Origin: Vicinamibacteria bacterium | Lineage (GTDB): Bacteria > Acidobacteriota > Vicinamibacteria > Marinacidobacterales > Marinacidobacteraceae | Reading direction: 5' to 3' | DNA: 64,000 nt | Assembly: GCA_965116805.1 (NCBI GenBank) | Contig: OZ220713.1 | Span: forward strand, 2,041,853 to 2,105,852 | Part shown: one piece after another, positions 1 through 64,000 of the stretch | How the letters are laid out: every line of letters starts with the position of its first letter | Position numbering within the stretch: position 1 is the stretch's first letter | The notes under the pieces: generated by a model | The model's input: only the letters and a program-made list of their open reading frames with translations | Databases searched by the model: none | Told to the model about the DNA's origin: nothing | Made by a program: the position numbers and the translations under genes

Positions 1-274
1 GAATGATTCCCTGCTCGCGGGCGAGCCGTTTCTTGACCAGCTTGAACATTTCCCGGTACTCGACGCCCCCCGTGCGGATCTCCTCGCCGTAACCGTCGAG
101 GAGCTTCCGGACCTCTTCGTTGAGGTCGTCTTCCTGGCGCAGATCCTCGGTGATGAGATCCACGATGGAATCCATCAGCGCGTTCGGGTCCTCCGGATCG
201 ATGTAGCCGGCAACCTGCAGGTCGTCGGTGATCCGGTACCCGAGGAACTGGATCTGGCTCTTGGTGAGGCGCAT
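1..274 (-). CDS. DUF507-family hypothetical protein (C-terminal part lies outside the window; start ATG at 272-274 on the complement)
   Basis: Reverse-strand translation reads MRLTKSQIQFLGYRITDDLQVAGYIDPEDPNALMDSIVDLITEDLRQEDDLNEEVRKLLDGYGEEIRTGGVEYREMFKLVKKRL... and stays open to the window edge. The pattern is DUF507-like. It is absent from the ORF track because it is truncated. Confidence 0.6.
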   Translation of the reverse strand, partial: MRLTKSQIQFLGYRITDDLQVAGYIDPEDPNALMDSIVDLITEDLRQEDDLNEEVRKLLDGYGEEIRTGGVEYREMFKLVKKRLAREQGII

Positions 275-409
275 GGCAGGCAACCGAAAAGGCTAACACA
301 GCGGGGGTATTCGCAGCCACCGCGAACCGGACCCGCCGGAATGCCGTGTCTTCGGTTCCTGTAATTCGGTGCGGCAAGACTGCTAGAATTCGCGGTCCTG
401 GCGAGAGAT

Positions 410-487
410 GGGGTCGTAGTTCAGTTGGTCCAGAACGCCGGCCTGTCACGCCGGAGGTCGCGGGTTCGAGTCCCGTCGGCCCCGCCA
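410..487 (+). tRNA. tRNA-Asp (anticodon GTC), CCA encoded
   Basis: Cloverleaf is readable. The 7-bp acceptor stem GGGGTCG pairs with CGGCCCC. D-arm is AGTTCAGTTGGTCCAGAAC. The anticodon stem CCGGC/GCCGG carries loop CUGUCAC with anticodon GUC. T-arm is GCGGGTTCGAGTCCCGT. Discriminator G, then CCA at 485-487. Confidence 0.9.
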
Positions 488-538
488 TCATCGCTTTTCC
501 CGCAGACGCGTTCCGGCGCCCCTTCCGTGAGGCATCTC

Positions 539-766
539 ATGAAGATCACGATTACCTACTGCGTCGTTTGAAACTACCTTCCGAACGCCTCCAGTCTGGC
601 GGCGGCAATCCGGGAGGCCCGGGGCATCGAACCCGAGCTCATCGAAGGCGGCAAGGGCATCTTCGACGTCGCGGTGGACAGCGAACTCGTCTACTCCAAG
701 TACGACACCGGCCGGTTCCCCGAGAACGACGAGATCCTCGACAAGATTCCCGTCCTCGCGAGCTGA
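539..766 (+). CDS. SelW/SelT/Rdx-family selenoprotein, 75 aa, with an in-frame TGA (569-571) read as selenocysteine in a C-x-x-U redox motif
   Basis: ATG at 539 gives MKITITYCVV-U(TGA)-NYLPNASSLAAAIREARGIEPELIEGGKGIFDVAVDSELVYSKYDTGRFPENDEILDKIPVLAS*. The N-terminal beta-strand plus CxxU, the GG motif and the 'FEV..DG.LV(Y/F)SK..TGRFP' core are the signature of Rdx/SelW proteins. The frame is continuous across the TGA to the TGA stop at 764-766. The ORF track misses it because of the internal TGA. Confidence 0.75.
586..624 (+). promoter_or_regulatory. Candidate bacterial SECIS-like stem-loop about 15 nt downstream of the Sec-UGA
   Basis: GCCTCC (587-592) can pair with GGAGGC (613-618), enclosing a roughly 20-nt GC-rich loop directly 3' of the in-frame TGA. 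Position is right for a bacterial SECIS. The structure was not computationally folded. Confidence 0.3.
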
Positions 767-808
767 GGTTAGTCCGGCCGAGAACGGCCGGTTTCGAGCG
801 CGCCTCGA

Positions 809-3118
809 CTAGAAGTCGAAGAGACGCGTGTACTTGATGATCAGCGACCGGCCCATCACGTTCGGCACCAGAAAGCCGGTCTCGTCGTCGAAGCGGTCGA
901 GGTTGGCCGTGTTCCGCAGGTCGTTGTAGACGAGGAAGAGACCGGTGCCGCTCCGGTCGAGCATCACCAGCCGGATGTTCGAGGAGACCGAGGCGGTCTG
1001 GCTGTTGTACTGGATCAGCGCTTCCAGCCGGCGAAGCGGGGTGAACGAGTAGTTCACCCGGATCGGGATCAGGTTGGTGGTGAACTTGCCCCCGGGAAGG
1101 TCCACCACGTCGCGGTTCCAGCCGACGCTGACCTGGAAGGCGGCTCCGATGCGCCCGTTCAGGCTGGAGGTGAAGGCCCGGTAGTCGCCGTCGTAGAAGC
1201 CGCCGTTCCGGAGGTAGAAGGTCGGATACAGGCGGGCGCTGGCGTTGCCGATGTAGTTGAAGTTCACCTGGGTCCAGTGGTAGAGCCCGGGCGGGATCAC
1301 CACCCGGTGGCCGTCCACCCCCGAGTAGACGACGAAGTCGTGGAGCGGCCGGTCCCGGAACCGGTCGATGAACATCCCGAAGCGGCCCCCGCCGTTCGGC
1401 TGGAACTCGATGGGGTGCCAGTGCCCGCGGCCGGACTGGACCTCGCCGTCGAAACCGTAGTAGGCGTTCCAGGTCACGTGGGGTGAAAAACGCCGCACCC
1501 AGGACATTCCCGGGATTTGGGTCGGCTGCCAGTCCAGGTAGTAGCGCCACTGGTACTTCCGGAATCCGCGCCGCGGAACGAATCCGACCTCGGGATTGAA
1601 GTCCTCGCCCACCTGGGTGAAGCCGGCGTGCCCCTGGTGGAGCTGGTCGGCGTAGTTCAGGAAGGCCCGGCCCGCGATGGTGTCCGAGGCGTTCGCCTCC
1701 GGATCCGCACCATCCGAGGCGGTCTTGGCCAGGAAGGTGAAGAAGCGGGCGTGTTCGCCGACCTGGATCGCCGCGTCGGCGCCGAACGCCCGGTTGTAGT
1801 CGCCCTCGCCGGCCCATTCGCCGGTCGCCTGCCGGTTCACCAGGATGCCGCCGAAGTTGGACCGCCCGACCTCCCGCTGGACCCGGGCGACCGTGTAGTT
1901 GTTGGCCGCGAGGGCCAGGGCGCCCGTCTCCGCGTCGAAGGCGTCGTCGGTCTGCATGTTCATGAGACCGACGTTCGTGGAGCCCACCTTCCCGGAGAGC
2001 CGGGCGCCGCCGACGATCCCCACCGGCTGGCCGCCGTAGAGCCCGATGCGGCGGCTGAAGAAGAGGTCCACCTCCTGCGGCGCCCCGAACTGGAAGGTGG
2101 AGGCGTTTTCCAGGAAGAAGGGACGCTTCTCGGGAAAGAACAGCGGAAAGCGCGTCAGGTTGATCTGCTGGTCGTCGGCCTCGACCTGAGCGAAATCGGT
2201 ATTGGCGGTGAGATCGACCGTGAGGTTCGGCGTGACTCCCCACTTCACGTCGAGCCCGATGTCGAGGCCTTCGGTCTCGCGGTTCTCGGCGCGGACCGCC
2301 AGCGGGTTCCGGTTGGCCTCGCCGAGGGCGAACGGGGTGACCTTGAGGTCGCGCCGGGAGGGGAGGTTCAGGCCGGTGATCTTCCGCGCCAGCGAGACCC
2401 GGTAGATGTTGTAGCCGCGCGGGATCGGCGCCAGGAACGACTGTTCGTTCTTGCGGCGGATGTTCCGCATGACGTTGATGCCCCAGGTCCGGTCCCCGCC
2501 GGCCTCGTAGCGCAGCGTCCGGAGGGGAATCGCGAACTCGGTCTCCCAGCCGCGGCCGGTCCGCTGCGAGCGCACCACCCAGTCGCCGTCCCAGTTGGCG
2601 TTGAAGCCGGCGATGCCGCCGCGCTGGGAGCCGCGCTGGCCGGGGCGGGGGTTGTAGCCGCCGGTCGCGCCCTCGCCGGCGATCTGGCCGTCGTACTCGA
2701 TGCCCTCCGGGTTGGTGCCGAAGAGGAAGGCGTTCTGGCTGTCGTTGAAGGTGTCGAGGATGATCTGGACCGAGTCCGACTCGTTCAGGTCGCCGTCCCG
2801 GCGGCTTTCCGACACGAGCACCTGCTCCGGCTCGCTGTCGAAGGCGATGACCCCGACGTAGAGGGTGGTCTCCGAGAGGAGGAGGCGCACTTCGGTCCGC
2901 TCGGAGGCCGGCGCGCCGTTGTTCGGCTCCTGCTGGATGAATCCGGTGAAGGGCTCGACGCCCGACCACTGCTCGTCGGTTACCAGCCCGTCCACGACCG
3001 GGCCTTCCGCGCCTTCGCCGAGCGCCTGCACCGCGCCGTCGTTCGGGGGCACGGGGGCGGCCCCGGCGAGCGGCGCGAGCAGCAGGAGAACCGGAAGCGT
3101 GCAGGGAAACCGTCGCAT
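809..3118 (-). CDS. Secreted DUF5916/CBM9-like domain protein (769 aa, N-terminal signal peptide)
   Basis: ORF-track protein trimmed to [22 protein letters not shown].... Start ATG complement at 3116-3118, stop at 809-811. Codon usage is protein-like throughout. Family assignment is from memory of the CBM9 + DUF5916 architecture. Confidence 0.85.
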
Positions 3119-3148
3119 GGTGCGCGCGTATCCTACGCGCCCACGAGC

Positions 3149-4630
3149 ATGGCCGAAACCGCGATCCTTCCCAACTTCATCGGCGGGAGCTACCTGGCCC
3201 CGTCCGCCTCCGAAACCCTGCCGGTCTTCAACCCCGCGACGGGGGAGGTCCTGTCCCGGACTCCCCTCTCGGGCGCCGAGGATGTGGGCCGCGCGGTGGC
3301 CAGCGCGAAGGACGCGCTCCGCGACTGGCGGGAGACGCCGCCGACCGACCGGGTGCAGCCGCTCTTCCGGCTGAAGGCGCTCCTCGAGCGCGATTTCGAG
3401 GAACTCTCGCGGTGCGTGACCACCGAATGCGGGAAGACCCTCGCCGAGTCCCGCGGCGAGATGCGGCGGGCCGTCGAGAACGTGGAGGTCGCCTGCGGGA
3501 TCCCCTCCCTGATGCAGGGCCGGGTGCTCGAGGACATCGCGCGCGGGATCGACGAGCTCATGATCCGCCAGCCGGTCGGCGTGGTGGCGGTGATCGCGCC
3601 GTTCAACTTCCCGGCGATGATCCCGTTCTGGTTCCTGCCCTACGCGCTCGCCTGCGGCAACACCGTCGTCATGAAGCCGTCCGAGAAGACGCCGCTGACG
3701 ATGCAGCGGGTCGCGGCGCTGATCGACGAGGCGGGCTTCCCGCCGGGGGTGGTCCAGGTGACTCACGGCGGGCACGAGGCCGTGGAGGCGCTCCTCGACC
3801 ACCCGGACGTCGCCGCGGTCAGCTTCGTGGGTTCCTCCCCGGTGGCGCGCGTCGTCTACGCGCGGGCGGCGGGGAACGGGAAGCGGGTCCAGTGCCAGGG
3901 CGGGGCCAAGAACCCGGTGGTGGTGCTGGAGGACGCCGACGTCGAGGCCGCGGTGTCCACCGTGGCCGAGAGCGCCTTCGGGTGCGCGGGGCAGCGGTGC
4001 CTCGCGGCCTCGCTGGCGATCACCGTCGGCGATGCCCACGCGCCGTTCCGCGAGCGGGTCAGCGCGGTGGCCGCGAGCCGGGTGGTGGGTTCCGGGCTCG
4101 ACGAAGCGGTGCACATGGGCCCGGTGATCCGGGGCGAGAGCCGGGAGCGGATCGAGCGGCTGATCGGGGTGGCGGTGGAGGAGGAGAACGCCCGCGCGGT
4201 GGTGGACGGCCGCGGCGTCCGGGTCCCGGGGCACGAGGACGGGTTCTTCGTCCGCCCCACCGTGCTCGACGAGCTCCCCGCGGAGGGAGAGATCGCCCGC
4301 ACCGAGATCTTCGGGCCGGTGCTCGGCATCATCCGGGTGGACAGCGTGGAGGACGCGATCGCCTTCGTGAACAGCGGCGACTTCGGGAACATGGCCTGCG
4401 TCTTCACGAACGACGGCCGGGCCGCGCGCCGCTTCCGCCACGAGGTCCTCACCGGGAACGTGGGGATCAACGTCGGCGTGGCCGCTCCGATGGCGTTCTT
4501 CCCGTTCAGCGGCTGGCGGGGCAGCTTCTTCGGCGACCTGCACGCCCAGGGCGCCCACGCGATCGAGTTCTACACGCAGACCAAGGTCGTCGTGGAGCGC
4601 TGGCCCCGGGACGCCTCGAAGCGCTTTTGA
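3149..4630 (+). CDS. mmsA: CoA-acylating methylmalonate-semialdehyde dehydrogenase (aldehyde dehydrogenase superfamily)
   Basis: [18 protein letters not shown]...; catalytic Cys region ...[15 protein letters not shown]...; typical MmsA N-terminus. 493 aa. The long upstream extension in the track (1517..) is a GC-driven artefact. Confidence 0.9.
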
Positions 4631-5343
4631 CGGCTGACCCCCCGCGCGGGAGGGGGATCCGCGGGCTGGTCCGCCGCTTCTGGCAGCCGGCGCTCTGGAC
4701 GCTGTTCGTTCTGAACGTCCTCCTCATGCCGCTGCTCTTCGGCGGGGCGGGGGACGAGCCGTTCGTACCGCCGGAGTGGATCCCGGCGAACCCGGCGGCG
4801 CTCGTTGCCGTGCACGCCCTCGCGGTGGCGGTGGCGGTGCCGAACACGATCTTCTGCCTCGCCGCCGGGTTCCTGTTCGGGCTGGGGCCGGGGATGTTCT
4901 ACGCCACTCTCGGCACCTTTCTCGGTTCGCTGGCGGCGTTCACGGTCGGCCGGCTGTTCCTCCGCCGCTGGCTCACCGGATGGCTCGGCCAGTTCCAATC
5001 GGCCACCCGGGTGCTCGCGGCGCTCGGTGATGCCGACGTGCGCACCGTCTGCCTGACCCGGCTCTCCCCCCTCTTCCCCTTCGCCTTCCAGAACTTCGGG
5101 TGGTCGGCGACTCCGGTTCGGTTCCGGAACTACGCGCTCGGCTCTCTACTGGCCGTCCCCGTGGGGGCCTCCTTCTTCGCCCACCTCGGGGCGGCAGGAA
5201 AGGCCGGCGCCACGCTCGCCACCGAGAGCTTCTCCTGGTCCGCCGCGCTCACCATCCTCGGCCTCCTCGCCACCTTCTACCTGATCCGCTGGATCTCCCG
5301 CGTCGCCAACGCCGCCCTCAAGGACGAACTCCCCACAGACTGA
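4627..5343 (+). CDS. TVP38/TMEM64 family (DedA-superfamily) membrane protein
   Basis: ...[47 protein letters not shown]... matches the TVP38/TMEM64 core. There is no ATG near the N-terminus. The proposed start is TTG at 4627 overlapping the mmsA stop, so the start is uncertain. Confidence 0.6.
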
Positions 5344-5351
5344 AGGGGTAG

Positions 5352-6003
5352 GGAGCGCCGGCCGGTTCTCGCGGTAGCGGCCTTCAGACCGGCACCCGCG
5401 GCGCCCCCCCACCGGGAGAACTGGCGCGCCGCGGAAGGGCGCAACGCCAATCCTCCCGACGGCTGAGCCAACGCTACGATCCCCTTGAGCAGGCGCTGTT
5501 CACAGCCTGATTCCCAAGCCTTCGGGAACAACCATGATCACCAGATTCTCCGAGGATGTGATTCCCATGACCGATTTCAAGACCAGTGCCGAGGAACGGG
5601 AGTTCATGCGTGCGGTCATCGCCGGTCTCGCCGACTTGGACGCTGGCCGGGATCTGTCCCTGGCGGACGCGCTGGAACGACTCGGCATCGGCTGACTCCC
5701 TGCCGACGGAGTCCTCCTACCGCCCCGAGCGGGTGGTCCAAACGCCGCGATTGCGCCGCCGGCTTGGAACGCCGGCTTCAGCCGGCACAGCCCGCCGCAG
5801 GCGGGCGGCGGGACAGACCTCACGCGCCGGGATCGCCTCGGCCGCGTGCGCCAATGTTCGCGGGGTAGCGACGAACCGCCCGCGGCCCTGCGGGCCGCTG
5901 TGCCGGCTGAAGCCGGCGTTCCAAGCCGTACGCGTCACCTCCGAGGGGAGCGCCGTGCGTGCCGGTCTGAAGGCCGCTACCGCGAGAACCGGCCGGCGGT
6001 CCC
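5352..6003. mobile_element. MITE-like or REP-bounded element: about 650 bp bracketed by about 45-bp terminal inverted repeats, with a nested second inverted-repeat pair
   Basis: GGAGCGCCGGCCGGTTCTCGCGGTAGCGGCCTTCAGACCGGCAC at 5352-5396 is the reverse complement of 5956-6003. A nested pair GGCTTGGAACGCCGGCTTCAGCCGGCAC (5758-5790) and GTGCCGGCTGAAGCCGGCGTTCCAAGCCG (5905-5937) lies inside. The same motifs recur at five or more other loci. Confidence 0.45.
5534..5695 (+). CDS. Small hypothetical protein (53 aa) with an antitoxin-like C-terminal motif, carried inside the MITE-like element
   Basis: MITRFSEDVIPMTDFKTSAEEREFMRAVIAGLADLDAGRDLSLADALERLGIG*. Too short for the ORF track. The ...LDAGR.LSL.DAL.RLGI ending resembles RHH/ParD-RelB-type antitoxin tails. 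Weak RBS. Confidence 0.3.
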   Translation: MITRFSEDVIPMTDFKTSAEEREFMRAVIAGLADLDAGRDLSLADALERLGIG

Positions 6004-6050
6004 TTGCGCCGCGGTGCGGGTAGGCTCCCGCACCGTACGAGGAGGCCGTC

Positions 6051-7289
6051 ATGCGCAGCATCGCTCTCCTGGCCGTCTGGCTCCTGACCGTGGCTCCGGT
6101 CGCGGCCCAGGAGGGCCCGGCGCTGGAGCCCATCACGCTGGCCGAGGTGCTGGCGTCCGGCCGGGCCGGATCGCCGGCGATCGCGGCGGCGCGGTCCCGC
6201 GAGCGGGCGGCCGCCGCTGCCGCCGACAGGGCCGGACGCTGGACCAACCCCTCCCTCGAGTTCCAGAGCGAGAACTGGGGGGCGCCGTCACCGGGTCTCC
6301 TCCACGACACCTTCGTCACCGTCAGCCAGCGGCTCGAGCTCGGCGGCAAGCGGGGCGCGCGGCGGGGAGCGGCGTTCGCTGGCGCGGAGGCGGCCCGGGC
6401 CGATGCCTTCGCCGCGATGCGCGCGGCCGAAGGGGAACTGGCGGCCCGTTTCCTGGACGCGGTCCGGCTCCGTGATCGGGCGCGCATCCTCTCGGAACAG
6501 CGCGACGCGCTCGACGAGCTGGTCCGCGTCCTCGAACGCCGGGTGGCCGAGGGATTCGCGCCGGACGCCGATCGCGCCCGCCTCGCCGCCGAACGGGCCG
6601 GGGTCGCCATTGCGGTGACGCGGGCAGAAACCGCGGCCGCCCGGGCGTTCCTCGATCTGCAGGCGCTCGCCGCCCTGCCGGACGGGAGCACCGCGGCGGC
6701 GCTCGTCCGGCCCGGGCCCGTCCCGCTGCCGGCCGGTGACGCGAAGGCGCTCGCGGCCGGCGCCGCGTCCGCGCGGCCCGATGTCCGCTCCGCGGCCGCG
6801 CGGGTCGAGACCGCGGAACGCGCGCTCCGCCTGGAAAACTCCCTGCGGGTCCCCGACCTGACCGTGAGGACCGGCCTGAAACGTACGCTCGACACGAACA
6901 CGGGCGTGTTGGCGGTGGGGGTGGGGCTACCGGTCTTCGACCGCAATCAGGTCGCCGCGACGCTCGCCCGCGGCGAAGCCCGCGCCGCCGAGCTCGAACG
7001 GGACTTCGTGACCCGGCGCGCCGAGGCGGACGCCACCGCCGCGCTCCTGACCGCCCGGCGGCTGGCCGAGGCGGCGGCCGGAGCCGGTGACCAGCTCCTG
7101 GAGCCCGCTACCATCGGACGGACCGCCATGCGATCTGCCTTCGACCTCGGCGCGGCGGATCCCCTCCGCGTGGTGGACGCCGAGCGCGCCTTCGCCGACG
7201 CCCGCCTGCTCGAAAACGACATTCAGATCGAAGCGGTCGCCGCCGCCATCGCGGCCCGCCTGGCGCTCGGGGAGGCGCCCCTGCCGTGA
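6051..7289 (+). CDS. czcC: TolC-family outer-membrane efflux protein (CzcC-like OMF)
   Basis: Signal peptide MRSIALLAVWLLTVAPVAAQ. Long Ala/Arg/Glu-rich coiled-coil repeats typical of OMF proteins. GGAGG RBS upstream. First gene of an OMF-MFP-RND operon. Confidence 0.85.
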   Translation: MRSIALLAVWLLTVAPVAAQEGPALEPITLAEVLASGRAGSPAIAAARSRERAAAAAADRAGRWTNPSLEFQSENWGAPSPGLLHDTFVTVSQRLELGGKRGARRGAAFAGAEAARADAFAAMRAAEGELAARFLDAVRLRDRARILSEQRDALDELVRVLERRVAEGFAPDADRARLAAERAGVAIAVTRAETAAARAFLDLQALAALPDGSTAAALVRPGPVPLPAGDAKALAAGAASARPDVRSAAARVETAERALRLENSLRVPDLTVRTGLKRTLDTNTGVLAVGVGLPVFDRNQVAATLARGEARAAELERDFVTRRAEADATAALLTARRLAEAAAGAGDQLLEPATIGRTAMRSAFDLGAADPLRVVDAERAFADARLLENDIQIEAVAAAIAARLALGEAPLP

Positions 7290-8467
7290 CCCGGGTCACC
7301 CTGTTCCCGGTTCTCGTCTTCGGGCTCGCCTGCAGCGCTCCCCCCGAAGACGCCTCCGACACCGCCGCCACCGCGGATCCCGCAACCGGCATCGTCACGA
7401 TGACCGCAGCGGGACGCGAAGCCGCCGGCATCGCGACCGCTCCGGTGCGGGAGACCGTCCACACCGACGCGCTCGAAGCCCTCGGGGTGGTGAGCCTCGA
7501 CGAGCGGCGCACCGCCCGCCTGGGCGCCATCGTGGACGGCGTCGTCGCCGAGGTGCTGGTGCAGCCCGGCGACCGGGTGGAGGAAGGCGCCGTGCTGGGG
7601 CTCATCCTCAGCCACCAGATCCACGACGTCTGGGCCGAGTACTTCGCGGCGATCGCGCACCGGCAGGAGGCCGAGGCCGAGCTGGACTACGCGCGGACCG
7701 CGGAGTCCCGCGCCGAGCGGCTGTTGAACGACAAGGCGCTCGCGGAACAGGAGTTCCACCGGGTCCGCGCCGACCGGGTCGCCGCCGAGGAGGCGCTCGC
7801 GGCGGCCCGGGCGGAGGTCCGGCGGACCGAACAGGACCTCCAGCACTACGGCCTCACCCCCGGCCCGGACGCCGACCCGCGCGAGAACGAGCACGTGCCG
7901 GTCCGGGCGCCCTTCGCCGGCGCCGTCATCGAGCGGCTCGTCTCCCCCGGGGAAGCCGTCACCCTGGGCGCCCCGCTGCTGGTGGTCTCCGACCTGTCGG
8001 GCGTCTGGATCACCGCCGAGGTCCCGGAGGCCGACCTCCATCGCCTGTCGGCGCCCGAGTCCGTGGAGTTCCGGGTGACGGCCTGGCCGGACGAGGTCTT
8101 CCCCGCCACCCTCACCACCATCGGAGACGTGATCAACCCGGAGACCCGGCGGGTCACGGTCCGCGCGGAGGCGGACAACGCGGACGGGCGCCTCAAGCCC
8201 GAGATGTTCGCGACCCTCAGCGTCGCCTCCGGGGCTCCCCGCACCCTGCTGGTCGTGCCCGCGGAGGCGGTGCAGGAGCTCGCCGGCGAGCCGGTGGTCT
8301 TCGTCGAGGCCGGCCCCGGCGAGTTCCGGCGCCGCCGTGTGGTCACCGGCGCCGGCTTCGACGGCGACATCGAGATCCGCGAGGGCCTGACGGCCGGCGA
8401 ACGGGTCGCGACCGAGGGCGCCTTCCTGCTCAAGTCGGCCCTGATCGGCCTCCCCGAAGAGGAGTAA
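7286..8467 (+). CDS. czcB: Efflux RND periplasmic adaptor (membrane fusion protein, CzcB/CusB-like)
   Basis: GTG start overlaps the czcC stop (GTGA). Lipoyl/beta-barrel MFP motifs such as ...VRAPFAGAVIERLVSPGEAV... and ...PAEAVQELAGEPVVFV. Confidence 0.85.
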   Translation: MTRVTLFPVLVFGLACSAPPEDASDTAATADPATGIVTMTAAGREAAGIATAPVRETVHTDALEALGVVSLDERRTARLGAIVDGVVAEVLVQPGDRVEEGAVLGLILSHQIHDVWAEYFAAIAHRQEAEAELDYARTAESRAERLLNDKALAEQEFHRVRADRVAAEEALAAARAEVRRTEQDLQHYGLTPGPDADPRENEHVPVRAPFAGAVIERLVSPGEAVTLGAPLLVVSDLSGVWITAEVPEADLHRLSAPESVEFRVTAWPDEVFPATLTTIGDVINPETRRVTVRAEADNADGRLKPEMFATLSVASGAPRTLLVVPAEAVQELAGEPVVFVEAGPGEFRRRRVVTGAGFDGDIEIREGLTAGERVATEGAFLLKSALIGLPEEE

Positions 8468-8471
8468 CCCG

Positions 8472-11400
8472 GTGGGCCTCGTCGAACGGTTCGTCGGCGC
8501 CGCCACCGGGCGGCGCGGGCTTGTCCTGGTGTTCGTCGCCGCGCTCGCGGCGGTCGGCGTCGCGGCGCTCTGGAACCTGCCCGTCGAGGCGTTCCCCGAC
8601 CTGACGAACAACCAGGTCGTCGTCATCACCGAAGCCCCGAGCCTCGGCGCTCCCGAGGTCGAGCAGCAGGTCTCCTATCCCATCGAGACCGCCCTCATGG
8701 GGGTGCCCGACGCCGAGGAGGTCCGTTCGGTCTCCAAGTTCGGGCTCTCGCTCGTCACCGTGGTCTTCGACGACGCGGTGCCGATGTACGTCGCCCGTCA
8801 GCTCGTGACCGAGCGGCTGACCGAAGTGCGCGGCCAGATGCCCGCCGGGCTCGAACCCACGCTCGGTCCGCCCGCCACCGCGTTCGGCGAGATCTACCAG
8901 TACGTCGTGACCGGCGACGACCCGATGGCGAACAAGACGGTCCACGACTGGGAGGTGCGGACCCGGCTGCGCTCGGTGCCGGGGGTGAGCGAGGTGAACT
9001 CCTGGGGCGGCCTCACCCAGCAGTTCGAGGTGGTCGTCCGGCCGGAGGCGCTCGAGGAGTTCGACCTCACCCTCCGCGACGTCTTCCACGCCATCGGCGA
9101 CAGCAACCGGGCGTTCAGCGGGGGGTTCATCGAGGCCCGCGACGAGCGCTACACCGTGCGCGGGATCGGGCTCCTCACCGGTGTCGAAGACCTCGAGCGG
9201 GTGGTGGTGCGCGCCGACGACGGCGTCCCGGTGCTCCTCGCCGATATCGCCGAGGTCGGGCTGGGGGCGATGCAGCGGAGCGGCGCCGTCACCGCGGGCG
9301 GCGAGGGCGAGGTCACGAGCGGCATGGTGGTCATGCTGAAGGGCGAGAACGCGCTCGAGGTCTCCGACCTGGTCAAGGAGCGGATGTCCGAGATCCTGCC
9401 CGGTTTGCCGCAGGGCATGGACATCGAGCCCTTCTACGACCAGAGCGAGGTCATCGACCGCACCTCGGCGACCGTGCGGCGGAACCTCATCGAGGGCTGC
9501 CTGCTGGTCATCCTGGTCCTCTTCATCTTCCTGCGCGACGTCCGGGCGGCGCTCATCGTCGCCGCAGTCATTCCGCTCTCGATGCTCGTGGGCTTCACCG
9601 GCATGCGCGCCTTCGGCATCTCGGCCAACCTGATGTCGCTCGGCGCCATCGACTTCGGGCTCATCGTGGACGGTGCGGTGGTCATGATGGAGAGCTTCGT
9701 CCGGCGGCGGGCGGCCTCCGGGGAAGGCGGCGGGCGCGTCGCACAGATCCGCGGCGCGGCGATGGAGGTGGCGCGGCCGGTGCTCTTCGGCGTGCTCATC
9801 ATCATCGCCGTCTATCTGCCGATCCTCACCCTCGAAGGCCTCGAGGGGAAGATGTTCCGGCCGATGGCGATCACGGTCTGCTCGGCGCTCTTCGGATCGC
9901 TCCTCCTCTCGCTCACCGGCGTCCCGGTGGTCTCGTCCTTCCTGCTGAAGTTCGGCGGGGTCCACCGGGAGGCGCGCTGGTTCGAGCGGCTCCGCGAGCG
10001 GTACCTCCGGGTGCTCCGGGTCGCCATGACGCGGAAGGCCGCAACGGTCGGCATCGCGACGGTCATCATCCTGACCGCCATCGGCTCCGTTCCCTTTCTG
10101 GGCACCGAGTTCATGCCGCGCCTCGACGAGGGCTCGATCCTGATCGAGACCCGGAAGCTGCCGTCGGTGTCGCTCGAGGAGTCGGTCGAGATCTCGACCC
10201 GGGTGGAGCGGAAGCTGCTCGCCGAGTTCGACGAGATCTCGGACATCGTCACCAAGATGGGCCGGCCGGATCTCGCCACCGAGGCGATGGGCATCTACCA
10301 GGGCGACGTGTACGTGCTGCTCCATCCCGAGGACGACTGGGAGAGCGGGCGATCCAAGGAGGAGTTGATCGACGCGCTCGCGGCTTCGCTGGCGGAGATC
10401 CCCGGGCTGTCGGTGAACTTCACCCAGCCGATGGCCATGCGGCTCGACGAGGTCGTCTCCGGAATCAAGGCGGACGTGGCAGTGAAGGTCTTCGGGCCCG
10501 ATGCAGCGGTCCTCGAACGCCTGGGAGCGGAAGTTCTGCGCGTCATCGAGGGGGTGCCGGGCGCTGCCGACGCTCAGCTCGAGGTGCTCTCCGGAGCCGC
10601 GCAACTCGAAGTCCGTCTCGACCGGGAGGCCCTCGCCCGCTACGGGCTCCACGTGGGGGACGTCCAGGAGTTCGTCGAGACCGCGGTCGCCGGCAGCACG
10701 GTCACCCAGCTCATCGACGGCGCCCGAAGGTTTCCGGTGGTGGTGCGTTTCCCGCCCGAACGGCGTGCCGACGCCGCGGCGCTGGCGTCGGTGCCCCTCA
10801 CGGCTCCCGGGGGCGAGCACATCCCGCTGGGCCGGATCGCGGAGATCGCCGCCGCGCCCACCCCGGAGGCGATCAACCACGAGAACGGGGAGCGCCGGCT
10901 GGTGGTCCAGACGAACGTCCGGGGCCGGGACGTGGGCAGCTTCGTCGCCGAGGCGGAGGACCGGATCGCGGAGCGGGTGACGCTGCCCTCCGGCTACTAC
11001 CTGACCTGGGGCGGCCAGTTCGAGAACCAGCAGCGCGCCATGTCCCGGCTGACGCTGGTGGTCCCGCTCTCCATCGCCATCATCTTCGGCCTGCTCTACG
11101 TCACCTTCCGGCGGGTGCGCTGGGCGCTCCTGATCCTCCTGAACGTGCCGTTCGCCGCGGTGGGCGGGATCGCCGCGCTCTGGATCCGTGGCCTGACGCT
11201 CAACCTGTCAGCCTCGGTGGGCCTGATCGCGCTCTTCGGGATCGCGACGCTGAACGGCATCGTCATGCTCGCCGCGATCCGGGCGCTCCGCGAGGACGAG
11301 GGGCTCGGCCTCCGCGAGGCGATCGTGACCGGAGCCGGCTCGCGGCTGAAGCCCGTGCTGATGACCGCCACCGTGGCCTCCATCGGGTTCCTGCCGATGG

Positions 11401-11549
11401 CGCTCTCGCAGGGGGCCGGCGCCGAGGTGCAGCGGCCGCTCGCCACCGTCGTGATCGGGGGCATCGTGACCTCCACGCTGCTGACCCTCGTGGTGCTCCC
11501 GACGCTCTACGAGCGGATGGAGGCGTGGGTGGCGGCGCGGGCCGGGTAG
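8472..11549 (+). CDS. czcA: Heavy-metal efflux RND transporter, CusA/CzcA family (1025 aa)
   Basis: MGLVERFVGAA...; LSLVTVVFDDAVPMYVARQLVTERL and GEIYQY HME-RND signatures; 12-TM RND topology. GTG start 5 bp after the czcB stop. Confidence 0.9.
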   Translation: MGLVERFVGAATGRRGLVLVFVAALAAVGVAALWNLPVEAFPDLTNNQVVVITEAPSLGAPEVEQQVSYPIETALMGVPDAEEVRSVSKFGLSLVTVVFDDAVPMYVARQLVTERLTEVRGQMPAGLEPTLGPPATAFGEIYQYVVTGDDPMANKTVHDWEVRTRLRSVPGVSEVNSWGGLTQQFEVVVRPEALEEFDLTLRDVFHAIGDSNRAFSGGFIEARDERYTVRGIGLLTGVEDLERVVVRADDGVPVLLADIAEVGLGAMQRSGAVTAGGEGEVTSGMVVMLKGENALEVSDLVKERMSEILPGLPQGMDIEPFYDQSEVIDRTSATVRRNLIEGCLLVILVLFIFLRDVRAALIVAAVIPLSMLVGFTGMRAFGISANLMSLGAIDFGLIVDGAVVMMESFVRRRAASGEGGGRVAQIRGAAMEVARPVLFGVLIIIAVYLPILTLEGLEGKMFRPMAITVCSALFGSLLLSLTGVPVVSSFLLKFGGVHREARWFERLRERYLRVLRVAMTRKAATVGIATVIILTAIGSVPFLGTEFMPRLDEGSILIETRKLPSVSLEESVEISTRVERKLLAEFDEISDIVTKMGRPDLATEAMGIYQGDVYVLLHPEDDWESGRSKEELIDALAASLAEIPGLSVNFTQPMAMRLDEVVSGIKADVAVKVFGPDAAVLERLGAEVLRVIEGVPGAADAQLEVLSGAAQLEVRLDREALARYGLHVGDVQEFVETAVAGSTVTQLIDGARRFPVVVRFPPERRADAAALASVPLTAPGGEHIPLGRIAEIAAAPTPEAINHENGERRLVVQTNVRGRDVGSFVAEAEDRIAERVTLPSGYYLTWGGQFENQQRAMSRLTLVVPLSIAIIFGLLYVTFRRVRWALLILLNVPFAAVGGIAALWIRGLTLNLSASVGLIALFGIATLNGIVMLAAIRALREDEGLGLREAIVTGAGSRLKPVLMTATVASIGFLPMALSQGAGAEVQRPLATVVIGGIVTSTLLTLVVLPTLYERMEAWVAARAG

Positions 11550-11566
11550 CGGCCGGCGTTCCCGGC

Positions 11567-12808
11567 CTACCGGTCGCGGACGTCGTAGGCGACCAGCACG
11601 TCCTGGTCGCGCAGGTAGAGGAGGCCGTTCGCGACCACCGGATGGCTCCAGGTGTTCTCTCCCGAGCGGTCCCGCTGGCGCAGTTCGAAGCGGCCGTGTT
11701 GCCGGTAGCCGGCGCGCGAAGGTTCCACCAGGGCGACGTCGCCGCGTTCGCTGAACACGTAGAGCCGGTTGTCCGCGAAGGTGAGGGAGCCCTTCCGGAT
11801 CGAGCGGTCGCGCCAGAAGAGCGCCCCGGTCTCGATGTCGACGGCGCTGAAGATGGACCCCGAGAACCCGTAGAGGACGCCCTCGTGGAGCACGGGCGTC
11901 ATGTGGTGGGCCCGCATGTTCCGGGTGAAGTACTTCTCGCTGGCGGTGACTCCGCCGGCGCTGTCGGCCTGCAGCTCGAGCAGGGCGCCCCCCGTGCCGT
12001 AGTCCGAGGACAGGAAGACCTCCGCGGTGCCCCCGCGGTTCGAGACCAGGACCGGCGTCGCGATGTTGGCCGTCCGGTTCGAGGCGCGGCGGTAGCTCCA
12101 GAGCAGGGCGCCGTCGTCCGCGCGGATGCCCGCGGCGCGCTCGCCGCTGAAATAGACGATGTGCGGCGCGCCCGCGAGATCCACCGGCAGCGGTGAGGAG
12201 TAGCCCGCCTCGTCGCCGGCGGTCCCCCAGAGGAGTTCGCCGGACTCCCGGTCGAAGGCGGCGAACCCGACCTGCCGGCTGCCGGGCGAGACCAGCACCC
12301 GGTCACCCAGCACGAGCGGCGATTCGCTGATGCCCCAACTGATGTTCCTCCCCCGGAAGCGCTCGAGGAGGTTGAGGGTCCAGAGGACCTGCCCGCTGGC
12401 GGCGTCGAGGGCGGTGAGCTGCCCCCGGGCGCCGAGGGCGTACACCGTCCCGTCCACCACCGTCGGGACGCCGCGGGGGCCGTCCCCCCGGCCGTCCCGA
12501 TAGGCGTCGGCGTGCGGCGTCGCCCAGAGCTGGGCGCCGGTGGCGGCGTCCAGCGTGACGATCCACTCCCGGCCGGAGAACATGCCCTGGGTGTGGATGC
12601 GGCCGTCGGCCACCGCCACCGTCGAGTAGCCGGCGCCGAGGCCGTCGGCCCGGAAGACGAGCGGCGGGCCGCCGTCGGGCCAGCTCTGCCGGAGACCCGT
12701 TTCGAGGGAGATGCCGTCCCGGTTCGGTCCCCGCCACTGCGGCCAGTCGTCGCCGGCGGTGGCGGGAAGGGGAAGGAGGAGCAGGGCGGCGAGGGCGGCG
12801 AACCTCAT
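11567..12808 (-). CDS. PQQ-like beta-propeller repeat protein (BamB-like), secreted
   Basis: Signal peptide MRFAALAALLLLPLPATAG. Repeated 'G.V(Y/L)A.D..(T/S)G..LW' PQQ/WD-like blades. Confidence 0.85.
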   Translation of the reverse strand: MRFAALAALLLLPLPATAGDDWPQWRGPNRDGISLETGLRQSWPDGGPPLVFRADGLGAGYSTVAVADGRIHTQGMFSGREWIVTLDAATGAQLWATPHADAYRDGRGDGPRGVPTVVDGTVYALGARGQLTALDAASGQVLWTLNLLERFRGRNISWGISESPLVLGDRVLVSPGSRQVGFAAFDRESGELLWGTAGDEAGYSSPLPVDLAGAPHIVYFSGERAAGIRADDGALLWSYRRASNRTANIATPVLVSNRGGTAEVFLSSDYGTGGALLELQADSAGGVTASEKYFTRNMRAHHMTPVLHEGVLYGFSGSIFSAVDIETGALFWRDRSIRKGSLTFADNRLYVFSERGDVALVEPSRAGYRQHGRFELRQRDRSGENTWSHPVVANGLLYLRDQDVLVAYDVRDR

Positions 12809-13779
12809 TCGGAACCCTCCCGGCTGCTCGCCACCGGCAACGCGGCTTCCCGAAGCGCTTCGAGATAGTCCTGGAGGCGCCGGCCTGCATCGCCCGGCTC
12901 AAGATCGCCCGGCGCGACGCTGTCGGGTCCGGGGATCTCGGCCATGAAGGCGTAAACGAGTGCCCGGCCGGCAGGTTCCCCGGGGGCCGCGTAGTACCCC
13001 GAGAGCACGCGGGTGATGGGGCTCGAGTTGAGCGAGCCCCCCTTGTAGAAGTGGCGGCCGTCCTCCGTGTCCTCGAGGAAGAGGATGTCCCGCATCGCGG
13101 CGTGAGTCTGGGGCGAGATCCCGGGGACGTCGCCCCGGGCGACGGCGGCGAGGACCGCGGTGAGCGAGCCGGCCGTCGCGGTGTTGTCCCCGGTCACGTC
13201 CCGCGCGGCGAGCATGTAGCGGCGCGAGTCGATGCCGGAGAAATCCGGGTGGCGGGCCTGGATCCTGTCGGTGAGTTCGGGTGGCCCCCCGAGGAACGCG
13301 GTCACCAGGTTCGCCGCCGCGTTGTAGACCGGGTTCGAGACCCCGGTCCCCCGGATCATGTGGCGCCCCACCGTCCGCGCGGTGGCGGTTTCCAGGTGTT
13401 CCCGGATCTCCGCCTGGGTGTCCGCGTCGAAGTGGACGATGGCGGGATGTTCCGGATCGCCGACGACGTCCACCGCACCCGGGACGGGCTCGTCGAGCGC
13501 GTCGGCGCGGTCCGAGAAGAACTCGACCAGGTAGGCCGTCTTGATGGAGCTCGCCGCGGGGCGGGGGACGTCGGCGGACTCCGTGTAGAGCGCCTCGCCG
13601 TCCGCCGTCCCGATCCAGATGCTCCGGCCGAGGCCGGTGAACGCCGCGGCGTCCACGCCGTCGAGAGCGGCGGCGACCGCCTCGCGTCCATCGAGCGGGG
13701 CAGGGGCCGGAGCGGCCCCGTTGCAACCGGCCGCGAGGGCAACAAATGCCGCTAAGGTGTTCCGAAGGAGGATCCGCAT
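12805..13779 (-). CDS. Serine hydrolase, class A beta-lactamase-like lipoprotein
   Basis: Trimmed to MRILLRNTLAAFVALAAGC (lipobox). S-x-x-K motif SSIKTAYL, KGG box. Stop overlaps the downstream PQQ gene start (ATGA). The upstream Arg-rich 105 codons in the track ORF are judged non-coding. Confidence 0.7.
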   Translation of the reverse strand: MRILLRNTLAAFVALAAGCNGAAPAPAPLDGREAVAAALDGVDAAAFTGLGRSIWIGTADGEALYTESADVPRPAASSIKTAYLVEFFSDRADALDEPVPGAVDVVGDPEHPAIVHFDADTQAEIREHLETATARTVGRHMIRGTGVSNPVYNAAANLVTAFLGGPPELTDRIQARHPDFSGIDSRRYMLAARDVTGDNTATAGSLTAVLAAVARGDVPGISPQTHAAMRDILFLEDTEDGRHFYKGGSLNSSPITRVLSGYYAAPGEPAGRALVYAFMAEIPGPDSVAPGDLEPGDAGRRLQDYLEALREAALPVASSREGSE

Positions 13780-13816
13780 GGACGCGGTGAGCATATTCCG
13801 TGTTGATTGAACCGTC

Positions 13817-14629
13817 ATGTGGGTAACCCGGCCGCTCGCGCGGGGCTTCGACCCGGCCCGGATCAGGGACCCGGAACGTTCGGGAGCGGTGGACTGGGCG
13901 CTCTTCAACGCCAACTTCGAGCGGTTCCTGAACACCCCCTGGTGGCGCGTCAACCAGGGACATCGCGGCCCCGCGTGGCTCCGCGCTCTCCGTCTCGGCA
14001 TCGCGTACGCGCAGCAGCGGCGCGACGCGATCCACGACTTCACAGGCAAGGCGGCGGCGCTTTCCCGCCTGCGCGTCCCGCCCGACCCCAGCATCGTGTT
14101 CTTCGGCGCCGAGGCGGGCTGGGAGGCGGCGATCCTCCAGGCGCTCTTCGGAGCCGGCGGCGAAGTCGTCCTGATCGACGAGGACCCCGCGGCCCACGAC
14201 CGCTTCCGCCACGCGCCGCTCGCCGTTCGCGTCCGGGCGCCCCGCGGTTCGGCCCGCCACGAACTCCTCGTGAAGCGCGACCCCGACCGCTGGCGCTACC
14301 TCCGCCAGAACTTCTTCGACGTGCCCCCCGAGCCCCGTTTCGACGTCGGCATCGACTGGGGCCTCATCGAGCACTTCCCCGACCCCGGCAAGGCCAGGCT
14401 CATCGCCCACTTCCGGCGGTTCCTGAAACCCGGAGCCCTCCAGATCTCCAGCACCCCCCGGGACCGCTTCGCCGTCCGCCTCTTCTACCGCGCCTTCGCC
14501 GACGAACTCAACACCGGCTACCGCGAACTCATGACACTCCCCGAGCTAACGGACCGCATCGAGTCGGCAGGCGGCACAATCGAAACCCAACTCACCCTCC
14601 CCGCCCACAACATCGTCGCCTACCGATAA
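13817..14629 (+). CDS. Class I SAM-dependent methyltransferase-like protein
   Basis: Rossmann motif I ...SIVFFGAEAGWEAA..., acidic strand VVLIDEDP, post-II ...IEHFPDPGKARLIAHFRRFLKPGALQIS.... Confidence 0.6.
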   Translation: MWVTRPLARGFDPARIRDPERSGAVDWALFNANFERFLNTPWWRVNQGHRGPAWLRALRLGIAYAQQRRDAIHDFTGKAAALSRLRVPPDPSIVFFGAEAGWEAAILQALFGAGGEVVLIDEDPAAHDRFRHAPLAVRVRAPRGSARHELLVKRDPDRWRYLRQNFFDVPPEPRFDVGIDWGLIEHFPDPGKARLIAHFRRFLKPGALQISSTPRDRFAVRLFYRAFADELNTGYRELMTLPELTDRIESAGGTIETQLTLPAHNIVAYR

Positions 14630-15040
14630 CGCTCGGAGCGCCGGCCTCCGGCCGGCATCGACCGCCCCCAGGCGGTCGAAACCGCACCCCGCCTCCCGCC
14701 CTCTCCGCAGCAACGGCTGGGACCGCCGGTCTTCAGACCGGCAGCGGCCCGCAGGGCCGCAAAGCGCGCGGCCCCGATCCGCGTGGATGACGCGTACGGC
14801 TTGGAACGCCGGCTTCAGCCGGCACGCGGCCCGCAGGGCCGCAGAGCGCGCGGCGCTGATCCGCGCTGATGGCGCGTACGGCTTGGAACGCCGGCTTCAG
14901 CCGGCACGCGGCCCACAGGGCCGCAGAGCGCGCGGCGTTGATCGCGGGGAGAACACGCACGGCTGGGAGCGCCGGTCTTCAGACCGGCACGCGCGGCGCC
15001 CCCCCACCGGGAGAACTGGCGCGCCGCGCGCTTCGTACGC
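14630..15040. repeat. Cluster of REP/BIME-like palindromic units, including two about 80-bp tandem copies
   Basis: GTACGGCTTGGAACGCCGGCTTCAGCCGGCACGCGGCC(C/A)CAGGGCCGCAGAGCGCGCGGCG occurs twice in tandem at 14797-14960. Also GCCGGTCTTCAGACCGGCAC and CGCGGCGCCCCCCCACCGGGAGAACTGGCGCGCCGCG hairpins. The same units are found at 5.35-6.0 kb, 28.6 kb, 33.4-33.8 kb and 37.2 kb. Confidence 0.8.
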
Positions 15041-15044
15041 GGAA

Positions 15045-16147
15045 GCTCCGGTCAATAGCGACGAGGCTCCGGTCGATATCGAGGGCCTCGGGCTCCCAGC
15101 TCCAGTCGATAACTTCGGAGGTCCGGTCGATATCGGGCGTCTCGGATTCCCAGCTCCGGTCGATAACGCCGGGGGTCCGGTCGATATCGGATGTCTCGGA
15201 TTCCGAGCTCCGGTCGATATCGAGGATCGGTGGCGGAGTTGGCAATAGGATGAGGGCGCGATGATGCGCCACCTGACCGCAATCGTCGAACGGGAGGCCG
15301 ACGGATACGTCGCCCTGTGCCCGGAAGTAGATGTCGCGAGCCAGGGAGACACCGTTGCCGAGGCACGCGCGAACCTGAAGGAAGCGCTGACCCTATTCTT
15401 CGAGACGGCCCCCGCAGAGGAAATCGACCGGCGACGTGTCTCGGGATTCCAGCTCCGGTCGATAACTGTGGGGGTCCGGTCGATATCGGGGGTCTCGGAT
15501 TCCCAGCTCCGGTCGATAACGTCGGGGGTCCGGTCGATATGCGGTGTCTCGGATCTCAACTCCGGTCGATATCGAGGGTTGGCGGCGACAGGTCCGGTCG
15601 ATATCGATGGAGCTCCGGTCGATAACGCCAGCCGGCCAGTCGAGCTCCGGTCGATAACGCGCAGCTCCGGTCGATATCCGGGGTCGGCGGGCTGGAAGCT
15701 CCGGTCGATAACGTGGAGCTCCGGTCGATATCCGGGGTCGGCGGGCTGGAAGCTCCGGTCGATAACGTGGAGCTCCGGTCGATATCCGGGGTCGGCGGGC
15801 TGGAAGCTCCGGTCGATAACGTGGAGCTCCGGTCGATATCGGAGGCCGGCGGGCTGGAGGCTCCGGTCGATAACGTGGAGCTCCGGTCGATATCCGGGGT
15901 CGGCGGTTGGAAGCTCCGGTCGATAAACGTGGAGCTCCGGTCGATATCGGAGGCCGGCGGGTGGAGGCTCCGGTCGATAACGTGGAGCTCCGGTCGATAT
16001 CGGAGGCTGGCGGGTGGAGGCTCCGGTCGATAACGCGGTGTAGGAGACGCCCGTAGAGTCGGAGTTGGGAGACACCAACTTTTGCGCACGGGGGAGGCGA
16101 GGCTCCGGTCGATAGCGATGGTCAGCGAAGGGAGCTCCGGTCGATAA
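15045..16147. repeat. Tandem array of about 31 copies of a 16-bp motif GCTCCGGTCGATA(A/T)CG alternating the ATAACG and ATATCG variants, in two clusters (15045-15221 and 15452-16147). Includes a 54-bp higher-order repeat of about 6 copies at 15699-16030.
   Basis: Directly visible: ...gctccggtcgataacgtggagctccggtcgatatccggggtcggcgggctggaa... repeated with period 54. Copies are spaced 20-33 bp apart. The core contains the palindrome CGATATCG. One isolated copy sits at 17079-17095. Confidence 0.9.
15261..15926 (+). CDS. HicB-like (UPF0150) antitoxin-domain protein. The N-terminal roughly 58 aa form a genuine domain. The rest of the ORF is read-through of the tandem array.
   Basis: MMRHLTAIVEREADGYVALCPEVDVASQGDTVAEARANLKEALTLFFETAPAEEIDRR matches the HicB/UPF0150 N-terminal fold. 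From residue about 60 the frame is translated repeat (QLRSITVGVRSISGVSD...). No HicA partner adjacent. The true C-terminus is unknown. Confidence 0.4.
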   Translation: MMRHLTAIVEREADGYVALCPEVDVASQGDTVAEARANLKEALTLFFETAPAEEIDRRRVSGFQLRSITVGVRSISGVSDSQLRSITSGVRSICGVSDLNSGRYRGLAATGPVDIDGAPVDNASRPVELRSITRSSGRYPGSAGWKLRSITWSSGRYPGSAGWKLRSITWSSGRYPGSAGWKLRSITWSSGRYRRPAGWRLRSITWSSGRYPGSAVGSSGR

Positions 16148-16148
16148 C

Positions 16149-16931
16149 ATGAGACTCGTGACTCTTCGTCGAGCGGCGCTTGGCGCCGTGCTGGCGCTCA
16201 TGGCGGTCGTGGTGACGCTCGCCGTGATCCGGCGGTCGGCCACTCCGCCAGCGCCCACGACTTCGGCAGACGAGGCGCTTGCCCTGGAGTCACCGTCCTA
16301 CGGCACGCGTGAACCAGCGGTGGACGCTGCCGAGCCGGAAACCGAGGTCCCCGATGAAGTCCTGGCCGTTCAAACGCCACCGGACAGCAGTCCGGCGGGA
16401 CTCCTGGTGGCAGCCGCCGGGGCGGGCGACGCCGCGCGCGTTCGGGAACTCCTCGCTGCCGGAGTGCCGCCGGATTCCGAGAGTCAGGGAACGTTCGCCA
16501 TTCACCGCGCCGCGGTCGCTGGTTCGGTCGCGGTACTCCAGGTTCTCGTGGAGGCCGGAGCGCACCTCGAAGCGCTCAACCAGTACGGGCAGACGGCCCT
16601 GACCCAGGCTGCGTTCTACGGCAATGCGGAAGCGGTGGTGTTCCTGCTGAGCGCGGGCGCCGACCCGAACGCCCACGCCGAACCGAACCATCAGACACCC
16701 CTGAGGGCGATCCTGAGCGGCTGGACAATGACTCTCTCGAGTCGCTCGCGGCTCCCGCCGAAGGACGAGGAACGCTTCGCGGCGGCCTGGGCGCTCATTC
16801 AGGCGGGGGCCGATCCACACTTCGGTCCCGGAGACCATCCACCGCCAGTGGTGATGGCGGAAGCCCTCGGCGGCGAAGTCGGGCGGCTCTTCGCCCAGGA
16901 TCCGACCGATCCCGGGCAGCGCCCGCGCTGA
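16149..16931 (+). CDS. Ankyrin-repeat protein with N-terminal signal/TM anchor
   Basis: MRLVTLRRAALGAVLALMAVVVTLAV...; repeated ANK units (..TPLHRAA..G....VLVEAGA..). The ATG sits immediately after the last array copy (...gctccggtcgataacATG). Confidence 0.8.
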   Translation: MRLVTLRRAALGAVLALMAVVVTLAVIRRSATPPAPTTSADEALALESPSYGTREPAVDAAEPETEVPDEVLAVQTPPDSSPAGLLVAAAGAGDAARVRELLAAGVPPDSESQGTFAIHRAAVAGSVAVLQVLVEAGAHLEALNQYGQTALTQAAFYGNAEAVVFLLSAGADPNAHAEPNHQTPLRAILSGWTMTLSSRSRLPPKDEERFAAAWALIQAGADPHFGPGDHPPPVVMAEALGGEVGRLFAQDPTDPGQRPR

Positions 16932-17163
16932 ACGGGCAGGTGCCCCAGGGCCCGGGTTCGGCGCTGTCCGGTCCCCCGCTCCGGACTAGAGCGAGCCGAG
17001 CGTGGCCCAGGGGTCTCCGCGCAGCGTCCTGAGCCCGGCGATCGCCGAAGCGAGGAGCATCAGTCGACAGCGACGGAGGCTCCCGTCGATATCGGATTCG
17101 AAGTCCTGTTCGGCCGCGCCGTAGGACCGACGTCAAACCGAAGCGGCGATGGGCGCGGTTGAT

Positions 17164-17436
17164 CTATTTCGGCACGTGGTGCCGCCGATATGCCTGACTC
17201 CGGTGGAGGACGGCTTCGATGGCCACGGAGCCAGTCTGCGGATCATGTCGGTAGATCACGCGCCAATCCCCGACCCGGAGCCGCGCCATGTTGCCCGGCC
17301 CCTTCAGTCTCTTCACATCGCCCTGATCTTGCTCGACATAACGGTCGATCGCCTCAACTACCCGAATGCGAGCCGGCCGATCAAGCCGCTTCAGGTCGCG
17401 AAGCGCGCGATTCGTATAGGACGCGCGTTCGGTCAG
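17164..17436 (-). CDS. RelE/ParE-family type II toxin lacking a canonical start codon (possible pseudogene, or CTG start overlapping the antitoxin stop)
   Basis: Reverse frame gives LTERASYTNRALRDLKRLDRPARIRVVEAIDRYVEQDQGDVKRLKGPGNMARLRVGDWRVIYRHDPQTGSVAIEAVLHRSQAYRRHHVPK*, a classic RelE/ParE core. The in-frame upstream stretch back to a TGA contains no ATG/GTG/TTG. Confidence 0.5.
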   Translation of the reverse strand: MTERASYTNRALRDLKRLDRPARIRVVEAIDRYVEQDQGDVKRLKGPGNMARLRVGDWRVIYRHDPQTGSVAIEAVLHRSQAYRRHHVPK

Positions 17437-17687
17437 ATGCCTAGTTCTCGCTTCACCTCGGCCGAGGTGTGAGTCCGTCCGGCCATGCGATCCGCGCGGG
17501 CCTCTTCAATCGCTCGCAGCGCCTCACCGCTCAACTCGTCCTCATCGAGTGGCAGCGTCGCCACCGGCCTGCGTCCGAGACGGGGTTGCCTAGCCAAGGA
17601 TTCAAGCACCCTCGTGGCGAGGGGGGTCTGCGTATCCGGGAGTCGATCCACCAAGTCGTGGAGCCTGGCCCTGGCTGCCCCTTTCAT
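17433..17687 (-). CDS. Type II antitoxin (RelB/ParD-like or addiction-module component) paired with the RelE/ParE toxin
   Basis: 84 aa, ...LPLDEDELSGEALRAIEEARADRMAGRTHTSAEVKRELGI*, acidic C-terminal region typical of antitoxins. Its stop overlaps the toxin's first codons. Confidence 0.6.
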   Translation of the reverse strand: MKGAARARLHDLVDRLPDTQTPLATRVLESLARQPRLGRRPVATLPLDEDELSGEALRAIEEARADRMAGRTHTSAEVKRELGI

Positions 17688-17800
17688 GAGCCGAATCTAG
17701 CACATGGATCACGGCTGAACCCGATGGTCCGGCACGGAAGAGAGGGCCCGGTGCTTCCACGATGGGCCGCCTGGGTTGAGACCGGTCTGCCTGACGGCGA

Positions 17801-18619
17801 TCACGTCCCCCCACGCGAAGCCCAGGGCTCCGGCGCCCACAGTCTCCAGCGAGTGATGAGCCGGGGGCACTCCAGCGCCGCATCCAGCTGTGTATTCCCA
17901 GCGGTGAGGCGCTGGCGGCAGGATTCCAACAGTTCCGGGCCTGACGGATCGCGTTCGGCGAGAAAGCCCAGCCGCTTGAAGACCGCACCGTTGCCGAGCC
18001 GGACGGCGTAGCGGATCAGGAGGTCGTCGTCGCGGCGGTCCGACTTGAGGTAGACCGACAGACAGTCGGCCACGTGCTGGATTCCGCCTCCGAGTTCCGG
18101 ATCGGCGAGCATGTCCAGGATGGTCCGGTGCATGTCCGCCACCGCGACCCGGGTTCTGCCACGCCAGACGCTGGCGGTCCCGAAGATCTTTCCCGGGCGG
18201 ACGTGGGTGACGCTGAACTCGGCGCCGTGGCAACGCCGGCTCTTCTGCCGCACGGTCTGCGCCGTCATGACCACGATGTCACGGAAGATCTGTTCGGTCA
18301 GATCCCAGTGCTCGGCGGCCGTGCGGCCACCGATGTAGGCCGGATCAAAGAGCGGCGGCACCAGGATCCACGGATCGTCCAGCACACGGATGCTGCCGAG
18401 CGTGGTGAGTGAGGCAGGGAGGTAGACGCCGCGGGCTGCGCGCCGCAGCCATGCCTGTTTCACCCAGCGCGAGAGCAACTTCGCAGCCTCGGCGCGCGAC
18501 ACCTCGAGGGCGTTCACGACATCCTCTATCCGCACGACGTCCCCGGCTTCGTTGAGGACGGCGCTGAGGCGACGGCGCGATTCCGGAACGACGGGATCCG
18601 ATGTGGTGGTGGTTCTCAT
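17801..18619 (-). CDS. AbiEi-like (COG5340) antitoxin/transcriptional-regulator domain protein
   Basis: N-terminal wHTH ...DVVRIEDVVNALEVSRAEAAKLLSRWVKQAWLRRAARGVYLP.. followed by AbiEi_4-like ...FDPAYIGGRTAAEHWDLTEQIF....VTHVRPGKIFG.... No cognate AbiEii nucleotidyltransferase downstream. Confidence 0.6.
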   Translation of the reverse strand: MRTTTTSDPVVPESRRRLSAVLNEAGDVVRIEDVVNALEVSRAEAAKLLSRWVKQAWLRRAARGVYLPASLTTLGSIRVLDDPWILVPPLFDPAYIGGRTAAEHWDLTEQIFRDIVVMTAQTVRQKSRRCHGAEFSVTHVRPGKIFGTASVWRGRTRVAVADMHRTILDMLADPELGGGIQHVADCLSVYLKSDRRDDDLLIRYAVRLGNGAVFKRLGFLAERDPSGPELLESCRQRLTAGNTQLDAALECPRLITRWRLWAPEPWASRGGT

Positions 18620-19172
18620 GGTCGGCGAATCACGGAGGCTACGTCCTGGCGTGGCGGTGGCGTCTGCGTCTACTCGTGACTTCAGTTGTCCGGAACTACA
18701 TTACATTGTCATTTGATCGCACTAGTCGGGAAATTCAGACATCTCCATATATCCCAAGTCAATCCTGTCCAACTCGACACACCGTTGATCTCTCCCGCAA
18801 TCCGACCGGTCACCGCGACCCGGTCATTCCCGGATCAAACGCAAAACCTGTGGTTGGTCAGCGGTTTGTGGGGTTGTGTGCTCTCTCTAATATCGCTTTC
18901 CAGTCAAATAGATAAACCACGTTTTAACAATGACTTAGCGTGCTTTGTGCTCCAGGCGAGCGTTTCCGGTCAAGTAAACGCGGGTCGTCGGCTCGGAGTT
19001 CGGACGGGAGCAGCCGGCACCCGGCGGCCGCACCGCCGCCGGATCTGGAGCGCGAGCTCGCTCAGGCCGAGACTCAGTGCGATTCGGACTGATTCACTTC
19101 AGGACTGGAGGGCGGCAAGAGTCGCCACCAGGACGAATCCGGCAGGAACCCCCTGAAACAATACGCCGCCGC

Positions 19173-21992
19173 ATGCGCCTCTCCTGGAACGAGATCCGCG
19201 CCCGCGCCGGGTCCTTCGCCCGCAAGTGGGCGGACGCCGGATACGAGAAAGGCGAGACCCAGAGCTTCTACAACGACTTCTTCCGCATCTTCGGGGTGCG
19301 CCGGGAGTCGGTGGCCCGCTACGAGGAGCGGGTGGAGAAGCTCGACGACACCAGCGGGTTCATCGACCTCTTCTGGCCGGGAGTCCTGATCGTCGAACAG
19401 AAGAGCGCCGGGCGCAACCTGTCCGCTGCATACGAGCAGGCGGGAGGCTACTTCGACGCGCTGACGGAGACCGAGCGGCCTCGCTACATCCTGGTCAGCG
19501 ACTTCCAGCACTTCGAACTCCACGACCTGCTCCAGCGGGACGAGGTGTCCTTCCGGCTCGACCAGTTGCCGGAACACGTCGAGAAGTTCGGCTTCATCCT
19601 GGGTGTCGCCAGCCGCACCTTCCGGGACCAGGACCCGGCGAACATCGAGGCCGCCGAACTGGTCGGGAAGCTCCACGATTCGCTCCGGGACGCCGGCTAT
19701 CCGGCCCACGACCTCGAACGCTTCCTCGTCCGGATCGTCTTCTGCCTGTTCGCCGACGACACCGGAGTCTTCGAGCCCCGGGACATCCTGCTCGACTTCC
19801 TGGAGACGCGGACCCGCGAGGACGGTACGGACCTCGGACCACTGCTCGCCCAACTCTTCCAGGTGCTGGACACCCCCGAAGACCAGCGAATCGCAACTCT
19901 GGACGAGGATCTGGCCCGCTTTCCGTACATCGACGGCGAACTCTTCGCCGCCACCATCCGGATTCCAGCGTTCACCGCGGAGATGCGGGAGCACCTGCTG
20001 ACCGCCTGCCGGTTCAACTGGTCAACGATCTCCCCGGCGATCTTCGGGTCGCTTTTCCAGTCGGTGATGGACCCGGTGGAGCGTCGGGCGCAGGGGGCGC
20101 ACTACACCACCGAGCAGAACATCCTCAAGGTCATCGAGCCGCTCTTCCTCGACGATCTGTGGGAGGAGTTCACCCGGATCAGAGCCCTCCGCCGCGATCG
20201 GCTTCGGCGGCTGCGCGAGTTCCAGGAGAAGCTCGGCAGGCTCACTTTCTTCGATCCGGCGTGCGGCTGCGGCAACTTCCTGGTGATCGCGTATCGCGAG
20301 CTTCGGCGGCTGGAAGTCGAAGTACTCCGCGAGCTCCTGGGGAGGGAGGAACAGCAGGTCCTCCAGTTTGACGTGAGTTCGCTCTCCCGGCTCGACGTAG
20401 ACCAGTTCTACGGGATCGAGATCGGGGAGTTCCCGGCCCGGATCGCCGAGGTGGCTCTCTGGATGATGGACCACCTGATGAACAACGAGCTCAGCCTTGA
20501 GTTCGGTCAGTCCTACGCCCGCATCCCCCTGAAGCGCTCGCCGCACATCCACTGCGGGGATGCGCTGGAGATGGACTGGGAGGATCTGCTGCCGGCGAAG
20601 GAGTGTTCGTTCGTCTTCGGGAATCCCCCGTTCGGAGGCGCCAAGTTCCAGTCACCGGCGCAGCGGGCGCAGGTCCGGCGGATCGCCGCGCTCGGGGGCT
20701 CCGGCGGCACACTCGACTACGTGACCGCGTGGTTCATCACAGCGGGTGGATATATCCAGAAGAGCGGCCCGCCGGGCGAGCGGGCAAGGATCGGCTTCGT
20801 GGCGACGAACTCGATCACCCAGGGGGAGCAGGTGGCGCAGCTCTGGCCGATCCTGTTCGGCCGGTGCGGGCTTGAGATTGCCTTTGCCCACCGGACGTTC
20901 GCGTGGGGTTCGGACGCGCGGGGCATGGCGCATGTACACGTCGTCATCGTCGGGTTTGACGACCGGGCGGGGATTCCGGCGACGCGGCGGCTGTTTTCGT
21001 ACGACGACGTGAAGGGGAATCCGCATGAGAGTGGCCACGCGGTCTTGTCACCGTATCTGTTCGATGGCGGGGGACTGGCCGATCCGCATCTCGTGGTGCG
21101 GGAGGAGAGCCGGCCGATCAACGGGATGTCACAGTTGGTGACGGGCACCCAGCCGCTGGAAGACGGTCATCTCACTTTCTCGACCGAAGAGAGAGCGGTC
21201 TTTCTGTCTCGAGAGCCGGCCGCCGCGTCAATTCTCCGTCCGTTCCCGGGAGCACGTGAGTTCATTCGGCGTCAGACTCGGTGGATCCTTCACACCGGCA
21301 ACCTTGAGCCACAGGAACTCCGTGCTTTACCGCTCGTGCGCGAGCGACTGAGATTGGTGCGCGAGTTCCGCTCGAAGAGCAAGCGCACTACGACGCGGAA
21401 ACTGGCGGACTACCCGAGCATGTACGGTGTCACCGTGGTTCCGAACTCACCGTTCCTCGTGGTGCCTCAGGTGAGTTCAGAGCGGCGCGAATACGTGCCA
21501 ATCGGTTGGTTGGAACCTCCGACAATCCCGAGCGAAAAGCTGCGACTCCTTCTCGATGCGTCTCTTGCCGACTTCGCTCTCCTGACATCAGCAATGCATA
21601 TGGCATGGATGCGCGCGGTCACGGGCCGATTGGAGAGCCGTTACATGTATTCTGTGGGAGTGGTCTACAACACCTTCCCGCTACCTCCGAAGGACGCGGA
21701 TCTGGGTCCCCTCGACCCGCTCGCCCAAGCTGTCCTCGATGCCCGCGCCGCTCATCCCAACGCCACTCTCGCGGATCTCTACGACCCGGACCTCATGCCG
21801 GTGGACCTCCGCCGTGCCCACGAGGCACTCGACCGCGCCGTGGACCGTCTCTACCGGCCCCGCAAGTTTGCCTCCGAGCGGGAACGCGTCGAGCACCTCT
21901 TCACGCTCTACGAGCGGATGCGCACGCCGCTGGCCGCCACCACCACGAAGAAGCGCAAACGCCGTCGGACTAGCCGCCTATCCGCCATTTGA
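19173..21992 (+). CDS. MmeI-family type IIL (IIG) restriction-modification enzyme: single-chain endonuclease + N6-adenine methyltransferase + TRD (939 aa)
   Basis: MRLSWNEIRARAG... aligns by eye along its length with MmeI as I remember it (not database-checked). PD-ExK nuclease IDLFWPGVLIVEQKS; MTase motif I FFDPACGCGNFLVIAYRELRRLEVEVLRELL; motif IV FVFGNPPFGG; downstream ...ATNSITQGEQVAQLWP... and ...SERREYVPIGW.... The first Met of the track ORF (19077) is rejected in favour of Met33 (19173). Confidence 0.85.
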   Translation: MRLSWNEIRARAGSFARKWADAGYEKGETQSFYNDFFRIFGVRRESVARYEERVEKLDDTSGFIDLFWPGVLIVEQKSAGRNLSAAYEQAGGYFDALTETERPRYILVSDFQHFELHDLLQRDEVSFRLDQLPEHVEKFGFILGVASRTFRDQDPANIEAAELVGKLHDSLRDAGYPAHDLERFLVRIVFCLFADDTGVFEPRDILLDFLETRTREDGTDLGPLLAQLFQVLDTPEDQRIATLDEDLARFPYIDGELFAATIRIPAFTAEMREHLLTACRFNWSTISPAIFGSLFQSVMDPVERRAQGAHYTTEQNILKVIEPLFLDDLWEEFTRIRALRRDRLRRLREFQEKLGRLTFFDPACGCGNFLVIAYRELRRLEVEVLRELLGREEQQVLQFDVSSLSRLDVDQFYGIEIGEFPARIAEVALWMMDHLMNNELSLEFGQSYARIPLKRSPHIHCGDALEMDWEDLLPAKECSFVFGNPPFGGAKFQSPAQRAQVRRIAALGGSGGTLDYVTAWFITAGGYIQKSGPPGERARIGFVATNSITQGEQVAQLWPILFGRCGLEIAFAHRTFAWGSDARGMAHVHVVIVGFDDRAGIPATRRLFSYDDVKGNPHESGHAVLSPYLFDGGGLADPHLVVREESRPINGMSQLVTGTQPLEDGHLTFSTEERAVFLSREPAAASILRPFPGAREFIRRQTRWILHTGNLEPQELRALPLVRERLRLVREFRSKSKRTTTRKLADYPSMYGVTVVPNSPFLVVPQVSSERREYVPIGWLEPPTIPSEKLRLLLDASLADFALLTSAMHMAWMRAVTGRLESRYMYSVGVVYNTFPLPPKDADLGPLDPLAQAVLDARAAHPNATLADLYDPDLMPVDLRRAHEALDRAVDRLYRPRKFASERERVEHLFTLYERMRTPLAATTTKKRKRRRTSRLSAI

Positions 21993-22170
21993 GAACCTAG
22001 GTGGGTCGCAGCGGGCTCGCCCACCCGGACTTCCGTGTGGGTTGTCTCTGAGTGAAGGAGCGGCCGGCCTGTCTGGGGCTAAGGTTTTCCGGGACGAGCC
22101 CACAAGCCGGCATACTCAACGCCCCGGCGACACCTTGTGAATACGCCAGGAATGAGCGGGGAGACCTAGC

Positions 22171-23262
22171 GTGACGGACATCATTGAGCCGGCACAGAGT
22201 GAACTGATGGTGTACCGCCCCCTCTCGCAAATGGTGCAGCTGTTCGTGCTGCCAGAGATTGATAGACGCGTCGATTCCGGCGCGATCCCAGAAGTCGATC
22301 TGCCGCTGCAGCTGCTTCAGTTCAGGGTCGTCGAGCCCGGACCCAGGCATACCGTTGAACTCAATGACGAGGTTCAGCTCACGTTTCGTGTCAAGGCGAA
22401 GAAGGCCGTCAAAGCCGGGGAGCCCGTCCACCTCGACGAGATTGACGCTGCCTCCACCGTGCTACTGCCGCCCATCGTGGATGGGACGCCTAGGTCGTTC
22501 TTTCTCCTCCTATCGGCGTTCCTAAACCTGCAGACGGCGTTTGACTTTACCCAGGGCGGACCTGGTCCCATCGGACCACCAATGCTGTTTCCGGCTGCCC
22601 AGTTGGTCCAGATGCAGCGATTTCTTGAGACGGTACAGCCAGTGGAGAAGTTCAGGGAGTTGGCACGGCTCAACTGGCCACCGGCACCGGGGTACTTCCC
22701 TAGTGTCATCGCGCATGCGCATGAGAATCCCGACGATCTGAAGAGGCCGCAGTTCGCGGCCAAGGTTGCAGATACGTACGATGCGGACTTCTGGCAGCAA
22801 CAGCTGGATCTCTGGGGGCAGACCAAACTCTTTCCAGGCCGGTCGCAGTACATCCGTAAAGCCGTCGACGAGTATTGCGAAGACGACTGGATAAGCTCCA
22901 TTTGCGTCATCGTCCCTCAGTTTGAGGGCATCATCTCGGACTACCTACGGACTGTCGGTGAGGAGCCGAAATCCAGGTTCAAAGAAATGGTGTCTCAGCT
23001 CCGGACGCTTGTGTTTTCGCGGAAAGTATTGCTATTCCCGTCGCCTGTCCTTGAGTTGATTCTCGGATTCCTCGAAACGGGAACATTCTGGCAGAACGCG
23101 GATAGCATCGACGATCCGAAACAACAGATCAACCGGCATGGAATTGTCCACGGAGTATTCACCGGTTTTGAGACAAGGGACGTAGCTCTAAAGTACCTGG
23201 TACTCGTCGATGCGCTCGCGCTGCTGATTTTGCACGACAGGATTGTGACCGGCACTCTCTAG
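22171..23262 (+). CDS. Hypothetical protein (363 aa), low-GC, no recognisable family. C-terminal R-x4-H (RHGIVH) could be a HEPN-like motif.
   Basis: GTG start with RBS. Clean 1.09 kb ORF in a roughly 52% GC segment. Convergent with the 4-TM gene. Confidence 0.7.
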   Translation: MTDIIEPAQSELMVYRPLSQMVQLFVLPEIDRRVDSGAIPEVDLPLQLLQFRVVEPGPRHTVELNDEVQLTFRVKAKKAVKAGEPVHLDEIDAASTVLLPPIVDGTPRSFFLLLSAFLNLQTAFDFTQGGPGPIGPPMLFPAAQLVQMQRFLETVQPVEKFRELARLNWPPAPGYFPSVIAHAHENPDDLKRPQFAAKVADTYDADFWQQQLDLWGQTKLFPGRSQYIRKAVDEYCEDDWISSICVIVPQFEGIISDYLRTVGEEPKSRFKEMVSQLRTLVFSRKVLLFPSPVLELILGFLETGTFWQNADSIDDPKQQINRHGIVHGVFTGFETRDVALKYLVLVDALALLILHDRIVTGTL

Positions 23263-23327
23263 CCGCATGGCTCCAGAGACCGAAGTCGGTCGCAGTCCGC
23301 CATGTGCAAGAGCGTTGGTGCACGTCG

Positions 23328-24194
23328 TCAGTCGCGATCTTCCGTCCTCGATAGCGTGTCATTCCAAACGCGCTGCAACGGTTCCTCGTAATAGCGCTTA
23401 AGGCTGTCCGGGATAAGTGGTCCTTCCTTACGTGCCCACTGATAGCCTGAGACGGCAAGAATCACGTCAAGATTGGACACACTGCCGACTCGATCCAGGA
23501 GCTCTGTGAGCCTCTTCATTGATTCCTCCGCCGCCACGCTCAACCGATGGTACTTCGTCCCTAGATTCACAGCGTCCAGAAGGACAAGTAGAGAAATGGC
23601 CAAGCCATAACTGCGCCGGAGGATTCCTGAGGCACCCATAGTTGCTCGCTCGTCCTGTACTTCCAGTCCCCCTAGCGTTATAGCTGAGACGGAAACCACT
23701 AGCGCGGCCCCCGTCACGATGAAGACAATCAGCGATGCCTTCTTGGCTAGCTGCTCGGTCCACCAGGCGGACTCGCGTTCCATTCTGATGAGCAGAGAAT
23801 GTGAGGGCTCGCCCGACGCTTCATAGTAATCGTCGTAGCTCACAGAGGGACCTTGTCTCGGCAACCTGTTGACATACTTCAACTTCACTCTGGCCAACTT
23901 CGCCGCGTCAATCTTGTACCCGATGCCACGGCTTAGTTCGATAGCCCGAATGGTCCATTCCGCGTCTTCCCGATAGTTTTCTGACCTCCAAACACAGATC
24001 CGCCCGGAGATCGCAAACACGACCGCACCCAGCGGTCCGACCCACCCTTGCCATCCAATCGACCATGCGATCGGAACGGCCACAATAGCCAGATAGCCAA
24101 GACTGACGCCGAAACCCCACAACAGCTTTGCCCGAGAGGACACCCAGGTCCGGAGGTGGTGAAGTTGCTTCAAATCTGGCTCACCAATGCTCAT
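23328..24194 (-). CDS. Four-TM membrane protein (288 aa), candidate membrane-disrupting effector (SLATT/4TM-like)
   Basis: TM pairs LLWGFGVSLGYLAIVAVPIAW / WVGPLGAVVFAISGRICVW and ASLIVFIVTGAALVVSVSAITLGG / LAISLLVLLDAVNLG separated by soluble segments. Low GC. Downstream of the nucleotidyltransferase on the same strand. Confidence 0.7.
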   Translation of the reverse strand: MSIGEPDLKQLHHLRTWVSSRAKLLWGFGVSLGYLAIVAVPIAWSIGWQGWVGPLGAVVFAISGRICVWRSENYREDAEWTIRAIELSRGIGYKIDAAKLARVKLKYVNRLPRQGPSVSYDDYYEASGEPSHSLLIRMERESAWWTEQLAKKASLIVFIVTGAALVVSVSAITLGGLEVQDERATMGASGILRRSYGLAISLLVLLDAVNLGTKYHRLSVAAEESMKRLTELLDRVGSVSNLDVILAVSGYQWARKEGPLIPDSLKRYYEEPLQRVWNDTLSRTEDRD

Positions 24195-24423
24195 GTCAGT
24201 CTAAGTTCGAGGTGTAAAGAAAGGCTGTCGCGCAAATCGTGTCCACTTCAAGCGAGCATGCTCAGAGACCCGGCAATCCTACGACCCGCTATGTTCTCAG
24301 GAACTCCTCGATACGCAAGCGATGCTGGAGAGCAACGGGCCCACGATGCTTCTAGACGGCGTGGTTGCCGACCTCCAGCCGTTGCCCACAGGCTGCTCCA
24401 CTCGCCAGTCACGACACAGCAAT

Positions 24424-24453
24424 CGCGAGGAGTACCCGCGCGAGGAGTACCCG
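24424..24453. repeat. Perfect tandem duplication of a 15-bp unit CGCGAGGAGTACCCG x2 in the spacer between the nucleotidyltransferase and 4-TM genes
   Basis: ...aatCGCGAGGAGTACCCGCGCGAGGAGTACCCGgtgatg... read directly. Confidence 0.9.
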
Positions 24454-24495
24454 GTGATGACTAAATGGTCCGAGAGCCCTCGCCGCCCACCGCGC

Positions 24496-25368
24496 TTATT
24501 TGTAATAGCTCGGGAACTGCCCATCGAACAGTAAGTTCCACCAATAAAAGGCGTCCTTGATTTCCCCGCTGCTCTCCGCCGCCCTCGCCTTCGCGGCCCG
24601 TGAGGCTGCGGTTGCCAGCTTGCTCTTCGCCTCCTTCAGCTGTGCCTCCGTCCTGGATGGTGAGATGTACCCCGATACACCCATGGGATCTTGGATCTTG
24701 GCCAGTCCGATCCGTTGGAGCTCACGGAACACGCGCTCTACGTCAATCGCATACACGATCGACGACTCTCCGGACGCGTACTTGGCCACGCGGAGCTCCA
24801 GATAGAACGACAAGACCGGCACATCGCGGAAACACTTCCAGGCCTTGATGAATCTCACGAGCGGCTTCACCTTGTTCGACAGCGATTGGTCAATGCCCCG
24901 GACGTAACTGTTATGTGCGTCCGGACTCGACTTCATCCAACCCCCATCGCAATCCGGGATCTCGTACACGCGATGGTCACCACTCTTCCCGACGTAATCC
25001 GCCGGCGTCACCTCCGTCGTCTCCTTCTTGTCGGTGCCGAACGGCACAACCACTGCGGGACAGGCCGACCGCACACCCGTGTCGGGGAATCTTTCGGCCA
25101 GTGCGTCGCGTAGCTCCGTTAGCGAAGTCGTCGAGTTCCGCTTTAGCTTGTCCGTTGGGATACTCGCCATGTAGTCAACGTCGCTGTACCCAGAGATCGA
25201 CGTGCCGTTGCCGAACGATCCCGTACGCCAGAAGCGTTTGAGTCCAAATTTGGAGCGGATGCACTGTTCAATCGACTTGCGGTGCCTCGTGGCGGCGGCC
25301 GTTTCGCCACTCGACGGAGTGAGCTTGGTCAGAAAATCTCGGAATCCCTCATCAACTGTCCTAGGCAT
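24496..25368 (-). CDS. cGAS/DncV-like (CD-NTase / SMODS-type) nucleotidyltransferase, 290 aa
   Basis: Pol-beta NTase motif WRTGSFGNGTSISGYSDVDYM (GS...[DE]h[DE]h); third acidic strand VYEIPDCD; followed by the OAS/cGAS-type helix ...LVRFIKAWKCF.... Low GC. Confidence 0.65.
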   Translation of the reverse strand: MPRTVDEGFRDFLTKLTPSSGETAAATRHRKSIEQCIRSKFGLKRFWRTGSFGNGTSISGYSDVDYMASIPTDKLKRNSTTSLTELRDALAERFPDTGVRSACPAVVVPFGTDKKETTEVTPADYVGKSGDHRVYEIPDCDGGWMKSSPDAHNSYVRGIDQSLSNKVKPLVRFIKAWKCFRDVPVLSFYLELRVAKYASGESSIVYAIDVERVFRELQRIGLAKIQDPMGVSGYISPSRTEAQLKEAKSKLATAASRAAKARAAESSGEIKDAFYWWNLLFDGQFPSYYK

Positions 25369-25533
25369 TACATTCTCCCGTGAAGTTCAACGGTCTCGCG
25401 ACGCAAGGCCGGGCCGCAGCTAGTGTTCCCCTTCAGGCCTCGCATCCAAGAGTCGACCTCCAGGGAAGAACGCCTAAGTACGCCCTTTCGCCGTTCGAGG
25501 GCGTCGTAAGGGCTCTGCATCAAGTCGCAATCG

Positions 25534-25562
25534 GAGCGATAGCGGATTTCGCTATCGCTCCG
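25534..25562 (-). terminator. Perfect 12-bp stem hairpin (GGAGCGATAGCG-GATTT-CGCTATCGCTCC) 45 bp downstream of groEL; probable operon terminator (no U-tract)
   Basis: Inverted repeat read directly. It sits between the groEL 3' end and the nucleotidyltransferase start. Confidence 0.4.
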
Positions 25563-25606
25563 CGCCAAAACGAATGATCTGAGGCGTAGCCGGTGGTTAC
25601 CTTGGA

Positions 25607-27268
<1,662 letters not shown>

Positions 27269-27282
27269 TCAGTGGGGGCCGT

Positions 27283-27570
27283 CTACTCGACGATGCCCAG
27301 AATCTCGTCCTCGCGGACGATGATGAAGTCCTCGCCGTCGAGCTTGACCTCGGATCCGGAGTACTTTCCGATCAGCACGGTCTGCCCGGGCTTGACCTCG
27401 GGAGCCTGACGGCCGCCGTCCTTCAGGACCTTGCCGGCGCCCACCTCGACCACTTCGGCGGTCATCGGTTTTTCCTTCGCGGTATCGGGAACGATGATGG
27501 AGCCGATCTTCTCCTCGGCCGCCTCGAGCCGGCGAAGCAGAACGTTCTCCCTCAGAGGCTTGAACTTCAT
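27283..27570 (-). CDS. groS: Co-chaperonin GroES (95 aa)
   Basis: MKFKPLRENVLLRRLEAAEEKIGSIIVPDTAKEKPMTAEVVEVGAGKVLKDG...; 35 bp upstream of groEL. The track ORF is trimmed to this Met. Confidence 0.95.
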   Translation of the reverse strand: MKFKPLRENVLLRRLEAAEEKIGSIIVPDTAKEKPMTAEVVEVGAGKVLKDGGRQAPEVKPGQTVLIGKYSGSEVKLDGEDFIIVREDEILGIVE

Positions 27571-27723
27571 CGGAATGGGTCTCCTCTTTCTGGATGGACG
27601 CCACACGGCGTCCATGACTGGGTTGCGATGCGTCCGGTCGGCCGGGCTTCGGGGCCTCGGGCCGTCCTCGCCGGTCCGCGCGGCGGGCCGGCGGCGCCGG
27701 TCAAGGGCGCCGGACAGCGGGAA

Positions 27724-27751
27724 CGATACTTGCGAGTGCGGTCCCTGTCAA
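27724..27751 (-). promoter_or_regulatory. Sigma70-like promoter for groES-groEL: -35 TTGACA (complement of 27746-27751), 16-nt spacer, -10 TATCGT (complement of 27724-27729)
   Basis: Reverse strand reads cTTGACAgggaccgcactcgcaagTATCGTtcc about 150 nt upstream of groES. No canonical CIRCE (TTAGCACTC-N9-GAGTGCTAA) found. Confidence 0.4.
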
Positions 27752-27809
27752 GTACTTTTTAGCCGCGGCTTACTACATAAAGTTGAGTCAAATCGACTCC
27801 GATTCTGAC

Positions 27810-28592
27810 TCAGGCCGAATCCTGGCCCCGCACGACGACCTCGAAGCCCGCCACCCCGGCCGGTATCCGCAGCTCCCGCCCGCCGTTCGTGGATGCGGCC
27901 TCGACCGGAGTCCCCGCCGACTCCAGCGCCCGGCGGTCCGCGTCGAGGTCCGTGGTTTCGAGCACCAGGCTCCGGAGTCCGGGTTGATCCCGCTGGAAAC
28001 GGAGCACGCAGCCGTTCCCGAAGGGGACCCGGGCGCTCCCGCCGTCCATCTCGAAACCCACGTCGAAGAGTTCCTCGAACCGCCGCCCCGCCGCTTCGGG
28101 ATCGGCGGCGCCCGCGACCACTTCGGCGAGGTGCGTCACCGAGAGCAGCGGGCTGACGCGCGCCGGCGGCGGATCGGGCCAGTTCCAGCTCGAGGCGTGC
28201 GGCTGGATCAGTTCGACGGTGAACCCGCAGCCGTCGTCGGGATAGACGAACGCCTCGAACCCGTCCGCCGCGTGGAAGATGCGGTCCTCGAAGATCGGGG
28301 CCGATTCCCTGACCCGGGCGACCGCGCCCTCGATGTCGTCGGTCTCGATGGCGATGTGCTCGAGTCCCTCGCCGATGGTCCGCAGGTACTGGCAGACCCG
28401 CGCCTCCGGGTTCCAGTTGTGGACCACGTGGAGCCAGCACTCGTTGCCGAGGAGCTTGCGGGAGTCGAGCTGGAAGCCGCGTCCCTGGTCGGTGCGGAGC
28501 TCGGCGGGTTCGAGGCCGACCTGGCGGAGGCGCTCGGCGGCGGAGGCGTGGCTCTGGTGGGCGGTGCCGATGTGCTGGAGGCGGAGGATCAT
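27810..28592 (-). CDS. VOC-family protein (two glyoxalase/bleomycin-resistance/dioxygenase-like domains)
   Basis: MILRLQHIGTAHQSH...LEHIAIETDDIEGAVARVRE... and a second ...VTHLAEVVAGAADPEAAGRRFEELF... module. Confidence 0.75.
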   Translation of the reverse strand: MILRLQHIGTAHQSHASAAERLRQVGLEPAELRTDQGRGFQLDSRKLLGNECWLHVVHNWNPEARVCQYLRTIGEGLEHIAIETDDIEGAVARVRESAPIFEDRIFHAADGFEAFVYPDDGCGFTVELIQPHASSWNWPDPPPARVSPLLSVTHLAEVVAGAADPEAAGRRFEELFDVGFEMDGGSARVPFGNGCVLRFQRDQPGLRSLVLETTDLDADRRALESAGTPVEAASTNGGRELRIPAGVAGFEVVVRGQDSA

Positions 28593-28599
28593 TGGGGTG

Positions 28600-28860
28600 G
28601 TCCCTTCAGGGGTTCGGCGTCATCAGTGCGGGTTTCGCGCTCCCGCGTGGCTCCCGCCGGGAGGACTGGGCCGGCCGGTGGCCGGCGGTCCGAGCCGGTG
28701 CGTCATGCGGGCGAGCACCACCGTGCGGTTCGCGGCCTGCGGCCGCGGTGCCGGCTGAAGCCGGCGTTCCAAGCCGTTGCGCGATGCGGAGGAACGGCCC
28801 TGTGCGGTTCGCGGCCTGCGGCCGCGGTGCCGGTCTGAAGACCGGCGCTCCCAGCTGAGG
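28600..28860. repeat. Composite REP/BIME-like repeat. An about 100-bp unit (CATCAGTGCGGGTTTCGCGCTCCCGCG...GGGAGGACTGGGCCGGCCGG...) plus GCCGGCTGAAGCCGGCGTTCCAAGCCG and GTGCCGGTCTGAAGACCGGCGCTCCCAGC hairpin units.
   Basis: About 85% identical in inverted orientation to 33540-33660. Hairpin units are shared with 5.4-6.0, 14.7-15.0, 33.5 and 37.2 kb. Confidence 0.8.
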
Positions 28861-28879
28861 TGGACGTTCCCATGGGCGT

Positions 28880-31057
28880 TCAGCCGACCCCGAGGTGGTG
28901 GAGGACGAAGGCCCAGCGGTCGGCTTCGAGCTCGACGCGCATGGAGACGGGCATGCCGCCGCCGTGTCCGGCGCTCTTCTGGATGCGGATGAAGACCGGG
29001 TTCGGGCCGTCGCCGTGGATCTCCTGGATGCGCGCCGCGTACTTGAAGGAGTGCCCCGGGGCCACCCGGTCGTCGTGGTCGGCGGTGGTGACGAGCGTGG
29101 GCGGGAAGTCCTGGCCGGGCTCGACGTTGTGGTACGGCGAGTAGGCGCGCAGGACCTCGAACATCTCCGGATCGTCCGGGCTCCCGTAGTCCGAGGCCCA
29201 GGCCCAGCCGATCGTGAACTTGTGGAAGCGGAGCATGTCCATGACCCCGACCGCGGGGAGCGCCGCCCCGAAGAGCTCGGGCCGCTGGTTCAGCACCGCC
29301 CCCACGAGCAGGCCGCCGTTCGACCCCCCCGCGATGGCGAGCCGGGCCGGCTGGGTGACCGAGTCGTGGATCAGGAACTCGGCGGCGGCGATGAAATCGT
29401 CGAAAACGTTCTGCTTGTTCTCCAGCTTGCCCGCCCGGTGCCAGCTCTCGCCGTACTCCCCGCCGCCCCGCAGGTTCACCTGCGCGTAGACCCCGCCGCG
29501 TTCGAGGAACACGAGGTTCGACGGGTTGAAGCTCGGCGTCAGGCTGATGTTGAACCCGCCATAGCCGTAGAGGAGGGTCGGGTTGTCGCCGTCGCGCGAC
29601 ATGTCCTTCCGGTGGGTGAGGAACATGGGGATCTGGGTGCCGTCCTCCGAGGCGAAGAACACCTGATTGGTCTCGTACTGCTCGAAGTCGAAGGGGACCT
29701 CGGGAGCCCAGTGAGGCTCGGTCTCGCCCGAGTCGAGGTCGTAGCGATAGACCGACGGCGGGAAGAGGAACGAGGAGAAGGTGAAGTGGAGGACATCGTC
29801 CTTCCGGGTCCCGCTCAACTGTCCGACCGAGCCGATGCCCGGTAGCGGCACGTCCCGCTCGAAGGCGCCGTCCATGGTGTGGACGGCGAGGCGGCTTTTC
29901 GCGTCGTCGAGATAGCCGAGGACGAAGCGGTCCCCCACGATGCGCGCGATGAGCAGGGTGTCCTCGGACTCCGGGACGATCTCCAGCCAGTTGCCGGGAT
30001 CCGGCCGCCGGATGTTGATCGCCACCACCCGGTAGCGCGGCGCGTCGTTGTCGGTCAGGAAGTAGAAGCGCTCGCCGTCGTTGCCCAGGAAGTCGTAGGA
30101 GGCGTCGGGCTCGTCGAGGACGGGCACGATCTCGCCGTCGAAGCTCGGTGATGCCGGCCGCCCCAGGTCCAGGACGTGGATGCGGTTCCGCTGCTCGGTG
30201 CCCTCGCCGATCGAGAAGACCGCGTAGCGGCCGTCGTCGGAGACCTGGGCTCCCACCATGCGGTTCGGGAACTCGGGGTTGGCGTAGATCAGGGTGTCAT
30301 CGTCCTGGGCGGTCCCGAGCGCGTGGTACCAGACGGTGAGGTTCAGGTTGATGCCGCCCTGTGCCGCGTCCGGATCGGGCTCGGGATAGCGGCTGTAGAA
30401 GAAGCCCCGGTTGTCGTGGGTCCAGGAAGCGCCCGAGAACTTGATCCAGCGGAGGTGGTCGGAGAGCTTCTCGCCGCTCGCGACCTCCATCACGTGGAAC
30501 TCCCGCCAGTCGGAGCCCGCTTCGCCCAGCCCGTAGGCGAGCAGCGCGCCGTCCTCCGAGAATGCCGTCATGCCCACGCTGGTCGTGCCGTCCTCGGACA
30601 GCTCGTTCGGGTCGAGCAGCACCTCCCAGCCGGTCGGGTCCTCGCCCGGCGAGTCGATCCGGTAGAGGATGTCCTGGTCCTGGAGCCCGTCGTTCGCCCG
30701 CACGAACCACTGCTCGCCGAAGCGGAAGGGGGCGCTCTGCCGCGCGTGGTCCTGGAGTTCGAGCAGCCGGGTCCGGATCGCCTCGCGCTCCGGAAGCGAA
30801 CGGAGGTGGTCGAAGGTGACCTCGTTCTGGGCGTCCACCCACTCGAGGACCTCGGGGGCCTGGTCGTCCTCGAGCCAGCGGTAGGGGTCCTCGACGGTGA
30901 CGCCGTGGAGTTCCTCGGAGACGTCGTCCTTCCGGGTGTCCGGGTAGTCGTAGCCGCCGCCGCAGGCGACGAGGGCGGGGAGCAGCACCGCGAGCAGCGC
31001 GGCCCGGCCGCTGATGCGCCGGTGGTTGCCGGGGATGCGGTGTCTGGAATCGTTCAT
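28880..31057 (-). CDS. Prolyl oligopeptidase (S9A family) lipoprotein, 725 aa
   Basis: MNDSRHRIPGNHRRISGRAALLAVLLPALVACGG (lipobox). N-terminal beta-propeller. Catalytic region GGSNGGLL (Ser), ...DHDDRV..., ...KSAGHGGG. Trimmed from the 911-aa track ORF. Confidence 0.85.
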   Translation of the reverse strand: MNDSRHRIPGNHRRISGRAALLAVLLPALVACGGGYDYPDTRKDDVSEELHGVTVEDPYRWLEDDQAPEVLEWVDAQNEVTFDHLRSLPEREAIRTRLLELQDHARQSAPFRFGEQWFVRANDGLQDQDILYRIDSPGEDPTGWEVLLDPNELSEDGTTSVGMTAFSEDGALLAYGLGEAGSDWREFHVMEVASGEKLSDHLRWIKFSGASWTHDNRGFFYSRYPEPDPDAAQGGINLNLTVWYHALGTAQDDDTLIYANPEFPNRMVGAQVSDDGRYAVFSIGEGTEQRNRIHVLDLGRPASPSFDGEIVPVLDEPDASYDFLGNDGERFYFLTDNDAPRYRVVAINIRRPDPGNWLEIVPESEDTLLIARIVGDRFVLGYLDDAKSRLAVHTMDGAFERDVPLPGIGSVGQLSGTRKDDVLHFTFSSFLFPPSVYRYDLDSGETEPHWAPEVPFDFEQYETNQVFFASEDGTQIPMFLTHRKDMSRDGDNPTLLYGYGGFNISLTPSFNPSNLVFLERGGVYAQVNLRGGGEYGESWHRAGKLENKQNVFDDFIAAAEFLIHDSVTQPARLAIAGGSNGGLLVGAVLNQRPELFGAALPAVGVMDMLRFHKFTIGWAWASDYGSPDDPEMFEVLRAYSPYHNVEPGQDFPPTLVTTADHDDRVAPGHSFKYAARIQEIHGDGPNPVFIRIQKSAGHGGGMPVSMRVELEADRWAFVLHHLGVG

Positions 31058-31196
31058 GGCCTCTTCACCCGCCTTGTGGCCGGCAAGCGTAACCCGGCCC
31101 GGTATCGGTCCGGCGTCCCGACCTGCCGGTCGTGCTGGCGCCTGGTTGCGACGGTCGCCGGGTCTGTTCCATCCTGTGTCCGTGGCCAGGGGACGG

Positions 31197-31631
31197 ATGC
31201 GACCCACGCTCCGACTGGGTTCGTGCGCGGCGCTCGCCTGCGGCCTCCTCTGCCTCCCGGGATGCGCTGAGGATGCGGGTGTCCCGCGGTTGGCGCCGCC
31301 CGCTCCGGATCCGGCACCGGAGCGAACGAACCGGCGTCCCATCGCGGACGCCGGCCCCACGCAGCGGGCCCGCGAAGGCGACCACGTTGTCCTGGACGGG
31401 ACCGGGAGCACGGATCCCGACGGGACGATCGTGAGTTTCCGGTGGACACCGCGAGTCGACAACGAAGCCGTCGTCCTCCTGGAGAACGCCGAAACCGCGA
31501 CTCCGAGTTTCACCGTGCCGGCACTCGAGGAGGACACCACCTTCGTGTTCGACCTGGTGGTGGTCGACGACCGGGGGGCTTCGTCGGCGGACGCCGCCGA
31601 GGTATTCGTCACCACCTACGACGACCTGTAA
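31197..31631 (+). CDS. Small PKD-domain lipoprotein (144 aa)
   Basis: MRPTLRLGSCAALACGLLCLPGCAE signal/lipobox. PKD-like ...DGTIVSFRWTP....TATPSFTVP...TTFVFDLVVVDDRGASS. Confidence 0.65.
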   Translation: MRPTLRLGSCAALACGLLCLPGCAEDAGVPRLAPPAPDPAPERTNRRPIADAGPTQRAREGDHVVLDGTGSTDPDGTIVSFRWTPRVDNEAVVLLENAETATPSFTVPALEEDTTFVFDLVVVDDRGASSADAAEVFVTTYDDL

Positions 31632-31692
31632 CGCGCCGGGTCATCCGTTCGAGGAGCAACTCAAAGCGCGACCAGCGCGTAGACTGGTCTGG

Positions 31693-32016
31693 ATGCCTAC
31701 CCACCGGCCCGAACGGGGCAACGTTCCCGATTCCGACAACGCCGCCGCTCCGGAAGACATCTGGACCGTCGCCGAGGCGAAGTCACGGCTCCCGGAGGTG
31801 CTGCGGCGAGCCAGCGCGGTGAGGCCGCAGCAGATCGGGGTGCACCGACCCCACGTCGTCGTGCCGCTCGATCAGTGGCTCGCCCTCGGGCGGCCCGAGC
31901 GCAAATTCGGGGAGTGGCTGGTCGAGAACGCCCCTCGCGGCTGCGAGATCGAGCTGCCGAGCCGGCAGGACGGCGACCGGGAGATTCCCTTCGCGGAGCA
32001 AGCTGGCGGGGAATGA
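31693..32016 (+). CDS. Phd/YefM-like type II antitoxin-domain protein (orphan, with about 22-aa N-terminal extension)
   Basis: ...IWTVAEAKSRLPEVLRRASAV.PQQIGVHRPHVVVPLDQWLAL... matches the Phd/YefM core. No toxin gene follows. Confidence 0.5.
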   Translation: MPTHRPERGNVPDSDNAAAPEDIWTVAEAKSRLPEVLRRASAVRPQQIGVHRPHVVVPLDQWLALGRPERKFGEWLVENAPRGCEIELPSRQDGDREIPFAEQAGGE

Positions 32017-32168
32017 CTCCCTCGCCACCCGGAACGTCCACGGCTTTGGAGGGCTCGGAGTCAGTCTCGAATCCCGCGGAGGCCCCTTCGCGCGTCCTCT
32101 GAATGGACGCCGGACTCAGCAGCGAGCGGGGCGAATAGTCATAACCTGCCGCGTTTATGCGGTAGACT

Positions 32169-33407
32169 ATGACCACTCTGTCACATTACCGGACCCGACT
32201 GCTCGACCGGAGTCTTCCGGAACTCCTTGCGCTCCATCCGGCACTCATGATCGTCGGCTCCCGCGGCGTCGGGAAGACGACAACGGCGGTCCGCCACGCC
32301 GCCACCGTCGTTCGCCTTGACGACCCCCGGCAGGCGGGCGCCTTCCGGGTGGATCCGGATGCGGCGCTCGACGGTCTTCCCGAACCGGTGCTGCTGGACG
32401 AGTGGCAGGTGGTACCCGGCCTTCTGGGCGCGGTGAAACGCGCCGTGGACACCGTTCCCCGGCGCGGGCGCTTTCTGCTCGCGGGTTCCGCCAGCGCTGA
32501 AGTGGATCCCGCGACCTGGCCGGGGGTCGGGCGCGTAATCCGGATCCCCATGCATCCGCTCACCGTGGCCGAACGGTCGGGGCGCCGGACCGCACCGTTC
32601 CTCGAACGGGTCGCAGCGGACGCGCCCCTGTCGGCGGCTCCGGAAGCGCCGGACCTGCGCGAGCTGGTTCGGATCGCGGTCGCGGGAGGGTTTCCGGAGC
32701 CGCTGTTCGGCGCGGGAAGTGCGGGGGCGGCGCAGTGGTACCGCAGCTATGCGGACCACATCGCGATCCGGGGGGCGCCGGGGTTGGTCCGGCGGTTCGA
32801 CGCGGGGAGACTGCGGAACTTCCTGGATGCCTGCGCCCTCGGCTCCATGAGGGGCATGTCCGTCGAAACGCTCCACGCATCGGCGGGAGTGAACCGGCGG
32901 ACGGGCGTGGACTACTGGGGCCATCTGGAACGCCTGGGCGTCGTCTGGGAGATCCCCGCCTGGGCTTCAAATCGGCTCAAACGGCTGGTGCGCCGGCCGA
33001 AGCGGTCCATCGCCGACTGCGGACTCTGGGCGTCGCTGCTGGATGTCGGCCCGGAAGCGGTCATGGCGGAGGGTGACCTGCTCGGCCCTGCGCTCGAGAT
33101 CCTGGTGGCGTCCCAGCTGCGCGCCGAGACGGAGATTCCCGATGGCCGGTACGCCGTGCACCACCTCCGCGAGGCGCAGGGGAGGCGCGAGGTGGATTTC
33201 GTGGCCGAGGGGCCGCGGGGGCGGGTCGTCGGGGTCGAGGTGAAGGCGACGGCGGCGCCGGAACCCCGGGACGCGCGTCACCTGGCCTGGTTGCGCGACG
33301 AATTCGGCGACCGGTTTGCCGGCGGGGTGGTCCTCCACGCCGGGCAGGCGACGTATTCCCTCGGCGAGCGGATCCGCGCGGCGCCGATCTCCACGCTGTG
33401 GGCTTGA
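32169..33407 (+). CDS. AAA+ ATPase with DUF4143 domain (COG1373 family)
   Basis: Walker A MIVGSRGVGKTT; ...LLDEWQ... Walker B; C-terminal DUF4143-like region. Confidence 0.8.
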   Translation: MTTLSHYRTRLLDRSLPELLALHPALMIVGSRGVGKTTTAVRHAATVVRLDDPRQAGAFRVDPDAALDGLPEPVLLDEWQVVPGLLGAVKRAVDTVPRRGRFLLAGSASAEVDPATWPGVGRVIRIPMHPLTVAERSGRRTAPFLERVAADAPLSAAPEAPDLRELVRIAVAGGFPEPLFGAGSAGAAQWYRSYADHIAIRGAPGLVRRFDAGRLRNFLDACALGSMRGMSVETLHASAGVNRRTGVDYWGHLERLGVVWEIPAWASNRLKRLVRRPKRSIADCGLWASLLDVGPEAVMAEGDLLGPALEILVASQLRAETEIPDGRYAVHHLREAQGRREVDFVAEGPRGRVVGVEVKATAAPEPRDARHLAWLRDEFGDRFAGGVVLHAGQATYSLGERIRAAPISTLWA

Positions 33408-33409
33408 GC

Positions 33410-33810
33410 AGAAGACGCGAACCCGCCCGTCTGGCGGCCGCCAAACCGCCTTCCGGACTGGATGCCGTGATGGATCATCGAGGTGTTTGCGCCCTCCCGG
33501 CGAGTTGAGTCCTTCCCGCCGCCCGCCTTCGGCGGGCTGTGCCGGTCTGAAGACCGGCGCTCCCAGCCGTGGGCGTCATCTCCGCTCGGAGCGCCGGCCT
33601 CCGGCCGGCCCAGTCCTCCCGGTGGGGGCCGCGCGGGAGCGCGAAACCCGCGGTGATGGCGCCAGGCCATGCGAACGGGAGAACCGCCGCCGGCTCCGTT
33701 GGCGGGTGCGGTTTCGACCGCCTCTCGGCGGTCGATGCCGGCTGGAAGCCGGCGCTCCGAGCCCGCAAAACGGTAGAGAGTCCAAGCGGTTGCGGCGCCG
33801 GCGCTCGGGG
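33410..33810. repeat. Composite REP/BIME-like repeat (inverted copy of the 28.6 kb unit plus hairpin units)
   Basis: 33539-33570 TGTGCCGGTCTGAAGACCGGCGCTCCCAGCC. 33560-33660 is the reverse complement of the about 100-bp unit at 28630-28730. 33727-33750 GCCGGCTGGAAGCCGGCGCTCCGAGCC. Confidence 0.8.
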
Positions 33811-33821
33811 AGGACGTTCCG

Positions 33822-36800
33822 CTATCGATTGGCGCCCGCCATGCCCGGCGGGTTGTCGTCCACCCAGAAGCGGTCCGGCGCCGGGCGTTCCACCGGCCAC
33901 AACTGGGCCATTGTGTTCGCGTCGAAGAGTTCGCCGTTCACCATCACGAAGCGCACCGAGTTCGTGTTCCGGATGTCCGCGAGTGGGTCGAGGTCGAGGA
34001 TCTGGATGTCGGCCAGCTTCCCGGCTTCGAGCGTCCCCAGGTCCTCGCGGAACCCGATCGCTTCCGCCCCGAAGAACGTGGCGGCGATCAGGGTCTCGTG
34101 CTCGGTGAGGCCGCCCGACTGGAGCGCCCAGATCTCCCAGTGGGCCCCGAGGCCCTGGAGCTGGCCGTGGCTGCCCAGCGCGCACCGCCCGCCGGCGCGC
34201 ATCACCTTCGTGCAGCCCTCGGAAATCCCTTCGTGGACGTATTCCTCGGGGAGGAACCACTGGCCGCGGCGGCGCACCATGTTGTCGAGGATGGCGGCCG
34301 GAATGAAGCGGGCGAGCTTCTCGTCTCCCACCACGTCGGTGTTCTGGAAGTAGTAGTTCTCGCTCCAGGGTCCGCCGTAGGCGACCAGGATCGTCGGCGT
34401 GTAGTAGGTGTCGGTGCGCGCCACGTACTGCGCCACGTCGTCGTAGATCGGGACGATGGGGAGGCTGTGCTCGTGGCCGGAGTAGCCGTCGGCCATCTGG
34501 GTCAGGTTGAGCTTGAGGTCGAGGGCGCCCTCGGTGGTCGGGATGAGCTGGTGTTTCATCGAAGCCATCGCGACCCACTGCCGGACGATGCGGTCCCCGA
34601 CGATGTACTGCTTGATGGTGACCGCGTCGTAGGCTTCGGCGTAGCGCTTCAGGAAGTCGTCGGCGGCGTCCGCGTCGTACACCCCCGAGCGGGAGAAGAT
34701 CCCCGGTCCGGTGGCGTAAATCCGCGGGGCCAGGATCCGCCCGATCTCCTGGAGGTCGCGGTAGGCGAAGACGTCCGCGGTGGAGGTCTGGGGATCCCGG
34801 GTGGTCGTGACCCCGTAGGCCAGGTTCGCGAGGTGCTGGAACACCTGGCGCTGGTGGACGCCGCGCGGCGCCCACATGTGGGCGTGGGCGTCCACGTAGC
34901 CCGGCATCACGGTCTTTCCGGAGACGTCGAAGACCCGGGCGCCCTCGGGGGCGTCGAGGTCCGGTCCCACGGCGGCGATCCGGTTGTCCTCGACGAGCAC
35001 GTCGCCGCCGCGGATGATCTCCTCGCCGTTCATGGTGAGCACTTGCGCCGCGTCCTTGAGCAGGATTTGGCCGGTGGGGCGCGCCCGCGGCTCGGTCACC
35101 ACCGCGTCGAAGGTGTCCGGCGTGAGGTCGTCCTCGCCGCCGATGGCGGCCGCGGCCTGCCGGTAGACGCGGTTCCCGAGCGACCAGACCACCGCATCGC
35201 CGGAGGCCGACCAGGCCAGGTGGTCCCCGCCCTCGGGGGCCACTTCCCGCACCGGCACCGGGGTCTCCCCGCCCCCGACCTTGATCTCGAGGGTGTTCTT
35301 CCCGAAGCTCGGGACTTCGACGAGGTAGTGGCGGTTCTGCAGCTCGAAGAACGCCCGGTTGCCGGTCGGCGAGAGCATGATCTGGCTCGCTGGAGGCGGG
35401 TTCGCCCCGGCGCCGCGGCCGTTGACCTTGAGGTGCGTCTTCCGGTCGCTGCCGTCGAGCTGCAGCGAGTAGAGCCCCGCGCTCGACCCGGTGAGATAGA
35501 CCCGGTCCGGATCGTTCGTGAAGTGGGGGAAGCGGCCGCCCTCGGCCGGGCCGATGACGGTGAGGTCACCGCCGGTGGCCGGCACGAGCAGCAACTCGCT
35601 CAGTTCGGCCGGTCGCATGCCGCCGATCTCGTCGTCCATCGCGGCTGCGCCTGGGTCGGCATAGAGATCGGTCTTTCCCCAGCCTTCCCGGAGGAAGGAG
35701 TAGAGATGCTCCTTGACCGGCGCCCGCCGGATCACGAGGGCGTCGCCCGCCGGGTTCCACGCCGGCTCCGCGTAGAAGGCGAGGTCCGTGGTCAGCGCCA
35801 TGCCCGAACCGCCGGCCGCGGGGACCGTCTTGAGATGGCCGCCGGTGCTCGACCAGGTGACGTAGGCGATCGAGTTCCCGTCCGGTGACCAGGCGGGCAT
35901 GAACTCGTCCTCGTCGGAATCGGTCAGCCGGGCCGGAGCGCCGCCTGGCAGGTCCATCCGGTAGAGGCGGCTGAACGCCGAGAAGACCACGGCGCTGCCG
36001 TCCGGCGCGATGCGCGGCCAGCGGATGATGCGGGCGGTGACCGTCGGCCCGTCGTCCACGCGGCGGGGGAAGTAGAGGCGGGGCGCCACCTCGGCCTCCA
36101 CCTGCGCCTCGAAGGGAATGGCGGTCATGGCGCCCGTCTCGAAATCGATCCGGCGGAAACCGCCGTCCACGGTGGCGATCAGCGCCGAGCCGTCCGGGGT
36201 GAAGGCGTAGCCGGGCATCGTGTCGCGGCTGGCGCGGGACTCCTGGTCGTCGCGGGTGACCCCGTTCGCCAGCCAGCGCTCCTCGCCGGTTTCGAGGTCG
36301 CGCACCCGGAGCGCCGTCCGGGTGCGGTGGCGGGTGGCGTAGACCAGGTGGCGGCCGTCCGGATGCAGGACCGGGCGCATCGCGCTGCCCGGGGCGCTGG
36401 TGATGGTGGTCTCCTCGCCACTTTCGCGGTCGAAGCGCACCACCTGCCAGATCGGGAACTGCGCGTTGTAGTTGAAGGTGCCGCGCCGCTCAGAGAAATA
36501 GACGTGGCGGCCGTCCGCCGAGGCGACGGCGCCGAGACGGTTCGGCGGCTGCGCGCCGGGAACGCCCGGGGTGGGCTCGGGAGGCTTGTCGCCGAGCCGG
36601 ACGCCGGTCCCGCCGTCGCGGTGGATCAGGAAGACGGCGGCGGTGCGCTCCGGAGGCCGGGACTTCGAGACGAGGAGGTACTGACCGTCGGCGGTCCAGC
36701 TCGGCGAGACCATGAGCTGCGGCCGGTCACGGGTCGGGCCATCCTTGGTGACCGCCCGCGGCTCGCTCCCGTCGGCGTTCGCGATCCAGAGGTTCTCGAC

Positions 36801-37151
36801 GCCGTTGCGGTCGCTCAGGAACGCGATCTCGCTCCCGTCGGGGGAGAAGACTGGCTGGCTCTCGAAGGAGATGTCTCCCATGATCCGGGTCGCGGCGCCC
36901 CCCGTGATCGGCAGGGTGTAGAGGTCGCCGAGCAGCTCGAAGACGATCGTCTGTCCGTCGGGGGAGACGTCGAGGGACATCCAGGTGCCCTCGGTGACGG
37001 TGAAGGACAGGGTCTCGGAGGCTGCCAGCGGCAGTCCCTCGTCCTTTTCTTCAGCGTCGCCGTCGTCCTGCAGGGCGGCGGCGGCCGGCGCCGGCAGCAG
37101 GAGGCCCGCAAGGACAAACAGCAAGGACAACAGACGAAATCGCACGGGCAC
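33822..37151 (-). CDS. Secreted TolB-like beta-propeller + amidohydrolase fusion protein (1109 aa)
   Basis: Signal peptide MPVRFRLLSLLFVLAGLLLPAPAAAA. Repeated ...SP(D/S)G..(I/L)(A/V)F.... WD40-like TolB blades. C-terminal metal-dependent amidohydrolase motifs (...PGYVDAHAHMW..., ...LGSHGQLQGLGAHWE...). Confidence 0.85.
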   Translation of the reverse strand: MPVRFRLLSLLFVLAGLLLPAPAAAALQDDGDAEEKDEGLPLAASETLSFTVTEGTWMSLDVSPDGQTIVFELLGDLYTLPITGGAATRIMGDISFESQPVFSPDGSEIAFLSDRNGVENLWIANADGSEPRAVTKDGPTRDRPQLMVSPSWTADGQYLLVSKSRPPERTAAVFLIHRDGGTGVRLGDKPPEPTPGVPGAQPPNRLGAVASADGRHVYFSERRGTFNYNAQFPIWQVVRFDRESGEETTITSAPGSAMRPVLHPDGRHLVYATRHRTRTALRVRDLETGEERWLANGVTRDDQESRASRDTMPGYAFTPDGSALIATVDGGFRRIDFETGAMTAIPFEAQVEAEVAPRLYFPRRVDDGPTVTARIIRWPRIAPDGSAVVFSAFSRLYRMDLPGGAPARLTDSDEDEFMPAWSPDGNSIAYVTWSSTGGHLKTVPAAGGSGMALTTDLAFYAEPAWNPAGDALVIRRAPVKEHLYSFLREGWGKTDLYADPGAAAMDDEIGGMRPAELSELLLVPATGGDLTVIGPAEGGRFPHFTNDPDRVYLTGSSAGLYSLQLDGSDRKTHLKVNGRGAGANPPPASQIMLSPTGNRAFFELQNRHYLVEVPSFGKNTLEIKVGGGETPVPVREVAPEGGDHLAWSASGDAVVWSLGNRVYRQAAAAIGGEDDLTPDTFDAVVTEPRARPTGQILLKDAAQVLTMNGEEIIRGGDVLVEDNRIAAVGPDLDAPEGARVFDVSGKTVMPGYVDAHAHMWAPRGVHQRQVFQHLANLAYGVTTTRDPQTSTADVFAYRDLQEIGRILAPRIYATGPGIFSRSGVYDADAADDFLKRYAEAYDAVTIKQYIVGDRIVRQWVAMASMKHQLIPTTEGALDLKLNLTQMADGYSGHEHSLPIVPIYDDVAQYVARTDTYYTPTILVAYGGPWSENYYFQNTDVVGDEKLARFIPAAILDNMVRRRGQWFLPEEYVHEGISEGCTKVMRAGGRCALGSHGQLQGLGAHWEIWALQSGGLTEHETLIAATFFGAEAIGFREDLGTLEAGKLADIQILDLDPLADIRNTNSVRFVMVNGELFDANTMAQLWPVERPAPDRFWVDDNPPGMAGANR

Positions 37152-37194
37152 TACCTCCGACGGCTTTCGAGCCCGCCGATTCTATTTGTGGCGG

Positions 37195-37250
37195 GACGGC
37201 TTGGAACGCCGACCTCTGGTCGGCACAGCGGGCCGGAGGCCCGCGGACGA
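37195..37250. repeat. Degenerate REP unit (GACGGCTTGGAACGCCGACCTCTGGTCGGCACAGCGGGCCGGAGGCCCGCGGAC)
   Basis: Variant of the GGCTTGGAACGCCGGCTTCAGCCGGCAC unit, in the intergenic space upstream of the amidohydrolase gene. Confidence 0.6.
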
Positions 37251-37432
37251 CGTACTCCTATCCGCCCTGGGTCGCGCGGGCCGGGACCGTCCCGTTGGTT
37301 GCGTTGGACCGGGAGCAGAGCCCCATCGGGCGGGTCAGCGCTGTGCCGTGCGCGGTGCGGAGCCCCGCGCGTGCCGACCGGAGGTCGGCGTTCCCGGCCG
37401 GCGGCGCCATCACGGCTGCCGGTTTGCCCCGG

Positions 37433-37780
37433 TCAGCCCTCCACGGGTTCGTCGCCCATCCCGCAGGCGAGTCCGTCCTCGTTTGTGTCGAGGTGCTCGT
37501 TCGCCTGATAGACGCGACCCTCGGAGCGGGTGACGCCGGACACCTTGCCGGCGGAGATGGCGCCGGTGGTGTCCCCGCCATAGCCGCCCGCTCCCGCTCC
37601 TCCGGGCATGCCGGCGCGATCACCCATCGTGGCGTACCGGGAACGCACCCCGTTCGGCCAGTAATCGAGCAGCGAGGCGCAATCGGTAAAGACCTGCTCC
37701 GCCGGATCATTCGGGTCGAGCCTGCCGGAACACCCGGCAAGAAGCCCGAGGGTCACCAGGATCAGTACGGTGTTTCTCAT
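37433..37780 (-). CDS. Small lipoprotein with C-terminal Excalibur (Ca-binding) domain, 115 aa
   Basis: MRNTVLILVTLGLLAGCSG lipobox. ...EHLDTNEDGLACGM... Excalibur DxDxDGxxCE-type motif. Trimmed from the track ORF. Confidence 0.7.
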   Translation of the reverse strand: MRNTVLILVTLGLLAGCSGRLDPNDPAEQVFTDCASLLDYWPNGVRSRYATMGDRAGMPGGAGAGGYGGDTTGAISAGKVSGVTRSEGRVYQANEHLDTNEDGLACGMGDEPVEG

Positions 37781-37827
37781 CGCGTTCTCCCTTGCCCGGC
37801 CCCCATGCAAGCCGGAGGCCGGGGCTC

Positions 37828-39471
37828 TTACGCGGTCGTCACCGCGCCCCGGCTCGCCGAGGAGACCGTGCGCGCGTACTTGGCGAGCGCGCCGACCCGG
37901 AACTCGGACTCCGGCGGGGCCGCCACGCGCGACTCCGCGTCCGGCATCTCCACGTCCAGCCGCCGCGATTCCAGGTCGATGGTGATCCGGTCGCCGTCCC
38001 GGACCAGCCCGATGGGGCCGCCGGCAGCGGCCTCGGGGGCCACGTGGCAAATCATGAAGCCGTAGGTGGCGCCGCTGAAGCGGCCGTCGGTGACGAGCGC
38101 GACGCTGTCACCGAGTCCGCGCCCGATGATCGCGGCGGTGACGCCGAGCATCTCGCGCATGCCGGGCCCTCCCTGCGGACCCTCGTAGCGGATCACCACG
38201 ACGTCCCCGGGCTGGATGCGGCCTTCCTGGACCGCGGCGAAGGCGGACTCCTCCGAATCGAAGACCCGCGCCGGACCCTCGTGCCGCGTCTTGGCGTGCC
38301 CGGCCAGCTTCAGGACGCAGCCTTCGGGAGCGAGGCTGCCGGTGAGGATGGCGAGGCCTCCCCGGGCCTTGACCGGCTCCGCCGCCGGCCGGATCACCTC
38401 CTGGCCGGGCGCTTCCGCGGCCTGCTCCGCGAGCTCGAACAGGGTGTCGCCGGAGACCGTCGGGGTGTCGGTGACCAGCCCGCGTTCACGGAGGCGTGAC
38501 GCGAGCAGCCGCATTCCCCCGGCGGCCTCCATGTCGGGCGCGGTGAACCGGCCCCCGGGTTTGAGGTCGGTGAGGACGGGAGTGCCGGCTCCGATCTCGT
38601 CGAGGTCCTCCAGGGTCAGGTCGCTGCCGGCTTCGTGGGCGATGGCGAGCAGATGGAGCACGGCGTTCGTGGAGCCGGCGGTCGCCGAAACCGAGCGGTA
38701 GGCGTTCCGGAGCGCCTCCCGCGACAGGAAGTCCCGGGCGGTCCTGCCTTCCCGCAGCAGTTCCATCACGCGTTCGCCGACGCGCCGCGCCGCGGCGGGT
38801 TTCCGCGGGTCCATCGCCGGCACCTCGTTGCCCACCATGGGCGAGATCCCGAGGAACGCGGTGGCCACCGACATGGTGTTGGCCGTGAACTGCCCGCCGC
38901 AGGCGCCCGGGCCCGGACAGGCGGCGTCCTCGATCTCCCGGAGCTCCTCGTCGGTAATGTTGCCGGCGGCGTGGGCGCCCACCGCCTCGTAGACCTCCTG
39001 CAGCGTGATCGCCTCGCCCCGGTAGCTCCCCGCCGCGATGGACCCGCCGTAGAGCATGAGCGAGGGAAGGTCCAGCCGGGCGAGCGCCATGACCGTCCCC
39101 GGGATGGTCTTGTCGCATCCCGAAATCGCCACGACTCCGTCGAGCAGGTGGCCGCGCGCCACGAGTTCGATGGAGTCCGCCACCACCTCGCGGGAGACGA
39201 GCGACGCCCGCATCCCCGACGTTCCCATCGCGATCCCGTCGGTCACCACGATGGTGTTGAACTCGAGGGGGGTCCCGCCCGCCTCGCGCACTCCGATCTT
39301 CACCTGCTCCGCGAGCGCGCGCAGGTGCCAGTTGCAGGGGGTGACCTCGGTCCAGGTGTTCGCGATCCCGATGAGCGGCCGCGCGATCGCCTCGTCCGTC
39401 AGCCCGATCGCCTTCCACATGGCGCGGGCGCCGGCGCGGGCCGGGCCGCTCTTGACTTCGTCGCTTCGCAT
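37828..39471 (-). CDS. ilvD: Dihydroxy-acid dehydratase
   Basis: [50 protein letters not shown]...; Fe-S Cys ligands (..SGCDKTIPG.., ..CPGPGACGG..). Confidence 0.95.
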
Positions 39472-39544
39472 GGGGTCCTCCTCGGGGCGGCCGCCCTGTG
39501 GGCGGGACGGCAGAGGGCCGCTACTCTGTCATGAACCCGGTCCG

Positions 39545-40465
39545 ATGACGCCCAAAGAGCCTGTCCGTTTCCTCGTCTTCGGCGCGGGAGCGACCGGCAG
39601 CGTGTTCGCCGCCCGCCTCGCGGCCCGCCATCCGGTGGCGGTCGTGGCCCGCGGCGAGCGGCTGGGCCAGATCGCGCGGGACGGCATCCGCGTGGAGGGA
39701 GCGACGGACGCGGCGATCCGTCCGCCCGCCGCGCCCCTGGCCCGGGATTTCGCCGACTTTCGGCCCGACTACGTGCTGGTCACCGTCAAGGCGCATTCGA
39801 CCCGCGCTGCGGCGCCCCTGCTCGAACCCCTCGGCCCGCGGCCGGTCCGTGTCTCGCTGCAGAACGGTCTCGGGAACGAGGAGACGCTCGCGGCAGGGGG
39901 CTTTCCCGTGATTGGCGCCGTCTCCAACAACGGGGCGACCCTGCTCGATTCCGGACGCGTCTTCCACGCCGGGCTCGGCGAGGTCATTCTCAGCGGGTTC
40001 CAGGCGGTGTCCGGCGGCCCGGTGGAGGTCCTCGCCCGGTGCCTGTCCGATGCCGGGTTTCCGGTCGAGCGCGTTCCGGACATCCGGAAGCCGCTGTGGG
40101 ACAAGACCATCCTGAACGCCGCGGTCAATCCCGTCACCGCGCTGCTCGGTATCCGCACGGGGCAGTTGCTCAAGGATCCCGGCACCGAGGTCCTGGTCCG
40201 CATGCTGGTCCGGGAGGCGGTGGCCGTCGCCGGCGCGGAGGGCGTCGCCACCTCGGAAACCGAGGTCTGGGAAATGATCCGACGGATCGTGGCGCGCACC
40301 GCCGGGAACAAGACGAGCATGCTCCAGGACCTGGAGCGCGGAGTGCCGACCGAAGTGGAGGCGATGAACGGGGTCATCGTCGCCAGGGGCGCGACGCGGG
40401 GGATCGAGACCCCCTGGAACCGGCTCATGCTCCGGCTGATCCGGAGTCGCGAGCGCGGCGGCTAG
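39545..40465 (+). CDS. panE: 2-dehydropantoate 2-reductase (ketopantoate reductase, ApbA/PanE family)
   Basis: MTPKEPVRFLVFGAGATGSVFAARLA (Rossmann GxGxxG) ... C-terminal KPR domain ...KTSMLQDLERGVPTEVEAMNG.... Trimmed from the 469-aa track ORF. Confidence 0.85.
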   Translation: MTPKEPVRFLVFGAGATGSVFAARLAARHPVAVVARGERLGQIARDGIRVEGATDAAIRPPAAPLARDFADFRPDYVLVTVKAHSTRAAAPLLEPLGPRPVRVSLQNGLGNEETLAAGGFPVIGAVSNNGATLLDSGRVFHAGLGEVILSGFQAVSGGPVEVLARCLSDAGFPVERVPDIRKPLWDKTILNAAVNPVTALLGIRTGQLLKDPGTEVLVRMLVREAVAVAGAEGVATSETEVWEMIRRIVARTAGNKTSMLQDLERGVPTEVEAMNGVIVARGATRGIETPWNRLMLRLIRSRERGG

Positions 40466-41343
40466 CCGCCGGCGTCGTCCGGGTCGCGCGGCCAGTGCCA
40501 CGCCACCCGTCCGAGGACATCGTCCTCCGCGGACAGGGGACGGACGGGGTGGCGCGGGTTGTCGGCGACCACGGTCCAGCGGTCCCGGCGGGAAAGACGC
40601 CGGACCACCGGGCCGCTCCCGGCAGCGAGGGCGAAGAGCGCCTGGTCGACGGGCTCGGTGCAACCCGGATCGAAAGCGACGACGTCTCCCTCCCGGACGG
40701 TGACGTCCATGAGGTCGTCAGCGGCCCGCATGCAGACCAAACGATCCGGCTGCGCCCAGGACGGGAGCGCCTCCCGCGCCACTCCCACCGCCAGTTCCGG
40801 GGATTCCTGGAACACGGGCGCTCGGGGATCGCCGCCGCGGATTCCGGAGGCGAAGGGGATCATCACCAGACGATCCCCGGCCGGCGCGGTCCGGCTGGTC
40901 CCGGCGGGGGCGTCCGGCGGGGGCTCCCAGCCGGCGACCACCTGCAGCAGCGACTGCGCCGCCGTTGCCAACCGGTCGGCCATTCCCTTCACGACGGCGA
41001 CTCCATCGCTGAGCGGCGCCGCGACGGCAGCGCCGTACTTCTCCGGAAACACCGCTGACGCCGACCCGCGCTCCGGTGTCCGGCCGGCAGCCGCAGCGTG
41101 CCCGGGGTACGGCGGCGCCGACGCGAGATCGCCGGTTCCGGGGCCGATCATGAGCGGCACGCCGAGCACCTCCGTCATGGACTGGATGGTCGTGACGCGG
41201 ACCGCCCGCCCGTCGAGCAGGCTCCGGATCTGACCCACCGGGATCCCCGTTCTCGCGGCGAGCGGCCGAAGTCCCTCTGCTTCCACCAACTCGCGGAATG
41301 CGTTTCTTAATCTCTCTATTCCGTTGAGTGTCACATCCGTCAC
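40462..41343 (-). CDS. XRE-HTH + S24 (LexA/CI-like) peptidase-domain transcriptional regulator. Start uncertain (GTG chosen). Catalytic Ser position apparently Leu (ADDLMD versus GDSM).
   Basis: (V)TDVTLNGIERLRNAFRELVEAEGLRPLAARTGIPVGQIRSLL (HTH) ... C-terminal ...MDVTVREGDVVAFDP... S24-like. The 50 Arg/Gly/His-rich codons upstream in the track ORF are judged non-coding. Confidence 0.5.
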   Translation of the reverse strand: MTDVTLNGIERLRNAFRELVEAEGLRPLAARTGIPVGQIRSLLDGRAVRVTTIQSMTEVLGVPLMIGPGTGDLASAPPYPGHAAAAGRTPERGSASAVFPEKYGAAVAAPLSDGVAVVKGMADRLATAAQSLLQVVAGWEPPPDAPAGTSRTAPAGDRLVMIPFASGIRGGDPRAPVFQESPELAVGVAREALPSWAQPDRLVCMRAADDLMDVTVREGDVVAFDPGCTEPVDQALFALAAGSGPVVRRLSRRDRWTVVADNPRHPVRPLSAEDDVLGRVAWHWPRDPDDAGG

Positions 41344-41772
41344 ATTACACCAAGCTTCCGTCGCGCCGGGGTCGCGGCGGGTCGGCCCGCCAACCGGAAT
41401 CCACTTGCTGCGGCCGTGCCCTCTGTGGCATGCTTGCGTGCCATGGATGACACGGCGCGACAGCTCGTCAGGCTCTGCGGCCTCTTTGCCGAACACACCG
41501 GCCGGAGCGTGTCCACGGTGTCGCGCTACGCCACCGGGAGCGGGGAGACCGTGGCCCGGCTCTGCCGCGGCAAGACGATCACGACCCGCCGGGCGGAGCG
41601 TGCGTTTCGATTCCTCTCGGAGAACTGGCCGGACCCGGCGGAATGGCCCGACGGGATTCCGCGCCCGGCCCCGATCCGGACAGCGGATTCAGGAGTCGAC
41701 GCCCGGACGGCGTAGCTCCGTACGGCGGACCGGCCGTTCGTCTTCCCGGACGGCGAACCCCCGCCGGAGCCG

Positions 41773-42636
41773 CTACGGCGTTCCCCGCGCGACCGGCCGG
41801 CGCGGATCGGCGCACCACTCGGACCAGGACCCCGAGTACACCGCCACGTCCCGGATGCCGGCGAGCTCCAGCGCCAGTGCGTTGTGCGCCGCGCTCAGGC
41901 CGGAGCCGCAGTAGCAGACGATGGGACGTCCCGCCCGGTCTCCCGTGAGGGCGCCGAGGCTTTCGCGGAGGTCGGCCGGCGGGCGGAAGCGGCCGTCCGA
42001 GCCGAGGTTGTGCTTCCAGAGATGGTTCCTGGCCCCCGGGATCCGTCCCGCGACGGGGTCGATGGGTTCGTGCTCGCCACGCCAGCGGACCGGTTCCCGG
42101 GCATCCACGAGCAGGTGCGCACCGCCGGCGAGACCGGCCTCGACTTCGGCGAGGCCGAGCGCCATCCCCGGCTGCGGCTTCGGGATGAAATGCCGGGGCG
42201 CCCGCGTCTCCTCTCCCGAGACCAGGGATCCTCCGGCCCGCTCCCAGGCGTCCAGGCCGCCGTCCAGCACCGCGGCCTGGCGGTGCCCGAGATAGCGGAG
42301 CATCCACCAGAGCCGGGCCGCGAACAGTCCCGCGGCGTGGTCGTAAGCGACCACCACGCGGTCCGGCCCGATGCCGAGGCGTCCGAAGACCTCCGCCATG
42401 CGCTCCACCGTGGGGAGCGGGTGACGCCCGTTGGTCCCGGTCTTCGGCGCCGAGAGGTCGCGGTCGGTATCCGCGAACACCGCTCCCGGGAGGTGCCCCT
42501 CGAGATAGCGGGCGCGCCCCCAGGCGGGGTCCGCGAGGTCGGCCCGCACGTCGACCAGCAGGAGCCGGGAGTCGCCGGCAGCGAGCTGCTCGCGCACCCA
42601 GGCGGCGGAAACGATGGACTGCGGAACGCCGTTCAT
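41773..42636 (-). CDS. sseA: Rhodanese-domain sulfurtransferase (thiosulfate/3-mercaptopyruvate sulfurtransferase)
   Basis: Two rhodanese modules. Active-site loop CYCGSGLSA. Confidence 0.8.
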   Translation of the reverse strand: MNGVPQSIVSAAWVREQLAAGDSRLLLVDVRADLADPAWGRARYLEGHLPGAVFADTDRDLSAPKTGTNGRHPLPTVERMAEVFGRLGIGPDRVVVAYDHAAGLFAARLWWMLRYLGHRQAAVLDGGLDAWERAGGSLVSGEETRAPRHFIPKPQPGMALGLAEVEAGLAGGAHLLVDAREPVRWRGEHEPIDPVAGRIPGARNHLWKHNLGSDGRFRPPADLRESLGALTGDRAGRPIVCYCGSGLSAAHNALALELAGIRDVAVYSGSWSEWCADPRRPVARGTP

Positions 42637-42697
42637 CGCGACAGCGTACCGGCTGACCCTCCCGCGCGAACGTGCCCTCCGCCCGGACGGCGGCCCG

Positions 42698-44413
42698 TCA
42701 GCGCTCCGGATCCGCCCGATAGGTGGCCGTTCCGCCGAGCCAGGTGGAATCGACCCGCAGATCGAGGATCGAGGCGTCCGGCGGGTCCGGCGCCGCGCCG
42801 CTCAGCACGACGAAATCGGCCCATTTCCCCACCTCGATCGAGCCGATCTCCCCGTCCCAGCCGGCGGCGGCGGCCGGCGCCAGCGTGTAGGCGGTCAGGG
42901 CTTCCCGCCACGAGACGCGCTGCCCCGGATGCCATCCGCCCGCCGGTCCGCCGGCAGGCTTTTCCCGGACCGTCGCGGCGTAGAGCTGGCGCAGCGGGTC
43001 GAGCGGCGCGGTGGACCAGTCGCTCCCGAACACCAGGGTGGCCCCGGCGTCGCGCGCCGCCCCCCAGGCGAAGGACCAGGCCGCCCGTTCTTCGCCCAGG
43101 CGGTCGGTGTTGTAGACGTCGATCCCGGTGATGCAGTGGTGCGGATTGAAGGAGGCGAGCACTCCGAGCTCCGCGAAGCGCGGGGCGTCCTGCGGGTCCA
43201 GCACCTCGATGTGTTCGATGCGGTCGGCGAGCGGGGGACGCGGTCCCTGGTCGGCGGCGTGCTCGAAGGCGTCGAGGGAAGCGCGTACCGCGCGGTCGCC
43301 GATCGCGTGGATCGCCACCGGGAAGCCGGCTTCGTGGATCCGGGTCACGGCGCTGGCGAGGCCGTCGAATTCGGTCACCATGAACCCGGATTCGCCGGGA
43401 GCGTCGGCGTAGGGAGCGAGCAGCGCCGCCGTCCGGGCGGACAGCACTCCGTCCGCCATCAGCTTCGCGTAACCGACGTCGAACGTAGGCCCCCGCTCCG
43501 CGGTTATGGCCGCCAGGGCGCCGCGCGCGCCGTCGCGGGCCGCGGCCAGCTCGTCGACCCGGTCCTCGGCTCCGAACGCGCCGTACCAGACCCGCAGCGG
43601 CAGCTCGCCGGCGGCCGCGAACCCGACGTAGGCCGGAATCCGGTCCAATCCCGCCATCGTGTGGACTCCGGTGAGTCCGAGCCGGGCGGCGGCCCGGAAG
43701 GTCCGGCGCATGATCTCGCGCTCCTCGTCGGCGCTGAGCTGCGGGACATGGTCTCGGACGAGGCCGCCGGCCGTCTCCAGCAGAATTCCGGTCGGATCGC
43801 CCGACGCGTAGCGGAGGATGCGGCCGCCCGGGGGATCCGGGGTGGCGGCGTCCACGCCGGCGATCTCCAGCGCGAGGCTGTTGGCCCAGGTGGTGTGGCC
43901 GTCGATGTCGGACAGCACCACCGGATTCTCGGGGGTGACGGGATCGAGCTCCTCGAGGGAAGGGAACTCGCCGCCGGACAGGGTGTGGTCCCAGCGCCCG
44001 CCCACGATCCACGCCCCCGGACCCAGTTCGGCGGCGCGCGCGGCAATCCGGCGCATCCATTCCTCCCGGTCCGCGATTCCGGTCAGGTCCACCCCGCGGA
44101 TCAGGGAGAGTCCGGACTCGAGGTGCACGTGTCCGTCGATCAGTCCCGGAATGACCGCTCGTCCGTCGAGTTCGATCACTTCCGTGGCCTCGCCGATCCA
44201 GCGTTCCGCCTCGCGCGCAACTCCCACGAAGACGAACCGGCCGTCCCGCACCGCGAGGGCCTCCGCGGCCGGGTTCCGGACATCCACGGTGTGGATCACG
44301 CCCCCCCGCACGACGAGGTCCGCGGGTTCCCGATCGAGTGGACCGGTGCAGGCGGCGGCGAGGGCGGCCACCACGGCGGGGAGCACGGCGCGACCGGGAA
44401 GGGAACTCGTCAT
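42698..44413 (-). CDS. Amidohydrolase-3 family metal-dependent hydrolase lipoprotein (YtcJ-like)
   Basis: MTSSLPGRAVLPAVVAALAAAC...; ...PGLIDGHVHLESG...; ...VAIHAIGDRAV...; ...FGSDWSTAPLDP.... Confidence 0.8.
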   Translation of the reverse strand: MTSSLPGRAVLPAVVAALAAACTGPLDREPADLVVRGGVIHTVDVRNPAAEALAVRDGRFVFVGVAREAERWIGEATEVIELDGRAVIPGLIDGHVHLESGLSLIRGVDLTGIADREEWMRRIAARAAELGPGAWIVGGRWDHTLSGGEFPSLEELDPVTPENPVVLSDIDGHTTWANSLALEIAGVDAATPDPPGGRILRYASGDPTGILLETAGGLVRDHVPQLSADEEREIMRRTFRAAARLGLTGVHTMAGLDRIPAYVGFAAAGELPLRVWYGAFGAEDRVDELAAARDGARGALAAITAERGPTFDVGYAKLMADGVLSARTAALLAPYADAPGESGFMVTEFDGLASAVTRIHEAGFPVAIHAIGDRAVRASLDAFEHAADQGPRPPLADRIEHIEVLDPQDAPRFAELGVLASFNPHHCITGIDVYNTDRLGEERAAWSFAWGAARDAGATLVFGSDWSTAPLDPLRQLYAATVREKPAGGPAGGWHPGQRVSWREALTAYTLAPAAAAGWDGEIGSIEVGKWADFVVLSGAAPDPPDASILDLRVDSTWLGGTATYRADPER

Positions 44414-44463
44414 GGCCCTATTCTGGATGCCGTTCGGGCGCCACGGCGCCCGAACCGGCGGGA

Positions 44464-45150
44464 TCAGCGGAATTCGCGGGCGGCGAGGGAGCCGCGCAGC
44501 GCGTGAGAGTTGGCAATGACTTCCCCGAGTTCGGTCATGGCGTCTTCGATGGCGGCTTCGACGGTGCGGCCGAGAAGTTCGGCGCCGGTATCGCAGAAGG
44601 CGCCGCTCCGGTGCCCGGTTCCGTTGCCGAGGATCACCTCCCGCAGCTTCAGGCCGTCACGCGTGAACGCCGACACCGAGAGGGCCAGTTCGACGCCCGC
44701 CTGGAACGTCAGGAGAGCGCCGCTCGCGAGCCCGGCATGGAACGTGTCCACCCGCACCACGATGACGGAATCGAATCCGCGAGCCTCCATCGTCTCGCCG
44801 TCGGGTGGAGCGGAGACCGGCTCGACCCGGCGCACCAGCCGCTCCATGGTGCCCAGTACCGATACCTCGAGCGCTTCGCGGGCGTCCACCGGGTATCGCG
44901 AGCCGATGCAGTGCTCTCCGTCCCCCGACGGATGGGGCACCACGTGGACCTCCCGAAGCAGTTGACCGGCGTCCACGAAGACCGCTGCCGATGCCGGCAG
45001 CGGCGCCTCGAACGCGAAGGCATCGTAGGAGGGCGCCGGCCGCACCACGACGGCGTGCGAGCAGGCCGCCACCCCCAGGCACCCGGCGAGGAGCGCCGCG
45101 GGAAGCGCGACGGTCGGCGGATTCCCCAGACGGCTAGGGGCCCGCATCAC
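44464..45150 (-). CDS. Hypothetical lipoprotein, paralog A (228 aa)
   Basis: Lipobox ...AALLAGCLGVAAC...; about 60% identical to the adjacent upstream gene (shared ...AVVVRPAPSYDAFAFEA.LPA.AAVFVDA.QL..., ..YPVDAREALEVSV.GT.ERLVR.V....). Confidence 0.75.
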   Translation of the reverse strand: MMRAPSRLGNPPTVALPAALLAGCLGVAACSHAVVVRPAPSYDAFAFEAPLPASAAVFVDAGQLLREVHVVPHPSGDGEHCIGSRYPVDAREALEVSVLGTMERLVRRVEPVSAPPDGETMEARGFDSVIVVRVDTFHAGLASGALLTFQAGVELALSVSAFTRDGLKLREVILGNGTGHRSGAFCDTGAELLGRTVEAAIEDAMTELGEVIANSHALRGSLAAREFR

Positions 45151-45802
45151 CCAGGGACGCGCGTAGCTCGGGCGAGTTCGCGATCAGCTCCCCGAGCTCG
45201 GTCATCGCGTTCTCGATGGCGATCTCGACCGCCGCTCCGAGCGCCTCCGAGCCGTTGCCGCAGGTGATGCCGCTCTCGGTCTGGACGGCGTTGCCGAACA
45301 CCACGTCGCGCAGCTGCAGTCCGTCGCCGGTGAACGCGGAGACCGAAAGCGTGAGTTCGGCGCCGGCCTCGAAGCTCAGGAACGCCCCGCTCGTCAGGCC
45401 CACGTTGAACGTGTCGGCGCGGACCACGACCACGGCGTCGAGGCCGCGCGCCTCCATCGCCGCCCGGTCCAGCGGCGCCGCGGTCGGCACGACGTCGCGC
45501 ACCAGCCGCTCCAGGGTGCCGATCACCGACACCTCGAGCGCTTCGCGGGCGTCCACCGGATAGGTCACTTCGTCGCAGAGGGAGTCCCCGTCCACCGGGT
45601 CGGGCGTCATCCGGACCTGCCGATAGAGCTGGTCGGCGTCCACGAAGACCGCGGCGGCGGCCGGCAACGACGCCTCGAACGCGAACGCCTCGTAGGACGG
45701 GGCCGGCCGCACCACCACGGCCTGTGAGCAGGCCGCGAGGGCGAGCACCAGACCGGCGCCGGTCACCAGGACCGCGCGCCGGGAAATACCGAGGGTCGTC
45801 AT
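45134..45802 (-). CDS. Hypothetical lipoprotein, paralog B (222 aa)
   Basis: MTTLGISRRAVLVTGAGLVLALAAC... Tandem duplicate of the downstream gene, overlapping it by 17 bp. Confidence 0.75.
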   Translation of the reverse strand: MTTLGISRRAVLVTGAGLVLALAACSQAVVVRPAPSYEAFAFEASLPAAAAVFVDADQLYRQVRMTPDPVDGDSLCDEVTYPVDAREALEVSVIGTLERLVRDVVPTAAPLDRAAMEARGLDAVVVVRADTFNVGLTSGAFLSFEAGAELTLSVSAFTGDGLQLRDVVFGNAVQTESGITCGNGSEALGAAVEIAIENAMTELGELIANSPELRASLGDAGP

Positions 45803-45803
45803 C

Positions 45804-46865
45804 TCACGTCCTCCTCGTCGCGGCGAGCTTCGCGATCCGGTCGCACAGCGCCGGAAAGCTGATCCCCATGACCGCCGCCGACTGCGGCAGCAGGCTGCGG
45901 GTCGTCATTCCCGGGAGCGTGTTGGCCTCCAGCACGAACGGATCGCCGTGCGCGTCGAGGCGAAAGTCCACACGGGAGAAGTCCCGCAGGCCGAGCGCCC
46001 GATGGGTCTTGACGGTCAGCTCGCGCAGTTCCCCCGCCAGCGACTCCGCGATGTCCGCGGGGAAGATCTCCTCGGCCACGCCCGGGGTGTACTTGGCGTG
46101 GTAGTCGAAGAGCCCGGAGCCGGTCACGATCTCGCCCACGCCGAGCGGTTCGAGACCGACACCGTCGGATTCGCCGACAGCGCCAACGGTGAATTCGCGA
46201 CCAGGGAGCATTTCCTCGACCAAAACGCAACGATCGTGCCAGCGGGCTTCGGCGACGGCGGAGCAGATGTCGTCGAAGTCGTAGGCGACCCGGAGCCCCA
46301 CCGACGAACCCACCCGGGAAGGCTTGACGACCACCGGGGCGCCAAGGGCCTCGATCTCACCCCGCCGGTCCTCCGGGGTCTGGAACTCCAGCATCTCGAA
46401 GCGCGGGGTGGGAATCCCGGCGCCCTGCAGGACGCGCTTGGCCGAGGCCTTCTCCATCGCCAGGGCGCTCGCCAGGACCCCGCTGCCGGTGTAGGGAAGG
46501 CCTCCGAGCTCGAGGACCGCCTGCAGAAGCCCGCCCTCGCCGTCGAGCCCGTGGAGGACCAGGAAGGCCAGATCAGCCTCGCCGACCGGCTTCAGGCGAA
46601 GGAGGCCCGGGACGTCCTCGCGGTCGCGCGCCAGCGCCAGCTCCTCGTCCGCGGGCGGCTTGCGGCCCACCCGAAGCGCCAGAAACTGGCCTTCCTGCTC
46701 GGGTCCCAGGGCGCCGTGCACGGTATCCACCGCCGTAACCTCGTGCCCCGCCACCCGCAGGGCGCGAAGGACCTCGCCGGCGCCGGCCAGCGCCACGTCG
46801 CGCTCCGGAGTGGAGCCGCCGGTGATCAGCGCGATGCGGAGGCGCTCGCCCGATCCGCCGGTCAC
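45804..46865 (-). CDS. ddl: D-alanine--D-alanine ligase
   Basis: MTGGSGERLRIALITGGSTPERDVALAGAGEVLRAL...; ATP-grasp ...PVVVKPSRVGSSVGL... ...ANTLPGMT.... Confidence 0.9.
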   Translation of the reverse strand: MTGGSGERLRIALITGGSTPERDVALAGAGEVLRALRVAGHEVTAVDTVHGALGPEQEGQFLALRVGRKPPADEELALARDREDVPGLLRLKPVGEADLAFLVLHGLDGEGGLLQAVLELGGLPYTGSGVLASALAMEKASAKRVLQGAGIPTPRFEMLEFQTPEDRRGEIEALGAPVVVKPSRVGSSVGLRVAYDFDDICSAVAEARWHDRCVLVEEMLPGREFTVGAVGESDGVGLEPLGVGEIVTGSGLFDYHAKYTPGVAEEIFPADIAESLAGELRELTVKTHRALGLRDFSRVDFRLDAHGDPFVLEANTLPGMTTRSLLPQSAAVMGISFPALCDRIAKLAATRRT

Positions 46866-48307
46866 AGCGTCATCGCGAGCCGTACGGGCTCGGGGACCGG
46901 CTGCGGCCGGGAGAGGAGACCGGCGGCGAGCAGGACGAGAAAGCCCGCCGCCATGGCGATCAGCGCCGAGGGGACCGGCAGTCCCGGCAGCAGGCTCTCG
47001 ATCGCGGCCAGCGAACCGAGTCCCGTCGCCATGGAGAGGACCGCGGCGCGCGCCGTGATCCGCTGCCAGGCGAGCCCGAGCAGCAGCGTGGGTGCGAGGG
47101 ACGCGGCGAACGCGCCGAACCCGAGCGTCCCGAGGAGCGCGATGAGGCCTCCTCCCGCGAGGTGCCAGGCGGCGATCCCCAGTGCCGCAAGCCCCACGAT
47201 CAGGGCCGCCAACCGGGCAGCGGCGAGGTTCGAGAACCGTTCCCGACGGAATGCCCGCGGGAGATCCCGGCAGAGGGCGGCCGCCCCCAGGTTCAGGAAC
47301 GCGTCGCTCGTGGACATGATGGCGGCGAGCACCGCGGCGGCGACGAGGCCGGCCAGCAGTTCCGGAGTGCCCGGCAGGCCGAGGACCGCGAGCGCCGCCT
47401 CGTCGGGGTGTGCGGAAGCGTTCCCCGGAGCGCCGCCGAGCAGGAGCATGGCGCCGGTTCCGAGGCCGATCCAGACGAGGATGCTGAGTCCCTGGGCGCC
47501 GCCGATCACCGCGGGCAGATAGCGGAGCGCCTCCGGGCTCTTCAGCATCAGGAACTTGTGGAGCATATGGGGTTGCCCGAGGGTGCCGATCGAGAAGAGC
47601 AGCAGGAAACCGAACCCCGTGGCGGGGTCCAGGACCCCCAGCGGCTCGAGGAATCCGCCGGCTTCCGGTCCCCGGGCGTTCACGCTCGCGGCGATGCCCG
47701 CCGGACCCCCGACTGCCGTCATGACCCAGCAGAACGCCGCCACCGCCGCCACCACCATCACGGCTGCCTGCAGCGCGTCGGTGTTCACCGAGGCCACCAT
47801 TCCGCCGGCGAGCGAGTAGGCGAGCACCACCGCCAGGCCGAGCACGAGACAGGTCGTCAGACTTACGTCAGGGAAAGCGAAGCGGGCGGCGCGGGCGAGC
47901 GCCGCGAGCTGGACTCCCAGATAGATCACGCTCCCGGTCAGGATGGCGACCGCCGCCAGCGCGGCGGGAGCCCGGCCTCCGAAGCGGAAGGCGATGGACT
48001 CCGGCAGGGTCTGGGCGCCGCTTGCTTCGGCGATCAGCACGAGCCGCCGGCCCACGGTACGGCACAGGAGCGCCGCCGTGAACCCGGCGGGAACTACGAT
48101 GAACAGCGAACCGAAGCCGACCTGGGCGGTCAGCCCCGGTCCGCCGAGGAACACGAAACCGCTGAAGGCGGAGGCGGCGACCGCGAGCCCCGCGCGGAGC
48201 GCGCCCAATCGGCGTCCGGCGACGAAGAAGTCCGACGAATCCCGCGTCTTCCGGACCGCGGCGACCCCGATCGCCAGGGTCAGGAGCAGCAGGAGCGCCG
48301 GGATCAA
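46862..48307 (-). CDS. Sodium:solute symporter (SSS family) transporter. TTG start overlaps the stop of the upstream small membrane protein (TTGA).
   Basis: (M)IPALLLLLTLAIGVAAVRKTRDSSDFFVAGRRLGAL... typical SSS N-terminus, about 13 TM. No in-frame ATG near the N-terminus. The far-upstream Met (48598) would add a non-membrane Arg-rich leader. Confidence 0.7.
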   Translation of the reverse strand: MIPALLLLLTLAIGVAAVRKTRDSSDFFVAGRRLGALRAGLAVAASAFSGFVFLGGPGLTAQVGFGSLFIVVPAGFTAALLCRTVGRRLVLIAEASGAQTLPESIAFRFGGRAPAALAAVAILTGSVIYLGVQLAALARAARFAFPDVSLTTCLVLGLAVVLAYSLAGGMVASVNTDALQAAVMVVAAVAAFCWVMTAVGGPAGIAASVNARGPEAGGFLEPLGVLDPATGFGFLLLFSIGTLGQPHMLHKFLMLKSPEALRYLPAVIGGAQGLSILVWIGLGTGAMLLLGGAPGNASAHPDEAALAVLGLPGTPELLAGLVAAAVLAAIMSTSDAFLNLGAAALCRDLPRAFRRERFSNLAAARLAALIVGLAALGIAAWHLAGGGLIALLGTLGFGAFAASLAPTLLLGLAWQRITARAAVLSMATGLGSLAAIESLLPGLPVPSALIAMAAGFLVLLAAGLLSRPQPVPEPVRLAMTL

Positions 48308-48732
48308 GAGTCTTCCCGCGATCGCGCGCGGAGCCGCTCCAGTTCCGCGGGAGTCGGCGGCGCGAACGAGACCGCGAAACCGAGGCTCGTCAGTACCAGG
48401 GGAACCAGCCAGACCCCGAGCAGGAGTCCCCAGAGCGACCGGGGCAGGCCGGAGAAGCCGGGGCCGTCCGCGAGGCCCGCCGCGAGCAGCGCGCCGGAGG
48501 CGAGGGAAAGCCCGAACCCGATGCCGATCGCACGACGGATCCGCTTCTGCCGCTGCCCCGCACCGGTCTCCGGGCGGCCGGCGGAGCCGACGCTCCACAC
48601 GGCGATGACGGCGGCGCTCACCGCGGCGGCAGCGAGCAGACCCGCGGATTCACCGGGCAGGAGAAGCGCCGCCGCCGCGGCAACCACCAGGGACGCCGCG
48701 AGAATTCGGGACCGGCCCCCTTTGGCTAGCAT
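48304..48732 (-). CDS. Small 4-TM membrane protein, probable SSS-transporter accessory subunit
   Basis: MLAKGGRSRILAASLVVAAAAALLLPG...; all-hydrophobic helices. Stop overlaps the transporter start. Confidence 0.55.
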   Translation of the reverse strand: MLAKGGRSRILAASLVVAAAAALLLPGESAGLLAAAAVSAAVIAVWSVGSAGRPETGAGQRQKRIRRAIGIGFGLSLASGALLAAGLADGPGFSGLPRSLWGLLLGVWLVPLVLTSLGFAVSFAPPTPAELERLRARSREDS

Positions 48733-48755
48733 TTCCTCATCCAGGCAGGTTTTTC

Positions 48756-49577
48756 ATGGTAGCCCGATTGTCCCCCGCCGCCGTTGTCATCGCCGCCCTG
48801 GGCGCCGCCTCCTGCGAGGCTCCCCCGGAACCGTCCCCGCCACCCGGCCCCGAGACCGTCGCCGGCTGGACGATGGTGGATCTCAGTCACGAATACGGCG
48901 AGAACACGCTCTACTGGCCCACCGACCAGAAGGGGTTCCAGCTCGACACCCTGGCGGAAGGAATGACCCCGGCCGGCTTCTTCTACGCCATGAAGGAGTT
49001 CGCGACCGCCGAGCACGGCGGAACGCACCTCGACGCGCCGTACCACTTCTACGAGGGCGCCGACCTCGTCGGCGATATTCCGCTCCGCCGGCTGATCGCT
49101 CCCGGGGCGGTGGTGGACGTGAGCGCGCAGGCCGCGGCGGACGCGGACTACCGGGCGAGTGCGGAGGACATCCGGAATTGGGAGGCGGAACACGGGGTCA
49201 TCGCTCCGGGCACCGCCGTCCTCTTCCGGACCGGGTGGGCTGCCCGCTGGCCGGATGCGCTCACCTATCTCGGTGACGACGAGCCGGGGAGCGCCGACAA
49301 CCTGCACTTCCCGGGGCTCGCGGAGGATGCAATGCGGCTCCTGGTGGAGCGGGACGTGGGGCTCGTGGGCATCGACACCGCGAGCGTGGACTACGGCCCC
49401 TCCACCGACTTCATCGTGCACCAGGTCGGCGGCGCGGCCGGGATTCCCAACCTCGAGAACGTCGGGGATCTTTCCGAAGTGCCGGAGACGGGATTCCTGC
49501 TGATCGCCCTGCCCATGAAGATCGAGGCCGGCACCGGCGCCCCGGTGCGGATCGTCGCGCTGATTCCGCCAGCCTGA
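48756..49577 (+). CDS. Cyclase-family protein (kynurenine formamidase-like)
   Basis: ...EHGGTHLDAPYHF... HxGTHxDxPxH cyclase motif. Signal peptide. Confidence 0.8.
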   Translation: MVARLSPAAVVIAALGAASCEAPPEPSPPPGPETVAGWTMVDLSHEYGENTLYWPTDQKGFQLDTLAEGMTPAGFFYAMKEFATAEHGGTHLDAPYHFYEGADLVGDIPLRRLIAPGAVVDVSAQAAADADYRASAEDIRNWEAEHGVIAPGTAVLFRTGWAARWPDALTYLGDDEPGSADNLHFPGLAEDAMRLLVERDVGLVGIDTASVDYGPSTDFIVHQVGGAAGIPNLENVGDLSEVPETGFLLIALPMKIEAGTGAPVRIVALIPPA

Positions 49578-49662
49578 CCCGGTACCCGAGAGTGCGCCCC
49601 AACCGCGCCAAGGCCGGCTGTACGGGCGGCGGTAGCTGACCACCCGGCTTTCCGGTTTCATC

Positions 49663-51060
49663 ATGCCCCTGGGCTTGAAGACGCGGCGCCTGCTCGCACT
49701 CGTCGTCGAATCGCTGCGGGGTTCCGACCGCGACCTGACGTCCGGGCCGCTCACCCCCGCGGTGTTCGTCCTCGCCGTGCCGATGGCGCTCGAAATGGTG
49801 GGCGAGTCCATCTTCGCCGTGGTGGACGCGTTCTTCATCGCGCGCCTGGGCGCGCCGTCGCTCGCGTCCGCGGGGATCACCGAGACCGCGCTCGATCTGG
49901 TGTACGCCATCGCGATCGGCTTTTCGTTCGCGGTGACCGCGGTGGTGTCCCGCCGGTTCGGGGAAGGGGACCGGCGGGGAGCGGCGCGCGCGGGCGTCCA
50001 GGCGATCGGGCTCGGACTCGTGGTTTCGGTCGCCCTCGGAGTGCTCGGGGTGATCTTCGCGCCCCGGGTGCTGGGCCTCATGGGGGCGGATGCCGAGACG
50101 GTCGCCGTCGGTACGACCCACGCCCGGATCATGTATGCCGGGATGGCCACGATCATCCTCCTGTTCCTGAACAACGCGATCCTGCGGGGGGCGGGAGACG
50201 CCCAAGCGGCCATGCGGGCGCTTTGGCTCTCGAACGGAATCAACATCGTGCTGGATCCCTGTCTGATCTTCGGACTGGGACCGTTCCCCGAACTCGGGCT
50301 TCCGGGGGCCGCCGTGGCCACCACGATCGGCCGGGGAACCGGGGTCCTCTACCAGTTCTGGATCCTCACCCACGGGTCGCGGCTCCGGATCCGGCGCGAG
50401 GACATCCGGACCCAGTGGGGAGTGCTCCGGAACCTCTGCCGGGTGTCAGTCGGCGGGATCGCGCAGATGCTCGCCGACATGCTGCCGTGGATCCTGCTCA
50501 TCCGCATCATCGCGAGCTTCGGCACCCTCGCGGTCGCCGGCTGGGTCATCGCCATCCGGGTGGCGCTCTTCGTCATCCTCCCGTGCTGGGGACTCTCGAA
50601 TGCGGCGTCCACGCTCGTCGGCCAGAACCTCGGGGCCGGGAAGCCGGACCGCGCCGAACGGGCGGTCTGGATCACCGCCGGCTGGAACATGGCGTTCATG
50701 GGCCTGGTGACGGGGGGCTTCGTGTTCTTCGCTCCGGACATCGCCCGGATCTTCACCGACGATCCGGAGGTGCTCGGCATCGCCGCCACCGCGCTGCGCG
50801 TGGTCAGCTACGGCTATGTCTTCTACGCGCTGGGCATGGTCACCCGGCAGGCCTTCAACGGCGCGGGGGACACCCGCACCCCGACCTGGATCGACCTCGT
50901 CTGCTTCTGGCTCTTCGAAATCCCGGCGGCCTGGCTGCTGTCCCGCACCGACCTCGGCGTGGACGGGGTGTTCTGGGCGGTGGCGCTCGCCTATTCCCTG
51001 TCCGCGGTGGTCAGCACGCTCGTCTTCCGGCGGGGCGGCTGGAAGACGACGTCCGTCTGA
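49663..51060 (+). CDS. MATE-family efflux transporter
   Basis: 12-TM topology, MatE repeats (...GAGDAQAAMRALWLSN..., ...GAGDTRTPTWIDLV...). Confidence 0.85.
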   Translation: MPLGLKTRRLLALVVESLRGSDRDLTSGPLTPAVFVLAVPMALEMVGESIFAVVDAFFIARLGAPSLASAGITETALDLVYAIAIGFSFAVTAVVSRRFGEGDRRGAARAGVQAIGLGLVVSVALGVLGVIFAPRVLGLMGADAETVAVGTTHARIMYAGMATIILLFLNNAILRGAGDAQAAMRALWLSNGINIVLDPCLIFGLGPFPELGLPGAAVATTIGRGTGVLYQFWILTHGSRLRIRREDIRTQWGVLRNLCRVSVGGIAQMLADMLPWILLIRIIASFGTLAVAGWVIAIRVALFVILPCWGLSNAASTLVGQNLGAGKPDRAERAVWITAGWNMAFMGLVTGGFVFFAPDIARIFTDDPEVLGIAATALRVVSYGYVFYALGMVTRQAFNGAGDTRTPTWIDLVCFWLFEIPAAWLLSRTDLGVDGVFWAVALAYSLSAVVSTLVFRRGGWKTTSV

Positions 51061-51091
51061 GCCCGGGACGTCGTTGCCGTGGGGACGGCCG

Positions 51092-53185
51092 CTACTCCCC
51101 GGCGAGCCCGATGAGGAACGCGTAGATCTCCGCGGTCTCTTCAAGTCCCCGGTAGCGCCCCGAGCGGCCGCCGTGGCCGGCGTCGAGGTTCGTGCGCAGG
51201 AGGATCCGCGCGTCCGGATCGGTGTTGTGTTCCCGCAGGCGCTGCACCCATTTCGTGGGCTCCCAGAACTGCACCTGCGAGTCGTGGAGCCCGCTGGTGA
51301 CCAGGATGTGGGGCAGGGGGGCCTCGGGGACGTTCTCGTAGGGGGCATAGCCGGCCAGCAGTTCGAAGAACTCCTTCCGGTTGGGATCGCCCCACTCGTC
51401 GTACTCGGCGGTGGTGAGGGGAATGTCCGGGTCGAGCATCGTGTTCAGCACGTCCACGAAGGGGACGATCGCCACCATCCCGGCGAAGAGTTCGGGTTCC
51501 TCGTTGAGGACCGCTCCCATCAGGAGCCCCCCGGCGCTGCCCCCCATGGCGAACATCCGGCGCGGATCGCACATCCGGCGCTTTCGGAGATGGTGCGCGC
51601 AGGCGATGAAGTCGCGGAAGGTGTTCGCCTTCCGCTCCTGCCGTCCCGCCTCGTACCAGGCGCGGCCGAGTTCCTGGCCCCCGCGGATGTGCGCGACCGC
51701 GAAGGCGAAACCCCGGTCAAGCAGGCTGGGGCGCGCCCGGGAGAAGGCGGGATCCATGGAGATGCCGTAGGCGCCGTAGCCGTAGAGCAGCAGGGGCGAC
51801 GACGGCGACGGCGGATGGTCCCGGTGGTGGGCCAGCGAAATGGGGATTCGGGTCCCGTCGTCCGCTCTCGCCGAAAGCCGGCGCACCCGGTAGTCCGCGG
51901 AGCGGAAGCCGGGCACCTCTTCCCGCTTCAGCGTGCGCCGCCGGCCCGTTGCGAGGGAGACCGCGAGGGTGGTCGGCGGCGTTTTGGGGGTGCTCACCAC
52001 CACCCGTACCTCACCGGAGCCGGGTTCCGGGTTGCTTTCCTCGTCGAGCGCCCGCACCGGGCCCGGCAGCGCCACCCGCCGGCCCGCGCCGCCGTCCCAG
52101 TCCAGCAGGCGGAGTTCCTGGCGCCCGGCGCGCCGCTCGAAGAGCGCCAGGTGGGTGTCGAAGAGCTCGAAGCCTTCGAGCTGGACATCCTTCCGCGACG
52201 GAACGAGGTCCTGCCACATCGTTTCGTCCGCGGGGTTCTCCTCGGGTGCGGCCACCAGCCGGAAATCGGGAGCGCCGCGGTTGGTCCGGATCAGGAAGCG
52301 GCCCCGGAAGTGATCGAGTTCGAACTCGTGGGGTCCACCCCTCGGAATCAGCCGGCGGAGTGGCGCCTCCGGCTCGCCGCTCGGGATCGCCCAGGCCTCC
52401 GCCCGGTCCGTCTGCTCGCAGTGGAGCAGCACGAACTCCCGGGAGCGGCTCTCGTGGGCAGCCACCCAGAAGGTCTCGTCCGTCTCCTCGTACACCAGGG
52501 CGTCCTGCTCGACGGGCTGTCCGAGGCGGTGCAGCATCACCTTCGACCAGCGCAGGGTCTCGGGATCGGGTCGGGTGTAGAACACCGCGTCCCCGGCGGC
52601 CGCCCAGACGACGTTCGGCGCGGCGCCCGGGATCCGGTCCGGGAGGACGCCCCCCGAGCGCATGTCCAGGAAACGGAGTTCGTAGAGGCGCCGCCCCACG
52701 GTGTCGGCCGCGAAGGCCAGGATCTCGTGGTTGGGGGAGACTTCGAGAGCCCCCATCGAGAAGTAGCCGTCGGCCGCCTCCCCGTGCGCCTCGCGGGCCA
52801 GTTGGTTCCCGTCCAGCAGGAGTTCTTCCCGGCCCGCCCGGCGGCCCTCCGATCCGGCCCGGCGGCGGCAGAACACCGGGTACTCCTCGCCGCGGCGGTA
52901 GCGTGAGGAGTACAGGAAGGGGCCGTGCCGGACCGGCGGAGAGGCGGTGTCCGGGACGATGCGGGACTTCATCTCCTCGAGCACCGCGTCGCGAATGCCG
53001 GACCAGGGGGCGAGACACCGTTCGGTCCAGGCGTTCTCCGCCCTGAGGTGGCGGAGGACTTCCGGGTCCTCGCGATCCCGGATCCAGGCCCAGGGATCCG
53101 TCCAGCGCCGCCCGAACTTCTCGTAGGACGCGGGGCGGCGAGCCGCGCGCGGCGGCCCGGAGCGCGAGTCGCCGCTGGAGGTCAT
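51092..53185 (-). CDS. ptrB: Oligopeptidase B (protease II, S9A family)
   Basis: ...DPWAWIRDREDPEVLRHLRAENAWTE... PtrB N-terminus. Ser nucleophile GGSAGGLLMGAV. ...TSGLHDSQV... and ...DAGHGG. Confidence 0.85.
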   Translation of the reverse strand: MTSSGDSRSGPPRAARRPASYEKFGRRWTDPWAWIRDREDPEVLRHLRAENAWTERCLAPWSGIRDAVLEEMKSRIVPDTASPPVRHGPFLYSSRYRRGEEYPVFCRRRAGSEGRRAGREELLLDGNQLAREAHGEAADGYFSMGALEVSPNHEILAFAADTVGRRLYELRFLDMRSGGVLPDRIPGAAPNVVWAAAGDAVFYTRPDPETLRWSKVMLHRLGQPVEQDALVYEETDETFWVAAHESRSREFVLLHCEQTDRAEAWAIPSGEPEAPLRRLIPRGGPHEFELDHFRGRFLIRTNRGAPDFRLVAAPEENPADETMWQDLVPSRKDVQLEGFELFDTHLALFERRAGRQELRLLDWDGGAGRRVALPGPVRALDEESNPEPGSGEVRVVVSTPKTPPTTLAVSLATGRRRTLKREEVPGFRSADYRVRRLSARADDGTRIPISLAHHRDHPPSPSSPLLLYGYGAYGISMDPAFSRARPSLLDRGFAFAVAHIRGGQELGRAWYEAGRQERKANTFRDFIACAHHLRKRRMCDPRRMFAMGGSAGGLLMGAVLNEEPELFAGMVAIVPFVDVLNTMLDPDIPLTTAEYDEWGDPNRKEFFELLAGYAPYENVPEAPLPHILVTSGLHDSQVQFWEPTKWVQRLREHNTDPDARILLRTNLDAGHGGRSGRYRGLEETAEIYAFLIGLAGE

Positions 53186-53307
53186 GCGGCGGGAAGGGTA
53201 GCCGGGGCGACTCCGAGACTCCTGATGGCTGCAATGAGATGCGTCGCAGGTGGTGTCGGCACACCAGGTACTTCTTCGAGCGGGTGCATCCGAAGTACGT
53301 TTTCCCT

Positions 53308-53508
53308 GTGCGAACCACGCTCGATCTTCCCGCTGAACGGCTCGCCGAAGCGCAACGATTGCTCGGCTCCAAGTCGAAGACCGACACGGTGGTGCAGTCC
53401 CTACGGGAGCTGATCCGACGGAAACGGACCGAAGAACTCAGGGAACTGCTCGGAAGCGTCACCCTCGATGTGGATGTTCCGAGATCACGGCGTCGTGCCA
53501 GTCAATAG
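53308..53508 (+). CDS. VapB-family (RHH, DUF2191-like) type II antitoxin, orphan. C-terminus may carry a fused remnant of a vapC start.
   Basis: (V)RTTLDLPAERLAEAQRLLGSKSKTDTVVQSLRELIRRKRTEELRELLGS then VTLDVDV... (VapC proteins typically begin M.LDTNVLI). GTG start at 53308. No PIN gene follows. Confidence 0.5.
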   Translation: MRTTLDLPAERLAEAQRLLGSKSKTDTVVQSLRELIRRKRTEELRELLGSVTLDVDVPRSRRRASQ

Positions 53509-53654
53509 GGACTGGCTGCCATCGCGGCAAAGCGGACCCTGATTCCGGGCGGAAGCCCGAGCGGCGGCTCCGTTGGGAGAAACGCGCCTGGTCCGGTGCT
53601 ACTGCACATCCCGCCGGTCACGAACCGGCGCTCCCATGCGCCGTCGGGAACGCC

Positions 53655-56072
53655 TTAAGGATTCAACTGAAGCCGGTGTTCCGTCACCGACTCGACCTTG
53701 GCGCGCGTGTAGGCGAGCGGGAAGTACTGGTTGCGGACCCAGAGCTCGAAGAGGTCGCGGTAGTGCGGGTTCATCGGGTCGCCGGACTGGCCGGGGGCGC
53801 TCGTGGCGATGGAGTTGTCCCAGTTGGACGGGTCCAGGATGACGCGGAAGCTGCCCCCGGAACGCTGGTTGTCGCTGCCTCCGGTGTTGTTCACCGTGGA
53901 CTCGTAGCCGCCCCGCGGGTAGGGGCCGACCTCGAGGAGCTGCCGGGTCTCTTCGTTCACGGCCTGGGCCATGTAGTGGGTGATGTGCACGTGCTTCATG
54001 GCGTTCTGGCCGTAGTGCCAGTTCGCCATGTCGGCGCCGAGCCGCTCCGTCACGTCCTGCACCCCGTCGGCGAAGGCCTGTACCAGCAGCGCGTCCCGCG
54101 CCGTGATCGGGTCGTCCCCGAACTGGCCGAGGGGCGCCATCAGGTGGTCGAGCATGCGCTTCTTGTTCACCCCCCGGACCAGTCCGCGGGCGGCCTCGGG
54201 AATGAAGAGCTCGCGCATCGCCTCGGAAACCCGCCGCTCGAAGTGGAGGTAGATGGTGGCCGCCACGGAGTCCTTGTCCATCACGAAGTCCCAGTCGGCC
54301 AGGGCGGCCATCGCGGCGCTCTCCGGCGGCTCCGCCTGCATCAGCAGCGGCACCAGGTTCCGGGCCACCACGCTGAGCTCGTCGTGCTGGTAGGCCATCA
54401 TGTCCTGGACGGTGTGGCGCTGGCCGTTCCGCATCAGTTCGTCCACCCGCAGGCCGCGCATCTCGTCGCCCCAGGTGAAGTGCAGGGCTTCGGGGTGGGG
54501 GTAGTGGGAAGCCACCGCGGGCGCCATCAGGTTGTTCGCCGTGCCCCAGAAGCCCTTCTCGGGGTTCTTGACCGCGGGCAGCGCCTTGATCGGCAGGTAT
54601 CCCTGCCACTCGTAGCGTCCGTCTCCGGGCACGGGGACGAGTCCGCTCCAGTTGGCGTTCCGGATGGGCGAGACGCCCACCGCCTGGTACCCGATGTTCC
54701 CGTCCACGTCGCCCCAGATCATGTTCTCGGCGGGGATGCCGCTGTAGTTGCAGGCCTCGACGAACTCCTCCCAGGTCTGCGCCTGGTCCATCCGCAGGCT
54801 GGCGAGGTAGGGGGAGTTGCCGATCTCGAGCCAGGCGGCGCGGAGCGCGTAGGCCTTGTTGTTCTCCGCGTCCTCGTAGACCACCGGGCCGTGGCGGGTG
54901 TACTTCAGCGTTGCCTCGTGGTCGGCGGCTCCCTTGACCTCGATGGTCTCGGCGCGGACGGTCATGGACTCCCAACCGCCGAGGTAGCGGTACTGGTTCG
55001 GGTCGTCGGGATTCGTGTCGTAGACCATCAGGTCCTCGTTGTCCTGGCCGAAGACGGTCAGGCCCCAGCCGCCCTTCTCGTTGTGGCCGATCGAAAGGCC
55101 GGGGAGGACCGGTTCGCCGCCCCCGATGACGTCCCAGCCCGGCGCCTTCAGGTGGACGAAGTAGCGGAGCGAGGGCGCCACGATCGTGCGGTGGGGGTCG
55201 TTCACGATGAGCGGCAGCCCGGTCCAGGTCCGCTCCCCGTGCGCCACCCAGTTGTTCGAACCGATGTGCTCCCCGAGGTCCACCATGGTCAGTTCGGAGG
55301 GGATTTCCCGGAGGAGCGCCAGCCGTTCGGCGTCCCGGTTCCGGTAGTCGGCGGCGATCTGTTCCGGCTTGAAGACCACCGGACCGCGGAAAGCGCGGTA
55401 GATGTCGAGGATCTCGGGCTTCAGCAGCGATCCGTCGATCGCCGGGTCGAGTTCTAGCTGGGGCACCCCCGGCCGGAACCAGTCGATCTCCATGAGCGTT
55501 TCGGCGCCCACCGCGGCCACCGCCATTCCGTAGTTGAGCTCCTGGTTCACGTTGGACAGGAGTCCCTGGTGGCGGGAGATCACCACCTCCTCCGTCCAGG
55601 GCTCCGGGAGGATGCCGAGCAGGCGGAACTCGAGGGGCAGGGAATCCGGGTCCTGCCGGGCGCGTTCCACGGCAGCGTTGATGCCGCGTACGAAGGCCGG
55701 GATGATCTTGTCCCCGCGCGGGTGGTACCACCGCATCTCCTCGCCCATGTCCTTCCGGAACATGTGGAGACGGGTGCCGATGTCCCGCTGCAGTTCCGAC
55801 GGGCCCAGGATGGCCGCGACGGTCCCGGTCGCCTGCCGCCGCCACATCTCGAACTGGAACAGGCGGCTCTCGGCGGCGCGGTAGCCCTGGACGAAGAACA
55901 GGTCGTCCTCGTTCTCGGCGTAGATGTGGTCGAGTCCCCAGCGGTCGGTCAGAACCTCGACGGGAGCATGGAGCCCCGAAACCTGGCGGGTCTCGTCCTG
56001 GGCTGCGGCCCCGGCGGCGAGAAGAGCGCTGACGAGCAGCGGCCGGAAAACGCGGACGGCGGAAAGACGCAT
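53655..56072 (-). CDS. Penicillin-acylase-family (S45, Ntn-hydrolase) protein, secreted, 805 aa
   Basis: Signal peptide MRLSAVRVFRPLLVSALLAAGAAAQ. ...GSNNWVAHGERTWTGLPLIVNDPH... contains the S45 autoproteolytic nucleophile region. Confidence 0.85.
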   Translation of the reverse strand: MRLSAVRVFRPLLVSALLAAGAAAQDETRQVSGLHAPVEVLTDRWGLDHIYAENEDDLFFVQGYRAAESRLFQFEMWRRQATGTVAAILGPSELQRDIGTRLHMFRKDMGEEMRWYHPRGDKIIPAFVRGINAAVERARQDPDSLPLEFRLLGILPEPWTEEVVISRHQGLLSNVNQELNYGMAVAAVGAETLMEIDWFRPGVPQLELDPAIDGSLLKPEILDIYRAFRGPVVFKPEQIAADYRNRDAERLALLREIPSELTMVDLGEHIGSNNWVAHGERTWTGLPLIVNDPHRTIVAPSLRYFVHLKAPGWDVIGGGEPVLPGLSIGHNEKGGWGLTVFGQDNEDLMVYDTNPDDPNQYRYLGGWESMTVRAETIEVKGAADHEATLKYTRHGPVVYEDAENNKAYALRAAWLEIGNSPYLASLRMDQAQTWEEFVEACNYSGIPAENMIWGDVDGNIGYQAVGVSPIRNANWSGLVPVPGDGRYEWQGYLPIKALPAVKNPEKGFWGTANNLMAPAVASHYPHPEALHFTWGDEMRGLRVDELMRNGQRHTVQDMMAYQHDELSVVARNLVPLLMQAEPPESAAMAALADWDFVMDKDSVAATIYLHFERRVSEAMRELFIPEAARGLVRGVNKKRMLDHLMAPLGQFGDDPITARDALLVQAFADGVQDVTERLGADMANWHYGQNAMKHVHITHYMAQAVNEETRQLLEVGPYPRGGYESTVNNTGGSDNQRSGGSFRVILDPSNWDNSIATSAPGQSGDPMNPHYRDLFELWVRNQYFPLAYTRAKVESVTEHRLQLNP

Positions 56073-56162
56073 GGCCTGACTCCTTCGGGTGGACTTGAGC
56101 GGGGCCGATGATACGGGAGAGCACCGTTTTCTTTTGCCGAAACCGCCGTATCCGCTGATAAC

Positions 56163-57392
56163 TTGCGATCCATGACCGCGACGCGTCGCCTCCCCTCGCT
56201 CGGCAACCTGATGCTGATCGGAATGGGCGTCGGGGTGGCTGCCGGGATCCTCTTTGGCGAGAGCGCAACGCGGGCTTCGTTCCTCGGCGACATCTTCATC
56301 CGGCTGCTGACCCTGGTCGCGGTGCCGCTGGTCTTCTTCAACCTCATTACGGCGCTCGCCTCATCGGCTGCCTCGGGAGGAGTGAGCCGGCTGCTGCTCC
56401 GGATCGGGGCTTTCTTTGCGCTCACCACCGTGGCCGCCCAACTGATCGCCCTGGCGGTCGTCGGCCTGCTTCGTCCCGGAGCCGGCCTTGCTCCTTCGGG
56501 AGGGGGCGAAACAGGTGCGGGACCGATCGCCGCCCCGGGTTTCGAGGACTTCCTGTTCACCATGATCCCCGACAACGCACTCCGGGTCTTCGTGGACGAC
56601 CGGGTCACGGCAGTGGTGGTGCTCGGCCTGATGGTGGGTTTCGCCACCTGGGGCCTGGACCCGGAACGGCGCGCGGACATCACCCGTTTCTTCGCTTCGG
56701 GGACCGCCCTGCTGCGCCAGCTGGTCTCCGGCGTTCTCTGGTTCGGACCGGTCGGAGTCGCGGCGCTCGCCGCGGCCAGCGTGGGCGAATACGGAAGCTC
56801 GATTTTCGGTCCGCTCGGCGTATATATTGCGGCCGTCTGGATCGCGGACATCGCGATCTTCGCTCTGTATTTCGCCGCCCTGCGCTTCCTGGCGGCGACT
56901 TCGCCGCTGTCGTTCGTACGGCGAACGGCAACCGTGTGGACGACCACCGTATCCACCTGCAGCAGTCTCGCGAGTCTCGGCGCCTCGCTCAACGCCGCCG
57001 AAAAGATGGGTTTGCCCCGTTCGACCTATGCCCTCACCCTGCCGCTCGGCGCCCAGTTCAACAAGGACGGGAGTTCCGTTCTGCTCGCCGGGATCGTTCT
57101 GTTCACCGCGCAGGCCGTCGGAGTGTCGTTCGGGGTCGGGGAACTGCTGGTGTTGATCGCCCTGGGAGCCCTCTTCTCGGCCGCCGCCCCGGGAGTGCCC
57201 AACGGCGGGCTGGTGAACCAGTTCCTGCTGCTCCGCGCCTTCGGGCTGCCGGTGGAGATTGGTGTGCTCGTCGCGGGCATCTATCGCCTCGTGGACATGC
57301 CCACCACGACCGCCAACATCATGGGTGACCTCGTGGGGACGATGGTCGTCACTACCAAGGAAAAGGAGGAATCGGGCGGTGTCGCATCCTGA
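56163..57392 (+). CDS. Dicarboxylate/amino-acid:cation symporter (DAACS, GltP-like)
   Basis: ...PLGAQFNKDGSSVLLAGIVLFTAQAVG... and ...VPNGGLVNQFLLLRAFGLP... DAACS hairpin motifs. Confidence 0.85.
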   Translation: MRSMTATRRLPSLGNLMLIGMGVGVAAGILFGESATRASFLGDIFIRLLTLVAVPLVFFNLITALASSAASGGVSRLLLRIGAFFALTTVAAQLIALAVVGLLRPGAGLAPSGGGETGAGPIAAPGFEDFLFTMIPDNALRVFVDDRVTAVVVLGLMVGFATWGLDPERRADITRFFASGTALLRQLVSGVLWFGPVGVAALAAASVGEYGSSIFGPLGVYIAAVWIADIAIFALYFAALRFLAATSPLSFVRRTATVWTTTVSTCSSLASLGASLNAAEKMGLPRSTYALTLPLGAQFNKDGSSVLLAGIVLFTAQAVGVSFGVGELLVLIALGALFSAAAPGVPNGGLVNQFLLLRAFGLPVEIGVLVAGIYRLVDMPTTTANIMGDLVGTMVVTTKEKEESGGVAS

Positions 57393-58602
57393 ATCCCGAT
57401 CCGTGCTGACCGCGCGGGAGCTCTATCCCGGCGCTCCCGTCCGGCCCTACCTGAACGTCGCGGTGCGAAGCCTGCTCGCCCGCCCGGTGCGGGAGGTGTG
57501 CGACCGCTACCTCGACGGCGCCATGGAAGGGGGACCCGACAAGGACGAACTGTTCAACACCGTGGAGCGGGGCCGCGCCCGCTTCGCCCGCTGGATCGGC
57601 GCGGACCCGGACGAGGTGACCTGGACACGCAACGTCACCGACGGAATGAACCTCTTCCTCACCGCCCTCGACTGGCGGGATGGAGACGAGGTGGTCTATT
57701 GCCCGGACCTCGAGCACCCCGCGAACGTGTTGCCGTGGCGGAACCTGGCGCTCCGGCGCGGCGTGCGGCTGAAGGCGGTGCCGGCCGACGGCGGACGGCT
57801 GCCGTCGGTCCGGATGGCGGAGGCGGTGGGGCCGCGGACCCGGGTGATCGCCGCCGCGGCGGTGTCGTATTCGCCTGGCTTCGTCGCCGATCTCGCCCCG
57901 CTCAAGGAAGCGCGGGATCTGCATGGGGCCCTCCTGGTGGTGGATGCGGCCCAGTCGGTGGGCGTGCTTCGTACCGATGTGGACCGGGTCGGCGCCGACG
58001 TGCTGGCGGTGGCCACCCAGAAGTCGCTCTCGGCGTTCTATGGCACCGGCTTTCTGTATTGCCGCCGGGGGGTCGCGGAGGCGCTCAAGCCCGCCGCGCT
58101 CGGCCGTCACGGAGTGCTCTTCAACGCCTCCGAGACCGCGCTTCCCGACGCCGGTATCCCCTACGCGCCGGGCGCCCGCCGTTTCGACCTCGGCAACTAC
58201 AACTACCTAGGCGCGGTCGCCGCCGACCGGGCTCTGGAGCTGCTCGAATCCTTCGGAGCGGCGGCCATCGAGGAGCGGAGCCTGGGGCTGGCGCGCCGCC
58301 TCGCGGATGGCCTGGTGGAGCTGGGCCTACCCCTGACCGGGGGCGCCCCCGGCCCCTGGCTCTCCCACATCGTCACCGTCGGCAAACTCGGCCGCCAGGG
58401 CGAACGCACGGTGAAGGATCCCGGGCTGGCCGATCTCTGGGTCCGCCTGAAGGCCGCCGATGTGGTGATGTCCGTCCGCCGTGCCGTTCTCCGCCTGTCC
58501 TGTTTCATCCACAACGACGAGGGTGATATCGACCGGGTGCTCGAGGTGGCGCGCGAGTGGCGCCGCGAGACCGCCCCGCCGGTACTCAGTGGAGTGGCCT
58601 AG
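57379..58602 (+). CDS. Aminotransferase class V-fold PLP-dependent enzyme (cysteine-desulfurase-like)
   Basis: Strong RBS AAGGAGGA 8 nt before GTG 57379. ...LLVVDAAQSVGVLRTDVDRVGADVLAVATQKSLSAFYGTGFLY... (PLP Lys). Overlaps the transporter stop by 14 bp. Confidence 0.8.
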   Translation: MSHPESRSVLTARELYPGAPVRPYLNVAVRSLLARPVREVCDRYLDGAMEGGPDKDELFNTVERGRARFARWIGADPDEVTWTRNVTDGMNLFLTALDWRDGDEVVYCPDLEHPANVLPWRNLALRRGVRLKAVPADGGRLPSVRMAEAVGPRTRVIAAAAVSYSPGFVADLAPLKEARDLHGALLVVDAAQSVGVLRTDVDRVGADVLAVATQKSLSAFYGTGFLYCRRGVAEALKPAALGRHGVLFNASETALPDAGIPYAPGARRFDLGNYNYLGAVAADRALELLESFGAAAIEERSLGLARRLADGLVELGLPLTGGAPGPWLSHIVTVGKLGRQGERTVKDPGLADLWVRLKAADVVMSVRRAVLRLSCFIHNDEGDIDRVLEVAREWRRETAPPVLSGVA

Positions 58603-58666
58603 AATTTCCGACCCGCCGTCATCGCCGCCGAGAGCGGCCCTCAACTTCCTCAACGGAGAACGATCC

Positions 58667-59164
58667 ATGACCCGCATCGCTTCCTTCGCGCTGGCCGCCC
58701 TGGCCGTCGCCGCGCTGGCTTTCGCCCATCCGCACTTCAACAAGACGGTTTCCACCACCATCGGCGAGGTGGAAGTCTCCGTCTCCTACAACTCCACCGA
58801 CGCCAACATGGAGCGGGTGGCCGCGGTCGAGGCCGGGACTTTCGTCAGCCCCCGCGGGCCGCGCCTGAATATCTCGGCCGACGTGATGGCCGGCGACATG
58901 ACGATTTCGGCCGGGGAATACACCATCGGCGTCATCAAGGGTGACGACGGTTCCTGGACCATGGCGCTCCACGAGGGACGGATCCCCCGGGGCGAGATGC
59001 CGGACATGGGCAAGGTGATGAAGCTGGATTCCCGCTATTCCGACCAGATGGGGACCGCCGATCACATGCTGATCGACATCACCGCCGGCTCGGGCGACTT
59101 CGCCGGGAAGCCGGTGCTGACGATCCACTTCGGCAACATGCACCTCCAGGCCGCCATCGGCTAG
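58667..59164 (+). CDS. Secreted DUF2911-family protein (165 aa)
   Basis: MTRIASFALAALAVAALAFAHPHFNKTV... signal peptide. Trimmed from the track ORF 58481... Confidence 0.6.
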   Translation: MTRIASFALAALAVAALAFAHPHFNKTVSTTIGEVEVSVSYNSTDANMERVAAVEAGTFVSPRGPRLNISADVMAGDMTISAGEYTIGVIKGDDGSWTMALHEGRIPRGEMPDMGKVMKLDSRYSDQMGTADHMLIDITAGSGDFAGKPVLTIHFGNMHLQAAIG

Positions 59165-59232
59165 ACCGGCGCCCGTACGGGCAAACGCTCCGCCTGCCGG
59201 AACGGCAGGCGGGCCCACGGAGGCCGGACCGA

Positions 59233-60039
59233 CTACCGGTCGATGACCAGCGTCACGGACAGCCCCGGTCCGCCGCCGCGGACGCTCGTGGGAACGGTGA
59301 CCCGCACCTCGGGGAAGTCGGCGACCCAGCTCTCTTCGCCGTAGCCCGCGTAGCGGCCCTCGGCGCGGATCGCGACACGCTCGCCAAGACCCTTTTCGAA
59401 CCCCACGCCCATCGTCCACGCAAAGAAGTCCAGGTCGCGGGGGTCGGTGCCGGACGTGAACTGGTCCGGCGTGCAAGGGATCGGTGAAAGGCACCCGTGC
59501 CAGTTGACCGTCACCCGGGCGGCGACCCGGCGCAGCCCGGCCAGGACATAGACGCTCTCGTCGCGCGAACCCAGTCCGCCAGGGCTGCCTCCGAGACGTA
59601 GCGTCACGCCGTAGCTGCGCTGCTTCTCGAAGGACCAATCGTCCGGCCACACTTCGCCGAGCTGTCTCCCGGACGGTGAGGTCCCCGAACCTTCGAGTTG
59701 TGCTTCGAGCGTGCCGCCGTGAAACGCGAAGTCCGCTTCGGCGCTGAGAAACGTCCCGCCGCCCAATGGCCAGCGGTAGCCCGCCAGCAGCGCCAATCCG
59801 GGCAAGGGACCGCTAACGGAACCCTCGTCTTCGAAGACTTCACCGCGCCGCGGCGTCGGGACGAGCGTCGCCGGGTCGGTGTTGTCCACGGCTTTTTCGT
59901 ACGTGACTCCGGCGCGCTCCAGGGGAATGCCGATCCCGAAGCGAAAACCGCGCCGGTCCTGCGCGGAGGCGAGCTCGGCCGGGCCGAGCCCTGCGGTCAG
60001 GCCGAGGGATATCGCGAGCAGCGATCCGGCCCGGCTCAT
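59233..60039 (-). CDS. Outer-membrane beta-barrel protein (OmpW/OmpA-like), hypothetical
   Basis: Signal peptide MSRAGSLLAISLGLTAGLGPAELASAQ. Alternating amphipathic beta-strands. C-terminal aromatic-rich end. Confidence 0.65.
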   Translation of the reverse strand: MSRAGSLLAISLGLTAGLGPAELASAQDRRGFRFGIGIPLERAGVTYEKAVDNTDPATLVPTPRRGEVFEDEGSVSGPLPGLALLAGYRWPLGGGTFLSAEADFAFHGGTLEAQLEGSGTSPSGRQLGEVWPDDWSFEKQRSYGVTLRLGGSPGGLGSRDESVYVLAGLRRVAARVTVNWHGCLSPIPCTPDQFTSGTDPRDLDFFAWTMGVGFEKGLGERVAIRAEGRYAGYGEESWVADFPEVRVTVPTSVRGGGPGLSVTLVIDR

Positions 60040-60061
60040 TCCTGCTCGCTCCTCTCCCGCC

Positions 60062-62077
60062 TCAGGGTTCCAGCTGGCGGAGCAGGTTCTGCGCTTCCTG
60101 GGCGAAGGGGTCTTCCGCGGGAACGGAGCGCAGCAGTTCCCGCGCCTCCGGGATCCGCTGCTGCGAGAGGCGGGTCACCGCCATGAAGAAGCGGATCCCG
60201 GGCTGGCTGGAGTCCAGGTTGTAACTCTGTTCGAACGCCCTGCCGGCCGCCGCGGAGTTGCCGTCGAGGACATGCAGCCGTCCGAGGTTGAGCTGCTGCG
60301 GCGCGTCGTCGGCGAAGAAATTTCCCCGGATCGCGTGCAGGCGCTTCGCCAGTTCGAAGCTCTGCTCGGCTTCTCCCGGAAGGGTCCGGATGCCGAGGTT
60401 GAGAAGCGAGATCGCCGCGTTCATCCGCACGGACCGGCGTTCGTCCTGGACGCGGGCGACGAGGGTGTCCCGGATCTCGGCGGACTCGGTGTTCCCGGTC
60501 TCCCCCAGTTTCAGCGCGGCGACGGCCCTCACCAGGGGATGGGGATCTCCCGAGGCGGCGAGCAGAGCCTCGGTTGCCGGCTCCCGGGTCGCCGGGTCGG
60601 CGAGGTAGCGGCCGAGATGTCCGGCGGCGTTCGCGCGGTTGATGGGACCCTCGCCCTCGTCGGCCGACATGGCAAGCAGGAGATCGAGCGCCTCCCGGCT
60701 CAGTTCGCGGGCGCCGGTGTAGGCATCGGCCCGCCGTTCGATCTTCCGCCGCCGCGCGGTCTCGCCCCACCACTCGTCCATCCGCTCGGTCGCCCATTCG
60801 GGGCTCTCGGCAGAGTGACACTCGTTACACGCATTGGGCACTCCGTATCGGGCAGTGTTCCGGGGCGACGGGATCGAGATGCTGTGGTCGCGCATCTTCG
60901 CCCGGATGCTGGTGACGCTGCGCGGCATGTGGCACTCGACGCACGAACTGCCCTCGCTCTGGGCCGGGTGGAAGGTGTGCGCCGTGAGATCGGCGCCGAT
61001 CGCCTCGTGACAGCCCGTGCAGAGCCCGTTGTTCGTCGGCAGGAGCTGTTCGTTCTGCTCGATGTCCGGACGGTGGGGGTCGATATGGCAACCCGTGCAG
61101 GTGGCGCTCCCCTCCACGAAGCACTCGCTCTGCCAGATGCCGAGGGTGTTGGTGGAGAACCGGCGGGTCTTCCCGTCCGGGTACCAGGTCGGGTCCTCGG
61201 AGGGCTCCTGGGTGTACTCGAGGATCGGGAAGAAATGGTCGAAGTAGTTGTCGCCGGCGGCGAATCCGAAGGCCATCTGGTCCCGGAACGAGTGGCACTG
61301 GGCGCAGACCATCGAGTTCGTCTCGTGGTCGAGCCGGGTCTGCTGCACAATGTAGCTCGCGGGATCGTCCCCGTAGAAGTCGAGGTTCATGTACTTGTCC
61401 ACGTGCCGGCTGCCCGGTCCGTGGCAGCGCTCGCAGGTGGTGCCGAAGTCGAGCCAGGTGGTGTCGTAGCGGTTTTCCCCCGGGCGGAAGCCCTTCATCT
61501 GGTCGCTCACGTGACAGCCGAAACAGTTCTTGTTCCAGAGCTGCACCGGGACGATGCCCTCCGCCTGGTCGGGAGCCGCGATCTCGAGGTTGTGGAACCA
61601 CTCCCGGCGCAGCACGTCCCAGGTCGGCGGCAGCACGATGACCCGGCCGTCCTCGAGCGTCGTCAGGTAGTGCTGGATGCGGCGGTTCCCCAGCGTGTAG
61701 TCCACCTGGTGCTCGACGGGTTCGCCCGTGAAGAAGGGCTCGGTGATGAAGTACTTCGAGCCCACGCGCCGGATCCGGTACTCCTCGCCGCGGAGCCTGA
61801 GGACCTCCTGGGAGAAGTCTCCGAGAACCTGGCCGGGGACGGCCGGCTGCACCATCTTGGAGTGGCGGGAGGAGGTCCAGTCATCGTGGGCCTGCTCGTG
61901 GCAGGTCAGGCACTCGGCCGAACCCACCATCATGGCGGGCTGTTCGGACAGCGGCGGGGGGACCGGCTGCGCCGCCTGAGCGGCGGCCGCGGCGACCGGA
62001 GGCGAGCCGACGGAGGTGGCGAACAGTCCGAGCGCCGCCAGGGTGGCCGCGCCGGCACACGCCAGCGTGAACCTCAC
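60062..62077 (-). CDS. Octahaem c-type cytochrome with C-terminal TPR/HEAT-like repeats (671 aa)
   Basis: Eight CxxCH motifs (CLTCH, CFGCH, CERCH, CAQCH, CTGCH, CTGCH, CVECH, CNECH). GTG start preceded by GGAGGAG, overlapping the upstream gene's stop (GTGA). The track ORF (to 63166) is a frame read-through into the upstream gene. Confidence 0.8.
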   Translation of the reverse strand: MRFTLACAGAATLAALGLFATSVGSPPVAAAAAQAAQPVPPPLSEQPAMMVGSAECLTCHEQAHDDWTSSRHSKMVQPAVPGQVLGDFSQEVLRLRGEEYRIRRVGSKYFITEPFFTGEPVEHQVDYTLGNRRIQHYLTTLEDGRVIVLPPTWDVLRREWFHNLEIAAPDQAEGIVPVQLWNKNCFGCHVSDQMKGFRPGENRYDTTWLDFGTTCERCHGPGSRHVDKYMNLDFYGDDPASYIVQQTRLDHETNSMVCAQCHSFRDQMAFGFAAGDNYFDHFFPILEYTQEPSEDPTWYPDGKTRRFSTNTLGIWQSECFVEGSATCTGCHIDPHRPDIEQNEQLLPTNNGLCTGCHEAIGADLTAHTFHPAQSEGSSCVECHMPRSVTSIRAKMRDHSISIPSPRNTARYGVPNACNECHSAESPEWATERMDEWWGETARRRKIERRADAYTGARELSREALDLLLAMSADEGEGPINRANAAGHLGRYLADPATREPATEALLAASGDPHPLVRAVAALKLGETGNTESAEIRDTLVARVQDERRSVRMNAAISLLNLGIRTLPGEAEQSFELAKRLHAIRGNFFADDAPQQLNLGRLHVLDGNSAAAGRAFEQSYNLDSSQPGIRFFMAVTRLSQQRIPEARELLRSVPAEDPFAQEAQNLLRQLEP

Positions 62078-63735
62078 GACGGCGGCTCCTCCACGATGTG
62101 TATCCGGCGCGCCGCCGGGGCCTCGACTTCGCTCCGGGCTCCCGAAGGCCAGAGCACTGCCGCGGAAACCGCCCGCCCCCCGGAGCCCAGGCCGAAGACC
62201 ACCTCGAGCTGGTTCTGCGAGGCGTATCCGGTGGCGCTCTTCACGACGCGGGTCTCGCTGCGGGTCATGCCGGCATCCTCGATGGCAACGGTGATCTTCG
62301 CACCGATTCCGTCCCGGTTCGAATTTTCTCCCCGGAGCCGGAAGCCCACCCAGCCGTTCCGCTCGCCGCCGTCGTTGCGGAAGAGGCGCGCCGGGCCGCC
62401 GTTCCCGCTGACCGCGAGGTCCGGATCGCCGTCCCCGTCGATGTCGCCGAAGGCCGCTCCCCGGGCCACCATGGGTTGTGCGAGATCCGGGGAGCCGGTG
62501 GTTACCTCTTCGAAGCCGCCGTCGCCCCGGTTCCGGAAGAGATGGGGGGCCTGGCGGTAGCTGACCCGCTGCTGGACGGCGGCGATGTCGTTTTCGACGT
62601 GCCCGTTCGCGACGAAGATGTCCTGGCGTCCGTCGAGGTCGTAGTCGAAGAAGAAGGCCCCGAACGCGAGGGTGAGGAGACTGTTGCGGCCGATCTCCGA
62701 GACCGGCGCCTGGTCGATGAAGAAGCCGACGCCCTCGTTGTGGTAGAGCGAGACCATCTCGTTCGAGAAGTTCCCGATGACGAGGTCGGGCATGCCGTCG
62801 CCGTCGTAGTCGGAGGCGTCGATCCCCATGGCGCCCCGGGCGGCCCCGTTCTCCGCGAACGCGATGCCGGAAAGCACGCCGGCGTCCTCGAACCGCCCGC
62901 CGCCGAGATTCCGGTAGAGGTAGTTGGGCTGGGTGTCGTTGGCCACCGCGAGGTCGAAGAGCCCGTCGGCATCGAAATCGAGGACCGCGACGCCGAGGCC
63001 CTTCCCCCGGGGGTTGAAGAGTCCCGCCTCCCGCGTGACGTCGGTGAACCCCGCCGCGCCGTCGTTCCGGTAGAGGATGGCGCTCGCCCCGTTGTACGAC
63101 TCCGGGGTGCAGTAGCTCTTGTTCACCCCGTCGAGGGCGCAGAAGATGTCCTCCTCGATGGACCACTCCACGTAGTTCAGCAAGAAGAGATCCAGGTCCC
63201 CGTCACCGTCGGCGTCGAGCCAGGTGGCGACGCTCGAAAAGCCGGGGTCCGCCACCGAGGCGGCGTGCGGCGCCTCCCGGAACACCCCGCCGCCGGTGTT
63301 CTCGAGCAGGCGGTTCGGCCCGAGGACGGTGAGGTAGAGGTCCTGGTCCCCGTCGGCGTCGTAGTCGGCGATCGCCACGCCCATGCCGTAGAACGGGACG
63401 TCGAGGCCCGAACCGGCGGTCGCGTCCTCGAAGGTCCCGTCGCCCCGGTTCAGGTAGAGCGCCGCGGTGGGCTCCGGTTCCGTCCGGTGGCCCGGCCAGC
63501 GCCGGCTGTTGACGAAGAGCAGGTCCTGGTCGCCGTCGCCGTCGGCGTCGAAGAAGGCCACCCCAGAGCCCATGGTCTCGGGCAGGTACTTCTCGCCGAA
63601 GGCCCCGTTCTCGTGGACGAAGTCGATCCCGGCGGCCTCGGTCACGTCCACGAAGCGCGGTTCCTGGGACTCCGCGGGGACGGCGAAAAGGCAGAGCACG
63701 GCGACCGGCAGGCCGCGGGGCACGCACTGGCTCAC
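62074..63735 (-). CDS. CRTAC1-family (ASPIC/UnbV + FG-GAP/VCBS repeat) protein, secreted
   Basis: Repeated ...D.D.DGD.DL... FG-GAP Ca-binding blades. C-terminal UnbV/ASPIC-like region. GTG start overlaps the TPR gene stop. Confidence 0.8.
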   Translation of the reverse strand: MSQCVPRGLPVAVLCLFAVPAESQEPRFVDVTEAAGIDFVHENGAFGEKYLPETMGSGVAFFDADGDGDQDLLFVNSRRWPGHRTEPEPTAALYLNRGDGTFEDATAGSGLDVPFYGMGVAIADYDADGDQDLYLTVLGPNRLLENTGGGVFREAPHAASVADPGFSSVATWLDADGDGDLDLFLLNYVEWSIEEDIFCALDGVNKSYCTPESYNGASAILYRNDGAAGFTDVTREAGLFNPRGKGLGVAVLDFDADGLFDLAVANDTQPNYLYRNLGGGRFEDAGVLSGIAFAENGAARGAMGIDASDYDGDGMPDLVIGNFSNEMVSLYHNEGVGFFIDQAPVSEIGRNSLLTLAFGAFFFDYDLDGRQDIFVANGHVENDIAAVQQRVSYRQAPHLFRNRGDGGFEEVTTGSPDLAQPMVARGAAFGDIDGDGDPDLAVSGNGGPARLFRNDGGERNGWVGFRLRGENSNRDGIGAKITVAIEDAGMTRSETRVVKSATGYASQNQLEVVFGLGSGGRAVSAAVLWPSGARSEVEAPAARRIHIVEEPPS

Positions 63736-64000
63736 TGCGCGGAAGGCGCGAGCCCGTTGCGGTGTTCGTGGATCGGCAAGCGTTCGTTGTTGTCGTCGGG
63801 ATGGGTGCGCCGGTAGTCCCCGGTGACGAACTGCGAGGCCTCGTCGGCCTTGAAGCGCAGGTAGAGCTCGCGGTGGCGGGCGGCGCGTTCCGGATCCCGG
63901 AGGCCCTGGGAAGCGAGCATCAGGTTGTAGTGGGCCTCGAGGTCCTCGGGATCGATGGCGAGCGTCTTCTCGAGGACCGCGACCGCCTCGGCGAACTCGC
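63732..64000 (-). CDS. TPR-repeat protein (C-terminal part only; N-terminus beyond the window edge)
   Basis: ...EFAEAVAVLEKTLAIDPEDLEAHYNLMLASQGLRDPERAARHRELYLRFKADE... TPR helices. Frame open to the window edge. Confidence 0.6.
   Translation of the reverse strand, partial: EFAEAVAVLEKTLAIDPEDLEAHYNLMLASQGLRDPERAARHRELYLRFKADEASQFVTGDYRRTHPDDNNERLPIHEHRNGLAPSAQ

Follow-up and report, generated by a model that had tools for sequence, protein, structure and literature searches.

The question raised by this locus is whether a TGA triplet met ten codons into a small reading frame ends translation there or is read through as selenocysteine (Sec). In the window, by which we mean the whole 64-kb stretch of DNA that was analysed, the frame runs on the forward strand from an ATG at 539–541 through nine more sense codons to a TGA at 569–571, and on through 64 sense codons to a TGA stop at 764–766. 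Translated through codon 11, the coding sequence at 539–766 (+) yields a 75-residue SelW-like product, MKITITYCVV-U-NYLPNASSLAAAIREARGIEPELIEGGKGIFDVAVDSELVYSKYDTGRFPENDEILDKIPVLAS. The codons TGC-GTC-GTT-TGA (560–571, +) would here specify Cys8-Val-Val-Sec11, a CxxU redox motif, with the in-frame UGA at 569–571 (+) as the proposed Sec codon, a proposal made from sequence, translation and conservation. A Shine-Dalgarno-like GTGAGG, picked out by eye, is found at 527–532 (+), 6 nt 5′ of the ATG; GCGAGG, GCGGAG or the like occupies this position in relatives. The first-pass annotation had placed a SelW/Rdx gene with an in-frame TGA here, and its coordinates and sequence, as well as the C-x-x-U motif at residue 11 (found as C8-V-V-U11), stood up to scrutiny. 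It had also held that stop-to-stop ORF finding cannot see the gene, and the ORF finder indeed lists only a 30-residue frame at 674–766. Two details needed amendment: the 65 codons that it counted past the TGA are 64 sense codons, or 65 with the stop, and within the Rdx core, which is present, the stretch that it gave as FEV.VDG reads FDV.VDS.LVYSKYDTGRFP.

Family membership was assessed with profile searches. Scored with Cys in place of the TGA, the product matched Pfam Rdx (PF10262) at 60.3 bits (E = 2.2e-16; cutoff 22.6) over residues 2–70 and profile positions 1–72 of 74, and it also passed NCBIfam TIGR02174 ‘CXXU_selWTH’ (50.7 bits against a cutoff of 34.2); both results bear out the Rdx/SelW assignment first made by eye. 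The top-scoring NCBIfam model was NF041051 ‘SelTWH_Campy’, whose 78.9 bits fall below the 88-bit equivalog cutoff and so place the protein outside that Campylobacterota subfamily. Removal of the first 11 residues lowered the Pfam score to 38.1 bits, meaning that the N-terminal part is worth 22 bits and that the ten codons 5′ of the TGA carry real homology. Among proteins of solved structure, the best sequence match was human MIEN1/C17orf37 (2LJK; E = 4e-9, residues 2–70), with Agrobacterium Atu0228 (2FA8) also among the best, and the CxxC of both aligns with C8..U11; similarity extends to the Rdx proteins 3DEX and 2OKA. The Rdx family is a thioredoxin-fold family, and similarity in sequence to these solved members implies such a fold for the window protein.

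We next asked how widely the TGA is kept. A scan of 185,579 species, one genome each, used the pattern MKI[TSK]I[TK]YC for the first eight residues and was neutral between TGA and TGC at codon 11. It returned 212 relatives, the best 80 of which were retained and come from about ten phyla. Nineteen of these best 80 are Acidobacteriota, Vicinamibacteria or ‘Ca. Marinacidobacterium’ metagenome-assembled genomes (MAGs) at 73–97% protein identity, while the other phyla represented are Planctomycetota, Myxococcota, Desulfobacterota, Verrucomicrobiota, Gammaproteobacteria, Nitrospirota, Chloroflexota, Zixibacteria and Spirochaetota. Together with the window and four loci fetched earlier, the best 80 of the 212 gave a set of 85 sequences spanning 51–97% protein identity. 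All 85 have TGA at codon 11 and none has TGC there; codon 8 is always TGC or TGT. Within the 19 acidobacterial genomes, the TGA is retained down to 73% protein identity with 0 replacements by TGC. Among the acidobacterial copies (n = 20), variable sites at the first, second and third codon positions number 1/2/5 in codons 1–10 and 15/7/34 in codons 12–71; this mainly third-position variation on both sides of the TGA indicates that the first ten codons are translated.

Cysteine at the same position is found farther afield. HMMER, run exhaustively over 1.84 billion cluster representatives, recovered 630 family members, and among the best 148 short ones, which we classified, 59 read CxxW, 45 begin after the motif and 34 carry CxxC, with the second Cys of the CxxC aligned to codon 11. 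Such an exchange of Sec and Cys at one position is what typically marks a family of selenoproteins. The first-pass annotation had suggested looking for Cys homologs, and they do exist: CxxC occurs in these more distant members (34/148 representatives) and in none of the 85 closer sequences.

The first-pass annotation had further pointed to a stem-loop 3′ of the TGA at the distance expected of a bacterial SECIS. Folding gave a conserved and covarying core at 586–604 (+), CGCC-U-CCA[GUC]UGG-C-GGCG, identified as SECIS-type from the minimum free energy fold, pair conservation and covariation. From base to tip it has four lower-stem pairs, the mismatch U590/C600, three upper-stem pairs and a GUC loop (G594-U595-C596, 594–596) whose first base is 22 nt past the UGA. 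Zhang and Gladyshev reportedly described, in 2005, a bSECIS consensus with a G(U) in the apical loop at about 16–37 nt from the UGA; the layout of the 586–604 hairpin agrees with this. Folding 566–640 as a single sequence recovered the hairpin with z = −0.6 against shuffles, no extra stability, which is uninformative in DNA of 69% GC. RNAalifold on an 82-sequence alignment did not recover it and returned a different 3-bp consensus without covariation; the hairpin was therefore named by hand and tested by pair counts against slid and shuffled controls.

The pair counts used 82 distinct sequences aligned without gaps. In them, 93.7% of paired cells were complementary, compared with 24–56% when the 3′ partners were slid by 1–3 columns, although part of this conservation is due to the protein because the hairpin lies inside conserved coding sequence. 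Most of its pairs are invariant and hence uninformative, and the covariation comes from two of them: 27 double-sided changes fall at pairs 21–39 (GC 37, CG 18, AU 3) and 24–36 (CG 72, UA 4, AU 1, GC 1), giving a covariation score reached by 0/500 shuffles. Codon choice adds to this picture. Ser19 is AGU in 72/72 sequences with Ser, the remainder having GGU Gly with the GU retained, although 2.7% of the genome’s Ser codons are AGT; Leu20 is CUG or UUG only, though CTC accounts for 55% of Leu codons; and Ala21 is GCG in 74/83. The first loop base, G, is invariant and the second, U, nearly so. Such rare or fixed synonymous codons point to a constraint at the RNA level beyond that of the protein.

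When a covariance model was trained on 65 loci from outside the Acidobacteriota and run unfiltered on both strands of the 64 kb, 569–610 (+), the UGA-plus-hairpin recoding segment, was its sole significant match at 59.3 bits (E about 1.6e-16; next best 9.3 bits), a score that includes coding conservation and so measures specificity, not structure alone. Rfam SECIS models gave no hit at the gathering threshold in the window or at E ≤ 10 in 380–860, a result that says little about function.

Taken together, a model for the locus emerges. The gene very probably encodes a thioredoxin-fold oxidoreductase in which Sec is inserted at residue 11 by the SelB- and SECIS-dependent route, forming a Cys8/Sec11 selenenylsulfide centre. 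During translation, the UGA at 569–571 would not be decoded as a stop; the mRNA hairpin at 586–604, which starts 15 nt downstream of it and has a GU in its apical loop and an unpaired U three base pairs lower, would act as a bacterial SECIS, bringing SelB-GTP-Sec-tRNASec to the ribosome for Sec to be inserted. The mature protein may then alternate between selenolate/thiol and selenenylsulfide states as a small thiol-dependent oxidoreductase. That the inserted residue is Sec, that SelB binds the hairpin and that the protein has a redox role we infer from established knowledge of the SelW-like family and of how bacteria decode Sec.

The Sec machinery itself was sought in the window and in all fetched loci. 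In the 64-kb window, ARAGORN and Rfam found no tRNA-Sec, Pfam found no SelA, SelB or SelD domain among the 40 predicted proteins, and tblastn with E. coli SelA, SelB and SelD found no match; nor is there a sel gene in the about 5 kb that follow the window’s right end on a near-identical contig. ARAGORN likewise detected no tRNA-Sec in any fetched locus, and across all fetched loci tblastn with the three E. coli queries matched solely selB in the locus of a Nitrospirota MAG (L068). There, about 1.1 kb separates a SelB gene at 15–1895 (−; 626 aa) from the SelW-like gene at 3001–3219 (+), which it lies upstream of and diverges from, with a 324-aa ORF between the two; this is the sole case of linkage to the Sec machinery among 84 loci. 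A protein-database search with the L068 SelB gave matches of which those listed were all from Nitrospirota, with no acidobacterial SelB among them. No other in-frame TGA with coding-like flanks turned up in the window, in a scan that also missed the 539–766 gene: its upstream window enters non-coding DNA, so it is insensitive to N-terminal Sec codons. Acidobacteria are known to include selenoprotein users (PMC1794560), and SelA and SelB are reported from most bins of sponge symbionts, Acidobacteria bin61 of 67.7% GC among them (PMC5649159, Table S4), a bin that could not be linked to the window’s lineage. That the organism decodes Sec appears well supported, if indirectly, by the gene and its conservation. 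By the same token, the SelW-like gene predicts selenium use and a selABCD pathway in an uncultured marine or sponge-associated acidobacterium, a pathway whose presence the first-pass annotation had likewise held to be implied.

The rival that survives best accepts the SelB/SECIS route and alters its cargo: Cys could be inserted through a tRNA-Sec-like tRNA-Cys, or delivery could be altered in some other way. The window itself is silent on which aminoacyl-tRNA is used. Precedents exist in the selC* tRNA-Sec-like tRNA-Cys species, possible opal suppressors in some bacteria, and in the allo-tRNAs of Acidobacteria (PMC5389517); selC*, however, was reported from anaerobic Firmicutes, Thermodesulfobacteria, Nitrospirae and Proteobacteria, not from Acidobacteria (PMC5389517). 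A TGC codon would moreover achieve the same end without any machinery, yet 0/85 sequences have one, which argues that Sec itself has been selected for. We consider Cys delivery very unlikely.

A less likely reading still, and one that we hold to be highly improbable, is that translation does end at the TGA and that the genuine gene begins downstream, encoding a protein of 30–46 aa. Existing annotation would seem to favour it. Besides the 30-aa frame at 674–766 of the ORF finder and the 45 short entries among the best 148 of the 630 representatives, a word-based protein search returned three close database entries, two of which are truncated: an NCBI call of 46 aa from a relative (P0002, named ‘Rdx family protein [Acidobacteriota bacterium]’) and an ENA/Logan call of 44 aa, both beginning past the TGA. 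The third, a JGI call of 76 aa (P0001), has W at position 11, where the underlying codon is TGA. The DNA beneath all three entries nevertheless has the arrangement of the window, tRNA-Asp followed by an in-frame ATG...TGC-GTC-GTT-TGA-AAC-TAC, and every truncated call examined has the ATG...TGC-GTC-GTT-TGA in frame upstream. The first codon of P0002 is, in the DNA, ATC. In the window, the first canonical in-frame start past the TGA is the GTG at 674, which would leave 30 of about 74 domain residues, and a short product of this kind would be without strand 1 and the family-defining CxxU/CxxC centre. Ten codons 5′ of a true stop would, in addition, hardly contribute 22 Pfam bits or vary mainly at third positions among the acidobacterial copies. 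The first-pass annotation had named homologs that are normally shorter, or that start after the TGA, as an observation that would count against it; the short entries are instead gene-calling artefacts with the same ATG...TGC-GTC-GTT-TGA upstream.

An altered genetic code, with UGA read as Trp or Gly as the JGI CVVW call implies, is in our estimation extremely unlikely. The W at position 11 of P0001 stands over a TGA, and CxxW is read in 59/148 representatives (best 148 of 630). Against this, TGA is the commonest stop in the window, ending 13/26 confident genes as well as the 539–766 gene itself, which points to local recoding and not to a changed code. The same TGA is present in about ten phyla with the standard code, and genuine homologs carry Cys, not Trp. 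A genome GC of 69% is also unlike the known UGA-Trp lineages. Faulty gene calling is the simplest account of the CxxW entries, a reading checked at the DNA level for P0001 alone. WxxW was read in two of the 148 family representatives (best 148 of 630; entries P0001, P0004–P0153). A pseudogene or sequencing error, in which the TGC of a Cys gene became TGA through a single base change, has a practically negligible chance of being the explanation, given that the TGA recurs in 85/85 independent assemblies at 51–97% protein identity, that other stops or frameshifts are absent and that the downstream hairpin is conserved.

Sec insertion at codon 11, the reading preferred here, has a direct consequence for annotation: the locus should be entered as a 75-aa selenoprotein with a transl_except at codon 11, not as a 30–46 aa fragment and not as a CxxW protein. 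The relatives’ records suggest that gene calling errs systematically on selenoproteins in protein sets derived from metagenomes. Of the representatives classified from the clustered protein library (best 148 of 630), 104/148 are affected, 45 being cut short and 59 showing Trp where Sec belongs, so that profiles and statistics derived from databases of this sort give a false picture of the family’s active site.

The neighbourhood of the gene is itself conserved. A tRNA-Asp(GTC) gene at 410–487 (+), called by ARAGORN and Rfam, ends 51 nt before the ATG at 539, and the succession of tRNA-Asp and SelW-like gene is kept in 19/19 acidobacterial loci. The conserved gene order runs DUF507, tRNA-Asp, SelW-like gene, DUF5916, aldehyde dehydrogenase and VTT-domain protein, and over its first 6 kb the window is 94–95% identical in DNA to Acidobacteria/Acidobacteriota MAG contigs (L009, L005). 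Relatives that carry the same SelW-like gene are also represented by OY821641.1, OZ252286.1, OZ244986.1 and ENA ERZ26167126 contig_9. No promoter-like site was found between tRNA-Asp and the ATG, on which ground the two genes may share a transcript; a promoter and terminator scan of 250–900 found nothing by its criteria. We also considered the proposal that, in this Vicinamibacteria-type lineage, the selenoprotein mRNA is the tail of the tRNA-Asp transcript or, alternatively, that the UGA is served by a non-canonical tRNA (e.g. a Cys-charged tRNA-Sec-like species), and we regard it as speculative and improbable. Were the transcript shared, expression of the selenoprotein would be coupled to the transcription and processing of the tRNA.

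Several further features surround the pair. An extended −10-like box, CTGCTAGAAT, sits at 380–389, about 21 nt upstream of tRNA-Asp, and follows the pattern TGCTA(G/A)(A/G/T)AT; the acidobacterial relatives whose contigs reach that far (L001–L018) show the variants CTGCTAATAT, CTGCTAGGAT, CTGCTAGTAT and CTGCTACTAT, and the tRNA-Asp gene is identical in all of them. On the other side, 8 nt past the stop codon, a terminator-like hairpin, CCGGCCG-AGAA-CGGCCGG followed by TTT, occupies 774–794, between the SelW-like gene and the convergent DUF5916 gene that ends at 809; having 3 T only, it failed the scan.

Elsewhere, the window is of about 70% GC, save for a stretch at about 18000–26000 where GC is 57–64%. 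This stretch contains an MmeI-family type II restriction-modification enzyme (19173–21992) and ORFs without a Pfam match, and was probably acquired as an island by horizontal transfer; at 16–18 kb, where an ankyrin-repeat ORF lies at 16548–16931, GC is slightly low at 67.7%. In one relative (L001), an MmeI-family gene lies within about 10 kb of the SelW-like gene. Two window genes belong to families that can handle sulfur or selenium, a two-domain rhodanese (41773–42597, −) and a class-V aminotransferase of the cysteine desulfurase / selenocysteine lyase superfamily (57403–58602, +), with no link to the selenoprotein gene. The window also carries a three-gene RND efflux operon (6051–11549, +) for an outer-membrane factor, an HlyD-type adaptor and an AcrB-type pump, GroES and GroEL (25607–27570, −), and two prolyl-oligopeptidase genes (28880–31057 and 51092–52984). 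The exact 165-aa product of an ORF at 58667–59164 is encoded on six assembled contigs (including L088–L090; ENA samples ERZ24894577 and ERZ25072195 are among the sources), one of them longer than 1 Mb, which means that near-identical genomes are publicly available.

How does the locus compare with known systems? Mammalian SelW and MIEN1 share with the window protein the Rdx domain and the same CxxU/CxxC position; MIEN1 differs in having Cys, not Sec. Eukaryotic SelW relies on a 3′-UTR SECIS together with SBP2 and eEFSec, whereas the signal in the window is a hairpin within the ORF, of the bacterial SelB type. NF041051 ‘SelTWH_Campy’ describes proteins of the same architecture as the window protein. 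For the hairpin itself, the comparison made is with the E. coli fdhF SECIS, the reference element for bacterial Sec insertion, which we folded alongside it: both lie just 3′ of the UGA, and in both an upper stem of 3 bp carries a loop with a GU, an unpaired U standing three pairs further down on the 5′ side. The fdhF loop is GGUC, of 4 nt, and starts 18 nt after the UGA, compared with the 3-nt GUC and 22 nt in the window. U590 of the window hairpin faces a C in a 1×1 internal loop, whereas the fdhF U is a bulge; at the position of U590, homologs of the window gene carry A, U or G.

The gene is an ordinary bacterial SelW-like selenoprotein gene that annotation had missed, and its kind is already known. 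Bacterial SelW-like selenoproteins feature in surveys of prokaryotic selenoproteomes (PMC1088965, PMC1794560, PMC2398784), and SelW-like CxxU proteins of bacteria have been described since 2004–2008, so there is nothing new in this respect; the TIGR02174 model kept by NCBI even takes its name from the CxxU motif. In the Global Ocean Sampling data, SelW-like proteins were the most abundant selenoprotein family, with 427 Sec against 56 Cys forms, and they were enriched in marine samples (PMC2398784); Sec-using organisms have few Cys homologs of them (PMC1794560). Our finding leaves the knowledge of selenoproteins unchanged, and its value lies in the corrected annotation and in a reminder about database entries. 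The window copy, which comes from an uncultured marine or sponge-associated lineage of Acidobacteriota (Vicinamibacteria), resembles the bacterial family in its length of about 75 aa, in a CxxU that follows the first strand, in a UGA succeeded by a hairpin inside the coding sequence, in the excess of Sec over Cys forms and in the family’s prevalence in marine bacteria. It differs from that family in nothing of substance; it is a copy that adjoins tRNA-Asp and is mis-annotated in public records.

Follow-up and report, generated by a model that had tools for sequence, protein, structure and literature searches.

Within a window of 64 kb, by which we mean the whole stretch of DNA that was analysed, we studied the gap that opens behind the stop codon (5343) of a gene of the VTT/TVP38 family (PF09335) and closes at 6051, where an outer-membrane efflux gene (PF02321) starts. 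An RND efflux operon begins with this PF02321 outer-membrane factor, and the space in front of it is, as the preliminary description had it, completely occupied by a structure of inverted repeats around a small open reading frame (ORF). The outer inverted repeat proved to be real and longer than reported: its arms, at 5350-5409 and 5945-6004, measure 60 nt instead of about 45 nt, are 93% complementary and enclose a spacer of 535 nt. A second pair, nested inside the first, was likewise recovered (arms of 49 nt at 5760-5808 and 5880-5928, 88% complementary, spacer of 71 nt), with the correction that its right arm had been placed about 7 nt out of register, at 5905-5937. Both outer arms carry an identical 32-nt core, for which 0 matches are expected in shuffled sequences and which occurs twice in the whole window. 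No target-site duplication was found around 5350-6004, the flanks AAGGGGT and TGCGCCG being without a direct repeat.

Each of the four arms is part of a REP unit. The unit of the left outer arm extends from 5350 to 5433 on the plus strand and was delineated by repeat search and folding; it begins 6 nt past the VTT stop and forms two hairpins, of which hairpin A is of a subtype with a 19-nt insert (CCGGTTCTCGCGGTAGCGG). The right outer arm (5945-6004, minus strand) is a unit of the same 19-nt-insert subtype in the opposite orientation. The nested arms belong to units at 5758-5832 (plus strand; repeat families I6 and I8 of the repeat search, and fold) and 5868-5937 (minus strand; repeat search, fold and comparison with relatives), which together make up a REPIN-like head-to-head doublet that is also present in the related loci L001, L002 and L011. 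Between the left outer unit and the doublet, all on the plus strand, lie a conserved leader of the small ORF (5434-5533), identified by alignment to the promoter/operator region of phd-parE loci, the ORF itself (5534-5695), and the degenerated beginning of a parE gene (5700-5742), recognised in alignments with L009, L034 and L035.

The ORF starts with ATG and encodes 53 aa, as described before, and its derivation from an antitoxin that has no partner had also been seen correctly; the family had not, for the tail taken to be RHH/ParD-like is by its protein matches of the Phd/YefM family. Pfam, NCBIfam and PADLOC gave no match to the 53-aa sequence. A search of 5.8 billion proteins, on the other hand, returned 97 matches, a handful of which are orthologues of 53, 42 or 66 aa, while some 85 are PF02604 proteins of roughly 89 aa (E down to 2.6e-18) that cover both ends of the ORF. 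These proteins align over 98% of the ORF with one gap of 36 residues: relative to them, the codons for residues 18-53 have been lost in frame, whereas those for residues 1-17 and 54-89 have been kept. The lost segment aligns with residues 15-48 of the Phd protein of phage P1, that is, with its folded N-terminal domain; this placement comes from a PDB sequence search with the 89-aa homologue, whose Phd matches are weak (E about 0.02-0.04) and serve for mapping the segment alone. In an AlphaFold2 (AF2) model of the stub (pLDDT 71) residues 1-18 are predicted as coil and residues 19-37 and 43-49 as helices. The residues that are invariant among the stubs are those that are invariant in the full-length antitoxins with a ParE partner, and we take the C-terminal part to be the toxin-binding part, by homology with the Phd/YefM antitoxins.

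Translation could also begin at Met12 (5567), which is preceded by GAGGA at a distance of 10 nt and is the start chosen by several gene callers; the Shine-Dalgarno sequence ahead of the first ATG is weak. A promoter scan of the leader and the region found no sigma-70 consensus. The leader does contain TACGAT (5483-5488), which aligns with TACAAT of the intact phd-parE loci, and its operator-like CTGTT-ACAG palindromes have partly decayed. The stub resembles the Phd/YefM-ParE systems in being homologous to the 89-aa PF02604 antitoxins at the same locus in sister lineages, but differs in that the toxin is absent, residues 18-53 are missing, and with them the core of the N-terminal dimerisation/DNA-binding fold, and the score stays below the Pfam threshold.

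The complete system is still found in relatives. In L009, a 2.1-Mb contig of a more distant relative, the site downstream of the DUF5916-Aldh-VTT genes holds an intact 89-aa Phd (PF02604, E=1.2e-14), followed 4 nt further by a ParE of 104 aa (PF05016, E=3.2e-16). Across the sister lineages, 4-10 nt separate the PF02604 antitoxin gene at this locus from the PF05016 ParE gene downstream of it. L035 also carries both genes, there adjoining PQQ/beta-lactamase-fold genes such as are also found to the right of the site in L002, L003 and L012, and in L034 Phd is accompanied by a ParE that is cut. Against these alleles, the window phd shows a gap of 108 bp in frame in the nucleotide alignment. L010 possesses an allele of 66 aa with the same right-hand junction codon as the stub, from which it appears that the deletion probably took place in two successive steps. 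Of the phd-parE junction TGACTCC-ATG-CCGA, the window retains a version in which CTG (5700-5702) has replaced the ATG; it is followed by about 40 degenerate bases, so that about 45 bases of parE are left in all, and then by a REP. This REP, of the nested left arm, is orthologous to the one that lies downstream of parE in L009. The start of parE (about 45 nt) is visible by nucleotide alignment only: tblastn with ParE, run over the element, the window and 213 kb from related loci, detected nothing except the intact alleles. The locus thereby offers a clean stepwise decay series, from 89 aa with ParE via 66 aa to 53 aa with nothing but a stub of parE.

Two further observations concern the intact module of L009. 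A REP-type sequence of about 107 nt flanks it on both sides in direct orientation (3812-3918 and 4591-4698); the two copies are 81-83% identical and lie 779 nt apart. Furthermore, 12 nt (CGGCCGGTTCTC) within the part of the L009 phd that is deleted in the window (4090-4140) recur in the 19-nt insert of the REP arm (within 5360-5385), and a GCGG(C)GTAGC-like stretch comes after them. Since the insert subtype is dispersed over many unrelated loci, we consider this identity to be probably due to chance.

All orthologues with enough flanking sequence are positioned directly downstream of DUF5916-Aldh-VTT. Leader and ORF are present in every relative at this site, and the arms vary independently of them. 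Both repeat pairs are found in L001, which represents the same strain. L011 has a layout like that of the window, but its outer arms are of another subtype and 78% complementary. In L002 the left REP is a different one, the nested doublet is kept and the right outer arm is absent; L003 has a pair of REPs upstream and lacks them downstream, there is one REP in L012, and the copies that flank the intact toxin-antitoxin (TA) genes in L009 are direct, not inverted. The ORF itself carries no indels among its alleles, although the adjacent leader carries several. Its dS (0.20-0.47) matches that of the flanking Aldh and VTT genes (0.15-0.35), which indicates that it was inherited vertically together with its neighbours.

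Some features of the site may be mentioned separately. The outer arms of the window (5350-5409/5945-6004) are both of the insert subtype, and those at the orthologous positions of L011 (3823-3868/4400-4445) are both of the plain TCTCCAGA subtype, a paired change that suggests gene conversion between the arms or a concerted replacement of the REPs. On the right-hand side the gene order changes precisely where the nested doublet ends (about 5937-5945 in the window, about 3395-3405 in L002): the window, L010 and L011 share the efflux operon as their right flank, and L002, L003, L012 and L035 have a set of 381-aa/PQQ/beta-lactamase-fold genes there. The REPs may mark a rearrangement breakpoint. 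Several metagenomic contigs (L006-L008) stop no more than a few hundred bases away from the ORF; evidently, the REPs break assemblies.

Both repeat types are dispersed through the window, as had been proposed. A repeat search of the whole window combined with motif scans yielded about 15 related REP units in 4 intergenic clusters, namely 5350-6004, 14631-15028, 28616-28855 and 33495-33762, and additional units were present in every related locus that was examined. A unit measures 60-85 nt and folds into 2-3 short GC-rich hairpins of 6-8 bp, for example GCCGG(T)CTTCAG(A)CCGGC and, after it, GCGGCCC-GCA-GGGCCGC or one of its variants. The units occur as singlets, as direct tandems (with a period of 82 nt at 14713-14993) and as head-to-head doublets. 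Among adjacent pairs within 250 nt at the sampled loci the orientation ++ was observed 9 times, +- 7 times, -- 6 times and -+ once, so that head-to-head (+-) neighbours are 7 times commoner than -+ neighbours. The core of the nested arms recurs at 14798, 14880 and 28745, and 5378-5433 is 96% identical to 14973-15028 (repeat family D18). The 85-nt unit of the left arm was also encountered in L023, L026 and L032.

An exact-match scan with one genome per species located 21 additional loci with the 19-nt-insert subtype, spread over about 8 Acidobacteria/Acidobacteriota/Vicinamibacteria MAGs. At all 21 the arm is solitary, even with up to 5 mismatches allowed in a partner, and when the whole region of 707 bp was compared by BLAST with these loci, the REP parts matched and the leader and the ORF never did. 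Where genes could be called, 11 of the insert-subtype copies begin within 15 nt past the stop of a co-oriented gene and 14 within 54 nt. Being solitary and set just after co-oriented stops, the arms behave as REPs do and not as the ends of a MITE. The stop that adjoins the insert-subtype copies (L013-L033 and the window) is TAG in 13/14 cases, often as GTAG; in such a GC-rich genome TGA would be expected to dominate. GTAG was found within about 15 nt upstream of 9/23 copies of the insert subtype, while the other subtypes are without it. In classical REPs this tetranucleotide is the hallmark of recognition by RAYT proteins. The stop codon may possibly be supplied by the 5' end of the REP.

The units have several properties in common with the REP/BIME sequences: they are short, GC-rich, imperfect palindromes, strictly intergenic, dispersed and numerous, they occur singly, in tandem or as inverted pairs, usually just past a co-oriented stop, and their subtypes turn over at orthologous sites. 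They differ in size (about 60-85 nt with 2-3 hairpins, compared to 20-40 nt for classical REPs) and in their host, an uncultured lineage of the Acidobacteriota, whereas the classical examples come from E. coli, Pseudomonas and Stenotrophomonas. A REPIN is defined as two inverted REPs of the same group around a spacer, forming a hairpin (PMC3116915, PMC3337134). The nested pair has this architecture, and its arms pair in the predicted fold, but most of the sampled copies are singlets or direct tandems, and the outer pair is unlike a REPIN in that its spacer of 535 nt holds a gene. Judged by their position and orientation, the REPs probably act as selfish repeats of the RAYT type and/or as RNA hairpins at 3' ends. 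A search of Rfam gave nothing in the region at the gathering threshold or at E<=1. The idea of an integron cassette with attC sites, which small TA-like ORFs between structured repeats might bring to mind, was discarded: the repeats are without R''/R' core sites of the type GTTRRRY, and elsewhere the 85-nt unit separates ordinary convergent genes that have no TA gene in their vicinity.

Taken together, the region is very probably the decayed remnant of a Phd/YefM-ParE type II TA system in a REP-rich intergenic stretch, and not a discrete mobile element. The ancestral site downstream of DUF5916-Aldh-VTT would have contained a phd gene (89 aa) and a parE gene (about 103 aa). In the lineage of the window, parE was deleted save some 45 degenerate bases, and phd lost 108 bp in frame, probably in two steps, by which the core of the N-terminal dimerisation/DNA-binding fold was removed. 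REP units of the dispersed family lie on both sides, with plus-strand units at 5350 and 5758 and minus-strand units at 5868 and 5945. Because the outer two share a subtype and point towards one another, they could be read as 60-nt "terminal inverted repeats". Of this account, the alignments and comparisons show the homology, the synteny, the two deletions, the dispersal of the arm as solitary copies and the turnover of REPs among lineages.

It remains to be considered whether the stub is still of use to its host. Pairwise NG86 dN/dS values range from 0.19 to 0.60 for the stub and from 0.06 to 0.13 for the neighbouring genes of the same clade. With our own implementation of the GY94-F3x4 codon model, applied to the seven truncated alleles, an omega of 0.34 was obtained (LRT against omega=1, p about 7e-6); for the C-terminal 35 codons the estimate was 0.29 (p about 2e-5), for the N-terminal 16 codons 0.53, which is indistinguishable from neutral (p=0.17), and for the Aldh gene as a control 0.03. 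As the F3x4 frequencies may be biased in a GC3-rich relic, neutral simulations were added (HKY evolution from the consensus along a star-like tree, 1500 replicates). The pooled NG86 ratio was 0.46 in the observed alleles and 0.92-1.04 under neutrality (5th percentile 0.63-0.71), and the observed value was reached by at most 1/1500 replicates. These p-values are on the optimistic side, given that the code is our own, the alignment small and the simulation tree star-like. The stop-free frame was dropped as an indication of selection: all seven alleles stay stop-free in 37-51% of the neutral replicates. The omega of the stub exceeds that of the neighbouring genes by a factor of 4-10, which means that constraint has been relaxed. 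As far as can be judged from substitution patterns, the C-terminal part of the stub appears to be under purifying selection that is relaxed but real.

The alternative is that the 53-aa ORF is the fragment of a pseudogene, dead though as yet undisrupted, at a locus without a present function. Such a fate would fit the disappearance of the toxin and of the DNA-binding core, the missing family and promoter matches, the neutral behaviour of the first 16 codons, and a frame whose survival in 7 lineages has the neutral probability just given. Against it speak the excess of synonymous over non-synonymous changes (LRT p about 1e-5), an ORF free of indels next to a leader that has several, and a C-terminal conservation pattern identical to that of the intact antitoxins. 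We regard a dead fragment as possible but rather unlikely.

That the stub is a retained orphan mini-antitoxin we hold to be plausible, with an assessment that runs from below even to about even. The stub would then still be expressed, and selection would keep it as a peptide that has no DNA-binding domain but retains the toxin-binding C-terminus. Such a peptide could neutralise toxins of the ParE type that are encoded elsewhere or arrive on mobile DNA. Antitoxins of the PaaA2 type are likewise without a DNA-binding domain. In its most specific form, which we put forward tentatively, this proposal holds that a product of 53 aa (42 aa from Met12) with a free C-terminal ParE-binding helix-turn-helix is expressed constitutively and serves a clade of Acidobacteriota, after the loss of the cognate toxin, as a trans-acting shield against ParE toxins of paralogous or incoming TA modules, in an anti-addiction or anti-defence role. 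Against a functional stub it can be held that it has no family match of its own and no consensus promoter, and that neither the window nor the 213 kb from related loci revealed a ParE target. The stub resembles orphan antitoxins in being solitary, in its origin from a degraded TA pair, in the presumed toxin-binding C-terminus that has been kept and in its signs of selection; it differs from them in being internally deleted instead of full-length. An anti-addiction role of orphan antitoxins is debated (reviewed in PMC7354431). If the stub is functional, it would be a natural antitoxin cut down to its toxin-neutralising segment and kept without the toxin, and as such would bear on that debate (PMC7354431).

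As for the repeats, it could be supposed that they work as a unit at the level of RNA or DNA, either by insulating or terminating transcription from VTT into the czc-type efflux operon or by occluding the mRNA of the ORF. The 707-nt region indeed folds far beyond shuffled sequences (z=-12.7, at -440 kcal/mol), and in this fold the outer arms are paired; the + ... - layout exists in all three lineages that are flanked by the efflux operon (the window, L011 and L010). The low folding energy follows trivially from the pairing of the repeats, and single REP units are no more stable than their shuffles (z -0.9 to -1.8). Moreover, the outer arms of L011, of the other subtype, are 78% complementary only, the scan gave no match to an intrinsic terminator and no Rfam family was hit. 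The preliminary description had also raised the possibility of an insulator that forms a giant cruciform; cruciform extrusion is implausible across a spacer of 535 nt. A joint function of the nested repeats is in our opinion improbable.

Least of all can 5350-6004 be what the preliminary description suggested, a non-autonomous mobile element of the MITE kind, for which the 60-nt arms would be the terminal inverted repeats and the small ORF the cargo. In favour of it are the length and 93% complementarity of these arms, the derived 19-nt insert that they have in common and an arm-ORF-arm layout that is similar in L011 and loosely so in L010. Against it, there is no target-site duplication at the ends, the arms are ordinary REP units that stand alone at all 21 other loci (about 8 related genomes), elsewhere just after stop codons, and what lies between them is a decayed TA locus that was inherited vertically and has a dS equal to that of its neighbours. 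Neither these loci nor the 64-kb window yielded another full-length copy, and a single full-length copy is the condition under which the preliminary description itself would take the region for a REP cluster. Empty sites were not seen in the relatives, where the interior is present throughout and only the arms vary; leader and ORF occupy the same syntenic position in L002, L003 and L012, which are arm-less. The second refuting condition of the preliminary description, a small ORF that is not conserved, does not hold, for the ORF is conserved. With the MITEs of the Correia/NEMIS, ERIC and RUP type the region has in common that inverted repeats bound a few hundred bp of intergenic DNA, but here the arms are independent repeat units and what they enclose is the remnant of a gene.

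The relic TA locus invaded by REPs brings together two kinds of sequence that are both known, and what is new is the occurrence of a REP family in an uncultured lineage of Acidobacteriota, together with a degraded TA system with an internally deleted orphan antitoxin. The case calls for caution in REP-rich genomes of high GC content, where two REPs of one subtype, facing each other across an intergenic region, look like the inverted ends of a MITE. A comparison of orthologous loci quickly settles which of the two is at hand.

Finally, a second relic that resembles an antitoxin was noticed elsewhere in the window. An array of 1.1 kb (15040-16150), with the REP cluster at 14631-15028 on one side and on the other a gene with ankyrin repeats (16149-16931), contains 29 copies, all on the same strand, of a 14-nt box, CTCCGGTCGATA(A/T)C, for which 0.05 copies are expected by chance. 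The AAC and ATC forms of the box alternate in tandem units of 54 nt, and the array looks like a set of iterons or protein-binding sites. The double box was not detected in an exact-match scan of the JGI metagenomes. Inside the array, 15261-15440 encodes what resembles the N-terminus of HicB, although both matches are below the cut-off (HicB_lk_antitox, E=0.007; DUF7387, E=3e-4), and its reading frame runs on into the repeats up to 15926. Like the Phd stub, this HicB-like relic is located just downstream of a REP, in this case the copy at 14973-15028.

Follow-up and report, generated by a model that had tools for sequence, protein, structure and literature searches.

The locus at positions 15045 to 16149 of the window (the whole 64-kb stretch of DNA that was analysed) raises the question of what a dense array of short direct repeats, interrupted by one small gene and abutting another, is for. 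When up to two mismatches were allowed, the motif GCTCCGGTCGATAWCG gave 31 matches, all on the + strand, in 15045-16149 and as a solo copy at 17079-17094, against 0.24 expected by chance, and none of 100 shuffles got to 31. All 31 lie inside 15045-17094, and no other copy was found in the remaining 62 kb of the window. A degenerate copy with three mismatches is located at 15527. As the initial annotation had reported, about 31 copies form two clusters, one of 7 copies (15045-15222) and one of 24 copies (15452-16149, 15527 included), within which the start-to-start distance is 20-21 or 32-34 bp except for a single 82-bp gap (16020-16102). Tandem Repeats Finder detected 54-bp higher-order repeats of 3.3 copies at 15044-15219, 2.5 copies at 15438-15571, and 8.9 copies at 15560-16035, the last of which confirmed the higher-order repeat described for the right half. 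The features of the locus are as follows.

15045..15222, + strand: left array, seven cores in 54-bp "type A" units, each composed of a short unit (21 bp) and a long unit (33 bp) with the spacer GTCTCGGATTCCC
15223..15260, + strand: leader from the left array to the hicB start, near-identical in the intact elements L089, L080, and L019
15261..15437, + strand: hicB' remnant with codons 1 to about 59 out of the 73 of the antitoxin gene
15438..15643, + strand: start of the right array, type A (15452, 15473, 15506, degenerate 15527, and 15559), closed by transitional units at 15591 and 15612
15644..16035, + strand: right array, "type B" 54-bp higher-order repeat, about 7.3 units with 15 cores, each unit composed of GCTCCGGTCGATAACGTGGA (20 bp) and GCTCCGGTCGATATCCGGGGTCGGCGGGCTGGAA (34 bp)
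16036..16149, + strand: 66-bp core-free stretch, then two terminal copies (16102 and 16134)
16149..16931, + strand: gene for an ankyrin-repeat protein with an N-terminal hydrophobic segment
16987..17063, - strand: last 25 codons and stop of an 837-aa permease gene, intact in L022
17079..17094, + strand: single array unit whose two spacer flanks can still be recognised, 15 bp past the breakpoint

The last core stops 2 bp short of the ATG of the ankyrin gene at 16149, and the solo copy lies 930 bp further on, both as first described. The ATAACG and ATATCG variants of the motif, which had been called strictly alternating, alternate for the most part, but the order is broken at 15174/15207, 15527/15559/15591, and 15612/15644, and ATAGCG variants stand at both ends. 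The claim that all three forward frames lack stops was not borne out: each ATAACG unit of the higher-order repeat carries a TAA in one frame (15655, 15709, 15763, 15817, and 15871), and only two forward frames stay open across this repeat. Taken as a whole, the observation in the initial annotation was partly confirmed and its interpretation partly supported.

Coding repeats were rejected on the basis of weak codon bias (GC3 of about 0.70-0.75 in the ORFs through the array, versus 0.85-0.95 in real genes) and because most arrays repeat every 32 bp, a length not divisible by 3. An RNA reading of the array was also rejected, as Rfam gave no match over 14000-18000 at E values up to 1 and folding of the higher-order repeat was weak, with z of -2.2 on the + strand (near-unstructured centroid) and -0.2 on the - strand. 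No promoter or terminator was detected in the array by consensus scans; the array may affect the expression of the abutting ankyrin gene. A separate REP-like family of about 80 bp, unrelated in sequence, is present in the window at 5350-6004, 14631-15028, 28616-28855, and 33495-33762.

The small gene between the two clusters is the 5' part of hicB, a gene of the HicAB type II toxin-antitoxin systems. In the ORF at 15261, a HicB-type antitoxin is encoded up to about residue 58, after which the frame runs into the repeats, and an inverted core, ATCGACCGG, occurs at 15423-15431, inside the remnant just ahead of the break. These residues, taken earlier for a bona fide HicB domain, are HicB-like, but Pfam by itself supports HicB only below threshold (E 0.0026-0.04). 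The assignment is made because HicA adjoins hicB in intact loci. The product of the remnant shares 78% identity with an intact 73-aa HicB encoded upstream of the HicA toxin in related loci; the intact hicB-hicA pair is present in L019, L080, and L089, where HicA matches Pfam HicA_toxin with an E value of 2.8e-14. The window locus differs from these in being without a toxin gene. Neither hicA (by tblastn) nor the last 14 or so hicB codons were detected in the window, and the window hicB is therefore a remnant and not a working module. The break falls at different codons in three orthologous loci. By our own reasoning, HicB is unlikely to be the binder of the array, since its 73 residues leave no room for a DNA-binding domain of its own and hicB is missing from the surroundings of most arrays.

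The flanking genes of the locus comprise an RND pump, GroEL, and a tRNA. Synteny between the window and L022 stops at 17064, and the solo unit at 17079 marks the left edge of a lower-GC defence island at about 17.1-25.4 kb. The ankyrin gene 2 bp past the array was also found in L022 and L078. In five related MAGs, the same locus holds an array of 3-22 copies with flanks 85-92% identical, and the copy number at this locus ranges from 3 to 31 between species. In a second ENA assembly, L114, which differs by 18 substitutions nearby, the array is the same base for base, without an indel or any other difference. The array and the island are identical in the two strains despite a difference of 1.4% in the flanking 1.3 kb on the left.

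The window array is one decayed copy of a widespread, previously undescribed array family in marine Acidobacteria. A total of 61 further arrays, of up to 67 copies, was found in 16 marine or sponge MAGs, mostly of Vicinamibacteria-type Acidobacteriota. Eight of the arrays are located in one 4.2-Mb chromosome-level assembly, and a 3.7-Mb chromosome-level assembly also carries members of the family. A core is common to 63 arrays (61 outside the window), while the spacers differ from array to array. Each unit consists of a constant core of 11-16 nt and a spacer of 4-18 nt, and the spacers are diverged copies of each other. In 11 arrays (193 units, anchored on cores with at most one mismatch, none skipped), 0.5% of the residues in core columns were non-consensus versus 15% in spacer columns, so that the 11-nt core is about 30-fold less variable than the spacers. 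The arrays were retrieved by searching with the core itself, and therefore its constancy between arrays is partly a matter of ascertainment, whereas within arrays the contrast suffers much less from this. Some of the homogeneity of the core could also come from concerted evolution. The core-to-core distances in 805 units fell at 20-22 bp (174), 30-34 bp (531), and 52-54 bp (36), with almost nothing between those classes. The 31-34 bp class is three times commoner than the 20-22 bp class, and these two classes correspond to three and two helical turns, respectively. The window array fits this pattern, with an invariant core, a variable spacer, one orientation, and spacing of 20-22 or 31-34 bp. 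The search of the literature yielded nothing relevant on the motif or on phased direct-repeat arrays. Matches to the 11-mer in other phyla (Bacillaceae, Alphaproteobacteria, Anaerolineae, Planctomycetes, and three viral contigs) were coding repeats of the calcium-binding type or 12-41-bp tandem arrays that are unrelated except for the 11-mer, and they were treated as chance because 596 Gb was searched.

The arrays are physically linked to a family of winged helix-turn-helix (wHTH) proteins. These proteins, of about 340-400 residues, are composed of a conserved helical N-terminal domain, a long, disordered linker rich in proline and glutamate, and a C-terminal wHTH. The predicted structure of the C-terminal wHTH has a pLDDT above 90, and its best structural matches by Foldseek are DNA-binding MarR-type domains. 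Foldseek matched this domain only; the N-terminal domain was predicted at a pLDDT of only 55-76 and had no sequence match in the PDB and no recognisable relatives, and therefore no particular downstream function is supported. In nine loci found by the motif-side search, the wHTH gene adjoins the array, always on the strand opposite to the motif. P0056, picked from the protein side, is preceded on the opposite strand by five cores, which lie between 38 and 230 bp ahead of its start and are spaced 31, 32, 64, and 65 bp. A phage origin was rejected, as no relative of the wHTH protein was found in IMG/VR, and membership of a defence system was rejected in the absence of a PADLOC match.

Among ten distant full-length relatives of the protein (about 30-45% identity), eight are accompanied by arrays next to their genes, in which the spacing is the same and the cores are unrelated; seven of these arrays are clear and one, L109, is weak. 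No array was seen beside the other two, one of which is on a 2.3-kb contig. The arrays were as follows.

L112: 13 copies with a spacing of exactly 32 bp
L115: 11 copies with a spacing of 32 bp
L111: GAATTGTGTATAG, six copies spaced 31 bp and six spaced 20-22 bp
L113: GCATGGAGTTCCC, 17 copies at 32-33 bp
L117: GCATGTGTGATAA, 11 copies at 21-23 bp
L110 and L107: GACGCAKG-type cores

The core and the predicted recognition helix change together. P0066, P0068, and P0070 have the same predicted recognition helix, G(A/S)RNL(A/V)RRHL, and the same core, GACGCA(T/G)G (TTGACGCATG for P0066), and every protein with a different predicted recognition helix has a different core, such as TCCGGTCGATA in the array of P0041. 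From these results we infer that the wHTH protein binds the core. The sequence comparisons thus make it reasonably probable that the array is a tandem series of in-phase predicted binding sites of a lineage-specific wHTH protein family. A binding-site array for a regulator was one of several alternatives in the initial annotation, and it is the one favoured here, with a candidate family now named.

In the proposed mechanism, the wHTH protein would dock on each core and leave the spacer free to vary. As the cores are two or three helical turns apart, the bound proteins would align on one face of the DNA, and they could build a long nucleoprotein coat. Intact elements show the order wHTH gene, array, hicB-hicA, array, and the ancestral element would have had this order as well, with the wHTH gene on the opposite strand. 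The window copy and L089 have the same leader, the same hicB (at the identity given above), and the same type A spacer; the window copy therefore descends from an element that contained the wHTH gene. Its decay would have removed the wHTH gene, hicA, and the 3' end of hicB and left the arrays. No wHTH gene was found in the 64-kb window, and a trans-acting copy in this genome is therefore assumed; a protein encoded elsewhere would now bind the window arrays in trans. The window copy is best read as a relic, an orphan that borders a defence island. In the chromosome-level assembly with eight arrays, one wHTH gene was seen and the orphans include the largest arrays, of 40 and 41 copies, which indicates that orphan arrays are maintained. 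Genes beside arrays occur in all orientations, so that no simple regulatory logic emerges. Our best guess, which is speculative, is that the complex insulates or silences flexible-genome islands in which toxin-antitoxin and defence genes abound, or anchors them structurally, and that it also controls the gene of the wHTH protein, and we think a role in replication or partition less likely than this. A broader proposal, which is possible but doubtful, is that the pairs form a chromosomal protein-DNA system of a class not recognised before, in which paralogous disordered-linker wHTH proteins, each with its own phased arrays and with orthogonal specificities, nucleate large nucleoprotein assemblies at several chromosomal sites in Vicinamibacteria-type Acidobacteriota and organise, silence, or stabilise toxin-antitoxin and defence islands. 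With the same reservation, such pairs might be the bacterial counterpart of chromatin domains nucleated by satellite repeats and differ from replication origins, partition centromeres, and CRISPR.

Direct-repeat clusters around small genes, adjoined by the gene of a binding protein that is probably self-regulating, are also known from parC-ParR (R1, pSK41, and pB171), tubC-TubR, and the omega arrays; in our family the comparison applies to intact elements and to predicted binding. TubR is a wHTH protein, and omega of pSM19035 (omega-epsilon-zeta) binds heptad arrays, several per replicon, and is encoded with a toxin-antitoxin pair. If the array were a partition centromere, the wHTH protein would bind to it and connect it with a motor NTPase, thereby stabilising an integrated or excisable element. 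Arrays that flank the binding-protein gene on one side or on both, the toxin-antitoxin module within the same element, and paralogous protein-array pairs with distinct specificities in one lineage, which recall incompatibility groups, would agree with this role. We nevertheless consider it unlikely, as no ParA, ParM, or TubZ-type gene, and thus no motor NTPase, was found in any neighbourhood (among the window ORFs scanned with Pfam, and in the called genes around 11 relatives). The wHTH family has no sequence relationship to ParR, TubR, or omega, and eight arrays stand against one protein gene seen in one chromosome-level assembly. The arrays also differ in being stable chromosomal features common to species, and the occurrence of the same chromosomal locus across species, with its similar flanks, argues against an episome. 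The likeness to iterons or centromeres pointed out at the start therefore holds for the architecture, that is, helix-phased direct repeats in two clusters around a small gene, but not for membership, since the locus is chromosomal, syntenic in five other MAGs, and without a Rep gene, a cluster of DnaA boxes, or a partition NTPase.

That the arrays serve mainly as portable homology, a landing pad for the exchange and insertion of toxin-antitoxin, defence, ATPase, and ankyrin cassettes between units, is quite unlikely. It is consistent with the embedding of hicBA, the wHTH gene, and ATPase genes (AAA_22 and DUF4143) among arrays, with the solo unit lying exactly at the island junction that cuts the permease gene, and with the identity of array and island in the two strains despite the divergent left flank. 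Transposases, toxin-antitoxin genes, and an integrase-like gene (not Pfam-checked) are also enriched among the neighbours of arrays, but no recombinase is conserved beside them and the junctions have no fixed position within the unit. Such exchange could be a side effect of any long repeat, and it leaves the conservation of the core and the phasing unexplained.

A neutral or selfish minisatellite, produced by slippage and unequal crossing-over and read by no protein, with the wHTH gene and hicBA as passengers, would account for the near-identity of the 54-bp higher-order units, for the variation in copy number by species at one locus, and for the different hicB breakpoints in the three orthologous loci, as from sloppy recombination. 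It is very unlikely to be the explanation in view of the 30-fold contrast in variability between core and spacer within arrays, the restriction to two spacing classes of whole helical turns that recur with unrelated cores, and the co-occurrence of array and protein in eight of ten distant relatives, in which helix and core change together. Of the earlier description as a hypervariable minisatellite, variation between species (3-31 copies) was retained, but the array is identical in two strains.

Plasmid iterons with a Rep initiator, of the P1, F, RK2, and pPS10 type, resemble the arrays in being direct repeats of about 16-22 bp in the same orientation, at intervals of whole helical turns; the gene of a presumed winged-helix binder adjoins them, and further arrays lie away from it. 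On this reading, the repeats would be iterons at the origin of a plasmid-like replicon that has integrated, with the wHTH protein as initiator. Direct repeats spaced about 21 bp (two turns) do adjoin the gene of this winged-helix protein, a toxin-antitoxin addiction module lies alongside, and the extra arrays could serve as copy-control sites. This origin is highly improbable, as the wHTH protein matches no Rep family in Pfam or NCBIfam, no Rep gene is present in the window, and the protein has one wHTH domain, not two, joined by a disordered linker to a helical N-terminal domain. The window contains 8 DnaA-box-like matches versus 9.7 expected, with no cluster at the array, and no AT-rich unwinding region was apparent at the 65% GC of the array region (1-kb resolution). 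The 32-bp class dominates, arrays reach 40-67 copies and lie at eight chromosomal places in one assembly, and the context is chromosomal (tRNA, GroEL, and RND pump), with synteny in chromosome-level assemblies.

An assembly artefact, a collapsed or expanded repeat as raised initially, has a negligible chance of explaining the array: in short-read MAGs, contigs often end in related arrays, evidence that such repeats are hard to assemble, but the independent assembly L114 agrees with the window throughout the array despite the substitutions nearby, chromosome-level MAG assemblies contain arrays as well, and orthologous arrays are present in five other MAGs.

Two other repeat systems are similar to the phased binding-site arrays proposed here. 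CRISPR arrays likewise alternate constant repeats with more variable spacers in one orientation. However, the constant part here is 11-16 nt, against about 23-50 nt in CRISPR repeats, and the spacers of 4-18 nt are related copies, not unique acquisitions of similar length; no Cas family was found among the neighbours scanned with Pfam. REP and BIME elements are also lineage-wide, intergenic, and present at many loci per genome, but here the motif is confined to long tandem arrays, with rare solo remnants such as that at 17079 as the exception. The initial annotation would have counted a common genome-wide REP element without local enrichment against the array; in that wording the objection does not apply, since the motif is indeed genome-wide and lineage-wide but comes in tandem arrays, in other genomes too, and not as scattered single units.

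The arrays break short-read assemblies, in which many are located at contig ends, and those on three contigs of 3.6-6.4 kb labelled as other phyla may have misled binning. If the wHTH protein does bind the core, a DNA-binding family without annotation would gain a cognate element that is readable from the genome sequence, and its members, each with its own predicted site, would provide natural helix-to-core specificity pairs for the study of wHTH recognition. The arrays would then be a new repeat-based chromosomal landmark in uncultured sponge and marine Acidobacteriota, one that borders toxin-antitoxin and defence islands and adjoins eukaryote-like ankyrin genes.

A scan of the window with GCTCCGGTCGATAWCG returned 31 copies with two or fewer mismatches, all on the plus strand between 15045 and 17094, against a chance expectation of 0.24. 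An extra degenerate copy was located at 15527. Analysis with Tandem Repeats Finder revealed 54-bp higher-order units of two types. The elements of the locus are as follows.

15045-15222, plus strand: left cluster, 7 copies
15452-16149, plus strand: right cluster, 24 copies
17079, plus strand: solo unit, a single copy
Both sides of the small gene: type A unit, a 21-bp short unit and a 33-bp long unit, spacer GTCTCGGATTCCC
15644-16035, filled by the type B unit: 20 + 34 bp, spacer GGGGTCGGCGGGCTGGAA
15261 (start): hicB' ORF, whose first ~58 residues are a HicB-type antitoxin and which then runs into the repeats
16149-16931: ankyrin-repeat gene (Pfam Ank_2, E 2.8e-13), with its ATG 2 bp past the end of the last core

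The initial annotation described strict alternation of the A and T variants and three stop-free forward frames; the copies in the window do not alternate strictly, and one frame contains a TAA in every ATAACG unit. Separate REP-like dispersed repeats (~80 bp, core GGCTTGGAACGCCGGCTTCAGCCGGCAC) were found at 5350-6004, 14631-15028, 28616-28855, and 33495-33762, in both orientations and always intergenic, each tandem set comprising 2-3.4 copies (TRF periods 82 and 79); one set immediately adjoins the array on its left. In sequence, this repeat family is unrelated to the 16-mer. A 667-bp tandem duplication (44622-45736, 77-81% identity) is also unrelated to the array, as are the 54-nt and 38-nt repeats with irregular spacing of ~150-380 bp at 62411-63568, which resemble repeats within the coding sequence of a large minus-strand gene.

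A second, separate ENA assembly carrying the locus (L114) differed from window positions 13149-19931 by 18 substitutions and no indels, and its array was identical. All 18 substitutions fall within 13161-14468 (1.4% over that stretch). The following 5.4 kb, with the array, the ankyrin gene, and the first part of the island, has none, which suggests that the boundary of a recent recombination or sweep lies just to the left of the array. Five other MAGs have an array at the same place, sharing with the window the genes for an RND pump, a PQQ propeller, a beta-lactamase-like protein, and a methyltransferase in flanks of 85-92% nucleotide identity. The orthologous arrays comprise 3 (L052), 14 (L007), 15 (L022), 4 + 14 (L078), and 7 + 15 (L045) copies, and that of the window 7 + 24; in L022 and L078, the ankyrin gene likewise begins 2 bp after the array. 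The window also contains tRNA-Asp and GroEL genes, and the array locus is chromosomal rather than plasmid-borne.

Core-to-core distances over 805 units fell into classes of 20-22 bp (174 cases), 30-34 bp (531), and 52-54 bp (36), corresponding to about two, three, and five turns of B-DNA, with almost none in between. Among 193 units from 11 arrays with a 32-bp period, non-consensus bases made up 0.5% of the 11 core columns versus an average of 15% for spacer columns, and between arrays the core is constant while the spacers differ. Since most arrays have a 32-bp period, they are not coding repeats. No Rfam match, convincing RNA fold, or promoter or terminator consensus was found for the array. 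This anatomy, a conserved core with drifting spacers and whole-helical-turn spacing, points to recognition by a protein.

Next to the arrays of nine motif-derived loci, an ORF of 340-380 residues was found on one or both sides, always on the strand opposite to the motif. The family of its product (63 clusters at the 90% identity level, at least 46% identical to the query) has no informative names, and a precomputed Pfam hit exists for one cluster only. Pfam scans gave sub-threshold matches to Fic-like_C and HTH_20 at the C-terminus, NCBIfam a single far-sub-threshold match to the disordered linker, and PADLOC nothing; the protein is absent from IMG/VR. The AlphaFold2 model comprises an N-terminal bundle of long helices (pLDDT 55-76), a linker of ~100 residues that is disordered and rich in proline and glutamate, and a C-terminal winged helix-turn-helix (wHTH; pLDDT >90), for which the best structural matches were DNA-binding MarR-type domains. 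No wHTH gene lies within the 64-kb window.

In three loci (L019, L080, and L089), a 73-codon hicB overlapping hicA (Pfam HicA_toxin, E 2.8e-14) lies between two arrays, and the 340-380-residue ORF lies beyond array 1 on the opposite strand. The leader and hicB of these intact elements are retained in the window, L045, and L078; hicB is broken at a different codon in each (~58, ~67, and ~63, respectively), and hicA is lost in all three. From this comparison, the window copy is a decayed derivative of an element consisting of the wHTH gene, an array, hicBA, and an array. An inverted core, ATCGACCGG (encoding IDR), occurs inside the hicB coding sequence of the window (15423-15431), a few bases ahead of the break, and also in L089; it could reflect coincidence or favoured recombination with the array.

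A scan of one genome per species for pairs of cores separated by 8-38 nt returned 103 loci, 57 of them from 16 marine or sponge-associated MAGs, 13 labelled Acidobacteriota or Vicinamibacteria and three labelled as other phyla, on contigs of just 3.6-6.4 kb. These 57 loci hold 61 arrays of 3-67 copies each, in a single orientation per locus. The 4.2-Mb chromosome-level assembly OZ244986.1 contains eight arrays in six places (12, 5, 23, 20, 41, 14, 17, and 40 copies). Matches in other phyla have just the 11-mer in common with the family, belonging either to coding repeats or to short tandem arrays unrelated to it; they were treated as chance. In unrelated taxa, the 11-mer TCCGGTCGATA occurs within 20-23-bp or 40-41-bp tandem arrays of Virgibacillus and Lentibacillus (L004, L008, L009, L030, L044, L047, L050, L053, L056, L059, L064, L087, L091, L093, L096, and L106), viral contigs (L002 and L003), and Anaerolineae (L013), which was judged to be chance given the database size; in the Bacillaceae arrays it alternates with GGTTGATA. 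Short contigs with an array or wHTH gene labelled Acidimicrobiia (L066), Gemmatimonadetes (L017), Bryobacterales (L032), and Rhodospirillales (P0013) are near-identical in content to acidobacterial loci, so these labels are probably binning errors due to the repeats.

Searching 1.84 billion representative proteins with a profile yielded ~30 full-length distant relatives, and the surrounding DNA was retrieved for ten.

Arrays beside the genes of ten distant relatives (locus, protein)
L112 (P0080): 13 copies, exactly 32 bp
L115 (P0066): GGAATTGACGCATGCT, 11 copies at 32 bp
L111 (P0074): GAATTGTGTATAG, six at 31 bp and six at 20-22 bp, spacers variable
L113 (P0077): GCATGGAGTTCCC, 17 copies at 32-33 bp, also flanking a DUF4143 ATPase
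L117 (P0089): GCATGTGTGATAA, 11 copies at 21-23 bp, two clusters
L110 (P0070): AATGGACGCATG, 10 copies
L107 (P0068): GGACGCRGG, 8 exact copies, all upstream of the gene
L109 (P0073): small cluster, weak
L108 (P0067): no array beside the gene
L116 (P0079): no array on a contig of just 2.3 kb

P0056 (L118), a closer relative selected through its protein rather than the motif, is preceded on the opposite strand by five TCCGGTCGATA-type cores, located 38-230 bp upstream and spaced 31, 32, 64, and 65 bp. The predicted recognition helix G(A/S)RNL(A/V)RRHL and the core GACGCA(T/G)G are common to P0066, P0068, and P0070, and every other predicted helix pairs with another core. The arrays are physically linked to one protein family, this linkage recurs with unrelated cores, and recognition helix and core covary. 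A housekeeping gene beside P0068 places its contig among Vicinamibacteria-like genomes; on this basis, the family resembles a collection of paralogous pairs, each of a protein and its array, in a single acidobacterial lineage.

Toxin-antitoxin, mobile, and defence genes are frequent neighbours of the arrays, and the same applies to the loci of distant relatives. Pfam confirmed HipA, Phd, an HTH_3 antitoxin, rve and DDE_Tnp_1 transposases, an SNF2 helicase, and two ATPases between arrays (AAA_22/AAA_16 in L012 and DUF4143/AAA_14 in L048); a second HipA, an IS256-type transposase, and an integrase are putative, by N-terminal resemblance only. The DUF4143/AAA_14-type ATPases, which lie between arrays in L048 and L113, correspond to the PADLOC candidate system PDC-S01. 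Another is encoded at window 32169-33407, behind a small unannotated ORF and ahead of REP-like repeats (region 31693-33407).

Synteny between the window and L022 stops at 17064, where only the final 25 codons of an 837-residue permease gene remain. At 15 bp past this break comes the solo unit, followed by a lower-GC island, with GroEL directly after the island.

17065-25400: lower-GC defence island (GC 0.55-0.66 versus ~0.70 elsewhere)
Upstream of the ParE fragment: 84-residue ORF, no Pfam hit, presumed antitoxin
17164-17316: ParE toxin gene, C-terminal half
17801-18619: AbiEi, without recognisable AbiEii
19077-21992: MmeI-type restriction-modification enzyme
Within the island: two ORFs of unknown function
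23328-24194: 4TM effector (CBASS)
24496-25368: CBASS cyclase

Accordingly, the arrays are markers of island boundaries and of the points where rearrangements occurred.

Among known systems, those most similar in principle are iterons with Rep and the centromeres built of repeat arrays (parC-ParR, tubC-TubR, and the omega heptad arrays), but the array lacks their defining features. The absence of an NTPase in any neighbourhood examined argues against a classical partition centromere, and a replication origin is argued against by the lack of a Rep gene and DnaA boxes and by the chromosomal multi-locus context. No description of this array family was found in the literature searched. The arrays were rated as belonging among protein-bound direct-repeat arrays, with binding predicted, and there is a real chance that they represent a new class of chromosomal system. 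The wHTH domain would bind the core, and the arrays would assemble many protein copies on one face of the DNA. In the chromosome-level assembly OZ244986.1, large orphan arrays of 40-41 copies are perfectly kept far from the single wHTH gene seen there, suggesting that the arrays act in trans and do so at several sites of the chromosome. Our preferred reading, at low confidence, is that the assemblies serve to insulate, silence, or anchor flexible islands and that the protein regulates its own gene as well.

What the first reader, a model, noticed from the sequence alone, without database searches (positions are those of the whole stretch)
17164..25606. About 8.5 kb accessory 'defense island' between an ankyrin gene and groESL, with stepwise drop in GC
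Consecutive genes are: a RelE/ParE toxin with its antitoxin; an AbiEi-like regulator without AbiEii; an AT-rich (about 45% GC) 550-bp spacer at 18620-19172; an MmeI-type RM enzyme (about 62% GC); then three about 50% GC genes (NTase, 4-TM protein, unknown). Composition and content are typical of horizontally acquired anti-phage and addiction modules. The left edge is marked by a solo copy of the 16-bp array motif (17079-17095) and the right edge by the groEL terminator hairpin. No integrase or tRNA is visible at either border.
Basis: partly seen in the sequence, partly recalled or inferred. Interest (0 to 1): 0.65.

Follow-up and report, generated by a model that had tools for sequence, protein, structure and literature searches.

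The report
Mosaic defence island beside groEL
An 8.7-kb stretch just after the chaperonin gene groEL of an uncultured soil acidobacterium is a strain-variable slot packed with anti-phage and toxin-antitoxin genes (a restriction enzyme, a CBASS signalling system, a probable new RNase and remnants of older systems); it is an ordinary kind of defence hotspot, but clearly documented.

Summary
The accessory segment is real. It runs from just after the ankyrin stop (16932 to about 16990) to 25603, three bases from the groEL stop.

- **Empty site:** a 3.44-Mb contig with an identical GroEL has only 123 bp between groEL and the ankyrin gene. Other co-occurring strains carry different cargo at the same place, so this is a hotspot.
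- **Composition:** GC is lower than the host (0.62 against 0.70) in two plateaus, about 0.65 and about 0.57.
- **History:** the island is a layered mosaic, not one mobile element. The AbiE-MmeI core also occurs at this locus in a sister species. The CBASS, HEPN and ParE modules are specific to this lineage.
- **Borders:** no integrase, tRNA or att repeats. The hairpin at the right edge belongs to the island and replaces the native groEL terminator.

Verdict: a new member of a known kind, of moderate interest.

The parts
16932..17163 (.). Left junction and island-specific intergenic DNA. Weak residual similarity to the empty-site intergenic region runs to about 16990. An orphan copy of the array motif lies at 17080-17095.
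   Evidence: Homology to L001/L007 ends at the ankyrin stop (16931) in blastn. The alignment shows about 60 bp of weak similarity beyond it. Motif search.
17164..17436 (-). ParE/RelE-family type II toxin (90 codons). There is no ATG, GTG or TTG start. The likely start is CTG at 17436-17434, overlapping the antitoxin stop (CTGA).
   Evidence: Pfam ParE_toxin 2.6e-10, 41.2 bits against a cutoff of 23. PHROG RelE-like toxin 2.2e-13. Sequence read.
17433..17687 (-). Putative antitoxin (84 aa), upstream of the toxin and overlapping it by 4 nt.
   Evidence: ORF. No hit in Pfam, PADLOC, NCBIfam or PHROGs. A 65% aa homologue lies in L013 next to a truncated toxin.
17801..18619 (-). Orphan AbiEi, the antitoxin and regulator of the type IV AbiE system. 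Its partner AbiEii is deleted from codon 3; the breakpoint is near 17796.
   Evidence: PADLOC AbiEi PDLC02271 2e-121, full length. Pfam AbiEi_4 1.6e-05. L013 and L004 keep AbiEii remnants right after AbiEi (Pfam AbiEii 1.9e-13).
18620..19172 (.). Divergent intergenic region between AbiEi and the MmeI-type gene (GC 0.577). Presumed promoters.
   Evidence: GC. Conserved at 91% in L004, and an 84% remnant survives in L008. No Rfam match.
19173..21992 (+). Intact MmeI-family type IIG restriction-modification enzyme (939 aa from M33 of the longest ORF, which starts at 19077).
   Evidence: All five MmeI Pfam domains, 84-272 bits. PADLOC REase_MTase_IIG E=0 over 2-909 of 912 positions. Motifs D65-x10-EQK, FDPACGCGNF and NPPF at 484. 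The gene call in L002 gives 939 aa.
22171..23262 (+). 363-aa protein of an uncharacterised family. It has an N-terminal helix, a beta domain and a helical domain, followed by a C-terminal HEPN-like domain with an invariant R322-x4-H327 motif. Probable RNase.
23328..24194 (-). CBASS effector with four transmembrane segments (S-4TM type), 288 aa.
   Evidence: PADLOC Effector 4TM 5.9e-06 over 55-281. Two homologues carry Pfam PF18159. Four hydrophobic segments. Always found next to SMODS cyclases in homologous loci.
24195..24495 (-). Conserved non-coding spacer inside the CBASS cassette, with a conserved block of about 50 nt near 24362-24410.
   Evidence: The alignment with L097/L099 is contiguous through the gap, and indels break any reading frame. 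No excess folding energy.
24496..25368 (-). CBASS CD-NTase (SMODS oligonucleotide cyclase), 290 aa. Active-site motif GS...DVD at residues 50-65.
   Evidence: Pfam SMODS 2.2e-12. PADLOC Cyclase PDLC00776 3.7e-118, full length. NCBIfam CBASS_cyclase_b 2.3e-33, which is below its cutoff. Motif.
25369..25603 (.). Right junction, holding the island-borne 13-bp hairpin (25532-25562) that stands where the native groEL terminator should be. Homology with all relatives resumes at 25604, 3 nt from the groEL stop.

Best explanation
Window 16932-25603 is the current occupant of a strain-variable defence hotspot. The hotspot lies between the convergent 3' ends of groEL and an ankyrin-repeat gene in an uncultured member of the Acidobacteriota.

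**Structure.** It is a layered mosaic of at least five independent modules, not one mobile element.

- **Older layer (GC about 0.65-0.67).** An AbiE toxin-antitoxin system sits divergently next to an MmeI-type IIG restriction-modification gene. Here AbiEii has been deleted, leaving an orphan AbiEi, while the MmeI-type enzyme is intact.
- **Younger layer (GC about 0.56-0.58).** It lies between MmeI and groEL and brought a standalone 363-aa HEPN-like gene and a two-gene type I CBASS. In doing so it overwrote the native groEL terminator.
- **ParE-antitoxin pair.** This pair replaced AbiEii on the other side.

**How cargo turns over (inferred).** Exchange most likely happens by homologous recombination through the conserved flanks, plus local deletions and IS activity. 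Site-specific integration is unlikely.

**How it works (inferred from family knowledge).**
- The MmeI-type enzyme methylates host sites and cuts unmodified incoming DNA.
- If infection proceeds, the CD-NTase makes a cyclic oligonucleotide that activates the 4TM effector. The effector damages the membrane, giving abortive infection.
- The HEPN-like protein is probably a dormant RNase with a similar suicide role.
- ParE and its antitoxin stabilise the segment or add a further abortive route.
- The orphan AbiEi is a leftover regulator.
For: **Shown**
- An empty site with 123 bp between groEL and the ankyrin gene, in two contigs whose flanks are 96-97% identical.
- At least six different states at one junction: window type, empty, L004, L006, L008, and L010/L011.
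- L006 carries a full-length PDC-S68 plus Tiamat and helicase fragments.
- AbiEi-spacer-MmeI is shared with L004 (91%) and with the sister species L013 (85-91%). Those copies have a truncated MmeI and AbiEii remnants.
- The CBASS, HEPN and ParE positions are unique to the window and L002.
- The native terminator is present in 8 loci and absent here.
- The GC plateaus match these layers.
- There are no att-like repeats, no tRNA and no integrase.
- The cyclase-spacer-4TM cassette is conserved as one unit elsewhere (76% nt). Homologues of the 363-aa gene stand alone next to transposases, integrases, HigB and nSTAND3.
- Family assignments.
- A type I CBASS with a 4TM effector has been shown to defend against phage (bioRxiv 10.1101/2023.05.21.541620).

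**Precedent.** Hotspots of this kind between core genes are described in PMC10250203 and PMC10121019.
Against: - No function was tested. The recombination mechanism is inferred only from the absence of integration signatures and from the shared breakpoints.
- The polarity of events is not settled. The empty sites may be secondary deletions of an ancestral AbiE-MmeI module.
- The GC-normalised tetranucleotide signature does not differ from the host.
- The ParE gene lacks a canonical start codon, and the antitoxin matches no family.
- Several alternative cargos (L004, L010, L011) contain no recognisable defence genes.
Confidence: 0.8

Rival explanations
1. The island is ancestral at this locus. 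The empty and alternative states in other strains arose by deletion or replacement, so the window was not the recipient of a recent acquisition.
For: The AbiEi-MmeI core or its remnants occur at the same locus in L004, in L008 (a 326-bp spacer remnant) and in the sister species L013. The GC and GC3 of this core (0.65-0.67 and 0.82-0.83) are close to host values.
Against: The CBASS, the 363-aa gene and the ParE arrangement are found only in the window and L002. They have GC 0.56-0.58, and their insertion removed the native groEL terminator that 8 other loci retain. Core identity (85-91%) is lower than flank identity (90-97%), which fits exchange of divergent alleles as well as it fits descent.
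Confidence: 0.35
2. A single discrete mobile element (an integrative island or transposon) of about 8.7 kb inserted once, site-specifically, at the groEL 3' end.
For: All variants break within a few bases to about 60 bp of the groEL stop. An IS21 element is present in variant L004.
Against: The window has no integrase, transposase or tRNA, and no direct or inverted repeats link the two borders. The modules have different distributions among relatives and different GC. Each module occurs alone elsewhere. The whole island has no match in plasmids or phages.
Confidence: 0.05
3. The segment is mainly a collection of selfish addiction modules (an RM enzyme, toxin-antitoxin pairs, and toxic CBASS and HEPN genes) that persist through post-segregational killing rather than by protecting against phage.
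For: It holds a ParE toxin-antitoxin pair, an AbiE remnant and an RM enzyme, all of which can act as addiction modules. Decay products are common at the locus: truncated MmeI, AbiEii stubs, and Tiamat and helicase fragments. That pattern suggests rapid turnover without lasting benefit.
Against: Addiction and defence are not exclusive. CBASS with 4TM effectors, and MmeI-type enzymes, protect against phage experimentally (and established knowledge of RM systems). The clustering with other defence candidates at the same hotspot is the pattern seen for defence islands (PMC10250203, PMC10121019).
Confidence: 0.15

Closest known systems
Core defence hotspots and defence islands between conserved genes (P. 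aeruginosa cDHS, PMC10250203; E. coli hotspots, PMC10121019)
   Same: A fixed slot between two core genes. Strains of one species hold different cargo, including empty sites. The cargo is a mix of RM, CBASS, toxin-antitoxin and unknown genes, has a lower GC, and often comes without an integrase.
   Different: The host is an uncultured acidobacterium known only from metagenome assemblies. The slot is the groEL 3' end. Part of the cargo (AbiE-MmeI) is shared with a sister species. In this lineage the insertion replaced the groEL terminator.
Type I CBASS with a CD-NTase and a 4TM effector (for example EcCdnD12-4TM, bioRxiv 10.1101/2023.05.21.541620)
   Same: A two-gene operon: a SMODS/CD-NTase with a GS...DxD active site followed by an effector with four membrane segments. 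There are no Cap2/Cap3 or HORMA/TRIP13 genes.
   Different: A conserved non-coding spacer of about 300 bp separates the two genes. The CD-NTase clade and the nucleotide product are unknown. In other genomes the same cassette sits immediately after a type III CBASS gene set that has no effector of its own.
MmeI-family type IIG restriction-modification enzymes
   Same: A single polypeptide with the five MmeI domains, a D-x10-ExK nuclease motif, and NPPF and FxPACGxG methyltransferase motifs.
   Different: Its recognition sequence and activity are unknown. It lies divergently next to an AbiE module in three lineages.
AbiE (AbiEi/AbiEii) type IV toxin-antitoxin abortive-infection system
   Same: AbiEi gives a full-length match. 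In relatives the AbiEi stop and the AbiEii start overlap (GTGA), as in intact operons.
   Different: The AbiEii toxin is absent here, deleted from codon 3. The system is not functional as AbiE.
HEPN-domain abortive-infection and toxin RNases (HEPN/MNT toxins, the AbiA C-terminal HEPN, Csm6, RnlA/LsoA, HepS)
   Different: No sequence-profile match to any HEPN family. The N-terminal two-thirds (a long helix, a beta domain and a helical domain) have no recognisable relative. There is no MNT or other partner gene.

Membership tests
Defence island / defence hotspot | Two or more recognised defence systems clustered together | tested here: met
   MmeI-type IIG RM (PADLOC E=0, full length) and a type I CBASS (cyclase 3.7e-118 plus 4TM effector) lie within 6.5 kb.
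Defence island / defence hotspot | Presence/absence and cargo polymorphism at the same locus in closely related genomes | tested here: met
   Empty sites in L001/L003 and L007. Different cargo in L004, L006, L008, L010 and L011. Flanks are about 97-98% identical.
Defence island / defence hotspot | Composition differs from the host | tested here: inconclusive
   GC is clearly lower (z down to -6.6), but the GC-normalised tetranucleotide usage is not distinct (z <= 1).
Integrase-mediated genomic island | An integrase or recombinase, a tRNA or other att site, and flanking direct repeats | tested here: not met
   No integrase domain in any island ORF. No tRNA nearby. No repeat pair links the borders.
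Type I CBASS | A CD-NTase/SMODS cyclase with an intact GS...[DE]x[DE] active site | tested here: met
   Pfam SMODS 47.9 bits against a cutoff of 26.5. PADLOC Cyclase full length. The motif GSFGNGTSISGYSDVD is at residue 50. NCBIfam CBASS_cyclase_b scores 116 bits, below its equivalog cutoff of 200.
Type I CBASS | An adjacent effector gene in the same operon | tested here: met
   The 288-aa protein lies downstream on the same strand. PADLOC 4TM effector 5.9e-06. Homologues carry PF18159. Four hydrophobic segments. Synteny with cyclases holds in L097-L100.
Type I CBASS | No Cap2/Cap3 or HORMA/TRIP13 ancillary genes | tested here: met
   No such ORF lies between groEL and the 363-aa gene. Homologous cassettes in L097 and L100 do have HORMA and TRIP13 neighbours.
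Type I CBASS | Cyclic-oligonucleotide synthesis and phage protection | not testable with these tools
   Needs biochemistry and phage challenge.
MmeI-family type IIG RM | The five-domain MmeI architecture with nuclease and gamma-class methyltransferase motifs | tested here: met
   MmeI_N, MmeI_hel, MmeI_Mtase, MmeI_TRD and MmeI_C all score above their cutoffs. D65-x10-EQK, FDPACGCGNF and NPPF are present.
AbiE type IV toxin-antitoxin system | AbiEi antitoxin/regulator | tested here: met
   PADLOC PDLC02271 2e-121 over 10-267. Pfam AbiEi_4 25.3 bits against a cutoff of 25.
AbiE type IV toxin-antitoxin system | The AbiEii nucleotidyltransferase toxin encoded immediately downstream | tested here: not met
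   Homology to AbiEii-bearing relatives stops about 5 bp after the AbiEi stop codon. L013 retains an AbiEii fragment (1.9e-13) and L004 a stub of about 35 codons.
ParDE/RelBE type II toxin-antitoxin system | A ParE/RelE-fold toxin preceded by a small, overlapping antitoxin gene | tested here: met
   ParE_toxin 41.2 bits against a cutoff of 23. The 84-aa ORF upstream overlaps the toxin by 4 nt.
ParDE/RelBE type II toxin-antitoxin system | A recognisable antitoxin family and a translatable toxin | tested here: inconclusive
   The antitoxin has no hit in four libraries. The toxin frame has no ATG, GTG or TTG upstream of residue 41, so a CTG start is inferred.
HEPN superfamily | The four-helix HEPN fold | tested here: met
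HEPN superfamily | A conserved Rx4-6H catalytic motif | tested here: met
   R322-HGIV-H327 is invariant in 58 close and 42 distant sequences, down to 17% identity.
HEPN superfamily | A sequence-profile match to a described HEPN family | tested here: not met
   No Pfam, NCBIfam, PADLOC or PHROG hit. Of the 58 members, one matched HEPN_RiboL-PSP at E=0.58. The PDB profile search gave nothing.
HEPN superfamily | RNase activity | not testable with these tools
   Needs biochemistry.

The most novel reading that the evidence does not exclude
The 363-aa protein (22171-23262) represents a large, unannotated family: 1,579 clusters at 50% identity, found across Acidobacteriota, Chloroflexota, Desulfobacterota and at least one phage. 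It could be a new single-gene abortive-infection system. In that reading, its N-terminal beta and helical domains sense infection and release a C-terminal HEPN RNase. Separately, the conserved spacer of about 300 bp inside the cyclase-4TM cassette could be a regulatory element that lets one 4TM effector serve two cyclases, one type I and one type III.
Probability: 0.3. Interest if true: 0.6.

Novelty: new member of a known kind. Interest (0 to 1): 0.42.

Why it matters
- **Population view.** Within a single metagenome of an uncultured soil acidobacterium, one slot next to an essential, highly conserved gene (groEL) cycles through many different immune cargos. This extends the "core defence hotspot" picture, known from Pseudomonas and E. 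coli, to a poorly studied phylum and to natural co-occurring strains.
- **A practical handle.** The groEL-ankyrin junction can be used to fish further candidate defence genes out of these populations.
- **A concrete candidate.** The 363-aa HEPN-like family is large, has no annotation, and sits in defence and mobile-element contexts.
- **What is routine.** The RM enzyme, the CBASS, ParE and the AbiEi remnant are ordinary members of known families.

Tried and rejected
- **att-like repeats.** A search over 16700-25800 found only short chance pairs, and none links the two borders.
- **Rfam.** Scanning 14000-28500 at E <= 1 gave no match.
- **Promoter and terminator scans.** No promoter-like sites were found. 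The number of terminator-like sites equalled the shuffle expectation, and the hairpin at 25532-25562 was not flagged.
- **K-mer signature.** The tetranucleotide signature beyond GC is not distinct.
- **Structured RNA in the CBASS spacer.** Rejected: z-scores +1.08 and +0.09, and only two distinct sequences were available. A small ORF in that spacer is also rejected, because indels between homologues break the frame.
- **Partners for the 363-aa gene.** I looked for a link to MmeI or to CBASS. None was found in seven other contexts.
- **Sequence-level link to HEPN families.** None was found in Pfam on 58 members, in a PDB profile search, in PHROGs, or in PADLOC on distant members. Foldseek against the PDB was uninformative. 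The afdb50 library was unavailable.
- **Whole island in plasmids or phages.** Only the MmeI gene matched, at 72.8%, on a Methylorubrum plasmid.
- **A general hotspot after groEL?** Island genes were sought within 10 kb of groEL in 79 more distant genomes. Only the sister species L013 has any. This test asks only about the same genes; whether those genomes hold other defence genes after groEL was not examined.

Full report
**1. Checking the observation**

The window averages 0.69 GC, or 0.703 outside the island. Between the ankyrin-repeat gene (16149-16931, +; Pfam Ank_2 2.8e-13) and groEL (25607-27247, -) I find these genes:

| Feature | Coordinates | Main evidence |
|---|---|---|
| ParE/RelE toxin | 17164-17436 (-) | Pfam ParE_toxin 2.6e-10; PHROG RelE-like 2.2e-13 |
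| 84-aa upstream ORF, overlapping the toxin by 4 nt | 17433-17687 (-) | no family hit |
| AbiEi | 17801-18619 (-) | PADLOC 2e-121 |
| Spacer, 553 bp | 18620-19172 | — |
| MmeI-type IIG RM enzyme | 19173-21992 (+) | five MmeI Pfam domains; PADLOC E=0 |
| 363-aa ORF | 22171-23262 (+) | no hit in Pfam, PADLOC, NCBIfam or PHROGs |
| 288-aa membrane protein | 23328-24194 (-) | see section 3 |
| SMODS nucleotidyltransferase | 24496-25368 (-) | see section 3 |

The gene list is therefore right. On the + strand, however, the last three genes run unknown, 4TM, NTase.

The GC figures are not right. The measured values are spacer 0.577, MmeI 0.647, and the three right-hand genes 0.567, 0.559 and 0.583.

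The deviation is still highly significant. Host 1.5-kb windows average 0.704 (sd 0.023, minimum 0.637). The island windows fall to 0.555, a z-score of -6.6. Once base composition is normalised out, tetranucleotide usage does not differ from the host (z <= 1). The "k-mer signature" here is therefore essentially a GC signal.

The other details hold:
- The solo array motif is real: 17080-17095, one mismatch, and 27 copies against 0.21 expected by chance.
- The hairpin is real: a 13-bp perfect stem at 25532-25562.
- There is no tRNA apart from tRNA-Asp at 410-487, and no integrase domain.
- No repeat pair links the two borders.

**2. The decisive comparison**

*Empty site.* Looking up the exact GroEL protein returned two contigs.
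- One (L002, 55.8 kb) is 99.2-99.7% identical to the window and carries the same island.
- The other (L001, a 3.44-Mb contig) has 96-97% identical flanks, and groEL and the ankyrin gene are only 123 bp apart.

Homology to L001 stops at the ankyrin stop (16931) and resumes at 25604, three bases from the groEL stop. About 60 bp of weak similarity continues past the ankyrin stop. The accessory DNA is therefore 16932-16990 to 25603, and the solo motif lies inside it.

*A hotspot.* Looking up the exact GroES protein gave nine more contigs, most from one metagenome. Their flanks are about 97-98% identical to the window. The slot after groEL holds:

| Locus | Content of the slot |
|---|---|
| L003, L007 | nothing (empty) |
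| L005 | the window-type island |
| L004 | unknown genes, an IS21, DUF2513, an 84-aa MmeI N-terminal fragment, AbiEi and an AbiEii stub |
| L006 | a helicase fragment, a 372-aa fragment of Tiamat TmtA (2.4e-42) and a full-length PDC-S68 candidate defence helicase (E=0) |
| L008 | 2.85 kb without genes, including a 326-bp remnant of the window's spacer |
| L010, L011 | other cargo |

This is a hotspot with rapid turnover.

*Host and sister species.* A scan of reference genomes places the organism in the Acidobacteriota. The nearest genome is "Acidobacteria bacterium bin61" (GroEL 94% identical, flanks about 90%). The next nearest are Vicinamibacterales, at about 75%.

That sister species (L013) also carries, after groEL:
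- a truncated and frameshifted MmeI gene (335 aa);
- a NYN-domain gene;
- a copy of the antitoxin with a stub of the toxin;
- AbiEi (87.5% aa identity);
- an AbiEii fragment with an in-frame stop (Pfam AbiEii 1.9e-13).

These are documented. None of the 79 more distant genomes has island genes near groEL.

**3. What each part is**

*AbiEi.* In L004 and L013 the AbiEi stop overlaps a GTG start (GTGA). An AbiEii reading frame follows (MIGRREIL...FKGGTCLKK...RFSEDLDF). In the window, homology ends about 5 bp after the AbiEi stop codon, near 17796. The explanation is that this is the remnant of a decayed AbiE module whose toxin gene was replaced by the ParE pair.

*ParE pair.* The toxin frame has no ATG, GTG or TTG before residue 41. 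The only plausible start is a CTG overlapping the antitoxin stop. L013 shows the same CTGA.

*MmeI-type enzyme.* It is full length, with D65-x10-EQK, FDPACGCGNF and NPPF motifs. It is probably active. Its copies in L004 and L013 are truncated.

*CBASS.*
- The 290-aa protein is a full-length match to a PADLOC CBASS cyclase (3.7e-118). It carries the motif GSFGNGTSISGYSDVD.
- The 288-aa protein matches the PADLOC "4TM" effector (5.9e-06, nearly full length). It has four hydrophobic segments, and two of its homologues carry Pfam PF18159.
- The block of cyclase, a spacer of about 300 bp, and effector aligns as one piece with a locus in another genome. Identity is 76% at the nucleotide level, 84% for the cyclase protein and 64% for the effector protein.
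- With no Cap2/Cap3 or HORMA/TRIP13 genes, this is a type I CBASS.
- A CdnD-4TM type I operon has been shown to restrict phages (bioRxiv 10.1101/2023.05.21.541620).
- In the other genomes the cassette follows a type III gene set directly: a TRIP13-like AAA protein, Cap8, a HORMA protein and a second cyclase.

*The 363-aa protein.*
- It has at least 130 close homologues, all "hypothetical".
- A profile search found 1,579 clusters at E <= 1e-3.
- In seven other loci its neighbours differ: transposases, an integrase, HigB, nSTAND3 and prophage-like genes. It is therefore a standalone module.
- The AlphaFold model is confident (pLDDT 91.7).
- R322-x4-H327 (NRHGIVHG) is invariant even among relatives with 17-24% identity. 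So are R224, E252 and W215.
- One distant member is fused to a SoFic-like Fic domain.
- One uncharacterised phage protein matches the fold (E 1.8e-4).

Against this, no sequence profile links the family to any HEPN family, and Foldseek against the PDB is not significant. I rate "HEPN-fold RNase" at about 0.65. A defence role is plausible but untested.

**4. History and mechanism**

The two GC plateaus coincide with two layers.
- The layer at about 0.65 (AbiEi, spacer, MmeI) is shared with L004, L008 (remnant) and the sister species L013. It is therefore old, or has been exchanged repeatedly.
- The layer at about 0.57 (363-aa gene plus CBASS) is found only in the window and L002.

Its arrival removed the native groEL terminator (GGGCGTCGGCGC-TCAC-GCGCCGGCGCCC-TTTTT), which eight other loci retain. 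The island's own 13-bp hairpin now stands in that position. The same cassettes also have lower GC than their hosts in other genomes.

The window has no integrase, att repeat or tRNA. The modules have independent distributions. The breakpoints cluster at the ends of two conserved genes. The ankyrin gene and the repeat array next to it are much more divergent (84-93%) than the rest of the flanks (96-97%).

The most economical model is cargo exchange by homologous recombination through the conserved flanks, together with local deletions and occasional IS activity (the IS21 in L004). This mechanism is an inference.

The functional reading is layered immunity. The RM enzyme acts as the first line. 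CBASS, and probably the HEPN protein, act as abortive-infection back-ups. ParE acts as a stabiliser. This reading follows from what is known about these families and was not tested here.

**5. Comparison with what is known, and verdict**

The locus behaves like the core defence hotspots described in Pseudomonas aeruginosa (PMC10250203) and E. coli (PMC10121019). Its recognisable systems are ordinary members of known families.

Three things are new:
- the host, an uncultured acidobacterium, and the location, the groEL 3' end;
- the strain-level diversity seen within a single metagenome;
- one uncharacterised HEPN-like family that is a good candidate defence gene.

Novelty: a new member of a known kind. 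Interest: moderate.

Noticed in passing
window 15044-16118: A tandem array with a 54-bp period holds 26 copies of the 16-bp motif CTCCGGTCGATAWCGN. All copies are on the + strand, and the core is the palindrome TCGATATCGA. The array ends 31 bp upstream of the ankyrin start codon. Its length and sequence differ between strains (L001, L007, L008). It looks like an array of binding sites for a dimeric protein. Its function is unknown.
   Followed up: partly
window 14713-14993, 28681-28855 and about 33525-33663: Tandem repeats of 79-82 bp. Blastn cross-matches these window positions to one place in L001, which suggests a dispersed REP-like repeat family. One copy set lies in the groES-upstream flank of the hotspot, and another lies beyond the ankyrin gene and its array.
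   Followed up: no
window 17431-17440: The ParE toxin has no canonical start codon. A CTG overlaps the antitoxin stop (ATCTGA). The homologous copy in the sister species (L013, about 15105-15112) has the same CTGA, so this is not a recent mutation. It may keep toxin translation low.
   Followed up: partly
window 24195-24495 (conserved block about 24362-24410, minus strand): The non-coding gap of about 300 bp between the CBASS cyclase and the 4TM effector is conserved together with the cassette in another genome (L097/L099). It contains a block of about 50 nt that is nearly identical. No ORF is conserved and there is no excess folding energy. It is possibly the effector's own promoter or operator.
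   Followed up: partly
L097/L098 1966-6867; L100 3186-6876: In other genomes the same cyclase-4TM cassette lies directly after a type III CBASS set (TRIP13-like AAA, Cap8, bacHORMA_2 and a 285-aa SMODS) that has no effector of its own. In L100 that set is joined directly to the 4TM gene. Two different cyclases may share one effector.
   Followed up: partly
window 16149-16931 compared with L001, L007 and L008: The ankyrin-repeat gene next to the hotspot is only 84-93% identical between strains whose other flanks are 96-97% identical. Its called length also varies (174-266 aa). This suggests either hitch-hiking of divergent alleles with island exchange or diversifying selection.
   Followed up: no
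L006 12351-20288: An alternative cargo at the same slot: a full-length PDC-S68 candidate defence helicase (1270 aa), together with fragments of Tiamat TmtA and of a PbeA/type IV restriction-like helicase. These suggest earlier occupants that have since decayed.
   Followed up: partly
protein P0273 (741 aa), a distant relative of window 22171-23262: This protein fuses a SoFic-like Fic domain (PADLOC 3.7e-37) to the 363-aa family domain. Another member (P0281) carries C-terminal TPR repeats. These fusions tie the family to conflict systems.
   Followed up: no
L004 19606-20288: In strain variant L004 the gene beyond AbiEi is a Peptidase_M16 gene that does not occur anywhere in the 64-kb window. 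That strain therefore has a larger rearrangement or deletion, which removes the ankyrin gene and the repeat array.
   Followed up: partly
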